NCBI GenBank assembly: GCA_029269845.2
Contig: CP149973.1
Span: 1,170,001 to 1,202,000 of the forward strand
Direction of reading: 5' to 3'
DNA: 32,000 bases
DNA from: Opitutia bacterium KCR 482
GTDB lineage: Bacteria; Verrucomicrobiota; Verrucomicrobiia; Opitutales; Intestinicryptomonadaceae
Shown: positions 1 through 32,000 of the stretch, piece by piece
Layout: every line of letters begins with the position of its first letter
How positions within the stretch are numbered: the stretch's first letter is position 1
The notes under the pieces: generated by a model
What the model was told of the DNA's origin: nothing
The model's database searches: none
The model's input: the letters and a program-made list of their open reading frames with translations, nothing else
Position numbers and translations under genes: made by a program

Positions 1-112
1 ACGCCGCAAAATTCAGCCCCGCATACAGCGCAATTCCCAGCAGAATCTGAATCCACAGATTGAGGCTGCGCACGCGCGTGGTGATTTTAAAATCCTCGAA
101 TTTCCCGTTCAT
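1..112 (-). CDS. Partial CDS (first 37 codons, runs off the window start): membrane-anchored protein downstream of the ABC permease, possibly an auxiliary GldG-like component
   Basis: ATG at 112..110 overlaps the permease stop (ATGA). My translation is MNGKFEDFKITTRVRSLNLWIQILLGIALYAGLNFAA, which contains a hydrophobic helix. It is absent from the ORF track because it is truncated. Confidence 0.4.
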   Translation of the reverse strand, partial: MNGKFEDFKITTRVRSLNLWIQILLGIALYAGLNFAA

Positions 113-870
113 GTGTTTTTAGACTCCGTTATGAGCGACGTTATCGCCAGAAGCACCGCCGCCGTGCTTATGTAGAAGAAGAACGGGCGCGTATCCAAAA
201 CCGACGAGATGAAGTCGTCGAAATGCCTGAACGTCCTGAAATATTCGCCCGTTTCGGAAAGCCATGCCGCGCTTTCGGGCATGGGGAATTTCGAGACAAT
301 TCCGCCCCCTATTATGATGAGGAACAGCATGCAAAAAGACAGCATTCCAGCAACGAGCGTCGTGCGGGTGAGCGAGCTTGCGAAAATCCCCACCGCGACG
401 TACATCGCCCCGCCCACCGCAATGAACAGGTAGCCCGTCGAAATTTGCGCGATGTCGAAAAAGCGCGGGTCGGCGGCAATCTGGGGCAGGTAGAAGCGCG
501 AAATTAGCGGGTATGCGAGCGTAGACGCCCACAAAAGCAGGTAGAAAAAGTAGCACGCAATGAATTTTGCCGACACAATCTGGAACGCGGTTATCGGCGT
601 TGTCATCAGCGCTTCGAGCGTGCCCGCGCGGCGCTCGTCGGCAAGGGTGCGCATTGTAAGCAGCGGCACCATGAAAAGCACGGGAACCCAGAACACCGAA
701 AGGAAGTTCGCTATCGGCGAATTTTCGCTGGCGACGCGCCCCGCGTCCACAAGCGCAAGCAAGTACATCAACGCCATGAACGCCGAAAACAGGAACGCCG
801 CAATGTATGTCGACGGCGATATGAACAGCTGCCAAATCTGCTGGCGGACGAGAATTCCGAATCTCCTCAT
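109..870 (-). CDS. ABC-2 type transporter permease (GldF/NosY-like, about 6 TM segments)
   Basis: 253-aa hydrophobic ORF with repeated TM segments. Its start overlaps the stop of the upstream ATPase by 4 nt (867-870). This is the typical ABC-2 permease architecture. Confidence 0.8.
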   Translation of the reverse strand: MRRFGILVRQQIWQLFISPSTYIAAFLFSAFMALMYLLALVDAGRVASENSPIANFLSVFWVPVLFMVPLLTMRTLADERRAGTLEALMTTPITAFQIVSAKFIACYFFYLLLWASTLAYPLISRFYLPQIAADPRFFDIAQISTGYLFIAVGGAMYVAVGIFASSLTRTTLVAGMLSFCMLFLIIIGGGIVSKFPMPESAAWLSETGEYFRTFRHFDDFISSVLDTRPFFFYISTAAVLLAITSLITESKNT

Positions 871-1904
871 TGTCTCTCCTTGTCTATTTCCTCGACCATT
901 TTCGACGTTTCGGGAAGGTCGCGCAGTTGTTCCCAGCTGCGGCGGGTCGCCGCCATGAAAATCTCCTCCAACGAGGGTTTGCGGTACGCCACAAGGCGCG
1001 TTGCAAGCGCGGCGTCCTTCGACAGCTCGCCGATTATCGCCGCGCCGTAGTTCGAATTTTGCGGCGCGCGCAGAACGTAGCCGTAATATCCGAGCGCGTC
1101 CGCCCCCGAAGCCGACTCAATAGAAAGGTCGAGCTGCATGCGCTTCAAAATGTCGGCGAAGCGTTCGGGCGACGCCTTCAAGCCCACTTCGTACCTGTCG
1201 AACGGAATGAAGTCTTTGCGCAGGCTTGCGGGCGAGCCGCTCGCAACAACCGTCCCCTGGTTTATTATAATCACGCGGTCGCACACAAGCTCGATTTCGG
1301 GCAGGATATGGCTGCTGATTACAACGCTCATCTTGCCGCGCAACGAGCAGATGAGTTCGCGGATTGCGAGAATCTGGTGGGGATCGAGGCCGATTGTCGG
1401 CTCGTCCAAAATAATCACGTCGGGGCGCGAAAGTATTGCGTCGGCTATTCCCACCCTCTGGCGGAAGCCCTTCGACAGATTCCCTATTATCTTTTTCGCC
1501 GCCGAGCGTTTCAGCTGGCAGATTTCCATCGCCTCGTCAACCCGCTTCGAAATCTCCGTTTCGGGAACGTCCTTGATTCCCGCGCGGAAGCGCAGGTATT
1601 CGCCAACGCGCAGGTCTTCGGGCAGGGGGTTGTTTTCGGGCATGAAGGCTATGTGGCGGCGGGCGGAGTCGGGACGGTTCGCCACGCTTATTCCGCAGAT
1701 GTGCACACTCCCCGACGTCGCCGGCATGAGGCCTGCGATTATGCGCATTGTCGTGCTTTTGCCCGCCCCGTTCGGGCCGAGAAAGCCGACGACTTCGCCC
1801 TTGCCTATGCGGAACGATACGTTTTCGACCGCCTTCACCTGTCCGTAGCACTTGGTGAGCCGCCGTACGATTACTGAATTGGGTATGTCGGGGTTGTCTT
1901 CCAT
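867..1904 (-). CDS. ABC transporter ATP-binding protein with a C-terminal extension (GldA-like)
   Basis: Walker A GPNGAGKST, ABC signature LSKGFRQRV, Walker B VIILDEPTIGLD, and H-loop SSHIL. Confidence 0.9.
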   Translation of the reverse strand: MEDNPDIPNSVIVRRLTKCYGQVKAVENVSFRIGKGEVVGFLGPNGAGKSTTMRIIAGLMPATSGSVHICGISVANRPDSARRHIAFMPENNPLPEDLRVGEYLRFRAGIKDVPETEISKRVDEAMEICQLKRSAAKKIIGNLSKGFRQRVGIADAILSRPDVIILDEPTIGLDPHQILAIRELICSLRGKMSVVISSHILPEIELVCDRVIIINQGTVVASGSPASLRKDFIPFDRYEVGLKASPERFADILKRMQLDLSIESASGADALGYYGYVLRAPQNSNYGAAIIGELSKDAALATRLVAYRKPSLEEIFMAATRRSWEQLRDLPETSKMVEEIDKERQ

Positions 1905-2021
1905 TGAATAAACGGCAAAATCTTTCCGACGCTCCCGCGCGAAAAGACTTTTTTACTTTGAAATTGGGGATAAAACCGCCACTCCTCCCCCCGAATATGC
2001 GGCGGTCGAAAAAGTCCGCAG

Positions 2022-2381
2022 TTATTTGGACACTTTTTCCTTGATGAAGTTCTTGATGTCTCCGAGCGTGCGGAGTTTCTGAACTTCGTCTTCGGCGATT
2101 GTCGTGCCGATTGCGTCTTCCACCGCGAACACGATTTCCACCATCGTGAGCGAGTCGAGACCGAGGTCGTCGATAATCACGAGAGAATCTGGCGGATTTT
2201 TCAGGGCGTCGCGCTTGTCCGGCTCTACGAAGCGTTCGATAATGCCGATTACGACATCGCCGACGAGTTCGGGATTGCCCGTTTTTCTAAATTCCACCGC
2301 CTTTTCGATTGTCGCGGGGGAGCAGCGTTTAAGCGAGTCGCGGAGAGCCGCTTCGTCTTCCTGTGTAAATTGAGAATTCAT
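2022..2381 (-). CDS. Acyl carrier protein-like protein with a ~40-aa N-terminal extension
   Basis: DDLGLDSLTMVEIVFAVEDAIG carries the DSL phosphopantetheine-attachment motif, followed by a helix II/III pattern. The protein is acidic. Confidence 0.75.
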   Translation of the reverse strand: MNSQFTQEDEAALRDSLKRCSPATIEKAVEFRKTGNPELVGDVVIGIIERFVEPDKRDALKNPPDSLVIIDDLGLDSLTMVEIVFAVEDAIGTTIAEDEVQKLRTLGDIKNFIKEKVSK

Positions 2382-2495
2382 GTATATATATCAACACATT
2401 GCCGCCCCGATTTCAACACATAATTTCACGCCGCCGCCGATAGCCGAAAATCTTTCTTTCAAAAGGGCGCAAATCTGCCATAGTGGGCGGAAATT

Positions 2496-3245
2496 ATGAA
2501 CTGCCTGATTTTCCCAACCCCGCCCCCGTTCAAGCTTGCGCCCGACAGCCCCAAGCTCGAGCATGTCGAAAAAGTCCTAAAAGCCGCCGACGGCGGCACG
2601 GTCTTTGCGGGTCAGGCAAACGGCGGACTTTTTGTATGCAAATTCGAAAAGCTCGCCGACGGCGGCGCGACGCTCACGCCCATTTCCGACGCCCCGAATC
2701 CCGCCCCGCTCGCGGCGTCCGTCGCCGTCGCATTCGCCCGCCCGCAGATTGCCCAGCGCATGCTCTTCGAAGCCGCGTGTTTCGGTGTAGAAAATCTGCT
2801 ATTCTACGCCGCGTCGAAAGGCGAGGCAGACTACGCAAAAAGCGGGCTCTACGCGCGCGGCGAATACGCCAAATGGCTCGAAAAAGGCGCGGAGCAGGCG
2901 TGCGCGACTTCCATTCCCTCGTTCTCCACCGCGTCGAGCCTCACCGAAGCCGTCGAAATGCTCGACGCCCTCGCCCCGCGCGATTCCCTGAAAATCGCTC
3001 CCGACCTATACGAGGCAACTGCCGCTCTCCACGACGTTTTGGATAAATCTCCCGACCTCCACGTCAAGGGTATCCTCGGCAGCGAGCGCGGCTTCTCCAA
3101 CCCCGACCGCAACCTCCTCCGCCTCAACAACTACACCCTCGTCTCCCTCGGCAACCGCGTCCTCCGCACCGACACTGCCCTAATCGCCACCCTCAGCAGG
3201 GCAGGCTGCAGCCTGCACGGCACGGAACTTCGTTCCTTTCTGTGA
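2496..3245 (+). CDS. Hypothetical protein (249 aa)
   Basis: Long ORF with the GC3-rich codon usage of the neighbouring genes. I recognise no motif. The last ~15 codons are encoded by repeat copy A. Confidence 0.6.
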   Translation: MNCLIFPTPPPFKLAPDSPKLEHVEKVLKAADGGTVFAGQANGGLFVCKFEKLADGGATLTPISDAPNPAPLAASVAVAFARPQIAQRMLFEAACFGVENLLFYAASKGEADYAKSGLYARGEYAKWLEKGAEQACATSIPSFSTASSLTEAVEMLDALAPRDSLKIAPDLYEATAALHDVLDKSPDLHVKGILGSERGFSNPDRNLLRLNNYTLVSLGNRVLRTDTALIATLSRAGCSLHGTELRSFL

Positions 3246-3596
3246 TAATACGGCGCGGCTATAACCGCGCCTTTTCCCGATTAGTCCGTATTGCCTGCGG
3301 CAATTACTGGCGTTGGGATATGTGATATTGGGAAAGAAACAAATTAGAATAGACGCGCTTTGCGCGGAGAGAAAAAAAGCGGAAATCCGCAAAACATGGA
3401 ATTTCCGCTTTTTTGTAAACTTAACTTTTATCCCAGCGCAACTTAAAAATCTTCCGCGCCGTGCGCTGTAATTTTAGGGGCGTCAAAATGCCCCTATAAG
3501 AGTGGCTTTCCTGTATTCGCAGGGCGCGTGGCGTACTTTCGTACGCGAGCGGTCTGCGAATACAGGGAAACGCTGTTAGAGGGGCGTTTTCACGCC
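3201..3596. repeat. Copy A of a ~396-nt hairpin-dense repeat (candidate large structured ncRNA or structured MITE-like element)
   Basis: Collinear with 17851-18247. It has many stem-loops, several with compensatory differences between the copies, and no credible ORF. Confidence 0.7.
3372..3414. terminator. Intrinsic terminator hairpin inside repeat copy A (bidirectional in this copy)
   Basis: A7, then GCGGAAATCC/GGAATTTCCGC (10 bp with one bulge), then T6. Confidence 0.55.
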
Positions 3597-4768
3597 CCTA
3601 CCGAGGAGGCGATTTCATCACTTAGTGTGTGAGTGAAGTATTGCATTACCACTGCGTGCGACAACCTGCCCCAATGTTCGTCGTCGGAGCACGCAAGCGC
3701 GTATTTGTGCACAACTTCGTCCGCGGGTCTTTGGAATATAACCGTGTTGGAATACGGATTTTTCCACGCCTTCACGCCGCGTTTAAGCAGGGCGCGGTAG
3801 AAATATTCGGCGTTTTCGAGGACGGCGTTCGCCTGTTTGCGCATGCCCTCCCTGCCCGCGACGGATATGCGCCAGTAGAGTTTGAGGGCGTCGAAACCGC
3901 TTCTGGAACACGAAATTGTGGGAATCACCCCGTTAAGGTAGGGCACGGGGTTGTTTTGCACGTGCGACAAAATCTCCCTGCGGCAGACGAAAATTCCCGC
4001 GGGCTCGTTCAGCCCGTAGAACTTGTGCCCCGAAACGGCGATTGAGTCGAAGCCCATTACGCTTGCGTCGAGGATTTCGCGGGCTTTGGGGTCGTCGAGG
4101 AAAGGCAGATAGCCGCCAAAGAGCGCGGCGTCTAGGTGCTTGTAGACGAAGGGCGGATTGACTTTTTTGACGACCTCGTCGATTGCGCGCTGGTCGTCGA
4201 TAGCCCCCTTGAAAGTGCCGCCGATTGCGATTGCGATGAGCGCGGGACGGTCGGGCGCAAGCTTTTTTTCGAGATCGGAGACGTCCATTTCGCCCGACTC
4301 GTGGGCGCGGATTGTGCGCGTTTCGATGTCGAGAATGTCGCCGAGTTTCTTGACCGAATAGTGGGCCTCGTCCGAAACGTAGAGGACGGGCGGAATGTCC
4401 GACTTCGCCGCGAGCGCGGTTCTGCCGAAATAGACGCCGTGCATGTTGCCGTCGGTGCCGCCGTTTGAAATCACGCCCCAGTGGTCGCCGCCGAAGCCGA
4501 AGGAGTCGGCGACAAAGTCGATGCACGCGCGTTCGAACTCGTCGGTGTGGAGCATGTCCCACTGCGTTTTGTAGGGGTCGCCGACGTTGATGAGGGTGAG
4601 GTCGCACAGCCCCGTATCGACGAGCCACTGGTAGAAGCCCGCGAGGCTCGTTTCCTGGTCGAACGGATAGCCAAGCTGCTCGAACTTGCGCGCGCGCAGG
4701 TTTGCGGCAAGCGCATCGAGTTTCTTCATTGCTTCGGCATTCGGTTTTTTGAATCTTTCCATGGACAT
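3590..4768 (-). CDS. PLP-dependent group II decarboxylase, histidine decarboxylase-like
   Basis: SGHKF PLP-lysine motif, GGTDGNMHG, HYSVKK, and HLDAALFGGYLPF. The length (392 aa) and motif order match Gram-negative PLP histidine decarboxylases. Confidence 0.8.
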   Translation of the reverse strand: MSMERFKKPNAEAMKKLDALAANLRARKFEQLGYPFDQETSLAGFYQWLVDTGLCDLTLINVGDPYKTQWDMLHTDEFERACIDFVADSFGFGGDHWGVISNGGTDGNMHGVYFGRTALAAKSDIPPVLYVSDEAHYSVKKLGDILDIETRTIRAHESGEMDVSDLEKKLAPDRPALIAIAIGGTFKGAIDDQRAIDEVVKKVNPPFVYKHLDAALFGGYLPFLDDPKAREILDASVMGFDSIAVSGHKFYGLNEPAGIFVCRREILSHVQNNPVPYLNGVIPTISCSRSGFDALKLYWRISVAGREGMRKQANAVLENAEYFYRALLKRGVKAWKNPYSNTVIFQRPADEVVHKYALACSDDEHWGRLSHAVVMQYFTHTLSDEIASSVGA

Positions 4769-4879
4769 ATCGCGCCGATTTTCCGCGGCGGCGCGGGCGA
4801 GTCAAGCAATAACGGACGGCGGCGGGAAGCCCGAAAATTGTTTTGCGTTTCGGGCGGAATTTTGAAACACTCCCGACGC

Positions 4880-6127
4880 ATGAGGACATTGTTTACGGCG
4901 GTCATGCTTGCGGTCGCGGCGGCGCAGGCGTTCGGGGTTTCGGCGGAAAAAATCGCCGACGCCGAACGCGTGATGTGGTCGCGCTTCTTCGTTCCCAAAA
5001 CAAAACTTTTCTACGAATGCCTAAGCTCGTTCGACGAAAAAACCTGCCAGAGCCATCTGCCGACGGCGGAGGAGGTCGGGCGGCAGTACCCCAATCCGTG
5101 CGGATACGCCACGGGAATGGAAGACTGCGCGATTCTCGGCGGAACGGTTCTCGCCGCGCTCGCCGACAAATACGAGATGTCGCCCGACCCGCAAACCGCC
5201 GCGCGCGCAAAGCTCGTCGCCGAGGGGCTTGAAAGCCTCGTGCTTCCCGACGGGTTCGTCGCCCGCGGGCTGTGTGTAGAGGACGGCAGGAGCGTATACA
5301 TAAATTCGTCGGTAGACCAGTACACGCACTGCATTCACGGACTTTGGAAATACTGCAAAAGCGCGGTGTCCGACGCCGAGGGGCGCGAGCGGGCGAAAAA
5401 CGCGCTGATAAGAATAGCCGAACGCCTGCGCAGAAACGTGGTCGCCGAGAACGACTTCGACTCCCTGCGCCTCGACGGCAAGCCCTGCGCCCTCCGCATA
5501 AGCCGCTTCACGACGGAACGCCCGCATGTCGCCGCGCGGCTTTCGATGGCGTACGCCGCCGCGTGGGACGTTTCGGGAAAGCCCGAATATTACTCGCTTT
5601 ACAGAAGCGGAATCGGGGAAGCGATCGCCGTTTCGGAGCGGATAAAAATCGCGCCGTACACGCCGATTTACTCTTTTTTGCAAATGCAGATTTCGCTCGA
5701 ACTGCTGTGCGAAACCGAGAGCGACCCCATGCTGAAATCGCGGATAGAAAAACTGATGTCGAAGCTGCCGAAGCTGTGCGCCGAACTCGCGCCGAGGCTC
5801 GAAAAACGCTTCGACGCCGCCGAGCTTGAAACGCCCTACGGCGACTGGCGCAGGCCCGAAAAAACGGAAGTCAGAAACGGCTACAACATACCCAAGCTCG
5901 GAAAGTCGCGCGATGTCTGGCGGACAATACGCGACACGGGAGAAATCGCGCTCGTTGCGGCAATCGCCCCGCGCGGCGAAATTCCCGAACCGATAGAATC
6001 GCTCTACGAAAAGGCGGTCGCAAAAATCGACTACGACAAATGCGCAAGCTGCGGGGCAATCTACCACTGGGCGGCGTTTGTGGAGCTTCAAAAACGCGCA
6101 AAAAACCGCGCCTCCGAAACGCGATAA
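4880..6127 (+). CDS. Secreted hypothetical protein (415 aa), largely helical, possibly a six-hairpin glycosidase-like fold
   Basis: Internal ATG at 4880 gives the signal peptide MRTLFTAVMLAVAAAQAFG. The track ORF start at 4481 lies antisense within the decarboxylase gene. Confidence 0.65.
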   Translation: MRTLFTAVMLAVAAAQAFGVSAEKIADAERVMWSRFFVPKTKLFYECLSSFDEKTCQSHLPTAEEVGRQYPNPCGYATGMEDCAILGGTVLAALADKYEMSPDPQTAARAKLVAEGLESLVLPDGFVARGLCVEDGRSVYINSSVDQYTHCIHGLWKYCKSAVSDAEGRERAKNALIRIAERLRRNVVAENDFDSLRLDGKPCALRISRFTTERPHVAARLSMAYAAAWDVSGKPEYYSLYRSGIGEAIAVSERIKIAPYTPIYSFLQMQISLELLCETESDPMLKSRIEKLMSKLPKLCAELAPRLEKRFDAAELETPYGDWRRPEKTEVRNGYNIPKLGKSRDVWRTIRDTGEIALVAAIAPRGEIPEPIESLYEKAVAKIDYDKCASCGAIYHWAAFVELQKRAKNRASETR

Positions 6128-6234
6128 ATGCAGGATTCCTGCCGAAACGCGCCCGAAAAAAAACGCTGCAAGGCGGGGACATTCAAAGCGGCGCGGGCGG
6201 CGCGAAACCCGAAAACGCGTCCGCGTTCATTAGC

Positions 6235-7815
6235 CTATTTTTTCAGGGGTTTGAAAGACTTCGGCGCAATGCCAAGCTGCGCTATTTTGTAGTTTAAAAT
6301 GCGGCGCGAAACCGAAAGCTGTCGGGCTGCGGCGGAGGCGTTGCCGCCGTTTGCCGCAAGGACTTCCACGATGATTTCGCGCTCGAATTCGGCAACCATC
6401 TTGGCGAAGTCTATGTTCTCCTCCGTTTTCAGTTTGGAGGTATTTGTGGACTGCGGCGTTTGGAGCGACGGCGGCAAGTCGGACTCGGTAATCGACTGCC
6501 CCGCCGCGATTATCACCGCGCGTTCTATACAGTTTTCAAGCTCGCGCACGTTGCTCGGCCAGTGGTACGCGCAGAGCATGTTCATTGCGCCCGCGCTGAT
6601 TGAAATCACTTTTTTGCCGCGCAGACGCGCGTGTTTTTGGAGGAAGAATTTTGCGAGCGCGGGAATGTCGCGGCGGCGGCGGCGCAGGGGGGGAATCGAG
6701 ATTGTGAAAATCGAAAGCTGGTAGTAGAAGTCGGGGCGGATTATGCCGTCGCGCATGCGCCCCTCCAAGTCGCCCGAAGTGGAGGCGATTATCCGCGCGG
6801 AGGATTTCAGCGTCTCCGTTCCGCCGGAACGCACATATTCGCCCGACGCCAGATATTTCAGAAGCTTTATTTGAAGCGGCTTGCCGATAAGCCCTATCGA
6901 GTCGAGGTAGACAATGCCGCCGTCCGCCTTTTCGAGAAGCCCCGTGCGGCGGGGGCTGTCCGCGCCGAAAAGCTCGGCGTCTATGAGCGAGTCGCGCATG
7001 GTGGAGCAGTCGAGAATTTCAAGCGGCTTGTCCTTCCAGCGCGGGCGGTTTGCGATTGCCCGCATGGCGAAATCCTTGCCCGCGCCGACCTCCCCGCGCA
7101 CGAGAACGTGCGAATTCCCCTCGCCCGCCTTCGCGATAAGCTCGTATGTTTTAATCATCGCGGCGGTGTTGCCTATCGCGTTTTCGGGGCGCAGTTGGAG
7201 GTCGATTTTGTTGCGCAGCTCGCGGTTTTCGGAGTTGAGCTTTTCGGTCTCCTCGCGCTCCAAGAAAAGGACGGTCACGGCGTCGGAAATGATGTTGGCG
7301 ATTGTTTCGAGAAGTTTGAGGTCGCGCCGCAGGACGTATTTTGTGGGGTCGGTTCTGTCTATGCTGAGAGTTCCGATGACGTTGCCCCTGCTGAAAATGG
7401 GCACGCAAAGGAAGGCGGTTTTGGACGACATCGTGCGGCTCAGCGTGCGGTTGAGGAAGTCGGGGCTTTTGGAAATGTCGGGCACCACGCGCGAGACTCC
7501 CCGCGCGGCGACGTCGCCCGTAACGCCCTCGCCCATGCGGTAAACGCCGCGCTTGCGCTCTTCGTCGCTAAGCCCGTGCGAAGCGCAGATTGTGAGCAAA
7601 TCGCCGTTGCGCAGGGTTACCGTGCCGCGCGTGAGGTTCATGCGGTCGAAGAGAATGTCGAGCACTTCGCGCAGAAGCAGCGAGACGTCCTTCATGCGGA
7701 CGGCGGTCTTGCTGATGTCGTGCAAAACCGACACGACAAGCCCGCGCGCGCGGCGGTTTGCCGCGTTTTTGGAGCGGGGCGCAAGCCCGTCTTTTGTGTC
7801 CTTTGTATCCGACAT
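6235..7815 (-). CDS. GAF-domain / AAA+ / Fis-type HTH transcriptional regulator (bEBP family, GAFTGA loop missing)
   Basis: N-terminal GAF-like region, Walker A GEVGAGKD, Walker B GGIVYLDSIG, the R-finger region, and a C-terminal HTH AAARQLSVSRRILNYKIAQLGI. Confidence 0.85.
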   Translation of the reverse strand: MSDTKDTKDGLAPRSKNAANRRARGLVVSVLHDISKTAVRMKDVSLLLREVLDILFDRMNLTRGTVTLRNGDLLTICASHGLSDEERKRGVYRMGEGVTGDVAARGVSRVVPDISKSPDFLNRTLSRTMSSKTAFLCVPIFSRGNVIGTLSIDRTDPTKYVLRRDLKLLETIANIISDAVTVLFLEREETEKLNSENRELRNKIDLQLRPENAIGNTAAMIKTYELIAKAGEGNSHVLVRGEVGAGKDFAMRAIANRPRWKDKPLEILDCSTMRDSLIDAELFGADSPRRTGLLEKADGGIVYLDSIGLIGKPLQIKLLKYLASGEYVRSGGTETLKSSARIIASTSGDLEGRMRDGIIRPDFYYQLSIFTISIPPLRRRRRDIPALAKFFLQKHARLRGKKVISISAGAMNMLCAYHWPSNVRELENCIERAVIIAAGQSITESDLPPSLQTPQSTNTSKLKTEENIDFAKMVAEFEREIIVEVLAANGGNASAAARQLSVSRRILNYKIAQLGIAPKSFKPLKK

Positions 7816-7882
7816 ATTTTCGCATTTTCAAAAAAACGAAGATACTTGCAAAGAAAAAAACATTCTGTTTTAGTTTGGGACG

Positions 7883-8920
7883 ATGAATAGAAAAACCGAC
7901 ACTTCAATGCGTTCGAGCAACGTCGTCGCCTGCATTTGGGATTTCGACAAGACACTTATCCCCGCATACATGCAGACGCCCATCTTCAAGGAGTACGACG
8001 TTGACGAAAAAACGTTTTGGCGCGAAGTCAACATGCTTCCCCAAATCTACGCCGAACGCGGAATAAGGGTGTCGCCCGAAACGGTCTACCTCAACCACCT
8101 GCTGACATTCGTCAAGGCGGGCTACATGCAGGGGCTGAGCAACGCAAAGCTCAAAAGGCTCGGCGGAAAGCTGCAATTCTGTCCGGGGATACCGTCGCTT
8201 TTCACGTCGCTGCGCGACACCGTAAAGAAGATTGCAAAGTCGCGCAACGCCGACATTGCGCTTGAACACTACATTGTGAGCACGGGACTTGCCGAAATGA
8301 TACGCGGCAGCAAAATCGCCCAGTATGTTGACGGAATTTTCGGCTGCGAATTTCTCGAAGAGCCGATGCCGCCGTATTTCTCTAAACAACCCGAATTCAA
8401 ATTCGACGCGGCATCGACGCAAATCAACCAAATCGGCATGATTGTAGACAACACAATCAAGACGCGCTTCATTTTCGAAATCAACAAGGGCACAAACAAA
8501 AACCCCGCAATAGACGTAAACTCGCACATCGACCCCGCCGACAGGCGCGTGCCGATACGCAACATGATTTACGTCGCGGACGGGCCGAGCGACGTTCCGG
8601 TATTTTCGGTCGTCAAAAAGGGCGGCGGCAAAACCTTCGCCGTTTACAGCGAGGGCAGCGAGGCGGAATTCGAGCAGAACGACATGCTCCTCGAAAGCGA
8701 CAGAATAGACGCCTACGGGCCGAACAACTACACGCCCGAATCGTCCACGGCAATCTGGCTGCAAATGCACGTCAGAAAAATCTGCGAAAGGATTATCCGC
8801 GAAATCGACGAAGACGTCGAAACGCGCCTCGGCAAGCCGCCGAAACATATACACAACCCGAAGTCGAAAGACGACTTCCCGCCCGAACTTCCGCCCGTCA
8901 ACAGGGAATTCGAATTTTAA
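7883..8920 (+). CDS. HAD-superfamily hydrolase-like protein
   Basis: DxDxT motif in ACIWDFDKTLIP and a late-motif DGPSD. The start could instead be the Met at 7907, which would place the DxD motif at a typical distance from the N-terminus. Confidence 0.75.
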   Translation: MNRKTDTSMRSSNVVACIWDFDKTLIPAYMQTPIFKEYDVDEKTFWREVNMLPQIYAERGIRVSPETVYLNHLLTFVKAGYMQGLSNAKLKRLGGKLQFCPGIPSLFTSLRDTVKKIAKSRNADIALEHYIVSTGLAEMIRGSKIAQYVDGIFGCEFLEEPMPPYFSKQPEFKFDAASTQINQIGMIVDNTIKTRFIFEINKGTNKNPAIDVNSHIDPADRRVPIRNMIYVADGPSDVPVFSVVKKGGGKTFAVYSEGSEAEFEQNDMLLESDRIDAYGPNNYTPESSTAIWLQMHVRKICERIIREIDEDVETRLGKPPKHIHNPKSKDDFPPELPPVNREFEF

Positions 8921-9033
8921 GCCCGCCGCGCCCAAAATTCCGACGCGCAGACGCGCAGAATACCCGTTTGCGCAAAACATACCCGTTTTTTAGTTTGGAC
9001 AAAATCGGGACAAAATGCGATAATCTTCAATCT

Positions 9034-11079
9034 ATGAAGAAGAAATACGCTTTGTTGGGGAAGATTTTCGCCGCCGCCGCATTCGTTCTCGCGCTGGCCG
9101 GCTGCGAAGAAAGAGGAATCACAATTTACGACGCGTCAAACTCTCCCGACGGCAAGCCGTTCGAGCTTACGCGCAAAACGCCGCTGGTAGTCAACGGCGA
9201 ATGGGACTTGTCGAAAAACCTCGACTTCCTCGTGGAGTTCGAAAGCGTCGGCGAATCCGGCGACGTTGTGAGAATCAGAATCAACGACGGCACGGCGACG
9301 GAGCGCGACGGAAACCCGTCGGTCGCCTCCTACCGCGTCGCCAAGGGCGAAAAAGGCTCGGCGGTAATCTCCTACCCGCCCGTACCCGCGCACCCAGAAA
9401 TTCTCGACGACATGAAAATCATGCGCACAAACCCGTTCTTCCGCGGCGACAGAATTTCGTTCCCGAAAGACTTTTCAAAAATCAAAAGGCTCACAATGTT
9501 CTCGCGCAACGCCGGCGCGAAAATCAGGATAAAGAAAATCGTAGCCCTCGACACTTCGGCGAAAAAATACCCCGAATACTTTTCGTACACAAGGGAGCAG
9601 TTCTTTCCGTTCATCGACAAATACGGACAGTTCAAATTCGGCGACTGGAAAGGGAAAATCCGCACCGACGCCGACATCAAAAAGGCGGTCGCCGAAGAAG
9701 AGAAAGACCTCTCCGCAAACCCGCAGTCGCCCGAAGGCTGGACAAAATACGGCGGCTGGGCGAACGGCCCGAAGTTGGAGGCAACGGGGCACTTCCGCGT
9801 GCAAAAAGTGGACGGCAAATGGTGGCTCGTAGACCCCGAAGGCAGGCTGTTCTGGTCGCACGGCATAGTCAGGGTCTCTCCGTCGAGCGCAATCACGCCC
9901 CTCGACGGACGCGAATACTACTTCGAAAACCTCCCCAAGAAGGACGACGAATTCGCCCTCTTCTACACGACAAAAGACGAGCTTCTCGCGCCCTACTACA
10001 CCAAGCGCGGACTGAAAAAAACCTACGACTTCTCCGCCGCAAACATCTACCGCAAATACGGCAAACAGTGGCGCGAAAAATTCGCCGACTCCGCACACCG
10101 CAGACTCCGCAGCTGGGGGCTTAACACGATAGCGAACTCGTCCGACTCTTTCATATTCCTTCAAAAAAAGACTCCCTACGCCGAACGCTTCGAAATCCAT
10201 TCGCGCCCGATTTCAGGACACGAAGGCTGGTGGTGGCCGATTGCCGACCCGTGGGACGCGTCGTTCGTCAAAAGCATAAACGACAACCTCGACCGCCGCG
10301 CCGAACAGCTCGAAGACCCGTTCTGCATAGGCTATTTCGTGGACAACGAGCACCACTGGGGCAGCCCAGATACGATTGGCAGAAATGTATCGATTTCGCC
10401 CGCCGACCTGCCCGCAAAAATCGAGTTCGCAAAAGACCTCAAAGCCAAATACGGCGACATCGCCGCGCTCAACAAGGCATGGAAGACAAACTTCAAATCG
10501 TGGGACGACTTCCTCGCCAACGACAAAAACCCCGTAAACGCCGACAAAAAAGACCTCTCCGCGTTCTCCGAAAAATTCATCGGCAATTATTTCAAAACCA
10601 TTCGCGACACAATCAAGGCGCGCGTGCCGCACATGCTCTACATGGGCTGCCGCTTTGCGGGGTCGAACGAAATCGCGCTGCGGCAGGCGGGCAAATACTG
10701 CGACATCGTAAGCTACAACCGCTATTCAGACTCTCTCGCAACGCTCAAGCTTCCCGAAGGCGTGGACAAGCCAATCATGATTGGCGAATTCCATTTCGGC
10801 GCGCTCGACAGGGGGCTTTTCCACCCGTCGCTGGTGCTGGTGAAAGACCAGAAAGACCGAGGACAGCACTACTACGACTACGTCAAATCGGCACTTGAAA
10901 ACCCCGCAATAGTGGGCACACACTGGCACCAGTTCTCCGACCAGTGCACGGCGGGACGCTTCGACGGCGAAAACTTCCAAGTGGGCTTCACCGACGTCGC
11001 CGACCAGCCCTACCCCGAAACGATAAACAAAGCGCGCGAAATAGGCTATAAACTCTATAAAACGCGCTACGGGAAATAA
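9034..11079 (+). CDS. Exported (lipoprotein) TIM-barrel glycoside hydrolase with an N-terminal beta-sandwich domain (clan GH-A-like; family not assignable by eye, agarase/GH50- or GH42-like)
   Basis: Lipobox LALAGC after the internal ATG at 9034. Candidate catalytic motifs are FVDNEHHWG and MIGEFHFG. It is a paralog of 20405..22594. Confidence 0.8.
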   Translation: MKKKYALLGKIFAAAAFVLALAGCEERGITIYDASNSPDGKPFELTRKTPLVVNGEWDLSKNLDFLVEFESVGESGDVVRIRINDGTATERDGNPSVASYRVAKGEKGSAVISYPPVPAHPEILDDMKIMRTNPFFRGDRISFPKDFSKIKRLTMFSRNAGAKIRIKKIVALDTSAKKYPEYFSYTREQFFPFIDKYGQFKFGDWKGKIRTDADIKKAVAEEEKDLSANPQSPEGWTKYGGWANGPKLEATGHFRVQKVDGKWWLVDPEGRLFWSHGIVRVSPSSAITPLDGREYYFENLPKKDDEFALFYTTKDELLAPYYTKRGLKKTYDFSAANIYRKYGKQWREKFADSAHRRLRSWGLNTIANSSDSFIFLQKKTPYAERFEIHSRPISGHEGWWWPIADPWDASFVKSINDNLDRRAEQLEDPFCIGYFVDNEHHWGSPDTIGRNVSISPADLPAKIEFAKDLKAKYGDIAALNKAWKTNFKSWDDFLANDKNPVNADKKDLSAFSEKFIGNYFKTIRDTIKARVPHMLYMGCRFAGSNEIALRQAGKYCDIVSYNRYSDSLATLKLPEGVDKPIMIGEFHFGALDRGLFHPSLVLVKDQKDRGQHYYDYVKSALENPAIVGTHWHQFSDQCTAGRFDGENFQVGFTDVADQPYPETINKAREIGYKLYKTRYGK

Positions 11080-11101
11080 ATCAAACACATCGCAACCACA
11101 A

Positions 11102-11131
11102 ACGGCGGATATCTTCTCCGCCGTTTTTTTT
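11102..11131 (+). terminator. Rho-independent terminator after the first GH gene
   Basis: ACGGCGGA-TATCTTC-TCCGCCGT followed by a T8 run. Confidence 0.7.
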
Positions 11132-11148
11132 GCGCCGCAATACCCAAT

Positions 11149-11967
11149 TCAGTTCGGCGTTTCGGGAATGAATCGCAGAGTGCGCAGGTTGCCGATTTTC
11201 CTTTTGTTTTCGAGCGCGTCGCCGAGCGGCGAGGTTTGGCTTTCGAAAGTCTCTTCGCCGCCGCCGTAAACTTCGTACGATACTTTTCCCTCCGCGCCCC
11301 AACGCCCGTTTATCAAACCGCCTTTAAGCTCGGCGACGTTTGCGCCAAGCACTTCGCAGACTTTTTCGGCGCGGGGGTCGATTATGTATTTTTCATACTC
11401 CGACTCAAAGTATACCGCGCCGTTCCGCAACGCGTAGACGGAGAAATTTCCGCGCCCGCAAGTGTCGAGAGAAATTCCGACGGTTTTGCCGCTTTCAAAT
11501 TTCACGCGCCTGTCGAATTCGGGACAAAGCGCGGGCTTTCTTTTAAGCTGCAATTCGAATTTCGGCTCGGCGGGAATTTCGACTGATTCCCACATCGTAA
11601 ACAATGCCCACAGCGACACCGCAAACACCGCAGCCGCAACCGCCGCCGAAATAAGAACCCCCGCCGCAAAAGACAACAACGTTTTGAAAAAAGAGAATCC
11701 GCACTTGCGCGCGTAAAACATATGGGCAAGAAAGCCCGCACAAAACACAGGCAAAATTCCCGCAATAATCGGCGTAAGAAAGTTCGGAATTGGAGGAATG
11801 ACGCGCCACGCGCCCACCACGGAAAACGGCGCAATAAGCCCCATCGCCGCACATACGGCGGGCACACTTTTGAGCGTGGCGGCAATAAAACCCGTGCCGC
11901 GGCGAAAGAAAATCCACGCGGCGGCGGAAATCCCCATAAGCGCGCAAGCTGCAATTAATGCCGACAT
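11149..11967 (-). CDS. Membrane protein (about 4 N-terminal TM helices plus a soluble C-terminal domain), hypothetical
   Basis: 272-aa ORF with a hydrophobic N-terminal half and normal codon usage. Confidence 0.65.
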   Translation of the reverse strand: MSALIAACALMGISAAAWIFFRRGTGFIAATLKSVPAVCAAMGLIAPFSVVGAWRVIPPIPNFLTPIIAGILPVFCAGFLAHMFYARKCGFSFFKTLLSFAAGVLISAAVAAAVFAVSLWALFTMWESVEIPAEPKFELQLKRKPALCPEFDRRVKFESGKTVGISLDTCGRGNFSVYALRNGAVYFESEYEKYIIDPRAEKVCEVLGANVAELKGGLINGRWGAEGKVSYEVYGGGEETFESQTSPLGDALENKRKIGNLRTLRFIPETPN

Positions 11968-11980
11968 CGCAGAATTTCTA

Positions 11981-12327
11981 CCCTACCCCACCCGTCGGGT
12001 CAAGAAATACCGCCAACAATCATCGAGCAAAAGCAACGCAGGCATAACGAGACAAACGACGTACGCGTGTAAATATTCCCTCCTACACGAAAATGAAGCA
12101 CGACAAATAAAATGCCGCCCCAGCCACACAAACGCAGGACAAACAACATAAGCGTACTACCTACCCTACGAATAGGAATGCGACAAAGCAGAATTCCCCC
12201 AACCGAGCAAGGACAAACAACAACGCAAGCGCGGCAATTTCCGCCGCAAAACATAAACGAATCGGCATAAGCTATCGCCCCTCCCAACGCGAAAGCGCAA
12301 CAAGCGAAATACGCGCCCGCCCCACCC
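11981..12327. other. Strongly strand-asymmetric tract, A+C-rich on the plus strand and G+T-rich on the minus strand
   Basis: My counts: 12001-12060 is A28 C17 G11 T4, and 12181-12240 is A24 C19 G12 T5. The tract is bounded by the near-repeats CCCTACCCCACCC (11981-11993) and CCCGCCCCACCC (12316-12327). Confidence 0.6.
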
Positions 12328-12354
12328 ACGCGAGAGCGAAGCGACTCGCGCCTC

Positions 12355-12390
12355 GACGGAAACGAAATGCTCCTCGTTTTCGTTTCCGTC
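12355..12390. other. Perfect 13-bp hairpin
   Basis: GACGGAAACGAAA, a 10-nt loop, then TTTCGTTTCCGTC. Confidence 0.6.
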
Positions 12391-12397
12391 CTCCTTC

Positions 12398-12424
12398 GTG
12401 CGCATTAAGCGCACTCTGTTTTTC
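12398..12424 (+). terminator. Candidate plus-strand terminator, the first of three ATTAA-loop hairpins
   Basis: GTGCGC-ATTAA-GCGCAC followed by TCTGTTTTTC. Confidence 0.4.
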
Positions 12425-12512
12425 ATCTACTCATAGGAATGTGGTGAGCTACAAATGCAAAAAAATCCGACGCAACCGCAGCACCCCACAAAAAATATCA
12501 CCATGTAATATT

Positions 12513-12564
12513 AAAAAAACGCGATATTTCGGACAGCGTGAAAGTCCCAAATATCGCGTTTTTT
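12513..12564. terminator. Long bidirectional intrinsic terminator
   Basis: A7, then CGCGATATTT-C-GGAC-AGCGTGAAA-GTCC-C-AAATATCGCG, then T6. Confidence 0.7.
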
Positions 12565-12617
12565 CGCTAAACCTCCCGCGCGGCGGCTGCCGCGCTGTCG
12601 AGGCTTGCGAGGTTGCA

Positions 12618-12905
12618 CGCAGAAATGCGGCTTTGCAAAGCAAGGCGACGGGAGTGTACTCTCGTACATGACCGAAGCCGCGCGAGCGAAACGCATTTAT
12701 ACGCCGACCCCGCAAGCCCTCCTAAATCTCCTTGCACGCATTAAGCGTGCCATCACTATCCCGCAGAAATGCGGCTTTGCAAAGCAAGGCGACGGAAGAG
12801 TACTCTCGTACATGACCGAATCCGCGCAAGCGAAACGCATTTATACGCCGACCCCGCAAGCCCTCCTAAATCTTCTTGCACGCATTAAGCGTGCCAACAC
12901 TACCC
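12618..12905. repeat. Tandem repeat, 2 x 144 nt, structured units
   Basis: Units 12618-12761 and 12762-12905 differ at about 7 positions. The array abuts the stop codon of the lipoprotein gene at 12907. Confidence 0.9.
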
Positions 12906-12906
12906 C

Positions 12907-13902
12907 CTACTTTTCGGAGAATCCGTCCGGCAGGAACCATCGCGCCTTGTAGATTCTGCCGCCGTCAAGCGTCCCGACCCTGCGCGTTTTCGACGCGCCG
13001 AACGACACCGATGCGCTCCACCATTTGACTTCGGGTATGAGCGAAATTATTTCGCCGTCGGGCGACGAAAGCGACACGCTTTTTATCCGCCCCACCCCGC
13101 ACACGTCGGCGAATTTGCGCGAGACGGAATCGAAAAGCACAACGCCCTTATGCCCCGTAATAAACATGATTTTCGACGACGGCAACGGGTACAAATCGTG
13201 CCCGACTACCGCTTTTTCGGGCAGCGGATATTCGGCGGTTTTTTCGAGTTCGGGCGAATCGGAGTCGAAGTTGTATTTGTAGGCTTCGAGAGTCTTTTTG
13301 CCAAGCGCCCACAAAATTTTCTGCGAAGCGTCCCACACCACGCCGTGCGCAAATTCGAGCGGATACGTTTTTTTCGACGCGCACGGAACGCCCTCCGCCG
13401 CGTTTTTTGCCGCAAAAACCGTCAGCATGTTGCCGTCGGACGACGCAACCGCGATATTTCCGTCGGGAAGCAGGCATGCAGAATGCACGTTCCCGCCGGC
13501 GTACATAAAGCGAACAACGCGCGAATCGCGCACGCGCACGAGCGCAACGCCCCCTTTCGACGCCGCGACTAAAACGTGGGTCGCGCCGAGCACCGGCTTT
13601 GCGTCGCTGGGATTGCCGAACCATTCGGCGTATTTCACGGGCATTCCGTCCGCCTTCAAGGGGTTCCAGCTCCACAAAACGGCGTCGGGAGAATTCCAGT
13701 CTTTCGAGGAGTCCAAAAGCAGAATTCGGCGCGATGCCTGTTCGGAGGCGAGCACTGCGGGAAGATTTTTTACGTCCACCGCCGAAGCGTCCGACATCTT
13801 CGCCGAAACGAACACTGCGGTTTCCTCCAACGAACGCTCGCCGACGCACGCCGAAAGCAGCGATACCGACGCCGAGGCAAGAAGCAGCGCAATCAGTTTC
13901 AT
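12907..13902 (-). CDS. Lipoprotein (331 aa), probably beta-rich or propeller-like, hypothetical
   Basis: Internal ATG at 13902 gives MKLIALLLASASVSLLSAC with a canonical LSAC lipobox. This ATG overlaps the upstream gene's TGA (ATGA). The track ORF extension to 14580 is an Arg-rich out-of-frame overlap. Confidence 0.75.
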   Translation of the reverse strand: MKLIALLLASASVSLLSACVGERSLEETAVFVSAKMSDASAVDVKNLPAVLASEQASRRILLLDSSKDWNSPDAVLWSWNPLKADGMPVKYAEWFGNPSDAKPVLGATHVLVAASKGGVALVRVRDSRVVRFMYAGGNVHSACLLPDGNIAVASSDGNMLTVFAAKNAAEGVPCASKKTYPLEFAHGVVWDASQKILWALGKKTLEAYKYNFDSDSPELEKTAEYPLPEKAVVGHDLYPLPSSKIMFITGHKGVVLFDSVSRKFADVCGVGRIKSVSLSSPDGEIISLIPEVKWWSASVSFGASKTRRVGTLDGGRIYKARWFLPDGFSEK

Positions 13903-15872
13903 GTGCCCCCCTGTCTTCTGCGGCGCGGAGTCTGCGTCAGGTGCGCGCCGAAAACGATGTTGATGTTCGCCTTGTTGTTGACCGCCCAGCCGTTGGCGTC
14001 GAGCAGCGGCGCAAGGTTGCGGAAGCCGAGCTTCATCGCCGCGATTATCACAGACGGAAGCGAAATCGCCAGAATCACGCCGACAATGCCGATTGGCATC
14101 CACGGTCCAAGCCTTACGAACGCGCCCAAAATCATGCCGAACGCCGTCGTAATGCCGCCGACGGCAACGCCCAGCGCGGCGACCGTGCCGATGTCGATTT
14201 TCTTCGTCTTGTCGTCCACGATTTTCCCGTTTTCGAGATTCGCCGCAACCGACTTGTCGGCGTCGAGGGCGCGTTTTGCAATCTGCTCGCTCACCCATTT
14301 GACGAGCCGCTTGTAGGGCGAGAAGAACGCCTGCGCGATGCCGATTGGGTTGTCCACGATTTTCACGACGGTCGCGTCCCAGTCGCGCCCCGCACGGTCG
14401 TAGAAAATTCCGTTTTTGCCCACGATGAGGTCGTCGGAATCGCCCGCTGTGACGACCGCCACAATGTTCATATCCGCCTCGCCCTTGCGTTTGCAGACGC
14501 AGTAGAGCAGGTAGCCGTAGGAGAGCGACGCCATCGCCGAATGTTTTGCGACGTCCTCGACTTTTATGCACAAAGAGCACATGCGCCCGTCGATGTAGAG
14601 CTGTCCGAACTGGAAAATTGCCTCAGCCTTGTCTTTGTAGAACGACTGGAAGCTCACGAAATTGCGCAGCAGCGGGCACAGGCTTTTGTTGAGCCGCACG
14701 AGCTTTTCGACCTTTTCGATTTCGGCGACTTCCGCAGCGACCGAAGCCTCCGAAACGAATGCGTCGGCGAAGCGCGTTTTTGCGTCGCCCGCGAGGATTT
14801 CGCGCAGGCGCGCGCCGCCGATTTTTTCGGCGTCGGTCGCGGGCTTTGCCGCGCGCCACGCGGCATACGGGGCGAAAGTATCGGCGATTTTCTTCCAGTC
14901 CGCCTTCGAGATTTTCGTCGAAGCGCAGACGGGCTTGGCGACGAGTTCGGCGAACGCCGCAAGCGGCGCGCGCCACGCGGGGTTGACGTCGCCCGAAAGG
15001 TCGAGAGTGCCGTCGGCGGAAACGAGAGCCGCGGGCAGGTTTTTGAGGGAGGCGTCGCACGGGCCGACTTCCTCCGACAGAATTTCGGCGAAACGCGCGG
15101 CGGTTGCGTTGACCGACGCGGAGGCGTCGGGGGCGAAGCGGAGGACGTCAACCCTCACGAAAAAGTCGTCGATTTTTTCCTTCACGGCGGAATACGCGGC
15201 GAAGGCGTCCGCCGTCGATTCCCCAAGCGGCGAAACCGCCGAATCGGCGTTGAACGCGTCGAGCCACGCCGTGTACGCGGCGGCGTCGGCGAAGAACTTT
15301 TCGACGTCGGCGGCGTCGATGCCGTCCTTTCCCGAACGGTCGGTCTTGGGAGTGGAGACCGAAAGAATGTCGGCGAAAACGGGTTTGAGGACGTCGTCGC
15401 ACGAAAGTTCGGTTATGATTCCGTCGGCGTTGAACGCGCCCGCCGCGAAAATCTTTGCGGTGTCGGCGAAGTCGGAGACGGAAATTTTGCCGTCGCCCGC
15501 CTTGCCGAGATTTGCAAGAACCGTTTTCGCGGAGGAAAGCAGCGTTTTGCCCTCGCTTGTTTCGGTGTTTATTTGCGAAAGTTCGAGGGTGTCGGACTCT
15601 TCGAAAAGTCTTGAAACGTCGGAGAGCGAGGCGCACGTCCATTCGGCGGCGGAAACGATGTCGCCGTAGCGAAGCCGCCCGTCGGCGTCGGCGTCGAGCA
15701 TGGAAAGCAGCTTCGAGTCGAACATCAAGCCCGACGTGGGGCATGCGAGCGCAGACCACAGCTTTTTGTCGAGTTTGCCGAGATTTTTGATGTCGTCGGC
15801 GGTGTTTATGGCTGCCTGATATGCGCCGCCCGCTTTAAAAAAGTTCCAACGGTGTCCGATTTCTTTTTTCAT
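13899..15872 (-). CDS. Conserved hypothetical protein (657 aa) with an EF-hand-like loop and C-terminal TM helices
   Basis: DADADGRLRYGD fits the 12-residue EF-hand loop pattern. The C-terminus carries hydrophobic helices GTVAALGVAVGGITTAFGMILGAF and IGIVGVILAISLPSVIIAAM. An AAGGGG Shine-Dalgarno-like sequence lies upstream of the ATG. Confidence 0.8.
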   Translation of the reverse strand: MKKEIGHRWNFFKAGGAYQAAINTADDIKNLGKLDKKLWSALACPTSGLMFDSKLLSMLDADADGRLRYGDIVSAAEWTCASLSDVSRLFEESDTLELSQINTETSEGKTLLSSAKTVLANLGKAGDGKISVSDFADTAKIFAAGAFNADGIITELSCDDVLKPVFADILSVSTPKTDRSGKDGIDAADVEKFFADAAAYTAWLDAFNADSAVSPLGESTADAFAAYSAVKEKIDDFFVRVDVLRFAPDASASVNATAARFAEILSEEVGPCDASLKNLPAALVSADGTLDLSGDVNPAWRAPLAAFAELVAKPVCASTKISKADWKKIADTFAPYAAWRAAKPATDAEKIGGARLREILAGDAKTRFADAFVSEASVAAEVAEIEKVEKLVRLNKSLCPLLRNFVSFQSFYKDKAEAIFQFGQLYIDGRMCSLCIKVEDVAKHSAMASLSYGYLLYCVCKRKGEADMNIVAVVTAGDSDDLIVGKNGIFYDRAGRDWDATVVKIVDNPIGIAQAFFSPYKRLVKWVSEQIAKRALDADKSVAANLENGKIVDDKTKKIDIGTVAALGVAVGGITTAFGMILGAFVRLGPWMPIGIVGVILAISLPSVIIAAMKLGFRNLAPLLDANGWAVNNKANINIVFGAHLTQTPRRRRQGGT

Positions 15873-15944
15873 AATGTCGCCCCTTAAAATAATCTTTGCC
15901 GCGCCTGTATGTCAACTGCTTATTGCGAAGCCGCTCGGGCGCGG

Positions 15945-15972
15945 AAAAACTCCGCCGCGCGGAGCGGAGTTT
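15945..15972 (-). terminator. Candidate terminator after the 15989..16822 gene
   Basis: Read on the minus strand: AAACTCCGC, an 8-nt loop, then GCGGAGTTT followed by TT. Confidence 0.5.
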
Positions 15973-15988
15973 CGGAGCGCGTCGGCAA

Positions 15989-16822
15989 TCAGTGCTCCCT
16001 GAGGTATTTCAGATTTTTTTCAATAATCGGGAAGGAATCCCTGTATGTGCCGTCCTCTATCACGAAAAATCCGTCGAAGCCCTGCGAATCCACCTCTTTC
16101 AGAATCGCCTCCATGTCGAGAACGCCCTCGCCGTAGACCGCGCAACCGCTTTTGAGGTCGCCGAATTTCTGCTGGTCTTTGAGGTGTATTTCGATGAGCT
16201 TGCCGCGCACGCTCTTGAAACCGCCCACGACATCAAGCCCCGATCGCGACCACGCGCCGTTGTCGGCGCAAATGCCCACGTTTTTGTAGTCTTTGAGGAT
16301 AGTCATCAGGAACGCGGGGTCGAAGTGGCGGTAGGCGGGGTTGTCGGGCTTGCGCTCGTGCGAATGCAATGCCATTTGCAGTCCGTACTCGGCGCAGATT
16401 TTGTTCCAAATCGGAATGGTGTCCTCCATAGCCTCGGTGACGACGGTCCTTGCGCCCATTTCAGCCGCGAACTCGCAAACCTTGCGGATATCGGCTTCGG
16501 TCTTGCCACCCACGCAGCCGTACGAAACCATCTGAATGCCGTTGTCGGCGAGAAGTTTTTTTGCGAACGCCTTTTGCTCGGCGGTCATGTTGTGGCTGAA
16601 TTTTGCGTTGGGCAGTTTGTCGGAAAGAGACTGGCCGGGGTAGCATTCAACATACTTCACGCCCATCTTCGCCAATCGTTCGACGGAATAGTCGAATTTG
16701 TGGAAGTGCGTAGACCACATCTGAACCGCAATCTTGCGCGGCCGTTTTGTTTCGGCCGACATGCACGAGCAAAGCGCGAAAACCGCCGAAACCGCCGTCA
16801 AGACAAAGAGTAATTTTTTCAT
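15989..16822 (-). CDS. Exported sugar phosphate isomerase/epimerase family protein (xylose isomerase-like TIM barrel), paralog 1
   Basis: Signal peptide MKKLLFVLTAVSAVFALCSC. Clearly paralogous to 16974..17804 and 18265..19086 (shared KKLLADNGI, ALH(S/N)H and LHFKD/IHLKD motifs). Confidence 0.85.
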   Translation of the reverse strand: MKKLLFVLTAVSAVFALCSCMSAETKRPRKIAVQMWSTHFHKFDYSVERLAKMGVKYVECYPGQSLSDKLPNAKFSHNMTAEQKAFAKKLLADNGIQMVSYGCVGGKTEADIRKVCEFAAEMGARTVVTEAMEDTIPIWNKICAEYGLQMALHSHERKPDNPAYRHFDPAFLMTILKDYKNVGICADNGAWSRSGLDVVGGFKSVRGKLIEIHLKDQQKFGDLKSGCAVYGEGVLDMEAILKEVDSQGFDGFFVIEDGTYRDSFPIIEKNLKYLREH

Positions 16823-16916
16823 GGTAGCAGTCTACAAAACCGGCGCGGGGAATCAAGGCCAAACGTCGCGAACGGTGGAAAAGTCAAAATAGTGAAAGGA
16901 CGCGGCTACAGAGCAC

Positions 16917-16942
16917 AAAAAAGGCGCGGAATCGACCGCGCC
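16917..16942 (-). terminator. Rho-independent terminator after the 16974..17804 gene
   Basis: Read on the minus strand: GGCGCGG-TCGATT-CCGCGCC followed by T6. Confidence 0.7.
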
Positions 16943-16973
16943 CGAAATTTCGAAAGCCGAAGCGAAAGGATTT

Positions 16974-17804
16974 TTAGTGCGAGCGCAAGTACTCCACGCA
17001 CTCTTTGACTTCCGCGAGGTTGTTCGCAAAATTGTCCTCGTACTCAATCATGAAGTAGCCGTCGTATTTCTGGCGGTCGAGTTCCGCCAAGAGCGCGGGC
17101 AGGTCGAGAACGCCCTTGCCGTATGGAACGGTCTTCGCTTTGAGGTCGTCGAACTTGCTCATGTCCTTGAAGTGGAGCATTGCGATTTTCCCCTCCAAAA
17201 TCTTGTACGCCGCGACGCCCTGAATGCCCGAACGCGCGTAGTGCCCGTTGTCGGGGCATGCGTAGACGTTTTTATAGTCGCCGATTGCCGCGCGGGTGAT
17301 GTTCGGGTTGAAGTAGGAGTTGCGCTTTACGATGTCGGAAGCGTGGTTGTGGAGAGCCATTTTCAGACCGTACTGCTGGCAGTATTTGTCCCATAGCCCG
17401 ATTGTGCTGCCGACGGATTCCGTCAGAATCAGCGGAATGTCGAACTCTTTTGCGAATTCGCACATTTCCTTGATTTTCGCCTCTTCCGTGGGAGTGCGCA
17501 CGCCGAAGCTTGCGATTTTTATGCCGTTGTCGGCAAGAAGCTTTTTCAGATACGCCTTCTGCTCGGCATTCATCTCGGGCCCCGTCTTGACCTTCGGGAA
17601 TTTTGCGCTAAGCGCGGTGCTCGAAAGCCCGATTGCGTCCACCCCCATGTCTTTGAGAAGCGGAATAACCTCGTCGAGATTGCGCTTGTAGAACGTGAAC
17701 ATTGCCACGCCCACTTTGCGTTGCGGTTTTGTTTCCCCCTGCTTGCTCGGACAGCACCCGAACATAAGCAGAGCAGCCATCATGTATATCAATACTCTCT
17801 TCAT
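16974..17804 (-). CDS. Exported sugar phosphate isomerase/epimerase family protein (xylose isomerase-like TIM barrel), paralog 2
   Basis: ATG at 17804 gives MKRVLIYMMAALLMFGCC. The track start at 17825 is a GTG. Confidence 0.85.
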   Translation of the reverse strand: MKRVLIYMMAALLMFGCCPSKQGETKPQRKVGVAMFTFYKRNLDEVIPLLKDMGVDAIGLSSTALSAKFPKVKTGPEMNAEQKAYLKKLLADNGIKIASFGVRTPTEEAKIKEMCEFAKEFDIPLILTESVGSTIGLWDKYCQQYGLKMALHNHASDIVKRNSYFNPNITRAAIGDYKNVYACPDNGHYARSGIQGVAAYKILEGKIAMLHFKDMSKFDDLKAKTVPYGKGVLDLPALLAELDRQKYDGYFMIEYEDNFANNLAEVKECVEYLRSH

Positions 17805-17850
17805 ACGTTTGAGATATTGAACCACCCCAGCCTAAAAAATCAAGCCTAAA

Positions 17851-18247
17851 GCAGGCTGCAGCCTGCACGGCGTCGGAACTTCGTTCCTTTCTGTGATAAT
17901 GCGGCGCGGGTATACCCGCGCCTTTCCCCGTTTAGTCCGTATTGGCTTCGCCAATTACTGGCGTTGGGATTATTTTATGTTGGGAAGAAACGAATTAAAA
18001 TAGACGCGCTTTGCGCGGATAAATAAAAAACGGAAAACCTAAAACAAAGGTTCTCCGCTAACTCATTAACTAAACTTTTATCCCAGTGCACCCTAAAAAA
18101 CTTCGTGCGCCAGCACTCACTTATTAGGCGCGTCAAAATGCTTTCATAAGGGTGGCTTTCCTGTGCACGCAGGGCGCGTGGCGTACTTGACGTACGCGAG
18201 CGGTCTGCGGGTACAGGGAAACGCCCTTAGGGAAGTATTTTCACGCG
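17851..18247. repeat. Copy B of the ~396-nt hairpin-dense repeat
   Basis: Collinear with 3201-3596 in the same orientation. The flanking sequences are unrelated. Confidence 0.7.
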
Positions 18248-18264
18248 CCGTCTCGCGCCGTATC

Positions 18265-19086
18265 TTAATGGTTGCGCAGATAGTTCAGACACTCCTTGAC
18301 TTCCGCCAAGTTGTCTTCGAACTTTGTTTCGTACTCAATGATAAAGAAGCCCTTGTATCCCTGTCTGTCGAGCTCGGCGAGCATGCCCTTTGTGTCGAGA
18401 ACGCCCTTGCCGTAGACGGCGGGTTTGTTCTTTGCGCAGATTTCGGACAAATCCTTGAAGTGGACAGACGAGATTTTACCTTCGTAGGTTTTGAGGGCGT
18501 CAATCGGGTTTATGCCCGCGCGCGCCATGTGCCCGACGTCGGGGTTCATCTTGACGAATTCATAGTCTTTCACGAGCGGGAAAATATACGCGGGGTTCCA
18601 ATATTTGTTCGGGCCGTTGTGGTTGTGGATGCCCATTGTCACGCCGTACTTTTTGCCGACCTTTTCCCAAACGGGGAAAAGCCCTACGGGGCATTCGGTT
18701 AAAACGCGGTCGCAACCGAATTCCTTAACGAATTTGCAGAGGTCTTCGATTTCCTTTTCGTTGTTGGCGTACGCCACGCCGAAGCTTACGAGTTTGAGGT
18801 TCGCGTCTTTGAAGAGCTTTTTCATGAACGCCTTTTGCTCTTCGGTCATGTACTGGTTTGTGAGCACTCCGGGGAATTTGTCGCTGAGGCGCTGCTTGGG
18901 GTAGCACTCGACGCCGTCGAGACCCAAGTCTTTGACTTTATTGACGGCTTCCTCCAAGGTGAACTTGTTGAAAGTGTACATCTGCACCGCGACGTTGCGG
19001 TGTTTGGGTTGTTGTTCGGTTTTTTCGGACGACGCGCAGCCGAAAAGCAGCGTCGCCATTGCGAGTAAAGCGATAATTTTTTTCAT
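18265..19086 (-). CDS. Exported sugar phosphate isomerase/epimerase family protein (xylose isomerase-like TIM barrel), paralog 3
   Basis: Internal ATG at 19086 gives MKKIIALLAMATLLFGCASS, a lipobox-like LFGC. The track extension to 19227 adds a non-signal leader. Confidence 0.85.
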   Translation of the reverse strand: MKKIIALLAMATLLFGCASSEKTEQQPKHRNVAVQMYTFNKFTLEEAVNKVKDLGLDGVECYPKQRLSDKFPGVLTNQYMTEEQKAFMKKLFKDANLKLVSFGVAYANNEKEIEDLCKFVKEFGCDRVLTECPVGLFPVWEKVGKKYGVTMGIHNHNGPNKYWNPAYIFPLVKDYEFVKMNPDVGHMARAGINPIDALKTYEGKISSVHFKDLSEICAKNKPAVYGKGVLDTKGMLAELDRQGYKGFFIIEYETKFEDNLAEVKECLNYLRNH

Positions 19087-19228
19087 ACGGGTAGAAAAAA
19101 TGGCGTCGGGACGCAACTCTTGCAAGGCAATTTTGTCGAAACTGAAAAAAAATGCTTCACAAAACTGGAAAAAATCGAAAGATTGGAATCTACTTTTAGC
19201 AATCCATATAACAACAAAAAAAGGCACA

Positions 19229-20185
19229 ATGATGGACAGAAGACAATTCGCAAAGACGGCACTCGCGGCGGCGGCAACGGCAACATTCGCAAAGGGGGCG
19301 TTCGCGGCGGCGGACCCGAAGTCGATAGCATCGTCGACCGCGCCCTACAAATGCAAATTCTCGCCGAACCTCGGGCACTGCAAGGCGTCCACACAGGGGC
19401 TTTCGGAAGTCGACAAAATCAAGTTCTTCTACGACTGCGGCTTCCGCGGGCTCGAAGACAACGGCATGCCCAACCGCAAGGTCGAAATTCAGGAGGCGAT
19501 GGCGAAGCAGATGTCGAAGCTCGGCATGGAAATGGGCGTATTCGTCGCGCACGCCGAATGGAAAAACGCGTCGATGACGGGCAACAGGCTCGACCTTAGC
19601 AAACGCGTTGTAGACAAAAAGGCATGCCGCGCCTACTGGAAGGAAAAAATGGAAAAAGCTGTGGAAGTCGGCAAGCGCGTCAACGCGAAATGGTGCACGG
19701 TTGTCCCCGGACTCGAAGACCCGATGGTCGAACCCGAATACCAGTTTGCGAACGTCGTCGAACACCTCAAATGGTGCGCGGAAATCGTGGAAAAGGCGGG
19801 GCTGATTATCGTGCTTGAACCCCTCAACATCAAGAACCACCCCAGCCTCTGGCTCAAACGCATTCCGCAGGCGTACGCGCTCTGCAAGGCGGTCGGCAGC
19901 CCGAACGTCAAGATTCTCGACGACCTCTACCACCAGCAGATTACCGAGGGCAACCTCATCATGAACATCGACGCCGCGTGGGACGAAATTGCATACTTCC
20001 AGCTCGGCGACGTTCCGGGGCGCAAAGAACCGCTCACGGGCGAAATCAACTTCAAAAACGTATTCCAGCACATTTGGAACAAGGGCTACCGCGGAATCAT
20101 CGGCATGGAACACGGACAGAGCGACAGAACCGCCGCGGGCGACAAGAAACTGCTCGACGCCTACCGCGCAGTGGACGTCGCATAG
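19229..20185 (+). CDS. Tat-exported xylose isomerase-like TIM-barrel protein (hydroxypyruvate isomerase-like)
   Basis: Internal ATG at 19229 gives MMDRRQFAKTALAAAATATFAKGAFA, which contains the twin-arginine motif RRQFAK. Confidence 0.85.
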   Translation: MMDRRQFAKTALAAAATATFAKGAFAAADPKSIASSTAPYKCKFSPNLGHCKASTQGLSEVDKIKFFYDCGFRGLEDNGMPNRKVEIQEAMAKQMSKLGMEMGVFVAHAEWKNASMTGNRLDLSKRVVDKKACRAYWKEKMEKAVEVGKRVNAKWCTVVPGLEDPMVEPEYQFANVVEHLKWCAEIVEKAGLIIVLEPLNIKNHPSLWLKRIPQAYALCKAVGSPNVKILDDLYHQQITEGNLIMNIDAAWDEIAYFQLGDVPGRKEPLTGEINFKNVFQHIWNKGYRGIIGMEHGQSDRTAAGDKKLLDAYRAVDVA

Positions 20186-20213
20186 GCGGCGATTCCAAGC
20201 AGGCGTTTTCATG

Positions 20214-20248
20214 GGCGGACTTCCCCGTTGCGGGAAGCCGCCTTTTTT
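20214..20248 (+). terminator. Rho-independent terminator
   Basis: GGCGG-A-CTTCCC, a 6-nt loop, then GGGAAG-CCGCC followed by T6. Confidence 0.7.
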
Positions 20249-20404
20249 GTTCCGCGCAACCGCCCCGCCCGCCGCACAATTTTGAGCAATAAACAAAAAT
20301 TAGCTTGAAGTCGGCGCGCCATTTTTTTACATGTTTATATTTCAACAAAGAACGCGCGGAACGCCCGCCGTTCGGGAAAACACTGTTATCAACTGCTATC
20401 TATT

Positions 20405-22594
20405 ATGAGAAAGAAACTGCCGACACTCGCGGCGGCGTTGCTCTTCGCCGCCCTGCCCGCGCTGGGCAACATGGAAACGGTTTTCGAGGAAGACTTCGAA
20501 AATCCCGAAACGAGCAAATTCGCGGAAGTCGCAAAATTCGAGCCTGAAATCGCCACGGAAGTCGCGGGCAGCAAGGCGATATCGGGCAACGGCTCGATGA
20601 TGTTCGACACGCGCGGAAAAAACTGGGGCTGGCAATCTATATGCACCATTCCGCTGAACAAGGAGGGAATTTACAGACTCTCGCTAACATGCAAACTGCT
20701 CGAAACCGAAAATAACAAACACGTGGCAGTCGCAGTCGCCATGCGCGAAATCAAGAACGGGGAAAAGACGCGCATCTCCGCCCGCTGGATTCAGAAAGAC
20801 AACAAAAAGGACCATAAAAAAGCGCAGAGAATAGAAGTCGCCGGCAGGCTTCCGTCAAATTCGGGCGAATTCGACATCGTCGCCGAGCGCGGAATTAAAA
20901 TCGAAATCGACGACATCAAAATCGAAAAATTCACCGCCGACCCCAAGGGCGCGTGGATGTTCGACAACGACGCGTTCATCGGCATGACATTCACGCCCGC
21001 CAACCCCGAATTCCACAACTTCAAGGAGAAATTCCTGAACTACTCGAAGGAGGAGTTCTTCCCGTTCATCGACAAGTACGGACAATTCAAACACAAAGAC
21101 TGGATTGACAAAATCACCTGCGACGAAGACTTCGCAAAACGCATGGAGGCGGAAAAGAAGTTCTACAAGAAAATCGGAAAAATCCCCAACCGCGACCAGT
21201 TCTGCGGGCTCGTTCGGGAAGACCAAAAATACGAAGCTACGGGGCACTTCCGCGTGCAGAAAATCGACGGCAAATGGTGGTTTATCGACCCCGAGGGCAA
21301 CCTGTTCTGGTCGTTCGGCATAACCTGCGTCGGCAACCTCGACCTCACGCCGATTACCGACCGCGAATCGTACTTCGAAGACGTCTCCGACAAACGCTTC
21401 ATGAAAAAATCGAACTGGGGACTGCACTACTATAAAGACAAAGTTTACGACTCCTACGGATTCCTCGAACGCAACCTCGTGGCGAAATACGGCGACAATT
21501 ACAGGGAAGTTTACGGAGACGTCTCCGACGAGCGCATGCGCATGTGGGGCTTCACAACCTACGGGTGCTGGTCGCAACACTACATCATAAGCAGGGGCAA
21601 CTTCCCGTTCACGGCGATTGCGACGTCGGGCAAGGCGGAAAGCTTCAAGACCGACGTAAAAATACACGCATATTGGCGCGACTTCCCCGACTTCTTTACG
21701 CCCAATTTCGAGGAAAACACCTTCAAACGCGTAGCGCAGCTTTCCAAACTCATAAACATGCCCGCATGCGTCGGCGTGTTCGTGGACAACGAACTTCCGT
21801 GGCAGTTCAAGCCGCTGACGACAATCAGGGCGCTGCTCGGCTGCCCCGCGACACAGTATTCGAAAATCGAATTCCGCAAGGATTTGGAGGCTAAATACGG
21901 CACAATCGAAAAACTCAACGAAGCGTGGAACGCAAAATACGCAAGCTGGGACGACTTCCTCGCCAAGCGCGACTTCTTCCCGAGAACAAAGGCGGGCGAA
22001 ACCGACATGCTCGCATTCGAGGAGAAAATCTACGTCCGCTACTTCAAGACCTGCCGCGACGCAGTAAAGGCGGCGGCTCCGAATACGCTGTATCTCGGCT
22101 GCCGCTTCGCGTGGAGAAATACGCTTGTAGAGAAGGTCGCCTCGCGCTACTGCGACGTCATCAGCTACAATGTATACTCCGACAACATTACAGCATTCTC
22201 GCCCGTGAAGGGCTGCGAAGACAAACCGTCGCTCATCGGCGAATTCCACTTCGGGAACACCGACAAGGGCGTGTACGGCGGCGGGCTCAATCCGCGCGTG
22301 ACGGTCGAAGCCCGCAAAAAGGCGTTCGAAAACTACGCAATCAGCGCATTCGAAAACCCGAATGTCGTGGGAGCGCACTGGTTCCAATGGTTCGACCTTT
22401 GCACGGCGGGACGCTTCAACGCAGCAAACTACGCAATCGGCTTCGTGGACATCTGCGACACGCCCGACTACGTGATAGTGAAAGCCGCCCGCAAGCTCTC
22501 GCAAAAGATGTATAAACTAAGACTCAAAGGCGGACAAAGCACAACCCAGAGCGTGGAATCGACAAAAGCCGTCATCGACCTCGACGAAAAATAA
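20405..22594 (+). CDS. Exported TIM-barrel glycoside hydrolase, paralog of 9034..11079
   Basis: Signal peptide MRKKLPTLAAALLFAALPALG. Shared blocks include FFPFIDKYGQFK, ATGHFRVQK(I/V)DGKWW, FVDNE, IGEFHFG and CTAGRF. Confidence 0.85.
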   Translation: MRKKLPTLAAALLFAALPALGNMETVFEEDFENPETSKFAEVAKFEPEIATEVAGSKAISGNGSMMFDTRGKNWGWQSICTIPLNKEGIYRLSLTCKLLETENNKHVAVAVAMREIKNGEKTRISARWIQKDNKKDHKKAQRIEVAGRLPSNSGEFDIVAERGIKIEIDDIKIEKFTADPKGAWMFDNDAFIGMTFTPANPEFHNFKEKFLNYSKEEFFPFIDKYGQFKHKDWIDKITCDEDFAKRMEAEKKFYKKIGKIPNRDQFCGLVREDQKYEATGHFRVQKIDGKWWFIDPEGNLFWSFGITCVGNLDLTPITDRESYFEDVSDKRFMKKSNWGLHYYKDKVYDSYGFLERNLVAKYGDNYREVYGDVSDERMRMWGFTTYGCWSQHYIISRGNFPFTAIATSGKAESFKTDVKIHAYWRDFPDFFTPNFEENTFKRVAQLSKLINMPACVGVFVDNELPWQFKPLTTIRALLGCPATQYSKIEFRKDLEAKYGTIEKLNEAWNAKYASWDDFLAKRDFFPRTKAGETDMLAFEEKIYVRYFKTCRDAVKAAAPNTLYLGCRFAWRNTLVEKVASRYCDVISYNVYSDNITAFSPVKGCEDKPSLIGEFHFGNTDKGVYGGGLNPRVTVEARKKAFENYAISAFENPNVVGAHWFQWFDLCTAGRFNAANYAIGFVDICDTPDYVIVKAARKLSQKMYKLRLKGGQSTTQSVESTKAVIDLDEK

Positions 22595-22633
22595 TCCCCA
22601 AGGCAGCCACACAAATTTTCCACCAAACAAAAA

Positions 22634-22660
22634 CGTCCGATTTTCATCGGACGTTTTTTT
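22634..22660 (+). terminator. Rho-independent terminator
   Basis: CGTCCGAT-TTTC-ATCGGACG followed by T7. Confidence 0.8.
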
Positions 22661-22778
22661 CGCCTTTTGCAGAAACGATAGCCTGCAAAATACAGGCGAA
22701 TTGAACAATGAAAGCCCAAAACGCAATCCGCGCACAAAAAGCTTTATGTAAAAGTGAAAAATCTTATAGATTTTCCGC

Positions 22779-23162
22779 ATGAAAATAGACCATGTCGCAA
22801 TTTTTGTTAGGAATTTAGAGGCTACTAAAAATTTCTACGTTAAATATTTCAACGCCGCCGTAAACAATAAGTACCGCAACAACAAGACTTTGCTTGAAAC
22901 CTATTTTCTCTCCTTCGACTCCGGAACGCGGCTTGAAATAATGTCGCGCCCCGACTTATTTGAAGGCTCAAATGAATTATTAAGAACGGGATTGATTCAT
23001 CTTTCCTTCAAACTTGGCTCGGAAAAATTAGTTGATTCAAAAGTAAAACAACTGGAATCGGACGGATACAAAATTATCAGCAATCCCCGCACAACAGGCG
23101 ACGGCTATTACGAAGCATGTGTTTCCGACAATGAAGGCAATTTCATTGAAATCATTGCATAG
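22779..23162 (+). CDS. VOC-family (glyoxalase/bleomycin-resistance/dioxygenase fold) protein
   Basis: MKIDHVAIFVRNLEATKNFY is a typical VOC N-terminus. The protein is 127 aa and the gene is visibly AT-richer than its neighbours. Confidence 0.8.
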   Translation: MKIDHVAIFVRNLEATKNFYVKYFNAAVNNKYRNNKTLLETYFLSFDSGTRLEIMSRPDLFEGSNELLRTGLIHLSFKLGSEKLVDSKVKQLESDGYKIISNPRTTGDGYYEACVSDNEGNFIEIIA

Positions 23163-23340
23163 CTCCATTCCCCGCAACCACAGCATTAGCGCGCCCGCGC
23201 AGTTGTCTTCGGCGGGCTTGCCGTTTTTACTTTGACAATATCGGCATGCGTTCAATAGAATCTAATTTAATTTGGATAGTGGCGATGGCGCATTTTAATG
23301 CTTGGCGCAAAACCGAAGGCAATCGGCAAAAACTCTATAT

Positions 23341-23844
23341 ATGATAAACAAAAGGCTCTCAAAAATATCCGTTGGCGCAATAACGGCATCGGTCATTCTG
23401 CTCGCACTGGCTCATACTTCATATGCAAGAAATGCCGACGAAATAAAGCCGCAAAGCATTTGCGCGGCGTCGGGGAAGCCCTATCAAAAAGCAATTAAAA
23501 CCGATTCCGGAAGCGTGCAAGCGTGGATTCTATCGGGCAAGGCTGACGAATCTGTTGAAATGACGCTCAAAGAAGCACCCGAAGGATTCCGCGGTCTCAG
23601 AATAGAAATTGAAACAGCTCCGCTCGAAAATGCAGACGCGTCGAAAGAGAACGTTTACAGAGCCGTATCTTACCAGATAGACCCGACGTCGGGAAAGGAA
23701 ACAAACAAAATCAAAAGCCCGTTCGTAAGGGGAAAGATATCAGGCACTCCGTTTAAGGGCAAAAAAATGGAGTTGGAATCATGCTATCCGGCAAAAGCGG
23801 GCTTAGCAGTTAAAATAAGAATCGAGCGCTTGTACCGTAAGTAA
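23341..23844 (+). CDS. Secreted hypothetical protein (167 aa)
   Basis: ATG at 23341 gives a signal peptide ending LLALAHTSYA. The gene is AT-rich. Confidence 0.6.
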   Translation: MINKRLSKISVGAITASVILLALAHTSYARNADEIKPQSICAASGKPYQKAIKTDSGSVQAWILSGKADESVEMTLKEAPEGFRGLRIEIETAPLENADASKENVYRAVSYQIDPTSGKETNKIKSPFVRGKISGTPFKGKKMELESCYPAKAGLAVKIRIERLYRK

Positions 23845-23958
23845 AGATAGAAAAGGGTAATGGGAATGTTTGAAACGGGGGAATGGGAAAAGGGTTGGAT
23901 TGGTTGTAATCGCGCGACGGTGGGTACGGTTTTTTTGTGTTTTTCGTAATCGGCCGCG

Positions 23959-24039
23959 TTCGGCGAAAGGATTGCCGTTTTCTTGCCGCGGCTTGGCGGA
24001 AGGGTTGCCGCCCTCTTGCCGCAATTTGGCGGAAGTTTG
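23959..24039. repeat. Short tandem repeat, about 2.5 copies, period 33-34 nt
   Basis: TTCGGCGAAAGGATTGCCGTTTTCTTGCCGCGGC, then TTGGCGGAAGGGTTGCCGCCCTCTTGCCGCAAT, then TTGGCGGAAG. Confidence 0.7.
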
Positions 24040-24149
24040 TTTTTTTTAGTGAGCCGCGGAGGTTCGGCGGGGGTACCGTTTTCAAAAGGGTTGCTTGCGC
24101 CTCGCGGTGTTTTTTCGTCCGCCCTCCGCGTGTGTTGCGGTTGTCGCGT

Positions 24150-25361
24150 CTATCGCGAAATCAGCCACTCGATGCGCGAGACGAAATCCTCGCAGTCGGG
24201 TTGGTTGTCGTTGCCGAGCGTCAGCGTCCGCGTGCCCGTCGCAAGGTCTATCGACTCCGACTGCACCTGCGCGTCGATTCCCGCGAGGTTGTCGCGGCTG
24301 TCCGCAATATTCAGGCGTTTACCCGCGTAGCGCATCCGCAGGTTGCGGTCGAAGAGCACAACGCTGCCCGTGTATTTGTCGCGGTTGACAATCGACTTCA
24401 ACTGCGCGAGCAGCCCCTGCGCGTCGACCGTTTTATTCGAAAAATTGTCGTCGGAAATGTCTATCGAAACGACCACCACGTTGCGCTGATTCGCCGAAAC
24501 TCCCTCGGCGGCGCAGTCGTCGAAGCCTTTGTAGTGCAGCCACGAACCCGTGCCGCCCGTCGTATTGCCCGTCTTGTTTTTGACGAGTCGCAGAATCACG
24601 CGCCGTTTGCGCTTGATGTCCTTTGTAAGAGAAATGTCGGTGCATATGCCGACGGGCACGCTCACGACTGCGCACTTTTGCGCCGCCTTAATCGAGAGCG
24701 TCGGCTTGTCGGCCGAGTAGTCGAAGGCGGACATCAGTTCGGGGTGCCACTTTGCGATGCTCGAAAAAATATCGGCGAACATTGGCGACTCCTTTTCCTC
24801 GTACGGAAGGAGGAGCTGCGAGTCGAAGTCGATGCCCGATTCGGGAATGTCGAAGAGCGCGGCGTTGTCGGTTTTAGCGAACGCCGCCAACACGTCATTT
24901 TTGAAGAACTGCTCCGCCGACCAGCTTTCATACTGCGGTTCCTCGTACTGCACCGGTCCGCCCGTGGAGCTCCACCAGTACTCGGTTTTTTTCCCGAAAA
25001 GCTGGACTTTCGTGAGGTCGCGGACGTTCGGAATGTTGCCGATTAGAATCGGCGGGAACCACGAATTTTGGTACGGAGTGGATTCGAACACGTCCCAGAA
25101 GCCTTTTGCGGAGAAGTTCACGGAGTCGCCGTTTGCCGATTTGCCGACGGTCGGCTCTTGGAGAAAGCCCGCGAAAATCCGCGCGTCGCCGTCGAAGACC
25201 TCGACGCGTGTTTCCGCGTCGCGCCAAGCGTTGCGGAAGCCGAGCTTGGGCGTGGAGAACGAAAATTCGTCCGCCGCGAAGCTGTTGAACGTGAGCATTG
25301 CCGACTCGCAGCCCCATTGGGGGAGAGTCCGTTTTTCGCCGCCTATTTTAAGAGTCGTCAT
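24150..25361 (-). CDS. Phage tail protein downstream of the tape measure gene (distal-tail or hub/gpD-like)
   Basis: The start overlaps the tape measure stop (ATGA at 25358-25361). The N-terminal region pattern and the gene's position fit a Dit/hub protein. The family call is positional. Confidence 0.6.
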   Translation of the reverse strand: MTTLKIGGEKRTLPQWGCESAMLTFNSFAADEFSFSTPKLGFRNAWRDAETRVEVFDGDARIFAGFLQEPTVGKSANGDSVNFSAKGFWDVFESTPYQNSWFPPILIGNIPNVRDLTKVQLFGKKTEYWWSSTGGPVQYEEPQYESWSAEQFFKNDVLAAFAKTDNAALFDIPESGIDFDSQLLLPYEEKESPMFADIFSSIAKWHPELMSAFDYSADKPTLSIKAAQKCAVVSVPVGICTDISLTKDIKRKRRVILRLVKNKTGNTTGGTGSWLHYKGFDDCAAEGVSANQRNVVVVSIDISDDNFSNKTVDAQGLLAQLKSIVNRDKYTGSVVLFDRNLRMRYAGKRLNIADSRDNLAGIDAQVQSESIDLATGTRTLTLGNDNQPDCEDFVSRIEWLISR

Positions 25362-28300
25362 TTTTTTGAGAGTCGCGAGACCGAGCCTTTAATGTTTCTT
25401 TCGAGGTCGATTATTTTCTTTACGAGGGTATCGATTTGCTTTGCGATTTCGGAGAGCGAGCTTACCGCCTCGTCGATTCCGCCGCCCGCGCCCTTTTCGG
25501 AATCTCCCGATTTGCCCGACGCTTTTACCGATTGTGTTTTCTGGGGCGCGGATTTGGGTGCGCGGCTTTCCTCCAGCCGTTCCGAAAAGGATTTTGCCGA
25601 GCGCGGGGCTGGAATACCGCCGGTGGAGAATTCGTCCGCAGCGCCCGCCGTCCTTTCGGACAGGCGCTCCGAATACGACTTTGCCACACGCGGCGCGGGA
25701 ACGCCGCCCGTCGAAAACCTTCCCACCGTTTCAGAGACCGCTCCGACCGCCGCGGAAACCGCGCTTCCGCCCGCGCCCGCAACTGCCCGCGCGGTGTCCG
25801 ACGGCGTTTTGATTGCCCCCGCCCTTGCGGCGACTCCGTACGCCCTTTGCGAGGTTTCCGCGTCGGACTGCGCGACGGCCTCCTTGCTCGTAGGGTTTAC
25901 GAACTTCCCCGTTTTGCGGTCGATGCCCTTGTATTCGCGCACGTCGTCGTTGATTGAAATTCCGTAGCGTTTTTCGAAGCGCTCGGCCATTTTTACGCCG
26001 CGGCTGATGTCGGCGCGGGAGTCCGAGCCGAGCAGCTCTTTGATTTTGTTTTGCTGCCGCTCCATCTGCCCGACGCTCGCGCCGTAGCGGGCGTTTTTGT
26101 TTGCGGTTGCGGGCTTCTGCTTCTTTTGAATGTCGTCGATTTTCTTAATGTCGGCGAGCGCCTCCGAATACGAAGTTTTGAAGCGTTCTGCGTATTCGGT
26201 GGCGCGTTTGCGGATTGAAAGCGCTTCCGCTTCGACCTTTTTTCCCGACGCTTTGAGCGCGGAAATCTGCGCCTCCACAACGAGCATATTGCGCTCGCGG
26301 GCGAGCTTGTCGGCCTCGATTTTCGCCTCCGCTTCGACCTTCGCCGTAGCGATTTCCCGCGCGTCGGCGTCGGAGAGGTTGGCGCTTTCTTTGAGGTTCA
26401 GAATCTCGCGTTCGATGTCGAGCCTGCGCTGCGTCTTTGCCGCCGCCGCATTGTCGCCGCGAGCCTGCGCCTGCAAAATTTCGAGCGAAAGCCGCGCGGT
26501 TTCCGCCGCCGCGCGTTTCTTTTCCTCGTTCGCGGCCTTCGGTTCCAGCCGCGCGATTTCCCCGCGCAAAGCCGCCGTCTCTCGGAGCTTTTCGCCGAGC
26601 ATATCGTAGGCTTTCGCGCGGTCGGCAAAACTTTTCGAAGTGTTGCCCGCGTCGCTTTCGAGCCTTGCGATTTCCTCCTCGACGGCGCGGAGGTCGCGTT
26701 CCCTCTCGATTTTCCGTTCGGTATCGGAAAGGGCTTCGAGCGCGACCGCGCGTTTGATTTGGTTTGTGCGTCGCGCGGCGGTTTCGAACGCCTTGCGGTC
26801 GGCGGCCTCCCTTGCGAGCGCTTCCGCCGACGTGCGCGATTCAAGCTCCGCCTCCTTGCGGGCAAGCACCGTCCGCACCGACATCATCGCCGTGTTTAGC
26901 GACTGAATCTTCCTGAAGAGAGCCGTCCGTGATTCGTACTCGGCAAGCTCGCCCTCGCCGTACTGCGCCCCTTTTGCGAAGTTCGCGTCGCCGCCGCGCC
27001 TGCGGTTGCGCTCGCGGACCTGCTCGCGCTTGTCCGCGCGGTCGAGCATCTGCGCGTGTCTTTCGTATTCCGTCTTGACCTGCTCGAAATAGTTCCGCAG
27101 GCGGCCGACGCTTTCGGTCGTCGCGTCTTCGGCGGCGAAAGTGCGCATATCGGCGTTGACCTGTGCAACGCCGCTTTGGACGGCGCGGAGGGCGGGCGGA
27201 AGCTGCTCGTACGCCGAGCGCGCGCGTCCCGCAGCCTCCGCGCTCGAAATGAACTTGTCGGCAAGGTATCCGAGACCGACGGCAAGGGCGCCGATGCCCG
27301 TCATCGCCAACGCGCCGCGAAACGCCCGCAACGCGATTGTCGCCGCGGTAGCCGCGCCCGCGTTTGCGGTGAACGCCACGGATAGCGCCCGCAGACCCGC
27401 CGCCGTGGAAACGAATACGCGCGACATCGTGCCGAAAACCGCCACAAGGCGCGTCGCCGCGAAAATCGCCGGACCGATTGCAGCAACGGCAAGCCCGACC
27501 GACGCGGCGAATCTCTTTGTTTTGTCGTCGGAGGCGTTGAACGCGCTTACGAGGTCGTATGCCTGCATCACGACTTCGCGCAGCGCCTTTCCGAGCGACG
27601 AACTTTCAACCGCAATCTGCGCCTCTTCGACCGCCGACTTGATTTGGAAGAACGCTCCGCGCAGGTTGTCCTCCTGCTGTTTTGCGATTCGCTCCGTCGT
27701 GCCCGCCGAGTCTTTGAGCGCGTCGGAAAAGCGTTTGAGGCTGTCGCCGCCCATATCGGTGAGCGCGGCGACGGCGGCGGCCGCGCGGTCTCCGAAAATC
27801 CTGAAAATCTGCTCCGTGGAAATGCCTGCATCACCGAGGTCGCTTATGATGTCGAGAATCGGGCGCATTTTGCCCGACGCGTCCTTCGTATCGACGCCGA
27901 GTTCCGCAAGCACTTTCTGCGCGTCGCGCGACGGTTTGACGAGCGAGGAAATCGCCTTGCGCAGCGCCGTGCCCGCCATCGTGCCCTGCAAGCCCGCGTT
28001 GCCGAGGGCGCCGACTGCCGCCGTGATGTCTTCGATACTCTGCCCCGACGACCTCGCGACGGGCGCGACGTATTTCATCGCGTCGCCGAGTTGGCGCAAG
28101 TCGGTGTTCGAACTCGTGAACGCCTTTACGAGAACGTCGTTTGCGTGGGCGAGTTCGCCAACGTCAAGCCCGAAGCCGCGCAGGATGTTCGACGTGATGT
28201 TTGCGGCGGTGCCCATATCGAGCGTGGCGGCTGCGGCAAGCTGCAACACCGACGGCATAGAGCGCGTCATTTCCGACACCGAAAAGCCCGACATCGCAAG

Positions 28301-28630
28301 GTACGACATTGCGTTTGCCGCGTCGCTTGCCGAAAAGCGGGTTGTCGCACCGAGTTCCCGGGCCTGCGCGGTCAGGGCTTTCAGCTCGCCGGCCGTCGCC
28401 GCGGAAATCGCGCCCACGCGCGACATCTGCGCCTCGAAGTCGGTGAAGAGTTTGGCGGCGAGCGTGCCGAACGCAACAAGCGGCGCGGTGAAGTACATCG
28501 ACATCGACTTGCCGAATGTCTCCAAGCCCGCGACCTTTTGCGAGATTCTTCCGAGCGCGTCCTCAACTTTCTTCCCGCCGCCGACGTCGGAATCGAGCAG
28601 AAGCCTGATGATGAAATCTTTCGCCGCCAT
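25358..28630 (-). CDS. Phage tail tape measure protein (TP901-family core)
   Basis: 1090 aa. The N-terminal third matches the TMP core pattern (FEAQMSRVGAISAAT...AMSYLAMSGF...LQLAAAA...NAGLQGTMAGTALR). It also has central hydrophobic helices and a long Ala/Glu/Arg coiled coil. Confidence 0.9.
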   Translation of the reverse strand: MAAKDFIIRLLLDSDVGGGKKVEDALGRISQKVAGLETFGKSMSMYFTAPLVAFGTLAAKLFTDFEAQMSRVGAISAATAGELKALTAQARELGATTRFSASDAANAMSYLAMSGFSVSEMTRSMPSVLQLAAAATLDMGTAANITSNILRGFGLDVGELAHANDVLVKAFTSSNTDLRQLGDAMKYVAPVARSSGQSIEDITAAVGALGNAGLQGTMAGTALRKAISSLVKPSRDAQKVLAELGVDTKDASGKMRPILDIISDLGDAGISTEQIFRIFGDRAAAAVAALTDMGGDSLKRFSDALKDSAGTTERIAKQQEDNLRGAFFQIKSAVEEAQIAVESSSLGKALREVVMQAYDLVSAFNASDDKTKRFAASVGLAVAAIGPAIFAATRLVAVFGTMSRVFVSTAAGLRALSVAFTANAGAATAATIALRAFRGALAMTGIGALAVGLGYLADKFISSAEAAGRARSAYEQLPPALRAVQSGVAQVNADMRTFAAEDATTESVGRLRNYFEQVKTEYERHAQMLDRADKREQVRERNRRRGGDANFAKGAQYGEGELAEYESRTALFRKIQSLNTAMMSVRTVLARKEAELESRTSAEALAREAADRKAFETAARRTNQIKRAVALEALSDTERKIERERDLRAVEEEIARLESDAGNTSKSFADRAKAYDMLGEKLRETAALRGEIARLEPKAANEEKKRAAAETARLSLEILQAQARGDNAAAAKTQRRLDIEREILNLKESANLSDADAREIATAKVEAEAKIEADKLARERNMLVVEAQISALKASGKKVEAEALSIRKRATEYAERFKTSYSEALADIKKIDDIQKKQKPATANKNARYGASVGQMERQQNKIKELLGSDSRADISRGVKMAERFEKRYGISINDDVREYKGIDRKTGKFVNPTSKEAVAQSDAETSQRAYGVAARAGAIKTPSDTARAVAGAGGSAVSAAVGAVSETVGRFSTGGVPAPRVAKSYSERLSERTAGAADEFSTGGIPAPRSAKSFSERLEESRAPKSAPQKTQSVKASGKSGDSEKGAGGGIDEAVSSLSEIAKQIDTLVKKIIDLERNIKGSVSRLSKK

Positions 28631-28642
28631 TTTTTGTTTGAA

Positions 28643-28954
28643 TTAGAGGTTTGCCTTCATCGCGTCGTTGCCCGCGGCGATAATGTTGCCGAGGCTTTCG
28701 GCGGCGGCCGCGTCGAAGCGCGGAATGAATAGCGGCGCGAGGTCTTCGGCGGTCGGGTATTCGGCGCGGGAGTCGCCTTTGAGCATCGCCCACGCGAGAA
28801 TTACCACCGTCGAAATTCTCGCCGCCGCAGAGCCGCGCTTGTCGGCGAGCGCCTGCATTTCCTCGGCGGTGCCGCCCGCGCGTTCGTAGCGGAAGTACGC
28901 CTGCGCGTCCCAGGCGACCGCGATTTTCTTTCCGTTGATTTCGATTTCCGTCAT
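28643..28954 (-). CDS. Putative tail assembly chaperone (103 aa)
   Basis: It lies immediately upstream of the tape measure gene. ATG at 28954 is preceded by GGAAAGGAA. The N-terminus MTEIEINGKKIAVAWD resembles chaperone families. The call is mostly positional. Confidence 0.55.
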   Translation of the reverse strand: MTEIEINGKKIAVAWDAQAYFRYERAGGTAEEMQALADKRGSAAARISTVVILAWAMLKGDSRAEYPTAEDLAPLFIPRFDAAAAESLGNIIAAGNDAMKANL

Positions 28955-29015
28955 TTTCAAATTCCTTTCCGTTTGAAAAAATCCGCCGCGGGGCATTGCC
29001 CTGCGGCGGCGTATT

Positions 29016-29735
29016 TTATTTTGCGATTTTCGCGTCGAGCAGCCGTTCGGTCAGGTACTTGCCCACGGTCTTGATTTTTACAAGCGCGGCGTTGTCGGCG
29101 TCCGCGCCTTTGACGAGCATTTCGCACTCGTAGGCCGTGCAGAACTTTTTCGCGGCGGCGAAATCGGAGGAACGCAGAAGCATTTTCCGCGTGTCCTCCG
29201 CAAAGGACACAAGCCCCGAAAGCGGAATCGCCGCGAGCCTGTCGGCGTTGGCAAACAGCCACGCTTCGTCGCGTGCGGCGAACGCGCAGCCGGTTATCAG
29301 CGTTTCGGGCATCGCAACGCCGTCGATTTTGTAGCCGTCGGCCTTGATTTTATCCCAAGCTGTCGGGTTTTCGGCAAAGTAGACCTGCGGCACAAGGCGC
29401 AGCGCCGTGTTTGCGGGTACGTCGAGCTCGCGGGAGAGCACCCAGTAGACCGCCCTGAAGAACGCGCGGTTTTCGACGGCGAGCTTTTTCTGCTCGTCGG
29501 TCATCGACGCGTTTTGCGGTTCGCCCAGAAAAAATTTTGCGGCGTTCGTACTCTTCCAAGCGTCGAACTCGCGCACGAAGTCGGCCTTGTTTTCGGCCAT
29601 ATAGGCGCGGCGTGCGGCGCGGACGGTGTCGTTGTCCTGATAGGCGGGCATTTCGGCTTTAAGCTCCGCGAGCGTTTTTGCGTACGCGCCCAGCCCGCAG
29701 GCGAGCGCAAGAGTTGTGATAATGATTTTTTTCAT
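29016..29735 (-). CDS. Secreted helical protein (239 aa), paralog of 29751..30458
   Basis: Signal peptide MKKIIITTLALACGLGAYA|K. It shares the layout and several motifs with the next gene. Confidence 0.7.
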   Translation of the reverse strand: MKKIIITTLALACGLGAYAKTLAELKAEMPAYQDNDTVRAARRAYMAENKADFVREFDAWKSTNAAKFFLGEPQNASMTDEQKKLAVENRAFFRAVYWVLSRELDVPANTALRLVPQVYFAENPTAWDKIKADGYKIDGVAMPETLITGCAFAARDEAWLFANADRLAAIPLSGLVSFAEDTRKMLLRSSDFAAAKKFCTAYECEMLVKGADADNAALVKIKTVGKYLTERLLDAKIAK

Positions 29736-29750
29736 TTGTCGGTTCCTTTC

Positions 29751-30458
29751 CTATTTTGAAATTTTCGCGTCGATGATTCGCGCAGTCAGCGCCTTGCCGA
29801 CGGCTTGGATTTTTTCGGTGTTTTGGCAGTCGTGCAAAAGCATAGCGTTTTCGAATTCGTTGCAGACGGCTTTTGCCTTCGCGGTGTCGGCGGCATACAG
29901 GCACATTCTGCGGACGGCTTCGCACTTGGCGTCGAGCCATTCGGCGGAGCGGTTTAAAATTCCGTCGCGATAGCGGTATACGGTGTCGATGTCGCGCGTC
30001 GAGAGACCTATTTCGAGCCCGAACCAGAGCGGAATTTCGATGCCGCCCACCTTGTAGCCGGCGGCTTTGATTGCCGCCCAAGCGTCGGGGTTGAGCGAAA
30101 CGAATTTCCAGCAGTTGAGCGAAATCTTCACGTCGTCGGGAGCGTCGATGTCTCCGTCGGCGGCGTAGAGGTGCGAAAACAGCGAGCGCATATAAAATTT
30201 GTTCTGCTTTGCTTCGGGCGAGAGCGACGCCCACTCCGCAACCGCGCGGGTCTGAAATTTGACGTACGGCGAGTTTTTGTTTTTCTGCCACGCCGCGCGG
30301 ATGTCGGCGATGTTTTCGCGGACGTAGTTTTGGCGTGCCTCCTTGACGTTTTGGGACGAATCGAGAGCGCGGAACTCGGCGACAAGTTCGTCGGTTGATT
30401 TTGCGTATGCCGAGACGGCGCACGCCGCGGCGATGGTTGCGATGATGTATTTTTTCAT
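29751..30458 (-). CDS. Secreted helical protein (235 aa), paralog of 29016..29735
   Basis: Signal peptide MKKYIIATIAAACAVSAYA|K. Confidence 0.7.
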   Translation of the reverse strand: MKKYIIATIAAACAVSAYAKSTDELVAEFRALDSSQNVKEARQNYVRENIADIRAAWQKNKNSPYVKFQTRAVAEWASLSPEAKQNKFYMRSLFSHLYAADGDIDAPDDVKISLNCWKFVSLNPDAWAAIKAAGYKVGGIEIPLWFGLEIGLSTRDIDTVYRYRDGILNRSAEWLDAKCEAVRRMCLYAADTAKAKAVCNEFENAMLLHDCQNTEKIQAVGKALTARIIDAKISK

Positions 30459-30483
30459 TTTTGTTTTTTTGAGGTTCGAAATT

Positions 30484-30936
30484 TTATTCGATGCCGAATT
30501 CGTCGCGGAGCATTTGCAGTTTTTCGAACTTGTCGGCGCGGTCGAAGTCGATGCGGAAATAGCCCATATCGGTGGCGGGGCTTGCCGTGGCGATGTCTAT
30601 GAAAACGCGCGGCTTTGTGTTTTGCAAAACCCACAGCCTCAGGTCGGCGAACCGCTCGGCGGAAAGCGCAAGCGCGGCGCGGCCGACCGCGTCTTTCGAA
30701 AATTCCGCCGCGCGGGCGAGTTTTGCGGAGTCTTTAAAATTCCGCGACGAGCGTACCGCGGCAACGCCGTCTTTTGCGGAGTCCGCCTCTTTGGCAGCCG
30801 ACACGGCGGCACGCGCGGACTTTGCCGACTGCGCGAATTCAAGCGTTGCGAGCATATCGCGGTAATCCCGCGAAAGGTCGGCGAACGCCGCGTTTGCGGC
30901 GAGTGCCGCCAAAATCATAAAAGCGGTTTTTCTCAT
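30484..30936 (-). CDS. Secreted hypothetical protein (150 aa)
   Basis: Signal peptide MRKTAFMILAALAANAAFA|D. Confidence 0.6.
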   Translation of the reverse strand: MRKTAFMILAALAANAAFADLSRDYRDMLATLEFAQSAKSARAAVSAAKEADSAKDGVAAVRSSRNFKDSAKLARAAEFSKDAVGRAALALSAERFADLRLWVLQNTKPRVFIDIATASPATDMGYFRIDFDRADKFEKLQMLRDEFGIE

Positions 30937-30940
30937 CGGT

Positions 30941-31684
30941 TTACTTTCGATAGTAGGTTATAATCGGGGCACGCCAGATGCGGCTGCTGTTTGCGCCGTC
31001 CATCTCGATTTCGTTCGAATTTTTGCGGCTTACCAAAATCGTGTTTTCGGGATTCAGGAAAATCTCGCGAATTGAAACGCCGTTGAGCGTTCCCGACAAG
31101 TCGGGGTAAAATTCGATTGTCGAAATCGAAACGGGTTTTGACGTATACCCGCCGTAAAACTGCCCCGTCGTGAATCCCTCGTACTTGAAAATCGAAATTC
31201 CGCTGCCGCCCGCCGAGCGTTTAAGCTCTTTTTTCGGCTTGGCGCAAATGCCCGTGGTCGGGTTCGGACCCGACGGGTAATAAAAAATTCGGCACTTGTC
31301 GTCCTCGATACCCAAGCCCTCGTGATAGCTTCTGTCGCGCCAGACCGTAGAAACGTGGTAGAGCAAAACGCCGGTTTTGCTCAAAACTTTCAATTCGCAT
31401 TCCCACCAATATACCGCCCGAGAATTTGACGAGTTCGTGCCCGTGCGGAACATATCCACGCGGATGCAGAGCACCTCGTTCGAAACGAGGTTGTTGTCGG
31501 CGGCGAACTGCGCGGCGTTCGGCAGTTTGCCGCTCGTCATCAGCTTGTTCGCCGAAATGAATTTGGAGTCGGGCGCGAGCTTCGACGTTTCCGAATCCAC
31601 GGGGAGCGGCGCGTAGCGCGCGCCGAATGCCGGCAGCGAAACCGCCGCGGCGGTTGCGAGTGTAAAGACGGTTTTTTTAAACAT
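30941..31684 (-). CDS. Secreted hypothetical protein (247 aa)
   Basis: ATG at 31684 gives MFKKTVFTLATAAAVSLPAFGA. It overlaps the upstream gene's end by 8 nt (ATGTTTAA). Confidence 0.65.
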   Translation of the reverse strand: MFKKTVFTLATAAAVSLPAFGARYAPLPVDSETSKLAPDSKFISANKLMTSGKLPNAAQFAADNNLVSNEVLCIRVDMFRTGTNSSNSRAVYWWECELKVLSKTGVLLYHVSTVWRDRSYHEGLGIEDDKCRIFYYPSGPNPTTGICAKPKKELKRSAGGSGISIFKYEGFTTGQFYGGYTSKPVSISTIEFYPDLSGTLNGVSIREIFLNPENTILVSRKNSNEIEMDGANSSRIWRAPIITYYRK

Positions 31685-32000
31685 TTTCGACTCCGTTTTC
31701 GGACGGCGCAAGCATCAGCTGTCCGTCCACTCTTACAAGTTCAAGTTTGTGGTAAAGTCCGTCGCCGCCTTCCGTTTCGTCGAGCATATAAAGCCCGCGG
31801 TCCTCGCCGATGAATATGCGGTTGCCCGTAGCGACGAGCGCGGAATTGAGCTGCTTTATGATGCGCTCGTAAAGCGCGGTCGGGTTGGTCTGCTCGTTCA
31901 CGAGCGCAAGGATTTGGTCGCGGGCGTCGATTGCCTCCTGCCGTACGCGGCGGATTTCGTCGAGGGCTTCGACGAGCGACGCGCCCGAAACGCCATTGTC
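31677..32000 (-). CDS. Partial CDS (C-terminal ~107 codons, open to the window end), hypothetical and partly coiled-coil
   Basis: The frame stays open from 32000 down to the TAA at 31677-31679 (my translation: ...LVEALDEIRRVRQEAIDARDQILALVNEQTNP...). The track shows only the part from an internal GTG. Confidence 0.55.
   Translation of the reverse strand, partial: DNGVSGASLVEALDEIRRVRQEAIDARDQILALVNEQTNPTALYERIIKQLNSALVATGNRIFIGEDRGLYMLDETEGGDGLYHKLELVRVDGQLMLAPSENGVENV

Follow-up and report, generated by a model that had tools for sequence, protein, structure and literature searches.

A previously undescribed mosaic family of hairpin-dense intergenic repeats in gut Opitutales (Verrucomicrobiota)

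Much is known of small structured interspersed repeats in Proteobacteria and Firmicutes, but to our knowledge they have hardly been studied in Verrucomicrobiota. The BOX element of Streptococcus pneumoniae and S. suis is a composite intergenic repeat with a variable number of boxB units; its insertions alter the ends of open reading frames (ORFs), and related species carry alternative end modules (PMC3049150). REPIN hairpins are about 70-110 nt long, show frequent compensatory changes and are predicted to form in single-stranded DNA (ssDNA) or mRNA (PMC3116915). SPRITE is a dispersed repeat resembling a Rho-independent terminator, with a GC stem and a U-rich tract, and is found preferentially close to where convergent genes end (PMC3049150). 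ERIC and Correia elements are imperfect palindromes of about 100-150 nt that form long RNA hairpins when co-transcribed and affect mRNA processing; Correia elements can also provide promoters (PMC3049150).

Copies A and B, their family and its modules

Within the 32,000-nt stretch of DNA analysed here (the window), two copies in the same orientation, A (3201-3598) and B (17851-18249), can be aligned over their full length. BLASTN gave 82.3% identity over 402 columns (E-value 5e-108) and a global alignment 333 of 403 positions (82.6%) with nine gap columns, in line with the four-fifths estimated by eye in the preliminary description. No further full copy lies in the window, which holds one more related locus:

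Third related locus, 12599-12905, + strand: two tandem 144-nt units

Each of these units consists of a hairpin resembling H7 of copy A (listed below) and a divergent "beta" hairpin module (12599-12719 and 12762-12847), and model R1 scores them at 58.5 and 28.9 bits on the + strand. A DUF6528 gene (12907-, − strand) converges on the array and has its stop codon 1 nt beyond the array's end, and a bidirectional terminator-like hairpin lies at about 12507-12566.

Three trivial explanations are refuted by the data: chance similarity by the BLASTN E-value, an assembly artefact by the presence of the same loci in independent assemblies from several projects, and a small protein-coding gene by the behaviour of its only candidate. 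This candidate, a short ORF on the + strand (MIMRRGY...), is seen repeatedly, but it is absent, frame-shifted or variable in length in half of them, and the substitutions track stems, not codons. No small ORF is conserved across copies, as expected from the preliminary description, which had seen no credible ORF.

That description had also suggested searching for further copies and comparing the element with Rfam. A 21-mer scan of genome and metagenome collections retrieved six loci from UMGS1069 (an uncultured Opitutales), four from Opitutia UBA4654 and further contigs of the window's own species. Together with nhmmer and covariance model searches, this brought the number of related copies to more than 20, from at least three genomes of gut Opitutales, with over 20 modules of the 5′ type and about 15 of the hairpin type, a sample biased toward copies that retain the exact 21-mer. 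A and B are thus members of a previously undescribed repeat family. No Rfam family matched, including GOLLD, ROOL, HEARO, OLE, raiA, Acido-Lenti-1 and attC-type motifs: Rfam 15 gave no match in the whole window at the gathering score, and in E-value mode A and B returned generic long-hairpin noise only (plant miRNA precursors at 27-37 bits, with cut-offs of 100-105). An Rfam search with an archaeal look-alike gave nothing real, BLAST of copy B against phages and plasmids gave no match, and pattern scans of viral contigs found nothing.

The family is mosaic. Full-length copies are 77-85% alike, and the modules are also found separately, truncated, in tandem arrays or with alternative partners. 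The number of hairpin units is one in A, B and L005, two in L010 and at 12599-12905 of the window, three or more in L022 and L004, and zero in L020, L006 and L007. This architecture is reminiscent of BOX, which likewise is built from separate modules, has an internal self-folding module in variable tandem number and alternative end modules, would be highly base-paired if transcribed and changes ORF ends on insertion. There is, however, no sequence similarity between the two, the hosts belong to Firmicutes and Verrucomicrobiota, respectively, and the repeated unit of about 190 nt with its 125-nt hairpin is far longer than boxB.

The ends differ as well. The element begins with GCAGGCTGCAGCCTGCACGG... 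and finishes with ...TTTCACGCGCCGT; on the right, conservation in the family goes slightly beyond the end given in the preliminary description (to about 3602 in A and 18253-18261 in B), and in copy B it may start some 30 nt further left (17820-17850). While boxA and boxC carry mutually pairing terminal inverted repeats (TIRs), no TIR was recognised in the Opitutales element, whose ends are unpaired in the fold and which forms local hairpins only. An apparent terminal repeat (CACGGCG... on the left, ...CGCCGT on the right) was discarded, being true only of copies with a GCAGGC-type H0. The flanks of A (…CTCAGCAGG on the left, TACCGAGG… on the right) and of B (…AGCCTAAA and CTCGCGCC…) have nothing in common and reveal no target-site duplication, and the same applies to the other copies. 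The preliminary description would have recognised a MITE by near-identical copies with target-site duplications; with 77-85% likeness, no TIRs and no duplications, the family does not have this profile.

The copies are dispersed over unrelated loci. The proteins flanking different copies are unrelated, the site syntenic to B is a spacer of 70 nt in one relative (73% amino acid identity) and holds unrelated DNA in another (78%), and site A has different neighbour genes in relatives. Neighbouring copies share their orientation (three of three in the window, two of two in both L010 and L001), and GC skew on the element strand is negative in 13 of 18 copies, with tiny values. That the family is mobile we infer from this distribution; the window encodes no transposase, and the copies revealed neither TIRs nor a target duplication nor a shared target sequence.

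Pairing, the 5′ module and the terminator-like hairpins

Both strands fold far more strongly than shuffled controls; for copy A, the minimum free energy is −195.7 kcal/mol on the + strand (z −11.2) and −178.8 kcal/mol on the − strand (z −11.5). The features of copies A and B are as follows (strand given where one was assigned).

Copy A, 3201-3216: H0, perfect 16-nt palindrome GCAGGCTGCAGCCTGC, within the last 15 codons of an rsmE-like ORF (2496-3245)
Copy A, 3224-3236: H1, GGAAC-TTC-GTTCC, followed by conserved unpaired CTTTCTGTGATAAT (3236-3249)
Copy A, 3252-3275, + strand: H2, GGCGCGG-CTATAA-CCGCGCC followed by TTTT, intrinsic-terminator-like, 6 nt past the rsmE stop codon
Copy A, 3284-3311, + strand: H3, extended hairpin around ATTGCC-TGC-GGCAAT (core 3290-3304)
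Copy A, 3354-3366: H6, CGCGC-TTT-GCGCG, with conserved GAAAGAAAC...TAGAAT/TAAAAT upstream (3334-3350)
Copy A, 3372-3408, − strand: T2, hairpin 3379-3408 followed on the − strand by a U-run (A-run 3372-3378 on the + strand)
Copy A, 3423-3466: head of the 3′ unit, with conserved AACTTTTATCCCAGCGC...TTAAAAATCTTC and H7, a small hairpin (GCGC-CGT-GCGC, 3456-3466)
Copy A, 3474-3599, + strand: imperfect hairpin module of 126 nt, R1 135.6 bits on + versus 66.4 on −
Copy B, 17851-17887: H0 (17851-17866) and H1 (17875-17887), with TGTGATAAT at 17892-17900
Copy B, 17903-17925, + strand: H2, GGCGCGGG-TATA-CCCGCGCC followed by TTT
Copy B, 18005-18017: H6
Copy B, 18029-18059, − strand: T2 (H6 and T2 block 18005-18059), 12-bp hairpin followed by TTTTATTTAT on the − strand
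Copy B, 18124-18250, + strand: hairpin module of 127 nt, R1 138.8 bits on + versus 58.2 on −
Copy B, through 18261, + strand: repeated short CGCGCCGT tail directly after the hairpin module

Checked against the sequence, the hairpins listed in the preliminary description lie exactly where it placed them (3290-3304/17941-17955, 3252-3271/17903-17922, 3379-3408/18031-18056 and the long stem at 3507-3522 with 3554-3570 in A and 18157-18172 with 18205-18221 in B). Its view that the A/B differences are concentrated in compensatory stem changes was overstated: about 24 of about 61 substitutions fall in stems, the majority in loops and linkers, although those in stems all preserve pairing. Among the 111 pairs of the A/B joint fold, ten show double-sided changes with pairing kept, four have gained or lost a G·U by a change on one side, and no pair has been disrupted. 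This structure was predicted from the same two sequences, and the independent test is provided by the multi-copy alignments, in which covariation in the hairpin module and the 5′ helices bears out the proposed selection on pairing rather than on sequence.

In the 5′ module of about 170 nt, comprising H0-H3 and H6, 98.8% of the helix cells are paired, compared with 87.8% in shuffles, and 47 cells show double changes, compared with 13. These helices are strictly Watson-Crick on both strands and carry no strand signal. The H0 palindrome GCAGGCTGCAGCCTGC heads copies in three genomes, with alternative GC hairpins in its place in others. H1 has one compensatory variant (CCGAAC/GTTCGG, in L010); the near-invariance of its region is partly an ascertainment effect because the loci were fetched with this 21-mer. 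The inner pairs of H3 covary (G:C, C:G, A:U), and a longer hairpin is inserted at its apex in other copies. Long-range helices in this module (U-tract/GAAA, ATAAGTTCG/CGAACTTAT and GAUAA/UUAUC) were dropped, with one-sided changes and no covariation.

H2 has the make-up of an intrinsic terminator on the + strand and is therefore regarded as a putative one. Its 7-9-bp GC stem covaries among 22 copies (GGCGCGG/CCGCGCC, GCGGCAAC/GTTGCCGC, GGTGGCAAC/GTTGCCACC), and of the T-tract 3′ of it, three T's are invariant in all 22 and the fourth position is T in most. T2 has the opposite polarity. In all nine copies, it is more stable on the − strand, where 5-8 U follow the hairpin and 36 of 157 pairs are G·U, compared with 4 of 101 on the + strand; the middle part of the element as a whole is 3-14 kcal/mol more stable on the − strand in eight of eight copies. 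We predict T2 to be an intrinsic terminator of the − strand only, for transcripts arriving from the right. Both hairpins have the look of SPRITE, and the right end of the element abuts converging genes, too, but SPRITE is a single hairpin unit and the Opitutales element carries two opposed terminator-like hairpins in a multi-module cassette of about 400 nt.

The strand-specific long hairpin

Each 3′ unit starts with the conserved AACTTTTATCCCAGCGC...TTAAAAATCTTC and H7, a head found again in L004, L022 and L010 at the start of every tandem 3′ unit; the H7 stem is GCGC/GCGC in A and GTGC/GCAC in B. The hairpin module of about 125 nt then follows. In its alignment with 46 pairs, 93.5% of the cells are paired, compared with 79.3% in shuffles and 29-53% in slid controls, and 24 pairs have changes on both sides, a number reached in none of 500 shuffles. 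G·U outnumber A·C cells by 75 to 1 and are confined to few fixed columns, and the R1 scores of the hairpin modules are 98-139 bits on the + strand and 15-66 on the − strand. Conserved features are the G·U pairs, an asymmetric internal loop and a helix, GGCUUU/GAAACGCC, that is invariant and contains a bulged C. The long hairpin thus appears to be constrained additionally as a single strand in + orientation, be it as antisense RNA or as ssDNA.

The module shares with REP, BIME and REPIN sequences the extragenic, multi-copy and mosaic occurrence at the 3′ ends of transcription units and in clusters or tandem arrays, and with REPINs the long imperfect hairpins with common compensatory changes (PMC3116915, PMC3337134). 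Yet the REP unit of 20-40 nt with its conserved 5′ tetranucleotide was not recognised by eye in the Opitutales element, the arms of whose long hairpin are not themselves palindromic and show no GTAG-type motif by eye. The hairpin is conserved over its whole length, the REPIN only at its two terminal 16-mers; oriented terminator-like hairpins and a large, non-palindromic 5′ module further distinguish the element from REP. ERIC and Correia elements are imperfect palindromes of similar size that fold as long hairpins, but they are MITEs with TIRs and target duplications, of which the Opitutales element has neither, and their effect depends on the direction of co-transcription, whereas here one strand is consistently favoured.

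An unlikely interpretation, which deserves weighing, is a self-contained + strand gene for a non-coding RNA (ncRNA), with a promoter in the 5′ module (TGTGATAAT, or TAAAAT before H6) and the 125-nt hairpin or hairpins as the functional part. Such an RNA would run antisense to the neighbouring gene's 3′ end, and the role of T2 would be to protect the promoter from converging transcription. The + strand pairing, the two- to three-fold higher model score on this strand and the constant order of 5′ module, T2 and hairpins fit such a gene. So does TGTGATAAT (3241-3249 in copy A, including the rsmE stop codon TGA at 3243-3245), which looks like an extended −10 box on the + strand and is retained in 9 of 12 window-type copies, with TGTGATACT in most UMGS1069 copies; the tRNA-Met promoter of the same species (TTGCAA-17-GATAAA, a single case) makes a GATAAT-type −10 box plausible in this organism. 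However, a σ70 consensus scan of copy A found a single weak site, on the + strand, the same scan of B found nothing, and no conserved −35/−10 pair was found across copies on either strand. H2 with its T-tract would fall at +1 to +25 of the transcript, no terminator follows the hairpin on the + strand, hairpin units number 0-4, are often truncated and also occur without the 5′ module (e.g., at 12599-12905), and there is no Rfam relative.

The related proposal of the preliminary description, a single structured RNA of about 400 nt, is unsupported, since adjacent modules are optimised on opposite strands (T2 on −, the 125-nt hairpin on +), the terminator-like H2 would lie within the supposed + strand RNA and the family is multi-copy and dispersed over unrelated loci. 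What was taken for one RNA is a chain of modules that also occur apart, truncated, in tandem or recombined. Of the two options offered there, a structured RNA or a structure-dependent mobile element, the latter is nearer to the data.

A non-autonomous ssDNA transposon of the REPIN/PATE type is one form that such an element could take, which we judge rather unlikely. Its hairpins would be recognised by an HUH transposase (Y1, RAYT/IS200-like) encoded elsewhere, and the terminators would be passengers or later adaptations. The lack of TIRs and target duplications, the strand specificity of the long hairpin with its conserved mismatches and bulges, the shared orientation of neighbouring copies, the presence or absence at a syntenic site among relatives and the compensatory changes known from REPIN hairpins (PMC3116915) agree with this idea. 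There are also many small hairpins with 3-nt loops, some of which contain GCGAAGC. This sequence forms a DNA mini-hairpin of unusual stability. Strand-specific imperfect hairpins with conserved unpaired bases and without TIRs or duplications are likewise typical of attC sites and of IS200/IS605 elements (PATEs, omega-RNA/HEARO). On the other hand, neither a RAYT/Y1 transposase nor TnpA/TnpB is encoded within the window, the left flanks share no target sequence and no HEARO or IS605-type Rfam match was obtained. The 5′ helices are Watson-Crick on both strands, variation between strains takes the form of patchy conversion, not of excision and insertion, and the polarity of T2 and its U-run make sense only as RNA, which we count against this reading.

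The attC core sites (RYYYAAC...GTTRRRY) are missing or misordered: a GTTAGGC-like sequence lies at the 5′ and not the 3′ end of the hairpin, in few copies only. Moreover, attC sites are separated by ORF cassettes, and the tandem units here are contiguous and without ORFs. We therefore rejected attC and, with no reverse transcriptase, domain V or aptamer match, also a retron, a group II intron and a riboswitch; a guide RNA was discarded because the variable region is a paired stem and not a single-stranded guide.

The strand on which the 125-nt hairpin is optimised is the antisense one with respect to the mRNA normally expected to run through it, an arrangement for which the transcription-stop function proposed below gives no reason. 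A doubtful but more far-reaching thought is that a mobile cassette carries, in this hairpin, a strand-specific functional nucleic acid of a new class. As RNA, it could be an antisense or protein-binding RNA with its promoter in the 5′ module and T2 as a shield; as ssDNA, it could be the structure recognised by a transposition or recombination system yet to be discovered, one that also drives allele swapping between strains.

Gene context, strain variation and the proposed role

The copies occupy whole intergenic spacers and are all intergenic or overlap only the ends of ORFs. The right end usually falls within 15 nt of a converging gene's stop codon, with distances of −12 to +14 nt across nine copies. 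In copy A, both converging ORFs terminate inside the element, whose last approximately 12 nt (…TCACGCCCCTAC) are the last three codons and the stop of a decarboxylase ORF (3590-4768, − strand), for which a 99% relative was used in place of an exact record. To the right of copy B, the stop codon (18265) of a converging TIM-barrel gene follows 14 nt past the module and 3 nt past the tail.

The left side is less uniform. A gene starts there at a distance of 20-50 nt, pointing outward, in 8 of 14 copies, among them B with a diverging TIM-barrel gene about 46 nt away (ATG 17804, − strand), and H0 is often followed on the − strand by a U-run just ahead of the ribosome-binding site of this gene. One could thus imagine a cis-regulatory leader or attenuator that is read on the − strand and controls the gene to the left. 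This is very improbable, considering that in copy A and five others a gene ends on this side, which leaves nothing to regulate, that the downstream genes are unrelated and that the 5′ helices have no strand signal while the long hairpin favours the other strand.

At the same sites in other strains, internal patches are exchanged for alleles of other copies. At site A of strain L012, the first 80 nt are 100% identical to copy A, and the remainder is about 80% identical to A and 95-98% to other copies; at site B, strain L019 equals copy B except for a 75-nt hairpin core matching L003/L023. The flanking DNA in both cases is 98-99% identical.

With moderate confidence, we favour the interpretation of the A/B family as a BOX/BIME/REPIN-like structured intergenic repeat that acts as a two-way transcription-stop cassette. 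From the left, the cassette would consist of the GC hairpins H0 and H1, H2 as the + strand terminator, a core of about 100 nt with H3, GAAAC, TAAAAT and H6, then T2 and, on the right, one to four tandem units of about 190 nt, each closed by the imperfect hairpin of about 125 nt. Transcripts from the left would stop at H2, in copy A 6 nt past the rsmE stop codon, while those from the right would pass the hairpin units and stop at T2. The genes starting to the left in 8 of 14 copies would then need a promoter within the cassette or read-through of T2. Termination at both hairpins is deduced from their sequence and pairing; transcription of either strand and the way in which new copies arise are likewise inferred. 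Recombination and gene conversion among copies would allow the family to persist and diversify.

The family is abundant in poorly known human-gut Opitutales, with three loci in the 32 kb analysed here. It rewrites gene ends, as both genes next to copy A take their stop codons from the element, and probably sets transcript boundaries. It also breaks metagenome assemblies, as contigs L013 and L017 end inside the element, and, varying between strains by cassette-like swapping, it might serve to tell strains apart. The element combines a predicted terminator on one strand with a long hairpin optimised on the other and offers a testable case of whether selection acts on it as RNA, as ssDNA or as both.

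A multi-copy family of structured repeats

The co-oriented, end-to-end repeat formed by copies A (3201-3598) and B (17851-18249), which the preliminary description had judged by eye to be about four-fifths identical, was recovered by BLASTN (82.3% identity, E 5e-108), and in a global alignment 333 of 403 columns were identical, with 9 gap columns. Using an exact search with the conserved 21-mer GGAACTTCGTTCCTTTCTGTG, we identified six loci in uncultured Opitutales UMGS1069, four in Opitutia UBA4654 and further matches on metagenome contigs from the window's own species. When the fetched DNA was searched with profile and covariance models, the tally rose to more than 20 copies of the 5′ module (~170 nt) and about 15 of the long-hairpin module (~125 nt); because the loci were retrieved via the 21-mer, its near-invariance is partly ascertainment, and these counts are of retrieved copies. 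The flanking proteins are unrelated between different copies. Model searches also detected a third locus in the window, a 144-nt tandem repeat (12618-12905) with two divergent long hairpins on the + strand (58.5 and 28.9 bits); a DUF6528 gene converges on this locus, which ends 1 nt short of that gene's stop. The repeat is a multi-copy family that extends beyond the A/B pair. As suspected earlier, a conserved ORF is absent; the single large non-coding RNA then envisaged gives way to a structured multi-copy mosaic repeat. The Rfam search that had been proposed returned no matching model, and searches of phage, plasmid and viral contigs gave no match. The finding is real, statistically solid and new to the databases searched.

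Two short-read contigs break inside the repeat, L013 at its end (8650) in copy A and L017 at its start (position 1) in copy B; the family thus causes breaks in metagenome assemblies from these organisms. The H0/H1 hairpin region has a 92% match over a 36-nt stretch, [GC hairpin]-TGCACGG-AA-GGAACTTCGTTCCTTTCTGTG, in an Aenigmatarchaeota MAG (L009, 472-506) and a Rifle groundwater contig (L018, 6742-6776). This stretch is part of a spacer rich in hairpins, ~200 nt upstream of an archaeal pilin-like gene, has no second occurrence in its contig and no Rfam match, and may reflect chance or a common motif.

Modular anatomy and conserved pairing

Read on the + strand, the element consists of the following parts, H0-H3 and H6 making up the 5′ module.

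H0: one or two GC hairpins, in several alternative sequences
H1: GGAAC-TTC-GTTCC, then the conserved unpaired CTTTCTGTGATAAT
H2: GC stem of 7-9 bp with a TATA loop, then a T-tract with its first three positions T in 22/22 copies
H3: ATTG[variable hairpin]CAAT
Conserved linker and H6: GAAAC, TAAAATAGA, then CGCGC-TTT-GCGCG
T2: an A-run, then a hairpin
3′ units: one to four, each ACTTTTATCCCAG...CTAAAAAnCTTC with a small hairpin (H7) and the ~125-nt imperfect long hairpin

These modules occur in different combinations. Locus L020 has the 5′ module and terminator and nothing else, L022 and L004 have at least three hairpin units, L011 carries 5′ modules in tandem, and the UMGS1069 copies have their first ~95 nt in common and different modules beyond. 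The tandem in L011 (7250-8000, UBA4654) comprises at least three 5′ modules, interrupted by a run of N and each preceded by a hairpin, GAGGCGGATTTTGC...GCAAAATTCCTCCGCCTC, which also stands ahead of the L022 copy in the window's species. In UMGS1069, inverted AATGAATAATGAATAAT repeats of ~30 nt bracket a ~230-nt segment after the 5′ module:

L006, 192-420: one orientation
L007, 3250-3510: the same orientation
L010, 6880-7110 and 3450-3660: inverted in both copies
L002, 2425-2650: inverted

This segment looks like an invertible, inverton-like element, seen only as states of paralogous copies.

Every hairpin of the preliminary description was found at its reported position. Copy A folds at -195.7 kcal/mol on the + strand (z -11.2 versus shuffled sequence) and at -178.8 kcal/mol on the - strand (z -11.5). 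The joint fold of A and B (n = 2 copies) predicted 111 pairs, with ten double-sided changes retaining pairing, four one-sided changes via G·U and none broken. The claim that A/B differences are concentrated in compensatory stem changes was overstated, as it holds for ~24 of ~61 substitutions, the remainder lying in loops and linkers. The proposed selection on pairing was borne out in multi-copy alignments, in which pairing exceeded shuffled controls and, for the long hairpin, slid controls. For structures derived from the same sequences, and against column shuffles that ignore relatedness, 93.5% of long-hairpin cells (12 copies, 46 pairs) were standard pairs versus 79.3%, and both sides had changed in 24 pairs, a number reached by 0/500 shuffles; likewise, 98.8% of H1-H3 cells were paired versus 87.8% (22 copies), with 47 double-change cells versus 13. 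When the 3′ partners of the long hairpin were slid by 1-3 columns, 29-53% remained paired. Despite both caveats, the slid controls and the variety of pair types make the conclusion that pairing is selected robust.

Strand polarity and placement at gene ends

The long hairpin contains 75 G·U cells and one A·C cell, the former mostly in nine columns, several of which are near-invariant (U·G 12/12, G·U 11/12, U·G 10/12). At identical loci, its covariance model scored 98-139 bits on the + and 15-66 bits on the - strand, and in most copies the + fold was favoured by 13-22 kcal/mol. From these three observations, the long hairpin is constrained as a single strand in + orientation. In 9/9 copies the T2 hairpin gains both length and stability when read on the - strand, with 36 G·U pairs there and four on +, and a U-run follows it solely on - (9/9 copies). 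Judged by sequence, T2 has the hallmarks of an intrinsic terminator acting on transcripts that would enter from the right. H2 has the same terminator-like look on the + strand; variation in H1-H3 consists strictly of Watson-Crick double changes and carries no strand signal.

Two genes converge on copy A:

2496-3245, + strand: RsmE-like methyltransferase gene, left neighbour
3590-4768, - strand: PLP-dependent decarboxylase gene, right neighbour

Both ORFs end within copy A, whose left end supplies the final 15 codons and TGA (3243-3245) of rsmE and whose right end supplies the last three codons and stop of the decarboxylase gene; decarboxylase homologues reach the same length and end in ...IADDIAG or ...IATLK. 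Copy B is flanked by two - strand xylose-isomerase-like TIM-barrel genes: 46 nt separate its beginning from the start codon of the first, and 14 nt separate the end of its hairpin module from the stop of the second. In nine copies with a long hairpin, the distance between the right end and a converging gene's stop codon is -12 to +14 nt. Overall, a converging gene end borders the element on the right in ~10/14 cases; on the left, a diverging gene start follows at 20-50 nt in 8/14 and a gene end in 6/14. By these positions, the cassette fills the entire spacer, at the usual location of a terminator.

We lean slightly toward a mosaic repeat resembling BOX, BIME and REPIN elements that would serve as a portable cassette between genes, carrying putative terminators of opposed direction. 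H2, 6 nt past the rsmE stop in copy A, would halt transcripts entering from the left, those entering from the right would cross the hairpin units and halt at T2, and recombination between copies would maintain and shuffle the family. The data show that the copies form one family, are modular and covary, that their modules have strand polarity, that they associate with gene ends and that alleles are swapped between them; transcription, actual termination and the origin of new copies we infer. The optimised strand of the long hairpin, antisense to the converging mRNA, falls outside this account and is addressed by two rivals. A + strand RNA could be driven from within the cassette, where TGTGATAAT makes a good candidate for an extended -10 box (a tRNA-Met promoter of the species is TTGCAA-17-GATAAA), but H2 would then fall at the RNA's extreme 5′ end, and no + terminator follows the long hairpin. 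Alternatively, the hairpin could be a single-stranded DNA recognition structure for a putative HUH-type transposase; the REPIN precedent (PMC3116915) is consistent with this, as is the absence of TIRs and TSDs, yet neither a target motif nor an excision event came to light, nor did an enzyme of this kind. The window contains no transposase, and a probable prophage forms its right end. Six copies, A included, have no left-hand gene to regulate, which makes a - strand leader for such a gene unlikely.

Exchange between copies and relation to known repeats

In a same-species strain from the Hadza gut, an element occupies the position of A within ~98-100% identical flanks. Its first 80 nt equal A; the rest is ~80% identical to A and in places 95-98% identical to other copies, some in UBA4654. 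At site B, another strain equals B save for a 75-nt hairpin core carrying the allele of L003/L023. These swaps indicate that many paired changes did not arise in place but were inherited as whole patches by gene conversion; the swapped alleles themselves differ through compensatory substitutions. Internal duplications bounded by a shared GGAACTTCG in L003, L023 and L011 point to unequal recombination between copies. The B-syntenic spacer is 70 nt without an element in a relative at 73% protein identity and holds unrelated DNA in another at 78%, so the element was gained, or prior sequence replaced, in this lineage.

In a related species (L025, 4200-5000), the B-syntenic spacer is 800 nt of unrelated GC-hairpin-rich DNA with internal direct repeats (…GCGCGGAGAAGTTTTCG… twice), and this spacer seems prone to gaining hairpin-rich sequence. 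Strain L012 lacks a colinear counterpart to 12037-12324 (288 nt vs 115 nt); the region 11970-12330, between the gene at 11149-11967 and the third repeat locus, is strongly A+C-rich on + (GC skew -0.25, AT skew +0.47). Strain L017 (369-421) lacks ~930 nt (16588-17521), and a 53-nt overlap at the junction suggests recombination of the adjacent paralogous TIM-barrel genes (15989-16822, 16974-17804) into a fused gene. The TIM-barrel cluster containing copy B is flanked by two long paralogous ORFs (8968-11079 and 20405-22594) with weak Glyco_hydro_42 matches, whose DNA is 70-82% identical over several blocks (9586-10520 vs 21041-21966). Homology to L019 (same species) ends at 22594, beyond which L019 (7150-11689) carries tRNA-Ser and tRNA-Met; 22594-32000, with unannotated and phage genes including a tape-measure protein (25358-28630), is probably a strain-specific prophage or island.

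BOX is nearest in architecture, being composite with a variable tandem internal module and independent folding, although its terminal repeats pair; SPRITE is nearest for the terminator-like parts and the bias to convergent gene ends (both PMC3049150). REPIN is nearest for a long hairpin with compensatory changes, possibly acting as single-stranded DNA (PMC3116915). The MITE considered earlier was rejected, as TIRs, TSDs and near-identical copies are all lacking, and the defining features tested for attC sites, IS200/IS605 derivatives and every Rfam family were likewise absent. On these comparisons, the element is filed as a new family within a known kind of element, a member of no named family. 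What makes it worth following up is a strand-specific 125-nt hairpin adjoining a putative terminator of opposite polarity.

Follow-up and report, generated by a model that had tools for sequence, protein, structure and literature searches.

A Probable Low-Copy, Modular Intergenic Repeat Built Around a Predicted Terminator in Uncultured Human-Gut Opitutia

Introduction

What occupies the long gap between a 272-aa membrane-protein ORF and a DUF6528 lipoprotein gene in the genome window examined here (the whole 32-kb stretch of DNA that was analysed)? A first-pass annotation had described the gap as gene-free, packed with RNA-like structure, and a possible home for one or more ncRNA genes. Our answer differs in part. 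The gap probably represents a non-coding, modular intergenic repeat that is present in few copies and is carried by uncultured human-gut Opitutia (Verrucomicrobiota), and the repeat is best read as new and as built around a predicted transcriptional terminator.

Modular intergenic repeats have been well studied in a few cultured models and hardly at all in the uncultured Verrucomicrobiota of the gut. In the present case, a few hundred bases of repeat constitute the most polymorphic part of a stretch that is otherwise 99.8–100% identical, and strain differences in copy number, allele, and neighbouring gene bear on strain typing, metagenome assembly, and comparisons of expression. Moreover, if the repeated units and terminator do tune 3′ ends, they would provide a portable means of changing expression while leaving coding sequences untouched.

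Coding Content and Boundaries of the Gap

The features of the gap are collected in Table 1. Everything listed in the first-pass annotation is present, including the A+C-skewed tract, the 13-bp hairpin, the ATTAA hairpin, the terminator, the GC hairpin, and the tandem repeat. The “AT-rich stretch” noted there also occurs, but it is only moderately AT-rich, with a GC fraction of 0.47 for positions 12400–12599.

Table 1. Features of the gap and their positions in the window.
Feature	Position	Strand	Basis or remark
Gap	11968–12906		Lies between the 272-aa membrane-protein ORF (11149–11967, minus) and the DUF6528 lipoprotein gene (12907–13902, minus)
Native upstream region of the 272-aa gene	11968–12011	−	Strain and relative comparison
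Candidate σ70-like promoter	−35 TTGACC 12003–11998, 17-nt spacer, −10 TAGAAA 11980–11975	−	Read from sequence
A+C-skewed hypervariable tract, allele W	12012–12315		Composition, allele comparison
GC helix CGCGAG/CTCGCG around GCGAAGC mini-hairpin	12329–12350		Fold
Perfect 13-bp hairpin	12355–12367/12378–12390		Inverted-repeat arms, fold
ATTAA hairpin, GTGCGC-ATTAA-GCGCAC (6 bp), plus T-run	12398–12424	+	Sequence scan
A/C-rich variable spacer, two haplotypes	12425–12512		Strain identities
Predicted long bidirectional intrinsic terminator	12514–12564		21-nt-arm inverted repeat, flanking A-run and T-run, fold
7-bp GC hairpin GCGCGGC-GGCT-GCCGCGC	12578–12595		Sequence, fold
144-nt unit, copy 1	12618–12761	−	Repeat alignment, profile
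Near-consensus σ54 −24/−12 motif from unit hairpin, TGGCACGCTTAATGC	12738–12752, also 12882–12896	−	Lead only
144-nt unit, copy 2	12762–12905	−	Adjoins DUF6528 stop codon; absent in most strains

The view of the gap as gene-free held up. Although ORFs of 35–115 aa occur there, some of them of 86–115 aa, protein-family searches gave no matches to them, and the ORFs that were followed showed no codon-position pattern and were not retained across alleles; in L016, for example, GAG replaces the start codon of an 86-aa ORF. The gap is non-coding. Searches for tRNA and tmRNA found neither. A cmsearch against Rfam, which had been suggested earlier, yielded 0 matches at gathering score when the covariance models of Rfam 15 were run over the whole window, and the best match under permissive filters over positions 11800–13100 scored 18.8 bits where the gathering score is 100. 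No annotated or curated RNA family accounts for the gap.

The 44 nt closest to the 272-aa gene are probably outside the repeat. They are identical to the window in seven strain loci with allele W of the adjoining tract and 91.5–93.6% identical in four loci with allele X, where a 3-nt insertion occurs at the right edge. The ATG lies 7 nt beyond the candidate −10 sequence, so the mRNA of the 272-aa gene may be leaderless. The corresponding stretch of the L017 ortholog reads TTGACT-17 nt-TAAAAA-7 nt-ATG, and a counterpart is partly recognisable in L018, which lacks the element. The sequence CGCAGAAT, which starts the gap both here and in L015, was considered as a shared left terminus and set aside; the match is probably due to chance, since L017 and L018 have ordinary 272-aa upstream sequence at that position.

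Structured Modules of the Element

The earlier picture of dense RNA-like structure was correct for positions 12500–12906, which fold far better than shuffled sequences on both strands (z −5.6 and −7.0), but not for the A+C-skewed tract, which shows no excess over shuffles (z −0.8 and +0.6). Across nine distinct copies, 95.9% of the cells in stems pair and three compensatory pairs occur, which supports the helices as real and mostly maintained. The GC helix, an intact “master” copy of a motif that is found decayed in the tract, has one compensatory pair (A-U in two copies, G-C in six, broken in one). In the 13-bp hairpin (−19.4 kcal/mol, z −6.2), two adjacent pairs change together in three of nine copies (GA/TC to TG/CA); L026 has the same double change, and strains of the L005 group mix arms of both types, with two mismatches. 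The stem of the ATTAA hairpin is unchanged in every copy and its T-run varies (TCTGTTTTTC, TCTGATTTTC, TCTAATTTTC, TCTGACTTTC). The neighbouring spacer is either 97–100% or 66–67% identical to the window, depending on the strain, and the two tandem modules of L015 hold one spacer haplotype each, side by side. A promoter was sought in the spacer by eye and by consensus scan, and nothing convincing emerged.

The pattern of an intrinsic terminator, a stable stem-loop plus a U-run, is clear at 12514–12564 and weak at 12398–12424, where the ATTAA hairpin looks like a minor terminator for the plus strand. For the larger structure, the folding energy is −24.6 kcal/mol as plus-strand RNA and −29.2 kcal/mol as minus-strand RNA (z about −7); the stem is conserved, and variation is found in the loop. 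Its A-run corresponds to a minus-strand tail of 7 U that is invariant in nine copies, and its plus-strand T-run is down to 4–5 T in several copies. We infer that it would mainly serve to stop minus-strand transcription entering from the upstream gene. G-U wobbles in the terminator stem and in one unit hairpin favour the plus over the minus strand, which is unexpected if the element is purely a minus-strand 3′-UTR. In the adjacent 7-bp GC hairpin, 98.4% of cells pair and the loop is variable (GGCT, GACC, GGTC).

The 144-nt unit forms a tandem repeat in the window (12618–12905/6, 95% identity between the copies) beside the stop codon at 12907–12909. Among 17 distinct copies, mean column identity was also 95%, with many of the variable sites in hairpin loops; no covariation was found within the unit, the copies being too similar. 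Unit number differs among strains, with a single unit in the seven site-spanning strain loci L005, L006, L007, L008, L009, L010, and L011 and two units in the window, L004, L012, L016, and L026. The short-read contigs L002 and L003 terminate within the unit.

A Fast-Evolving Tract of Decayed Motifs

The A+C-skewed tract (A 0.37, C 0.34, G 0.18, T 0.11) is the largest component of the gap, and its sequence is not conserved. Three very different versions occur at the locus: W, X (38% identical to W), and a shorter mosaic, Y. Further copies include a W-type tract lacking ~61 nt in L026 and a diverged X-type tract in L027. Mutation bias was rejected as the origin of the skew on the grounds that the third codon positions of the flanking genes do not share it.

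Only the GC-helix motif recurs significantly in the tract, with five decayed matches of at least 5 bits compared with 0.01 in shuffles, and degenerate half-motif copies are irregularly spaced at 36–136 nt. Relative to the intact motif, the decayed copies have substitutions of G>A (19), C>A (8), and C>T (5). The tract is a rapidly evolving array in which decayed motif copies are embedded. It is probably a by-product of the element, in which the GC-helix motif would duplicate locally and then decay with a strand-biased G-to-A spectrum, and decay of this kind would document, on a small scale, the local bias of mutation. Alternatively, the composition common to all tract versions could stem from selection, perhaps to keep the plus-strand RNA unstructured, rich in C, and poor in G. 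The possibility that the whole gap is a decayed array of 144-nt units was also considered and discarded: an nhmmer profile of the unit matched intact copies only, and alignments of tract against unit did not rise above shuffles.

Recurrence and Strain Variation

The locus is carried by many human-gut metagenome contigs, and the closest genome is that of Opitutia bacterium UBA4654. The segment from 12316 to 12906 is found again at further loci in related gut Opitutia genomes, where it can be tandem-duplicated or partly inverted. In L015, it lies between an alpha-amylase-family gene and guaA, where a distinct A+C tract is accompanied by a module with two units and a second module with one. The order in L020 is an aconitase-family gene, an inverted unit with GC hairpin, a short tract, a module, and two units. 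A further junction context is provided by P0012, and only about three to five such contexts were found in very large protein and contig collections. The earlier interpretation is only partly sustained: the region is non-coding, its helices are real and mostly maintained, and it fits no known RNA family, but it is a copy of a repeat instead of a unique locus.

At every junction, the element's outer edge directly adjoins the stop codon of whichever gene reads into it. The DUF6528 gene ends AAGTAG and is followed by GGGGTAGTG, while guaA and the aconitase-family gene of L020 both end GAATAG and are followed by GAGATAGTG. The junction with the aconitase-family gene in L006 and L012 reads TTGGGATAGTG. 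In these two loci, that gene replaces DUF6528 upstream, with the breakpoint at window position 12906, the unit edge.

An alignment with relatives, also suggested in the first-pass annotation, bore out the conservation of the stems but not that of the arrangement, as copy number, orientation, and alleles of the modules vary even among nearly identical strains. Among strain loci, the flanking gene is 99.8–100% identical, the hairpin block is 87–96% identical, and the tract is either 99% or 38% identical. The element is present in L017 and missing upstream of the orthologous gene in L018 (~86% DNA identity). Homology (z 15) links L020's short tract with the proximal part of allele X, and this homology, together with the tandem haplotypes of L015, argues for exchange among copies.

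Several searches reached farther afield. A unit beside a guaA of 48% GC and ~60% identity in L019 is probably the result of a short contig being chimeric, with the join in the conserved 3′ end of guaA, and was left aside as a sign of transfer between taxa. In virus contigs, two of three pattern scans were empty, and an 18-nt pattern gave five matches with similarity confined to those 18 bases. An artificial query of joined six-frame module translations, used in a protein search for ORFs lying over other copies, gave no match. Within the window itself, a second, unrelated repeat of ~380 nt occupies two other gaps, and the genome thus carries such families.

A Possible Role in 3′-End Formation

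Reading along the minus strand, the proposed order of modules would be the upstream stop codon, one or two hairpin-rich 144-nt units, the GC hairpin, the strong terminator with its invariant U-tail, the variable spacer, three conserved hairpins, and finally the fast-decaying A+C-skewed tract. If the region is transcribed from the upstream gene, then unit, GC hairpin, and terminator would constitute the 3′-UTR and end of that transcript, with unit copy 1 sitting in the 3′-UTR of the gene reading into the element. The role might resemble that of REP/BIME and BOX elements, namely, termination and/or protection of the mRNA’s 3′ end. In addition, the terminator would shield the next gene, which seems to own a promoter in the conserved 44 nt by its start codon. 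It is also possible that the unit-to-terminator part encodes a separate or 3′-UTR-derived sRNA. Running counter to the 3′-UTR model are the three conserved hairpins and the tract, which lie past the terminator in the minus direction and are left without a role at the locus under that model.

Copies at separate loci probably recombine through gene conversion, unequal crossing-over, and reciprocal exchange. Such recombination would account for the much greater polymorphism of the gap relative to its flanks, for the varying number of units, and for the different upstream gene that one strain group has at the unit edge.

Alternative Explanations

Other readings of the gap deserve to be weighed against a modular repeat. 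One or more genuine small RNA genes are unlikely, although a case can be made for them on either strand. On the minus strand, an RNA of ~230–370 nt would extend from the σ54-like motif to the strong terminator and would be multi-copy because the unit is repeated. TGGCAC-N5-WTGC is matched exactly nowhere in the 32-kb window except in the two unit hairpins, the hairpin positions that differ between strains coincide with the unconstrained N4 spacer of the promoter, a σ54 activator gene occurs at 6235–7815, a strong predicted terminator with a conserved U-tail lies downstream, and the unit and hairpins are highly conserved. However, the motif coincides with a palindrome; its variable positions can just as well be accounted for as loop; the GG of the −24 element is missing from the third ATTAA hairpin; and each locus has its own sequence upstream of the outermost unit (DUF6528, the aconitase-family gene, guaA), which means that a conserved activator-binding site is absent. 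A plus-strand RNA would instead comprise the unstructured A/C-rich tract, the three hairpins, and the weak terminator at 12398–12424, and would draw support from the plus-strand bias of the wobble pairs in one unit hairpin. Against it, the left edge has no conserved promoter, since the flanks differ between loci, and the tract is unconserved (38% between alleles). The failure to find covariation in the unit or an Rfam match, and the absence of the element in L018, count against small RNA genes generally. A long regulatory 5′ leader plus promoter for the 272-aa gene, with a promoter in the spacer and a structured, G/U-rich leader of ~450 nt, is very unlikely. The gap does lie directly upstream of that gene, the linkage persists where the upstream neighbour differs (L006, L012), and the minus strand has an SD-like AAGGAGG and 5′ hairpins. 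Yet L015 has the same modules next to a neighbour that is convergent on that side, leaving no gene to lead into, and L018 keeps the gene without the element. The body of such a leader would be 38% identical between alleles whose genes are identical, with no excess structure, and a better-conserved promoter candidate is found directly beside the start codon, and the consensus scan of the spacer was negative.

A small protein gene, a type I toxin-antitoxin pair, or a pseudogene remnant is barely credible as an account of the same DNA. The candidates were a 115-aa plus-strand ORF with two 48-aa DUF4116-like repeats and hydrophobic minus-strand ORFs in the tract’s G+T-rich strand. Some of the gap’s ORFs are annotated by gene callers in public assemblies, and phmmer against 1.84 billion proteins retrieved DUF4116 repeat proteins (E 8e-13 to 4e-4), one of which aligns without gaps at 31% identity over 108 residues. 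This likeness was judged to be inflated by the matching of repeat against repeat, with a single 48-aa unit estimated to be non-significant in that search, and the Pfam DUF4116 model (PF13475) gave no match to the 115-aa ORF or P0005 at E up to 10; the same model scores P0014 at 277 bits and P0016 at 122 bits. Furthermore, third positions are the least variable class in the plus-strand frame (5/30 variable sites), the ORF’s C-terminus is antisense to the neighbouring gene and changes with each locus, and allele X disrupts or alters the tract ORFs. It is conceivable, too, that the element is mobile but non-autonomous, and that a Y1 (HUH) transposase encoded elsewhere moves it as single-stranded DNA. 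It would then be REP/REPIN-like or derived from the IS200/IS605 family, and would insert where genes end, next to a short target (for instance RARTAG); we regard this as decidedly improbable. Three genes end in (G/A)A(A/G)TAG, followed by G(A/G)(G/A)(A/G)TAGTG and a 7-bp hairpin 4 nt on, a layout reminiscent of REPs, with their GTAG and hairpin, and of IS200/IS605 ends, with their sub-terminal hairpins (PMC3333891). An inverted pair of units flanks the core in L020, and hairpins show strand-specific G-T wobbles. Nevertheless, neither a Y1 nor any other transposase is encoded in the window, the tetranucleotide is more often ATAG than GTAG, unit–unit and module–unit junctions have no one common cut site, copy number seems low, and the duplications resemble unequal recombination. 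A broader scenario, likewise rather improbable, would make the element a self-propagating 3′-end cassette. Hairpin-guided single-strand copying to RARTAG at stop codons would deliver a ready-made 3′-UTR and bidirectional terminator, each unit possibly with a σ54-type start for a multi-copy sRNA ending at that terminator. The other side would grow by polar duplication of the GC helix, and the older copies would decay G-to-A (C-to-T on the minus strand) into an A+C trail that differs among strains.

Comparison with Known Elements

Taken as a modular non-coding repeat, the element can be set beside several known systems. The A-run, 21-nt-arm stem, and T-run at 12514–12564 are those of an ordinary Rho-independent bidirectional terminator, but ordinary terminators do not sit inside ~900 nt of modules that are repeated, vary among strains, and turn up again at other loci. 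The gap does not resemble a MITE, in that no inverted repeat joins its ends, no duplicated flank marks a target duplication at the junctions, and no transposase was found among the window proteins. Nor does it resemble a CRISPR locus: the window has no array of regularly spaced short repeats, the gap’s only duplication is the tandem 144-nt unit, and no Cas family matches were found among the scanned predicted proteins of the window.

The REP/BIME sequences of enterobacteria, including REP325, a dual 3′-UTR terminator and stabiliser, are proposed to terminate transcription and protect upstream mRNA (bioRxiv 10.64898/2026.03.23.713779; PMC3333891). Like the present element, they are described there as mosaics whose palindromic units can be direct or inverted and which follow closely on stop codons between tandem or convergent genes, at locations that vary among strains. 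In contrast, REPs are 20–40 nt in length, occur in hundreds of copies, and have a conserved GTAG and a RAYT transposase, whereas our element has a 144-nt multi-hairpin unit in apparently few copies. GTAG precedes the hairpin by 4 nt in the window’s outermost unit, ATAG takes its place in the inner unit and at other loci, and no RAYT (Y1 transposase) is encoded within the window. More generally, the REP, BOX, and ERIC families have far more copies than the junction contexts counted here would indicate.

BOX elements of Streptococcus pneumoniae are co-transcribed with their neighbours and have fortuitous ORFs on both strands (PMC3049150). They too are non-coding, modular (boxA, variable boxB, boxC), and hairpin-rich, with a variable number of tandem sub-units (PMC3049150), and the parallel here is a 144-nt unit present once or twice, depending on the strain, and whole modules duplicated in L015 (2+1 units). 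The resemblance is one of architecture, with homology unsupported: the two share no sequence relation, belong to different phyla, and differ in length (~600–900 nt versus ~100–400 nt for BOX) and in number of loci (apparently a handful versus about a hundred), and the Opitutia element has a full bidirectional predicted terminator and a skewed, decaying tract.

TRIP1 of Escherichia coli is unrelated in sequence, and the likeness to it lies in copy number, placement, and strain variation. TRIP1 is a low-copy repeat at specific loci, its number and direction vary among strains, and its copies recombine in ways that rearrange the chromosome (PMC10888264). A similar picture is presented by L006 and L012, where a different upstream gene is joined precisely at the edge of the unit.

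Structure and Coding Potential of the Gap

Between a minus-strand ORF of 272 aa and the minus-strand gene for a DUF6528 lipoprotein lies a gap (11968-12906) that the first-pass annotation had described as packed with RNA-like structure. All of the features listed for it, namely the A+C tract, the hairpins, the inverted repeat and the tandem repeat, were found to exist (see table). The single hairpins have far stabler folds than shuffled controls, and on each strand 12500-12906, too, is more stable than shuffled sequence. The exception is the A+C tract, in which neither strand shows excess structure over shuffles (z -0.8 and +0.6). No Rfam family matched the gap at gathering or permissive thresholds, in agreement with the claim that no annotated feature explains its helices and repeats, and a search for tRNA or tmRNA found none.

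ORFs of 35-115 aa do occur within the gap, without notable matches in Pfam, NCBIfam or PHROG. In an alternative allele the tract ORFs are broken up or different, and an 86-aa ORF lacks its start codon in one strain (L016). Across 17 distinct copies of the 144-nt unit, 30 sites vary, split 14/11/5 among the phases, third positions being the least variable class for the long plus-strand ORF. The matches from an exhaustive phmmer search were either ORFs called on the element itself or DUF4116 repeat proteins. Since the ORF is not hit at all by the Pfam DUF4116 model, the DUF4116 likeness is put down to repeats being aligned with repeats. The gap is non-coding, and the earlier statement that it holds no credible ORF is borne out by these lines: no family matches, ORFs not kept between alleles and third positions that vary least.

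Features of the gap and of the surrounding window; identity is to the window, in strains whose 272-aa gene is 99.8-100% DNA-identical
Feature	Position	Strand	Identity	Remarks
272-aa ORF	11149-11967	minus		hydrophobic N-terminal segments; no family match
Candidate promoter region	11968-12011			
A+C tract			99% or 38%	A 0.37, C 0.34, G 0.18, T 0.11
Hairpin block	12316-12424		87-96%	
Perfect 13-bp hairpin	12355-12390			-19.4 kcal/mol, z -6.2 vs shuffled controls
GTGCGC-ATTAA-GCGCAC + T-run	12398-12424			
Spacer	12425-12512		97-100% or 66-67%	
Large terminator	12514-12564		89-98%	inverted repeat, 21-nt arms, A-run and T-run at its sides; -24.6 (plus) and -29.2 (minus) kcal/mol, z ~-7 vs shuffles
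GC hairpin	12578-12595			
Tandem repeat, 2 x 144 nt	12618-12761, 12762-12905			copies 95% identical
DUF6528 lipoprotein gene	stop codon 12907-12909, start 13902	minus		
~380-nt repeat	3223-3598, 17874-18249			blocks 83-92% identical; earlier '396-nt element'
Sigma-54-dependent activator gene	6235-7815			GAF, AAA+ and HTH_8 domains
Divergent intergenic region of activator	7816-7882			67 nt; no GG-N10-GC motif on reading
Paralogous GH42-like genes	8968-11079, 20405-22594			703 and 729 aa; weak Glyco_hydro_42 match
Intrinsic terminator	11100-11126	plus		clean; 10-bp stem + T-run; between convergent GH42-like and 272-aa genes
Tape-measure gene	25358-28630			1090 aa; strong phage minor-tail domain PF10145, E 1e-48

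Elsewhere in the window, an unrelated hairpin-rich repeat of ~380 nt fills two other intergenic gaps, overlapping the flanking ORF ends, so that at least two such repeat families fill gaps in this genome. The GH42-like paralogues share DNA blocks of 70-82% identity and, since they sit among five xylose-isomerase-like TIM-barrel genes, the whole resembles a sugar-utilisation cluster that has been duplicated. The tape-measure gene is followed by several short minus-strand ORFs that lack annotation, and the window probably ends, on the right, in a prophage.

Strain Variation and Copies at Other Loci

The nearest genome is that of a MAG, Opitutia bacterium UBA4654 (L003), whose DUF6528 protein is 95% identical and whose contig ends 65 nt into the unit. 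Together with a second, independent short-read contig (L002), it breaks off ~63-65 nt into the 144-nt unit (window ~12845), which is expected assembler behaviour at a repeat. Many human-gut metagenome contigs encode the downstream protein in an exact 262-aa version; the comparison took in ten of them (L005-L014), the further strains L004, L016 and L026, and relatives with flanking DNA identities of ~93% (L027), ~88% (L017) and ~86% (L018).

The gap is far more polymorphic than its flanks (see table), and its block types are combined differently strain by strain, forming a mosaic. Most strains carry one 144-nt unit; two occur in the window, L004, L012, L016 and L026. In L006 and L012 an aconitase-family gene replaces DUF6528, with the breakpoint exactly at the outer unit edge and the aconitase stop codon inside the unit's first bases. 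The element is present in L017, and L018 has unrelated sequence upstream of its orthologous 272-aa gene. That L018 sequence (1-711) looks G+T-rich by eye in the window orientation, which would be the opposite skew, and contains long homopolymer runs (C7 T7 and G9).

Other copies were located using ORF calls over the unit as handles. On an 82.7-kb contig (L015), the element lies between a plus-strand alpha-amylase-family gene and minus-strand guaA, and consists, in order, of a different A+C-skewed tract and two full modules, the first with two units and the second with one; on the right it borders once more on a stop codon, that of guaA. The two modules bear both of the spacer haplotypes seen as 'alleles' at the window locus. 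At another locus (L020), an inverted unit with GC hairpin comes after an aconitase-family gene; next, in forward orientation, are a short tract, a module and two units. This short tract shows clear homology to allele X in the latter's proximal part (z 15). A protein match, P0012, gave one more distinct junction. The elements at these loci thus form a small paralogous family, and the window-locus 'alleles' are best explained by exchange among its members.

At the loci examined, the element always lies directly 3' of the stop codon of the gene reading into the unit. The junction reads AAGTAG then GGGGTAGTG at DUF6528, GAATAG then GAGATAGTG at both guaA and the L020 aconitase-family gene, and TTGGGATAGTG at the aconitase-family gene of L006 and L012. 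One contig (L019, 1-1150) links the element to a guaA from a different organism, with 48% GC and ~60% DNA identity to the L015 guaA, identity being complete only over the last ~30 nt; the metagenome contig is most likely chimeric. Searches of the window proteins, gap ends and junctions revealed no transposase, terminal inverted repeats or target duplication. The RARTAG-plus-hairpin junction recalls REP and IS200/IS605 ends.

Conserved Stems and a Hypervariable Tract

Across 55 pairs in five hairpins from nine distinct module copies, 95.9% of stem cells are paired, versus 36-54% after shifting the partners by 1-3 columns. Both sides change in three pairs: one in the GC helix (A-U vs G-C) and two adjacent pairs of the 13-bp hairpin (GA/TC vs TG/CA). 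Strains of the L005 group have one arm from each type of the latter, leaving two mismatches, which looks like a recombination breakpoint in the hairpin loop. Variation in the terminator, GC and ATTAA hairpins is mostly in loops. Comparison of unit copies revealed no covariation within the unit, since the copies are 95% alike. In the large terminator, the A-run, which is the minus-strand U-tail, is invariant, and the plus-strand T-run is down to 4-5 T in several copies, a pattern suggesting that the constraint is on minus-strand termination. Two wobble positions suit the plus strand better and are not accounted for by a pure minus-strand model.

The A+C tract exists in several versions. Four of them, W (the window's), X and Y at the window locus and Z at L015, are almost alike in composition, with A 0.35-0.38, C 0.31-0.34, G 0.16-0.19 and T 0.11-0.14, and a fifth, V in L017, is A+C-rich by inspection; the skew is not seen in third codon positions of neighbouring genes. 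The versions are related patchwise, one block being common to W and Y, another to X and Y, and a second motif to W, Z and L020. The GC-helix motif recurs in the tract through degenerate copies of its 5' half (five matches of at least 5 bits, versus 0.01 expected from shuffles); in L017 these copies lie ~40 nt apart and their scores drop steadily away from the intact copy. Substitutions relative to the intact motif (G>A 19, C>A 8, C>T 5, others rare) form a decay spectrum that is strand-asymmetric, in a small sample, and the L026 tract has additional deletions of tens of bases. The reading favoured for the tract is rapid turnover through local duplication followed by decay. Alternatively, its composition could be selected for, as a C-rich, G-poor, unstructured plus-strand RNA resembling a Rho-loading site, which would fit L015 and L020, two loci at which a gene on the plus strand runs directly into the tract.

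Promoter-Like Motifs

The first 44 nt of the gap are identical to the window in W-allele strains and 91.5-93.6% identical in X-allele strains; L017 has an orthologous stretch, part of which can also be recognised in L018. These 44 nt contain TTGACC, a 17-nt spacer and TAGAAA, with ATG 7 nt beyond; this stretch is therefore treated as the 272-aa gene's own candidate promoter region, not as repeat, and the mRNA is possibly leaderless. On the minus strand, each unit hairpin contains TGGCACGCTTAATGC, a near-consensus sigma-54 -24/-12 motif and the sole exact match within the window. With a sigma-54 activator gene 4 kb off, the unit hairpins are candidate sigma-54 promoters, a lead to be set against the motif's place in a palindrome and the lack of a conserved activator site upstream of it.

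Proposed Role and Relation to Known Repeats

The element is repeated, modular and non-coding, its stems and minus-strand U-tail are conserved, and its copy number, alleles and neighbour genes vary, probably via recombination between copies. The earlier suggestion of one or more ncRNA genes is only partly supported: the region is structured, non-coding and without an Rfam match, but it is one copy of a modular repeat found at other loci. The transcript of the upstream gene would pass through the unit(s) and GC hairpin, stop at 12564-12514 and perhaps gain protection from its structured 3'-UTR, and the terminator would insulate the next gene.

The region is best read as a modular intergenic repeat, unusual in its large size, embedded bidirectional terminator, apparently low copy number and skewed, decaying, hypervariable tract. 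The 3'-end roles envisaged here match those proposed for REP/BIME (bioRxiv 10.64898/2026.03.23.713779) and for BOX elements (PMC3049150), and its rearrangement behaviour parallels that of the E. coli TRIP1 repeats (PMC10888264).

Follow-up and report, generated by a model that had tools for sequence, protein, structure and literature searches.

The two 144-nt units that lie head to tail at 12618-12905 of the window (the whole stretch of DNA analysed, 32,000 nucleotides) are a copy-number polymorphism of the VNTR type within one copy of a dispersed hairpin repeat. The 144-nt unit is a duplication boundary, neither a folding unit nor a functional element, because the outer helix of the rod-like hairpin in which it takes part uses 17 nt outside it. 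As to the nature of the larger module, the best explanation, which we consider about evenly balanced between right and wrong, is a modular intergenic hairpin repeat of Candidatus Merdousia that resembles the REP, BIME and ERIC repeats and is proposed to form part of 3' UTRs. The rod family is new, and the kind of bacterial intergenic repeat to which it belongs is already familiar.

The tandem array and its folding

Direct comparison of the two units (12618-12761 and 12762-12905) revealed exactly 7 substitutions and no indels, and both Tandem Repeats Finder (12618-12906, period 144, 2.0 copies, 95% matches, score 529) and a separate repeat search (12618-12761 versus 12762-12905 at 95%) recovered the array, which bears out the tandem arrangement with about 7 differences given in a preliminary description of this DNA. 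The array begins 1 nt past the stop codon (12907-12909) of a lipoprotein gene (12907..13902, minus strand; DUF6528, Pfam E 2.6e-37), whose own start codon overlaps the stop codon of a 657-aa gene (ATGA), and it ends about 55 nt ahead of a terminator at 12513-12564. With the lipoprotein stop codon on one side and a sense-strand terminator on the other, the structured units occupy the 3'-UTR position that had been proposed for them. The features of the locus are listed below; R1 is a covariance model built from twelve type-A rods only (those of the 144-nt units), from which the 396-nt elements found elsewhere in the window (type B) were excluded.

12762..12905, minus strand: proximal 144-nt unit; adjoins the lipoprotein stop codon and contains P0 and the inner rod, without an outer 3' arm of its own
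12618..12761, minus strand: distal 144-nt unit; its orthologue is the sole unit in L010, L013 and L014
12601..12719, minus strand: 119-nt rod-like hairpin of about 44 bp, apex GTAC-GAGA-GTAC (RNAalifold, single-copy folding, R1 150.8 bits)
12734..12750, minus strand: hairpin P0 of the distal unit, GCACGC-TTAAT-GCGTGC (minus); overlaps a sigma-54-like TGGCACG-N4-ATGC at 12738-12752
12878..12894, minus strand: hairpin P0 of the proximal unit
12578..12595, minus strand: GC-rich hairpin H, GCGCGGC-AGCC-GCCGCGC (minus); the loop differs among copies and the stem is constant
12513..12564, no strand assigned: bidirectional intrinsic terminator (A-tract, 21-bp stem, T-tract), an inverted repeat with 95% complementarity that forms the 3' end of the module
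12340..12512, minus strand: segment S, common to the guaA and leuC-like copies
12398-12414, minus strand: hairpin S1, GTGCGC-TTAAT-GCGCAC, in segment S
12352-12390, minus strand: hairpin S2, with two compensatory pair changes between copies

Segment S also contains, besides S1 and S2, a conserved promoter-like block (TTGCAT...TATGAG).

The 90%-identity cluster of the lipoprotein comprises 91 sequences, one of them annotated as Candidatus Merdousia sp. (Verrucomicrobiota, Opitutales, Intestinicryptomonadaceae). Variation in unit number between strains, envisaged in the preliminary description, was found when other assemblies (Candidatus Merdousia sp.) were checked. There is one unit at the lipoprotein locus in L010, L013 and L014, two in the window and in at least 10 other assemblies (L001, L003, L011, L012, L015, L016, L018, L019 and others), and at least three in L017, the contig of which terminates within the third unit; in L005, a larger module of about 438 nt, composed of unit, GC hairpin, terminator and segment S, occurs again behind the two units, at 86% identity. 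Since the two-copy arrangement recurs in many independent assemblies, an assembly artefact is excluded. The proximal copies are orthologous across strains, and so are the distal ones, which indicates that the duplication predates the divergence of these strains. Many contigs break off 39-73 nt into the first unit, and the repeat accounts for these assembly breaks just past the lipoprotein gene; with 1 to at least 3 units, the locus offers a VNTR-like marker for strain typing. The loci of lipoprotein homologues at 47-54% identity (P0002, P0003, P0005) are not syntenic with this one and lack a downstream unit. A diversity-generating retroelement was considered and rejected, the unit differences not being adenine-specific and no reverse transcriptase gene lying nearby.

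A period of 144 nt equals 48 codons, and the plus-strand ORF 12605..12952 (115 aa), whose frame stays open through both units, might encode a protein with a repeated 48-aa peptide; similar ORFs are called in some assemblies (P0094-P0099; L011, L017). However, at least 5 of the 7 unit differences alter an amino acid, the polymorphic sites are spread 7:4:6 over the codon positions, the start codon is TTG, the called versions (77-194 aa) contain no Pfam domain, and the frame is antisense to the lipoprotein gene and overlaps it. A coding role thus appears extremely unlikely, and these repeats are a source from which gene callers produce spurious ORFs.

On the sense strand (minus in the window), the single-copy form and the RNAalifold consensus of 10 copies (75 pairs) both consist of P0, the 119-nt rod, the GC hairpin H and the terminator. 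The outer helix of the rod, GGGCTTGCGGGGT / ACCTCGCAAGCCT, is the part that extends 17 nt past the unit; in the proximal unit, matched by R1 with 89.5 bits at 12740-12866, this outer helix is unpaired. All the helices listed in the preliminary description were found in place (AAATGCG at 12623-12629 with CGCATTT at 12692-12698, GCTTTGCAAAGC, GTAC-TCTC-GTAC and GCACGC-ATTAA-GCGTGC), but GCTTTG/CAAAGC, taken there for a hairpin of its own, belongs to the long rod and an internal loop and is not conserved, other copies having GCATCG and GCTGCA.

Polymorphism in 16 distinct 144-nt variants affects 6 of 86 paired positions versus 11 of 58 unpaired ones, a depletion at the paired sites (Fisher p = 0.036). 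Four of the six paired-site polymorphisms swap Watson-Crick and G.U pairs on the sense strand, and the two that break pairs (unit positions 85 and 107) both occur in proximal-type copies. Variation is greatest in the apex loop (GAGA, GGGA, GTGA, GCGA, GGAG, GGGG), and the loop of P0 varies as well (TTAAT, TCAAT, ACAAT) on a conserved stem. The type-A copies are too alike for two-sided covariation, and none was found in the 10-copy consensus. GTAC was discarded as an invariant apex motif, given that some type-B copies show ATAC/GTAT covariation and that GTAC is not unusual in the window.

The single-copy element folds with -91.3 kcal/mol (z -3.4) on the sense strand and -94.2 kcal/mol (z -7.1) on the antisense strand, and the antisense strands of the type-B rods and of the rods from the related CAG:312 lineage (see below) fold 10-21 kcal/mol better; as indicators of strand, folding energies and counts of G.U versus A.C appositions are contradictory between rod types. 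A plus-strand transcript of the units would need a start site in the interval between them and the terminator, and it would enter the lipoprotein gene in antisense; the 3'-UTR reading is therefore preferred. On this reading, the architecture suggests that transcripts of the upstream operon include the module as their 3' UTR, the sense strand being presumably the acting one, and the rod, H and the terminator would leave the mRNA with extensive base pairing at its 3' end. This could stop transcription or protect or process the mRNA, as REP, BIME and ERIC sequences do in proteobacteria; the presumed role is that of a stabiliser or terminator. The 144-nt duplication, which consists of P0 and of the rod except for its outer 3' arm, would have arisen by unequal recombination or replication slippage and is probably near-neutral, and the module would have spread between loci, its copies being homogenised and exchanged via gene conversion.

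Against this reading, a terminator hairpin alone should suffice to form mRNA 3' ends, which leaves no evident need for a 119-nt rod.

The sigma-54-like motif over P0 raised the question of whether each unit is an independent small-RNA gene, with the promoter TGGCACG-N4-ATGC and a body of about 215 nt (rod and H) reaching to the terminator, in which case the duplication would have created two promoters. The sigma-54-dependent multi-copy small RNAs GlmY/GlmZ and Qrr1-5 measure about 100-200 nt and have a -24/-12 promoter and an intrinsic terminator; the likeness to them consists of the TGGCACG-N4-ATGC at the head of each unit. Both units contain TGGCACGCTTAATGC, which overlaps P0, and the pattern TGGCAC-N5-WTGC occurs only twice in the window, at the 5' ends of both units on the minus strand, versus 0.11 expected. 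In agreement with this possibility, GG and GC are invariant in all variants, an activator gene (GAF, Sigma54_activat, HTH_8) lies at 6235..7815 on the minus strand, and a strong terminator follows the units. Nevertheless, the putative promoter is a single motif that coincides with a perfect hairpin, and the hairpin alone explains its conservation. Moreover, TGGCACGCTTAATGC is absent from the related rods and from S1, the paralogous hairpin with a TTAAT loop that lacks the GG, and the type-B and CAG:312 rods begin at the stop codon with neither P0 nor the motif. The -12 element is ATGC, not TTGC, and the window has no other sigma-54-like site for comparison. We consider a small-RNA gene of this type very unlikely.

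Relation of the rods to the 396-nt elements

The preliminary description had grouped the units with the core of the 396-nt elements as one family, and the ordered core motif on which it relied, GGCTTT..GTACTYTCGTAC..GAAACGC, does occur three times in the window (3504-3573, 12629-12694 and 12773-12838) versus 0.00 expected from shuffles. When the window was searched with R1, both 396-nt elements were found to contain a rod that matched over its full length and on the same strand, and the other window hairpins scored at most 17 bits.

3473..3602, minus strand: rod of 396-nt element copy 1 (type B); R1 49.2 bits, E 3e-9; shuffle z 4.3
18123..18253, minus strand: rod of 396-nt element copy 2 (type B); R1 35.1 bits, E 4.5e-6; shuffle z 3.7

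The first of these rods overlaps the stop codon (3590-3592) of a PLP-decarboxylase gene, and the second starts 12 nt past the stop codon (18265) of an AP_endonuc_2-family gene. Because any long hairpin scores somewhat, the 396-nt-element rods were shuffled in a way that kept base pairs and composition, and the real global alignment stood above these structure-preserving shuffles in both cases (z 4.3, 0/2000; z 3.7, 3/2000). In contrast, tests of sequence alone failed to detect the relation: a Smith-Waterman alignment of the unit with the 396-nt elements was not significant against dinucleotide shuffles (p ~0.07), and nhmmer with a rod profile gave no match to the elements. The unit rods and the 396-nt-element rods are thus one family whose relation is visible only to structure-aware tests, and to that extent the earlier grouping stands. 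The view of the units as miniaturised relatives had to be abandoned, since the type-A rod with its 3' flank measures 119 nt versus 127-131 nt in the 396-nt elements.

AAAGCC, GCGTTTC and the apex GTAC-GNRA-GTAC are among the positions common to both types. When type-B rods of various loci and strains are compared, both sides have changed with pairing kept in 17 of 45 pairs, and whole rod cores are common to different loci in different strains, which points to gene conversion. A joint model of the type-A, type-B and CAG:312 rods was dropped because the MAFFT alignment was inconsistent with the structure.

Dispersal of the module and its position after stop codons

The array had been tied to the lipoprotein operon, but copies also occur elsewhere, 3' of guaA and of a leuC-like gene, and the unit is therefore a piece of a dispersed repeat that is not specific to this operon. 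A first scan for a three-anchor motif in one genome per species (185,579 species genomes) gave 0 matches; other copies have different apex loops. A second genome scan yielded 27 matches, 25 of which were chance matches in unrelated phyla, and the true copies belonged only to Opitutia bacterium UBA4654 (2 stretches; a fragmented MAG). L028 has a unit of 95% identity 3' of an ORF of the aconitase family (leuC-like), the TAG stop codon of which lies inside the unit start, and H, the terminator and S come after it as in the window. In L034, the unit begins 3 nt past the TAA stop codon of guaA and a second unit comes next; guaA followed by a unit was also found in L051, through a metagenome scan. 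A protein search with the spurious plus-strand ORF recovered L053, with three units in the arrangement guaA-(U-H-T-S)-(U'-U-H-T-S), where U is the unit and T the terminator. This contig and the lipoprotein-locus contig L015 come from one sample and have matching coverage (~220x), which places the module at no fewer than two loci in one genome. In total, about 3 loci were seen for each of types A and B, in genome fragments.

Between two lineages, the unit next to guaA is 93.8% identical versus about 70% for the last 300 nt of guaA. Identity among the module copies is 95% in the rod, which is the most conserved segment, 92% in the terminator, 88% in P0, 83% in the hairpins of S, 81% in H, 74% in the spacer and 62% in the tail; what is repeated extends over at least 527 nt and has a mosaic composition.

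The 3' end of guaA was then compared in three related lineages with GuaA identities of 96%, 91% and 88%. In the 88% lineage, CAG:312, a rod of 129 nt (R1 38.8 bits, E 1.7e-6; apex GTAC-TAAWW-GTAC) starts from the guaA stop codon and is followed by a terminator, and two contigs of this lineage, L065 and L067, encode identical GuaA and have rods that are alike in the outer stems and apex and differ in their middles, which are nonetheless paired. In the 91% lineage (P0128), guaA is followed by a plain terminator only, with a spacer of 60-80 nt, which shows the rod to be dispensable, and in the 96% lineage by other hairpin modules of variable length, one of which resembles the far end of the 396-nt element. 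Rods have thus been gained, lost and swapped in the course of time.

All three rod types (A, B and CAG:312), although diverged, share the same order, i.e. stop codon, rod, about 45-60 nt, and an intrinsic terminator on the sense strand. At each locus seen, the rod starts 0-13 nt from the stop codon, and every copy is located 3' of a stop codon in the orientation of the upstream gene, with flanking genes that are co-directional (12907/11967; 18265/17825) or convergent (3245/3590; 5393/6677 in L053). Tandem modules were found in L005, L053 and L065. A type III toxin-antitoxin repeat array was ruled out on the grounds that the genes downstream differ between loci.

Strict adjacency to stop codons, together with the retention of a rod at guaA across genera, are the outstanding points of this distribution. 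The exact adjacency could instead mean insertion specificity of a mobile element. It is improbable, but conceivable, that the rods, far from being passive REP-like debris, are a previously undescribed element class installed specifically at stop codons, either as a mobile hairpin whose enzyme targets the first bases past an ORF or as a 3'-UTR RNA device of about 120 nt; the latter would act with the terminating ribosome, RNase III or a dsRNA-binding protein, and would have been kept at guaA across gut Opitutales genera and diversified by exchange of rod cores.

Hairpins of variable centre that start at stop codons are also known from integrons, whose attC sites are imperfect palindromes of up to about 140 nt just 3' of the ORF stop codon; their ends are conserved and the centre varies. 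The rods match this description in their length (119-131 nt), their start at stop codons and their single orientation, and the rods of L065 and L067, which differ at the centre, add to the likeness. However, the rod ends have no paired R''/R' core sites (RYYYAAC...GTTRRRY), and direct reading of GGGCTTGCG.../...CGCAAGCCT, GGTAGGGGCG.../...CGCCCCTAAA and TTTGGCGAATGC.../...GCATTGCGCCAAA revealed no AAC...GTT pair. There is neither a cassette array nor an integrase gene in any flank, and upstream lie core housekeeping genes whose synteny is conserved, namely guaA, which comes after the rpoA-rplQ cluster, and an aconitase-family gene. We give almost no credence to an attC-like recombination site.

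More weight has to be given to selfish DNA, a tentative and on the whole unlikely alternative to the 3'-UTR reading. The module would then be a non-autonomous mobile element of the REPIN, MITE or PATE type, and a transposase encoded elsewhere, e.g. a RAYT or another HUH enzyme, would recognise the rod as a cruciform or as a hairpin of single-stranded DNA; copies would pile up past stop codons through target preference or through harm done elsewhere, and the RNA structure would be a by-product. Such an origin would fit the 94-95% identity, approximately, of copies at unrelated housekeeping loci beside a flanking guaA of about 70%, the presence or absence of a rod at the guaA 3' end among related lineages, the formation of tandem clusters, the assemblies that break in the repeat, and the appositions of G.U versus A.C, which show no consistent strand bias across rod types. 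One type-B rod also looks like an inverted REP dimer (PMC3733652), since it starts with GTAG and GGGGCG-TGAAAA-CGCCCC and ends with an inverted partner. On the other side, neither the window nor any fetched flank contains a transposase, the element shows no definable target-site duplication or terminal inverted repeats, and only about 3 loci per type are known. The repeated entity, being a mosaic of at least 527 nt, is more than the rod, and the rod is better conserved than the neighbouring segments of the same module. Nor is there conservation of the GTAG tag, since most type-A copies have GATAG and type B has GAC or TTAG.

Comparison with known systems

The window gave 0 matches to Rfam at gathering thresholds, and a permissive E-value threshold added generic hairpin-like matches far under gathering (e.g. 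MIR949, 27 bits versus 100). Phage, plasmid and viral-contig collections contained no match.

Tandem intergenic units of strain-variable copy number, present at several loci within or after operons, are also found in MIRU-type VNTRs (mycobacterial interspersed repetitive units). MIRU units measure 40-100 bp, contain small ORFs in overlap with the stop and start codons of the flanking genes, and are not long hairpins; in contrast, the present unit is one fragment out of a hairpin module, and coding is disfavoured for it.

ERIC/IRU, Correia (NEMIS), RUP and BOX are imperfect-palindrome repeats or MITEs of 100-160 bp, among which ERIC and Correia elements have known effects on mRNA stability and processing. 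The present repeat resembles this group as a species- or genus-specific family with an imperfect palindrome of about 125 nt that would form a rod if transcribed in a 3' UTR or operon. It differs in that ERIC and Correia elements occur in both orientations, whereas here the orientation is always that of the upstream gene, from its stop codon, and in that the rod sits in a larger conserved module. As to the signatures of a MITE, no target-site duplication common to the left junctions of five contexts was found, and no terminal inverted repeats; at the right end, similarity fades into a hypervariable G/T-rich tail.

The comparison with REP sequences extends to their termini. RAYT-associated REPs are imperfect palindromes of 20-40 nt, one end of which has an unpaired tag (GTAG or CGTC); REPs and REPINs occur in tens to hundreds of extragenic copies, and the cognate RAYT is a Y1 HUH transposase. 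No RAYT gene was found in the window or the fetched flanks. A type-B rod has REP-like terminal hairpins, one of them GTAG-tagged: copy 1 starts with GTAG followed by GGGGCGTGAAAACGCCCC and has TTAG at the partner end, and copy 2 has GAC and TTAG at these places. Type-A units start with GGGTAGTG or GGATAGTG, 4 nt ahead of P0. Long rods of 119-131 nt are found in all types, but self-palindromic ends only in type-B copy 1, and the type-A rods and type-B copy 2 retain long-range pairing alone. The sequence is unrelated to REPs, and the type-A rod is one irregular 119-nt hairpin, not visibly two REPs of 20-40 nt.

With respect to genomic arrangement, the REP/BIME elements of E. coli and Pseudomonas (repetitive extragenic palindromes, bacterial interspersed mosaic elements) form mosaics with other motifs and clusters variable in copy number, and have been proposed to protect mRNA 3' ends and to act in termination. 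Most REPs are described as lying 3' of coding sequences, where the neighbouring ORFs are unidirectional or convergent, and they often form inverted dimers that adopt larger folds (PMC3733652). The present repeat likewise lies 3' of ORFs between co-directional or convergent neighbours and forms mosaic and tandem clusters. It departs from REP/BIME in its size, the module having at least 0.5 kb with an intrinsic terminator of its own and further hairpins, and in being strictly stop-adjacent and strictly oriented. Taken together, these results document a structured intergenic repeat family in an uncultured gut Verrucomicrobiota lineage, the stop adjacency, conserved order and core exchange of which make it a tractable case for distinguishing REP-like selfish DNA from a domesticated 3'-UTR device.

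Segment S and the G/T-rich stretch behind the module

Beyond the terminator, the module continues on the minus strand into segment S, which is followed by a stretch of biased composition.

12352-12414, hairpins S1 and S2 of segment S, also present in L016, L053 and L005
11968-12340, about 370 nt with a strong bias to G and T when read on the minus strand (A 11%, C 18%, G 34%, T 37%)

Hairpin S1 (GTGCGC-TTAAT-GCGCAC) has a loop identical to that of hairpin P0 on a different stem, and the copies of S2 differ by two compensatory base-pair changes (ACGGAAACG/CGTTTCCGT versus ACGTGAACG/CGTTCACGT). The order S1-GGAGG-S2-GC hairpin within segment S parallels the order P0-GGAGG-rod-H, H being the GC hairpin of the module.

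The G/T-rich stretch comes after the module at all loci. Degenerate copies of a TCGCTYTCGCGYKGGGWGGGG-like motif are present within 11968-12340, and a convincing ORF was not found there. Among strains the stretch occurs as two mutually unalignable haplotypes, with indels in addition. At the guaA locus it extends as far as the stop codon of the convergent gene, and it is therefore more than a simple 5' leader.

Sigma-54-like motifs and palindromes in the window

The P0 region of each 144-nt unit contains a motif resembling a sigma-54 -24/-12 promoter, and a gene for a sigma-54 activator lies 5 kb away.

12738-12752 and 12882-12896, minus strand, sigma-54 -24/-12-like motif TGGCACGCTTAATGC
6235..7815, minus strand, sigma-54 activator gene (GAF, AAA+ and HTH_8 domains)

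The pattern TGGCAC-N5-WTGC has two matches in the whole window, against 0.11 expected, and both are these motifs.

Four palindromic tetranucleotides are strongly avoided across the whole window (observed/expected: CTAG, 1/27; GATC, 4/78; CCGG, 29/205; GGCC, 35/175), which suggests restriction-modification pressure; avoidance of GTAC was not seen in the same sequence. The palindromic octamer CCGCGCGG occurs at 16 sites in the window versus 5.3 +/- 2.4 expected (e.g. 12576, 15955 and 30708), including hairpin H and several coding regions.

The 396-nt element and neighboring paralogues

3199-3290, plus strand, far end of the 396-nt element, with two hairpins (GCAGGC-N4-GCCTGC and GGAACTTCGTTCC) and a terminator (GGCGCGGCTATAACCGCGCC-TTTT)
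15989..19227, minus strand, three consecutive paralogues of the xylose-isomerase-like TIM-barrel family (AP_endonuc_2)
8968..11079 and 20405..22594, plus strand, two paralogous GH42-like glycosidase genes

The far end at 3199-3290 reads on the plus strand as a 3' module of the convergent RsmE-like gene. In a sister lineage (L056-L060, 4040-4160), a module like this far end lies 3' of guaA and aligns with it over 52 nt at 79% identity (E 5e-6); the spacer there is between 359 and 546 nt long. Two of the three AP_endonuc_2 paralogues flank copy 2 of the 396-nt element. The intergenic region that carries it is 500-701 nt long, depending on the strain (L012, L014, L015 and L019, about 5440-6160, versus L010, L011 and L013), and a single rod was detected in each strain, so another sub-module is gained or lost in this region. 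The GH42-like paralogues share DNA blocks that are 70-82% identical, about 11.45 kb apart.

Dispersed units and 33-nt repeats

P0094-P0099; L011 10951-11792(-) and L017 10951-11340(-), spurious ORFs antisense to units
23962-24035, 33-nt tandem repeat GGCGGAAGGATTGCCGCCCTCTTGCCGCAACTT, 2.2 copies

The antisense strand of the units is a source of spurious ORFs of 77-194 aa among public gene calls; no Pfam domain was found in them, and they served as a handle by which more copies of the unit were found. In L051 (ERZ772831 NODE-12027, coverage 2.3), guaA is followed by a single unit and then by a 272-aa gene that in the window lies downstream of the lipoprotein locus. Either recombination involving dispersed units has produced a rearrangement here, or the low-coverage assembly is chimeric.

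In the CAG:312 lineage, hairpin units (CTTCAATGGAAGCGGCACTGCCGCC), each about 33 nt long, are arrayed 3' of the guaA rod and terminator (L067 4290-4420; L065 4590-4680), and the 33-nt repeat GGCGGAAGGATTGCCGCCCTCTTGCCGCAACTT of the window is possibly related to these arrays.

Follow-up and report, generated by a model that had tools for sequence, protein, structure and literature searches.

Interspersed repeats of the REP, BIME and REPIN kind are, to our knowledge, known almost solely from proteobacteria and a few firmicutes. They are non-coding and extragenic, lie at the 3' ends of genes and between convergent genes, and display reshuffled hairpin modules, tandem arrays, covarying stems and lineage-specific expansion, all of which recur in the element described here. 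REP hairpins at most about 15 nt from a stop codon reportedly affect translation termination and mRNA stability (Liang, Rudd and Deutscher 2015). ERIC/IRU, Correia (NEMIS), BOX and RUP elements resemble our element in size (100-400 nt), in having no coding capacity and in forming long hairpins when transcribed, and BOX elements also resemble it in being modular. Such repeats can bring terminators, promoters and RNase sites to a locus and can alter the expression of neighboring genes. IS200/IS605 elements and PATEs share with it the lack of inverted repeats and target duplications, hairpins near their ends and a single active strand. Integron attC sites are, like its long hairpin, imperfect palindromes by a stop codon in which the folded strand is complementary to the gene and structure is conserved more than sequence.

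Here, we describe two members (copies A and B) of a dispersed, modular, non-coding and hairpin-rich repeat family of gut Opitutia. They lie in the window, by which we mean the whole 32,000-nt stretch of Opitutia bacterium KCR 482 DNA that was analyzed. The family is previously undescribed and lineage-specific, and among known repeats it most resembles bacterial interspersed mosaic elements and REPINs.

Results

Two copies in unrelated gene contexts

Both copies were located where a preliminary description of this DNA had placed them, and their coordinates and an identity of ~83-87% were re-derived (83% over 400 nt by blastn; mean column identity of 87%).

3201..3600, plus strand: copy A, complete element (modules M0-M4), filling the entire gap between two convergent genes
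17851..18251, plus strand: copy B, complete element, also present in an independent assembly (L029)
18252..18264, plus strand: copy B junction, in which 10 nt of the element terminus (CTCGCGCCGT) are repeated and followed by ATC and then by a stop codon at 18265-18267

The shared sequence spans 3201-3598/3600 in copy A and 17851-18249/18251 in copy B. Homology between the copies ends abruptly at the left and right element edges, and the flanks are unrelated. Copy A does lie between convergent, unrelated genes, as had been described, namely an RsmE-type RNA methyltransferase gene (2496-3245, plus strand) and a PLP-dependent decarboxylase gene (3590-4732/4768, minus strand), and copy B lies between two minus-strand xylose-isomerase-like TIM-barrel genes (ATG at 17804; stop at 18265-18267). 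Both ORFs flanking copy A terminate inside the element, at TGA 3243-3245 and at TCA 3590-3592 (TGA on the minus strand), the latter being the decarboxylase stop codon within TTTTCACGC that was pointed out earlier. At copy B, the neighbor's stop codon is 14-16 nt past the element end; in sister strains, the interval between element and stop at this site consists of ATC alone (L022) or is absent (L023). The left edge of copy B could fall anywhere in 17823-17851. A UBA4654 locus (L011) has similar sequence to the left of the first hairpin, and this same stretch contains the neighbor's conserved promoter. Copy B and the 12.6-kb array described below are not assembly artefacts, because both are reproduced in L029, which is 99.9% identical over 10 kb.

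Terminal inverted repeats and target-site duplications had been reported as missing from both copies, and our comparisons agree. Local alignment of the left 60 nt with the reverse complement of the right 60 nt scored 7-8, equivalent to the mean of shuffled sequences (7.0-7.1), no flush direct repeat of 2-10 nt was found at copy A or copy B, and no target-site duplication was seen by eye at L011.

The window contains three tandem xylose-isomerase-like genes as well as GH42-like genes at 8968-11079 and 20405-22594, a setting in which copies A and B might be taken for remnants of a segmental duplication of a gene neighborhood. That origin has next to no probability and is refuted by A/B homology that stops at the element edges, by flanking genes that belong to different families, and by copies at other loci, where, in two genomes, the unit has at least eight further unrelated genes as neighbors. 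The earlier view that the unit is not part of a duplicated neighborhood stands: eight contigs of Opitutia bacterium UBA4654 and a third site in a sister strain have nothing but the element in common with the window, the genes beside the element are unrelated housekeeping genes, and orthologous sites in related species are empty. The unit had also been called autonomous, which is apt for an independent dispersed unit and inapt for a mobile element; since no protein is encoded, the element would be non-autonomous if mobile.

Modules on opposite strands

The element is composed of modules that work on opposite strands, with M2 predicted to serve the minus-strand gene and M4 folding on the plus strand.

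17851..17866 (copy A 3201-3216), plus strand: M0, the palindromic first hairpin GCAGGCTGCAGCCTGC, an optional or variable module
17874..17970 (copy A 3223-3319), plus strand: M1
18003..18058 (copy A 3352-3408), minus strand: M2, a small hairpin GACGCGCTTTGCGCGG, then a hairpin with a minus-strand U-run
About 3372-3379 (copy A) and 18019-18028 (copy B), minus strand: U-run of M2
18073..18124 (copy A 3423-3474), plus strand: M3, with invariant AACTTTTATCCCA, TAAAAAnCTTC and a small covarying hairpin (GCGC..GCGC / GTGC..GCAC)
18125..18251 (copy A 3475-3600), plus strand: M4, a 125-nt hairpin that folds on the plus strand, antisense to the adjoining gene
16923..16942, minus strand: ordinary terminator of the gene at 16974-17804, with the stem GGCGCGG/CCGCGCC as in M1

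M0 is swapped for, or lengthened by, other small GC hairpins in L007, L011, L015 and L021. M1 consists of a hairpin GGAACTTCGTTCC, a stop-rich segment TTTCTGTGATAAT, a terminator-like hairpin GGCGCGGnTATAnCCGCGCC followed by TTT(T/C), a further hairpin (GTATTGsCTkCGsCAATTAC) and GGCGTTGGGAT. Its third hairpin has one compensatory pair, and the co-directional upstream ORFs of copy A and L015 end within it. A long-range helix joining M3 with GGCGTTGGGAT of M1 was predicted, but the G.U and A.C evidence was mixed and we treat the helix as unsupported. A search of copies A and B for sigma-70-like promoters on the plus strand gave one weak site in A and none in B.

In M2, a terminator scan matched 18059-18029 on the minus strand, with the tail TTTTATTTAT. 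All 11 sequence variants fold more stably on the minus strand, and over 13 folded segments (two of which are not M2 hairpins) the minus-strand and plus-strand sums are -263 vs -187 kcal/mol, with 38 vs 8 G.U pairs. As in intrinsic terminators, the strand of the upstream, minus-strand gene has a GC/AU hairpin and then a U-run, and the wobble pairs favor that strand. M2 thus has the make-up of a strand-specific intrinsic terminator for the converging gene, with a termination activity that is predicted from sequence. M1 likewise resembles intrinsic terminators in having a GC hairpin plus UUU(U). Unlike a plain intrinsic terminator, M2 is embedded in a 400-nt repeat together with a far larger hairpin constrained on the opposite strand.

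The preliminary description had noted that M1 has a 7-bp stem, GGCGCGG/CCGCGCC, in common with a terminator (16923-16942 in our analysis). This is the only other hairpin in the window with that stem, and the 7-mer itself occurs 23 times. The related suggestion of an origin of the element in part from terminator modules is supported by the central hairpin, a predicted strand-specific intrinsic terminator, and by the GGCGCGG hairpin with its short T-run.

The M4 hairpin

M4 combines freely covarying stems with invariant internal sequence (GGCTTT, CAGGGCGCGT, AGCGGTCTG and GAAACGC; as RNA, GGCUUU / CAGGGCGCGU / AGCGGUCUG / GAAACGC). The RNAalifold consensus fold has 45 pairs, 17 of which show compensatory changes on both sides. 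Paired cells amount to 99.1%, compared with 85.7% in shuffles, and doubly changed cells number 79, compared with 25.6; in neither case did any of 500 shuffles reach the observed value. Slid controls were 26-57% paired. A census of plus-strand pairs counted 510 Watson-Crick, 70 G.U and 0 A.C pairs. M4 is under constraint to pair on the plus strand, although pairing of the plus strand as single-stranded DNA would yield the same G.T/A.C asymmetry as pairing of RNA. The hairpin has no U-run. Its base is GGSGCG/CGCSCC, the flanking TAAC/TGAC is unpaired with the other arm, and the right boundary of the element is 2 nt beyond this base. Most copies end in ..CSCCGT, and the only hairpins with CTAC behind them are those of copy A and one L011 remnant. 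M4 stems fall into four discrete types that are common to two genomes.

These properties raise the question of whether a trans-acting structured RNA is encoded in multiple copies by M3-M4 or by the plus strand as a whole, in which case the repeats would be gene copies and no mobile or recombining element. Very strong folding (z -7.6 to -11.8), textbook covariation around invariant internal loops, G.U pairs on the plus strand, the shared stem types and a -10-like TAnAAT box ahead of M2 on the plus strand would all suit such a gene. We nevertheless regard it as rather improbable, given that the central module is made for the opposite strand, that the plus strand has no conserved promoter or U-tract terminator, and that truncated, chimeric and tandem units occur. 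Furthermore, strains with 98% identical flanks carry different alleles, sister species are without the element at the same sites, and its position is tied to the stop codons of neighbors.

A dispersed family

Copies were sought with two patterns, one in a metagenome scan and one in a genome scan. The pattern scans yielded the third site (L007, sister strain) and 10 matches on the eight UBA4654 contigs, for a family total of at least 14 sites or units, a census that is biased because every UBA4654 copy was found through an M4 pattern. Profile matches include full, partial and tandem units as well as decayed copies. The unit is ~400 nt long, and copies differ by frequent 1-nt indels. L013 has solo tandem M4 units; the L013 and L016 arrays include units that are intact on the right and shortened on the left, as well as internal units without a right end. 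The repeated units contain no ORF. A Mixta sp. match (L008) was made by pattern only and was dismissed as chance because neither the profile nor the covariance model finds it.

A diverged relative lies within the window itself.

12598..12905, plus strand: diverged relative, in which one complete M4-like hairpin (12600-12720) begins a tandem array of 2 x 144 nt (12618-12905)
12514..12564, no strand assigned: bidirectional terminator formed by a perfect 21-bp hairpin with an A-run on one side and a T-run on the other; in the minus-strand direction it lies downstream of the 12.6-kb array

The relative was matched by the covariance model at 39.5 bits (E 1.8e-7) and has a fold of -61.5 kcal/mol (z -5.9). 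Its array ends 1 nt short of the stop codon (12907-12909) of a converging DUF6528 gene. Separately, we observed that the 21-bp hairpin is positioned like M2 in copies A and B.

Rfam at gathering thresholds (families covered include group II intron domains, HEARO/OrfB RNAs, 6S, tmRNA and RNase P) matched no part of the element, either in the window or at 12 loci, and its sole match in 83 kb of related loci was a tRNA; with E up to 10, copy A returned only chance-level matches to miRNA-type hairpins. No tRNA or tmRNA was detected in the window. Sensitive blastn against phage and plasmid collections gave no match. Three patterns were run on viral contigs, where the structural pattern and one other gave no match and the remaining one gave five matches in GC-rich coding sequence, which we consider chance. 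Our search of the literature found no account of this repeat family.

Position at stop codons and absence of ordinary terminators

The abutment of the right end against the stop codon of a convergent gene, first remarked on in the window, recurs at 9 of the 11 independent sites, with the right end -12 to +16 nt from the stop. Offsets from the stop are -11, -8, +2, +2, +2, +3 and +16, and two more stops lie in nested terminal remnants. The binomial tail for this abutment is p ~3e-9, even with insertions restricted to intergenic DNA. The abutted genes are unrelated (decarboxylase, sugar isomerase-like, Asd, HemB, PyrD, HisB, GH42-like and binding protein), and at one copy the adjoining feature is a tRNA-Tyr gene terminator. 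In the minus-strand reading, a weak (T/A)NAC motif precedes GGSGCG at the junctions. The position of the right end fits junction erosion and direct targeting of the stop-codon region alike.

Empty sites, which the preliminary description had envisaged in relatives, were found, and these have an ordinary terminator. In L024, where the gene is 85% identical in protein and synteny is the same, the empty site is a spacer of 141 nt that carries a terminator of its own. Downstream of Asd orthologues (94, 90 and 87% identity), spacers of 62-133 nt hold terminators and no element. Occupied sites are without an ordinary terminator and have the predicted M2 terminator ~190-220 nt past the stop codon, whereas empty orthologous sites have a terminator 20-30 nt past it. 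In these comparisons, the element stands where ordinary gene terminators would be. The decarboxylase orthologues in L019 and L020 are no true empty sites because their synteny differs; they place the native decarboxylase C-terminus within a few codons of the element. L025-L027, from a species with a 75% orthologue, were rejected as carriers, their 670-800-nt spacer being unrelated sequence.

An imperfect palindrome of attC-like size right after a stop codon, folding on the strand complementary to the gene and conserving structure over a variable sequence, invites comparison with an integron attC-like recombination site, with gene plus M4 as the cassette. This identity is extremely improbable. 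No R''/R' core sites (RYYYAAC ... GTTRRRY) pair at the hairpin base, no ORF-cassette array or integrase lies beside any copy, and the only Phage_integrase match is in an unrelated locus without the element. The neighbors are housekeeping genes that are found without M4 in relatives, and the repeated units are devoid of ORFs. Housekeeping neighbors and non-complementary ends likewise separate the element from retron msr-msd.

Allele turnover among strains

Site B has five different alleles in six assemblies of one species, with flanks that are 97.7-99.9% identical, and site A has two. In four of five variant alleles, divergence runs from a variable point (17850/17975, 18050 and 18175 at site B; 3275 at site A) through to the right junction, while the exchange in the L006 allele is limited to the tip half of M4. 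Between element and stop codon, different strains have 13, 3 or 0 nt. Rearrangement joints are repeatedly located at the M4 tip, between ..GGCGTAC and GCGG.. (L009, L014, L015, L016 and L022), and contigs often break at the element (L012, L013, L015, L016, L018 and L030). Terminal remnants of 10, 13 and 36 nt are nested beside the flank in copy B, L010 and L011.

A polarity of this kind could also arise by RNA-mediated, SINE-like copying. The template would be a plus-strand RNA ending at the M4 base, reverse transcription would be primed at a nick by the gene end and run leftwards, and resolution would use either end joining or homology to a copy already in place. A 3' hairpin constrained as RNA with its base 2 nt from the element boundary, replacement tracts anchored at the right end with variable left ends, the nested remnants by the flank, arrays with complete right and shortened left ends (L013 and L016) and the absence of inverted repeats are in keeping with this route. 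It is highly improbable all the same: no reverse transcriptase was found near any copy, target duplications and A-rich tails are missing, internal array units are without a right end, and the positions of many joints are not random but repeat at particular module borders. Breakage of the M4 palindrome would give the same polarity without a new enzyme. L010 was rejected as 5'-truncated evidence of retroposition, its apparent truncation being a decayed full copy with internal deletions. We also think it quite improbable that the element is a self-propagating terminator cassette copied via plus-strand RNA, with M4 and its invariant internal loops as the handle for a trans-acting enzyme starting at the RNA 3' end, beside the ends of genes.

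Comparison with known repeats and mobile elements

The element agrees with MITEs in being small, non-coding and multi-copy with filled and empty sites, and departs from them in its lack of terminal inverted repeats and target-site duplication. Correia and RUP elements are bounded by terminal inverted repeats and by duplicated target sites (TA or other), whereas the element has neither feature, and none of the ERIC/IRU, Correia, BOX and RUP elements is similar to it in sequence. With REP, BIME and REPIN repeats it shares variable palindrome combinations and tandem arrays that are extragenic at gene 3' ends. M4 is a long hairpin as REPINs (~100 nt) are, but its 125 nt enclose invariant internal sequence and are not two inverted 35-nt REPs, and a REP is a 20-40-nt palindrome with GTAG/CTAC. 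Further differences from this group are a 400-nt composite structure with opposite-strand modules, replacement of the native terminator, occurrence in Verrucomicrobiota, no consistent GTAG/CTAC and no RAYT gene in the fetched loci. Unlike IS200/IS605 elements, the copies have no conserved left target tetranucleotide (plus-strand left flanks are CAGG, TAAA, GCAG and TCCT) and no TnpA/TnpB nearby, and M4 is much longer. The paired hairpins of PATEs have no equivalent either, as M0 is a 16-nt palindrome with no similarity to the 125-nt M4.

These comparisons bear on whether the element is of REPIN/PATE type and is moved as single-stranded DNA by an HUH (Y1) transposase encoded elsewhere (RAYT or IS200/IS605 TnpA). 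M4 would then be the hairpin recognized on one DNA strand, and cleavage would take place at the right end. Such movement would explain the absence of inverted repeats and target duplication, the hairpins at or near both ends, strand-specific pairing that tolerates G.T and excludes A.C, the solo tandem M4 units of L013, the extragenic location at gene 3' ends, the mosaic arrays and the copy expansion in only some lineages. The weak (T/A)NAC motif beside the right end on the minus strand, and the CTAC with which copy A and one L011 remnant end, as REPs do, point the same way. We consider it unlikely, however. The folded-strand left flanks have no common tetranucleotide, the (T/A)NAC motif is on the non-folding strand, GTAG/CTAC is missing from most copies, M4 is 3-4x longer than the hairpins of REPs or of IS200 ends, and for a DNA hairpin 70 wobble pairs is a high number. 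In addition, no Y1 transposase (including RAYT), TnpB or other mobility gene is present among the Pfam-called genes in the ~200 kb fetched around copies and orthologous sites.

Discussion

We believe that the element is probably a BIME/REPIN-like mosaic repeat that acts as a terminator cassette and whose long hairpin is a recombination hot spot. With M2 as the minus-strand terminator, the transcript of the converging gene would extend past the stop codon, include M4 and M3 in antisense and terminate at M2. The element could in this way be a portable two-way terminator or insulator cassette, in which M2 would halt the converging gene while M1 and M4 would keep plus-strand transcription out of it.

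M4 is a long, near-perfect palindrome at the element edge and may be a hot spot for breakage and recombination, as the locations of the joints suggest. Repair from other copies would swap the right part of the element over a variable length, and the same repair would make or remove M3-M4 units and nibble at the unique flank. Nibbling would continue until selection on coding sequence halted the loss, so that the right end would come to lie against the stop codon or a few codons inside it. Palindrome breakage does not account for the first arrival of the family at a new site.

Conclusions

The family is a structurally richer counterpart of REP, BIME and REPIN repeats in uncultured gut Verrucomicrobiota. 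It offers a clean natural case of a repeat in lieu of the native terminators of housekeeping genes, in which the strand logic of the modules is legible from wobble pairs. Its hypervariable alleles at fixed sites, which differ between 98% identical strains, can serve as strain markers and are a known cause of metagenome contig breaks. A 125-nt hairpin with invariant internal sequence must be read by some protein or RNA. If this hairpin drives copying, it would represent a new mobilization mechanism, and if the cassette is copied through RNA, the family would count as a SINE-like retroposon of bacteria, or else as a novel mobile element, guided by a hairpin, that specifically seizes the position of a gene's terminator.

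Results

The element is an independent, dispersed unit

Copies A and B of the non-coding, hairpin-rich element align over about 400 nt with 83% identity by blastn (mean column identity, 87%), and their homology cuts off sharply at both the left and right ends.

3201-3600, copy A, flanked by a plus-strand RsmE-type methyltransferase gene and a minus-strand gene for a PLP-dependent decarboxylase
3590-3592, TCA within the conserved TTTTCACGC of copy A, the decarboxylase stop codon
17851-18251, copy B, flanked on either side by a minus-strand, xylose-isomerase-like TIM-barrel gene
18265-18267, stop codon located 14-16 nt past the right end of copy B

The arrangement of the flanking genes at both copies and the location of the copy A stop codon inside the conserved motif are as given in the preliminary description, which had placed the copy B stop codon about 18 nt further right. 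It had also reported an absence of terminal inverted repeats and target-site duplication, and our comparison of the element's ends agrees on both counts. Copy B recurs in an independent assembly with 99.9% identity across 10 kb and is therefore not an assembly artefact.

A metagenome scan using a pattern tolerant of structure returned two loci from a single strain, namely the site B orthologue (L006, flanks 98.8% identical) and a copy at a third site, downstream of the aspartate-semialdehyde dehydrogenase (Asd) gene (L007). A second pattern, restricted to the long hairpin's invariant loop sequences, matched eight contigs of the metagenome-assembled genome Opitutia bacterium UBA4654 (Verrucomicrobiota) at 10 places; a single match in Mixta was judged to be a chance hit. 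Profile searches recovered complete, decayed and contig-end-cut units together with tandem arrays. The element is the sole sequence that the UBA4654 contigs have in common with the window. This bears out the earlier proposal of an independent unit rather than a duplicated gene neighborhood: A and B are not the sole copies within a larger segmental duplication, as further sites exist and homology stops at the element's ends.

Searches of Rfam, of tRNA and tmRNA models, and of phage, plasmid and viral collections gave no match to the element. Copies were not found in approximately 60 kb of sister-species sequence, and the family has therefore expanded in particular lineages. Contigs end in or within ~60 nt of the element at L012, L013, L015, L016, L018 and L030, so that these metagenome assemblies are repeatedly broken by the family.

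Modular anatomy and strand-specific constraint

The unit is composed of modules M0 to M4, from left to right.

M0, small palindromic hairpin, optional, with other GC hairpins in its place in some copies
M1, hairpin GGAACTTCGTTCC followed by stop-rich TTTCTGTGATAAT; hairpin GGCGCGGnTATAnCCGCGCC then TTT(T/C); third hairpin containing a single compensatory pair
M2, hairpin GACGCGCTTTGCGCGG, A-run, second hairpin
M3, invariant AACTTTTATCCCA, TAAAAAnCTTC, small hairpin with covariation
M4, hairpin of 125 nt

An extra 31-nt hairpin (GGCGCrAGkyGCGCC..CCTA), flanked by a direct repeat of CGGAACTTCG, occurs in L007 (9525-9600), L011 (2165-2198), L015 and L021, and has the appearance of a minor insertion or duplication within M1.

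Over the whole unit, each strand folds much more stably than shuffled sequence (z -6.7 to -11.8); folding strength by itself does not tell which strand matters, whereas wobble pairs do. In a 13-copy alignment, the M4 consensus comprises 45 pairs, 17 of which have changed on both sides. Paired cells amounted to 99.1% versus 85.7% in column shuffles, and doubly changed cells to 79 versus 25.6, values attained by none of 500 shuffles; sliding the partners reduced pairing to 26-57%. The 585 cells included 510 Watson-Crick pairs, 70 G.U pairs as read on the plus strand, no A.C pairs and 5 others. M4 is therefore under selection for pairing on the plus strand, which is antisense to the abutted gene. 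Its stems fall into four types common to both genomes, and its internal sequence is invariant (GGCTTT, CAGGGCGCGT, AGCGGTCTG, GAAACGC). Neither a promoter nor a U-tract could be identified for a plus-strand RNA of M4.

The M2 hairpin shows the reverse preference, being more stable on the minus strand in 11 of 11 sequence variants. Across 13 segments, two of which are not M2 hairpins, folding energies sum to -263 kcal/mol on the minus strand versus -187 on the plus strand, with 38 versus 8 G.U pairs. This preference, along with a U-run directly after the minus-strand hairpin, marks M2 as a predicted intrinsic terminator of the converging gene, i.e. the minus-strand gene whose stop codon adjoins the element's right end. 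Past its stop codon, the transcript of that gene would cross M4 and M3 in antisense and terminate at M2.

With a covariance model built on the M4 hairpin, a diverged relative was detected in the window itself. It comprises a complete hairpin (12600-12720) at the head of a tandem array of two 144-nt units (95% identical); the array ends at 12905, 1 nt before the stop codon of a DUF6528 gene that converges on it. The layout is that of the element, with a strong, bidirectional terminator (a perfect 21-bp hairpin) at 12514-12564.

The element adjoins gene ends at the position of the native terminator

At 11 independent sites, stop codon position was measured from the element's right end (...CSCCGT).

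Offset of the stop codon from the element's right end (nt)
Copy A, decarboxylase, -8
L009, HemB, -11
L012, anti-sigma-like, +2
L013, PyrD, +2
L014, HisB, +2
L007, Asd, +3
Copy B, isomerase-like, +16
L010, GH42-like, stop in or just past short, nested terminal remnants of the element
L011, binding protein, stop in or just past short, nested terminal remnants of the element
L016, tRNA-Tyr, right end meets the terminator U-run of the tRNA gene

The stop codon falls within -12 to +16 nt at 9/11 sites (binomial tail ~3e-9, even with insertions limited to intergenic DNA). Abutment of a converging gene's stop codon, noted at the first two copies, extends to these sites. Where the left neighbor is co-directional (copy A and L015), its ORF ends within M1, and the left edge of copy B adjoins the downstream gene's conserved promoter; thus, functional sequence hugs the element on both sides. 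A weak (T/A)NAC motif beside the right end raises the possibility that the stop-codon region may be a direct target.

The gene starting at 17804 has a promoter-like TTGAnT-N17/18-CAwTAT that ends 9 nt before the ATG and is conserved at the filled site (17805-17845) and the empty one (L024, a related species, 3934-3966). This short gap suggests that the mRNA is leaderless or nearly so.

Related species lack the element at site B and the Asd site, and have plain terminators instead, as the search for empty sites proposed in the preliminary description brought out. The orthologous site B spacer (protein identity 85%, gene order kept) is 141 nt long with a plain terminator 28 nt past the stop codon, and homology to the window restarts ~17 nt upstream of the next ATG. 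Asd orthologues that are 94, 90 and 87% identical have spacers of 62-133 nt without the element, each with a plain terminator 20-30 nt past the stop. The element therefore sits where the native terminator would be. The last few codons of the adjoining gene are element-derived at copy A (..SVGA-stop versus ..DDIAG-stop or ..DIATLK-stop in relatives) and at L007 (..HGA-stop versus ..SEDAKK-stop).

Two other spacers also vary. In the species whose orthologues show 75% identity (L025, ~4100-4500, compared with L026 and L027), unrelated non-coding sequence of ~700-800 nt occupies the same intergenic position. Its assemblies differ there by a 128-nt insertion/deletion in which a unit, CTTCTCCGCGCnCGCGnGGGGCGAA..., is repeated, and another repeat family may be present at a like site. 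L037 (5322-5812) and L036 (5323-5410), whose Asd proteins are identical, have a downstream intergenic gap that differs in length by ~400 nt. This presence/absence polymorphism gave no profile match and hence is not the element.

Alleles are replaced rapidly, with a bias to the right end

Five alleles of site B occur among six assemblies of the window's species, even with flanks that are 97.7-99.9% identical, and two were seen at site A. Binned identity is 92-100% in the flanks versus as low as 23-80% in the element. In four of the five variant alleles, divergence extends to the right junction, starting at 17850/17975 (L021), 18050 (L023) and 18175 (L022) at site B and at 3275 (L017) at site A. 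In the fifth (L006), exchange is confined to the tip half of M4 (18150-18225), with both arms altered together. L022 and L023 carry an extra M3-M4 unit. The window, L006 and L021 have CTCGCGCCGT-ATC between element and stop codon; L022 has ATC alone, and in L023 the spacer is absent. Module joints repeat at the M4 tip (..GGCGTAC|GCGG..) in five loci.

Other features of the window

An ORF at 25358-28630 encodes a phage tape-measure protein (PhageMin_Tail, E 1e-48), and synteny with the L006 strain (98.8% identical) ends at 22594; the right third (~22600-32000) is therefore probably a prophage or phage-like insertion specific to the strain. Four xylose-isomerase-like TIM-barrel paralogues (15989-19116 and 19233-20186), three of them a minus-strand tandem and the fourth divergent from these, are flanked by two GH42-like paralogues (8968-11079 and 20405-22594) that are 70-82% identical in patches. 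Gene order in this region is kept in related species.

Discussion

The nearest known kinds are REP/BIME/REPIN and the MITE-like ERIC, Correia and BOX repeats. The element resembles BIME/REPIN in location, modularity and covariation, but differs from MITEs in lacking both inverted repeats and a duplication, from REPs in lacking a short GTAG-bearing palindrome, and from IS200/IS605 derivatives in lacking a conserved target and having dissimilar end hairpins. Nor does it fit the definition of an attC site, a retron or any Rfam family. To our knowledge, no repeat of the BIME/REPIN kind is known from Verrucomicrobiota, and literature searches found none described.

First arrival at a site could be due to an HUH/RAYT-type enzyme working on the folded strand, to RNA-mediated copying from the 3' hairpin, or to microhomology that the terminator-like modules of the element share with native terminator hairpins, all of which are candidates. 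For subsequent turnover, we propose that M4, a long near-perfect palindrome at the element's edge, may be the starting point of breaks or template switches. Repair from other copies may extend leftwards via homologous modules; rightward repair would meet unique sequence, so the junction would be re-made each time and the flank slowly lost, until coding sequence blocks further loss. Breakage at M4 would account for tract polarity, arrays, nested terminal remnants and stop-codon abutment without a dedicated enzyme.

This non-coding, modular repeat family occupies the position of the native terminator, carries a predicted terminator on the gene's strand and a large hairpin constrained on the opposite strand, and undergoes fast allele replacement biased to the right end. 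We infer that the element would serve as a portable two-way terminator/insulator.
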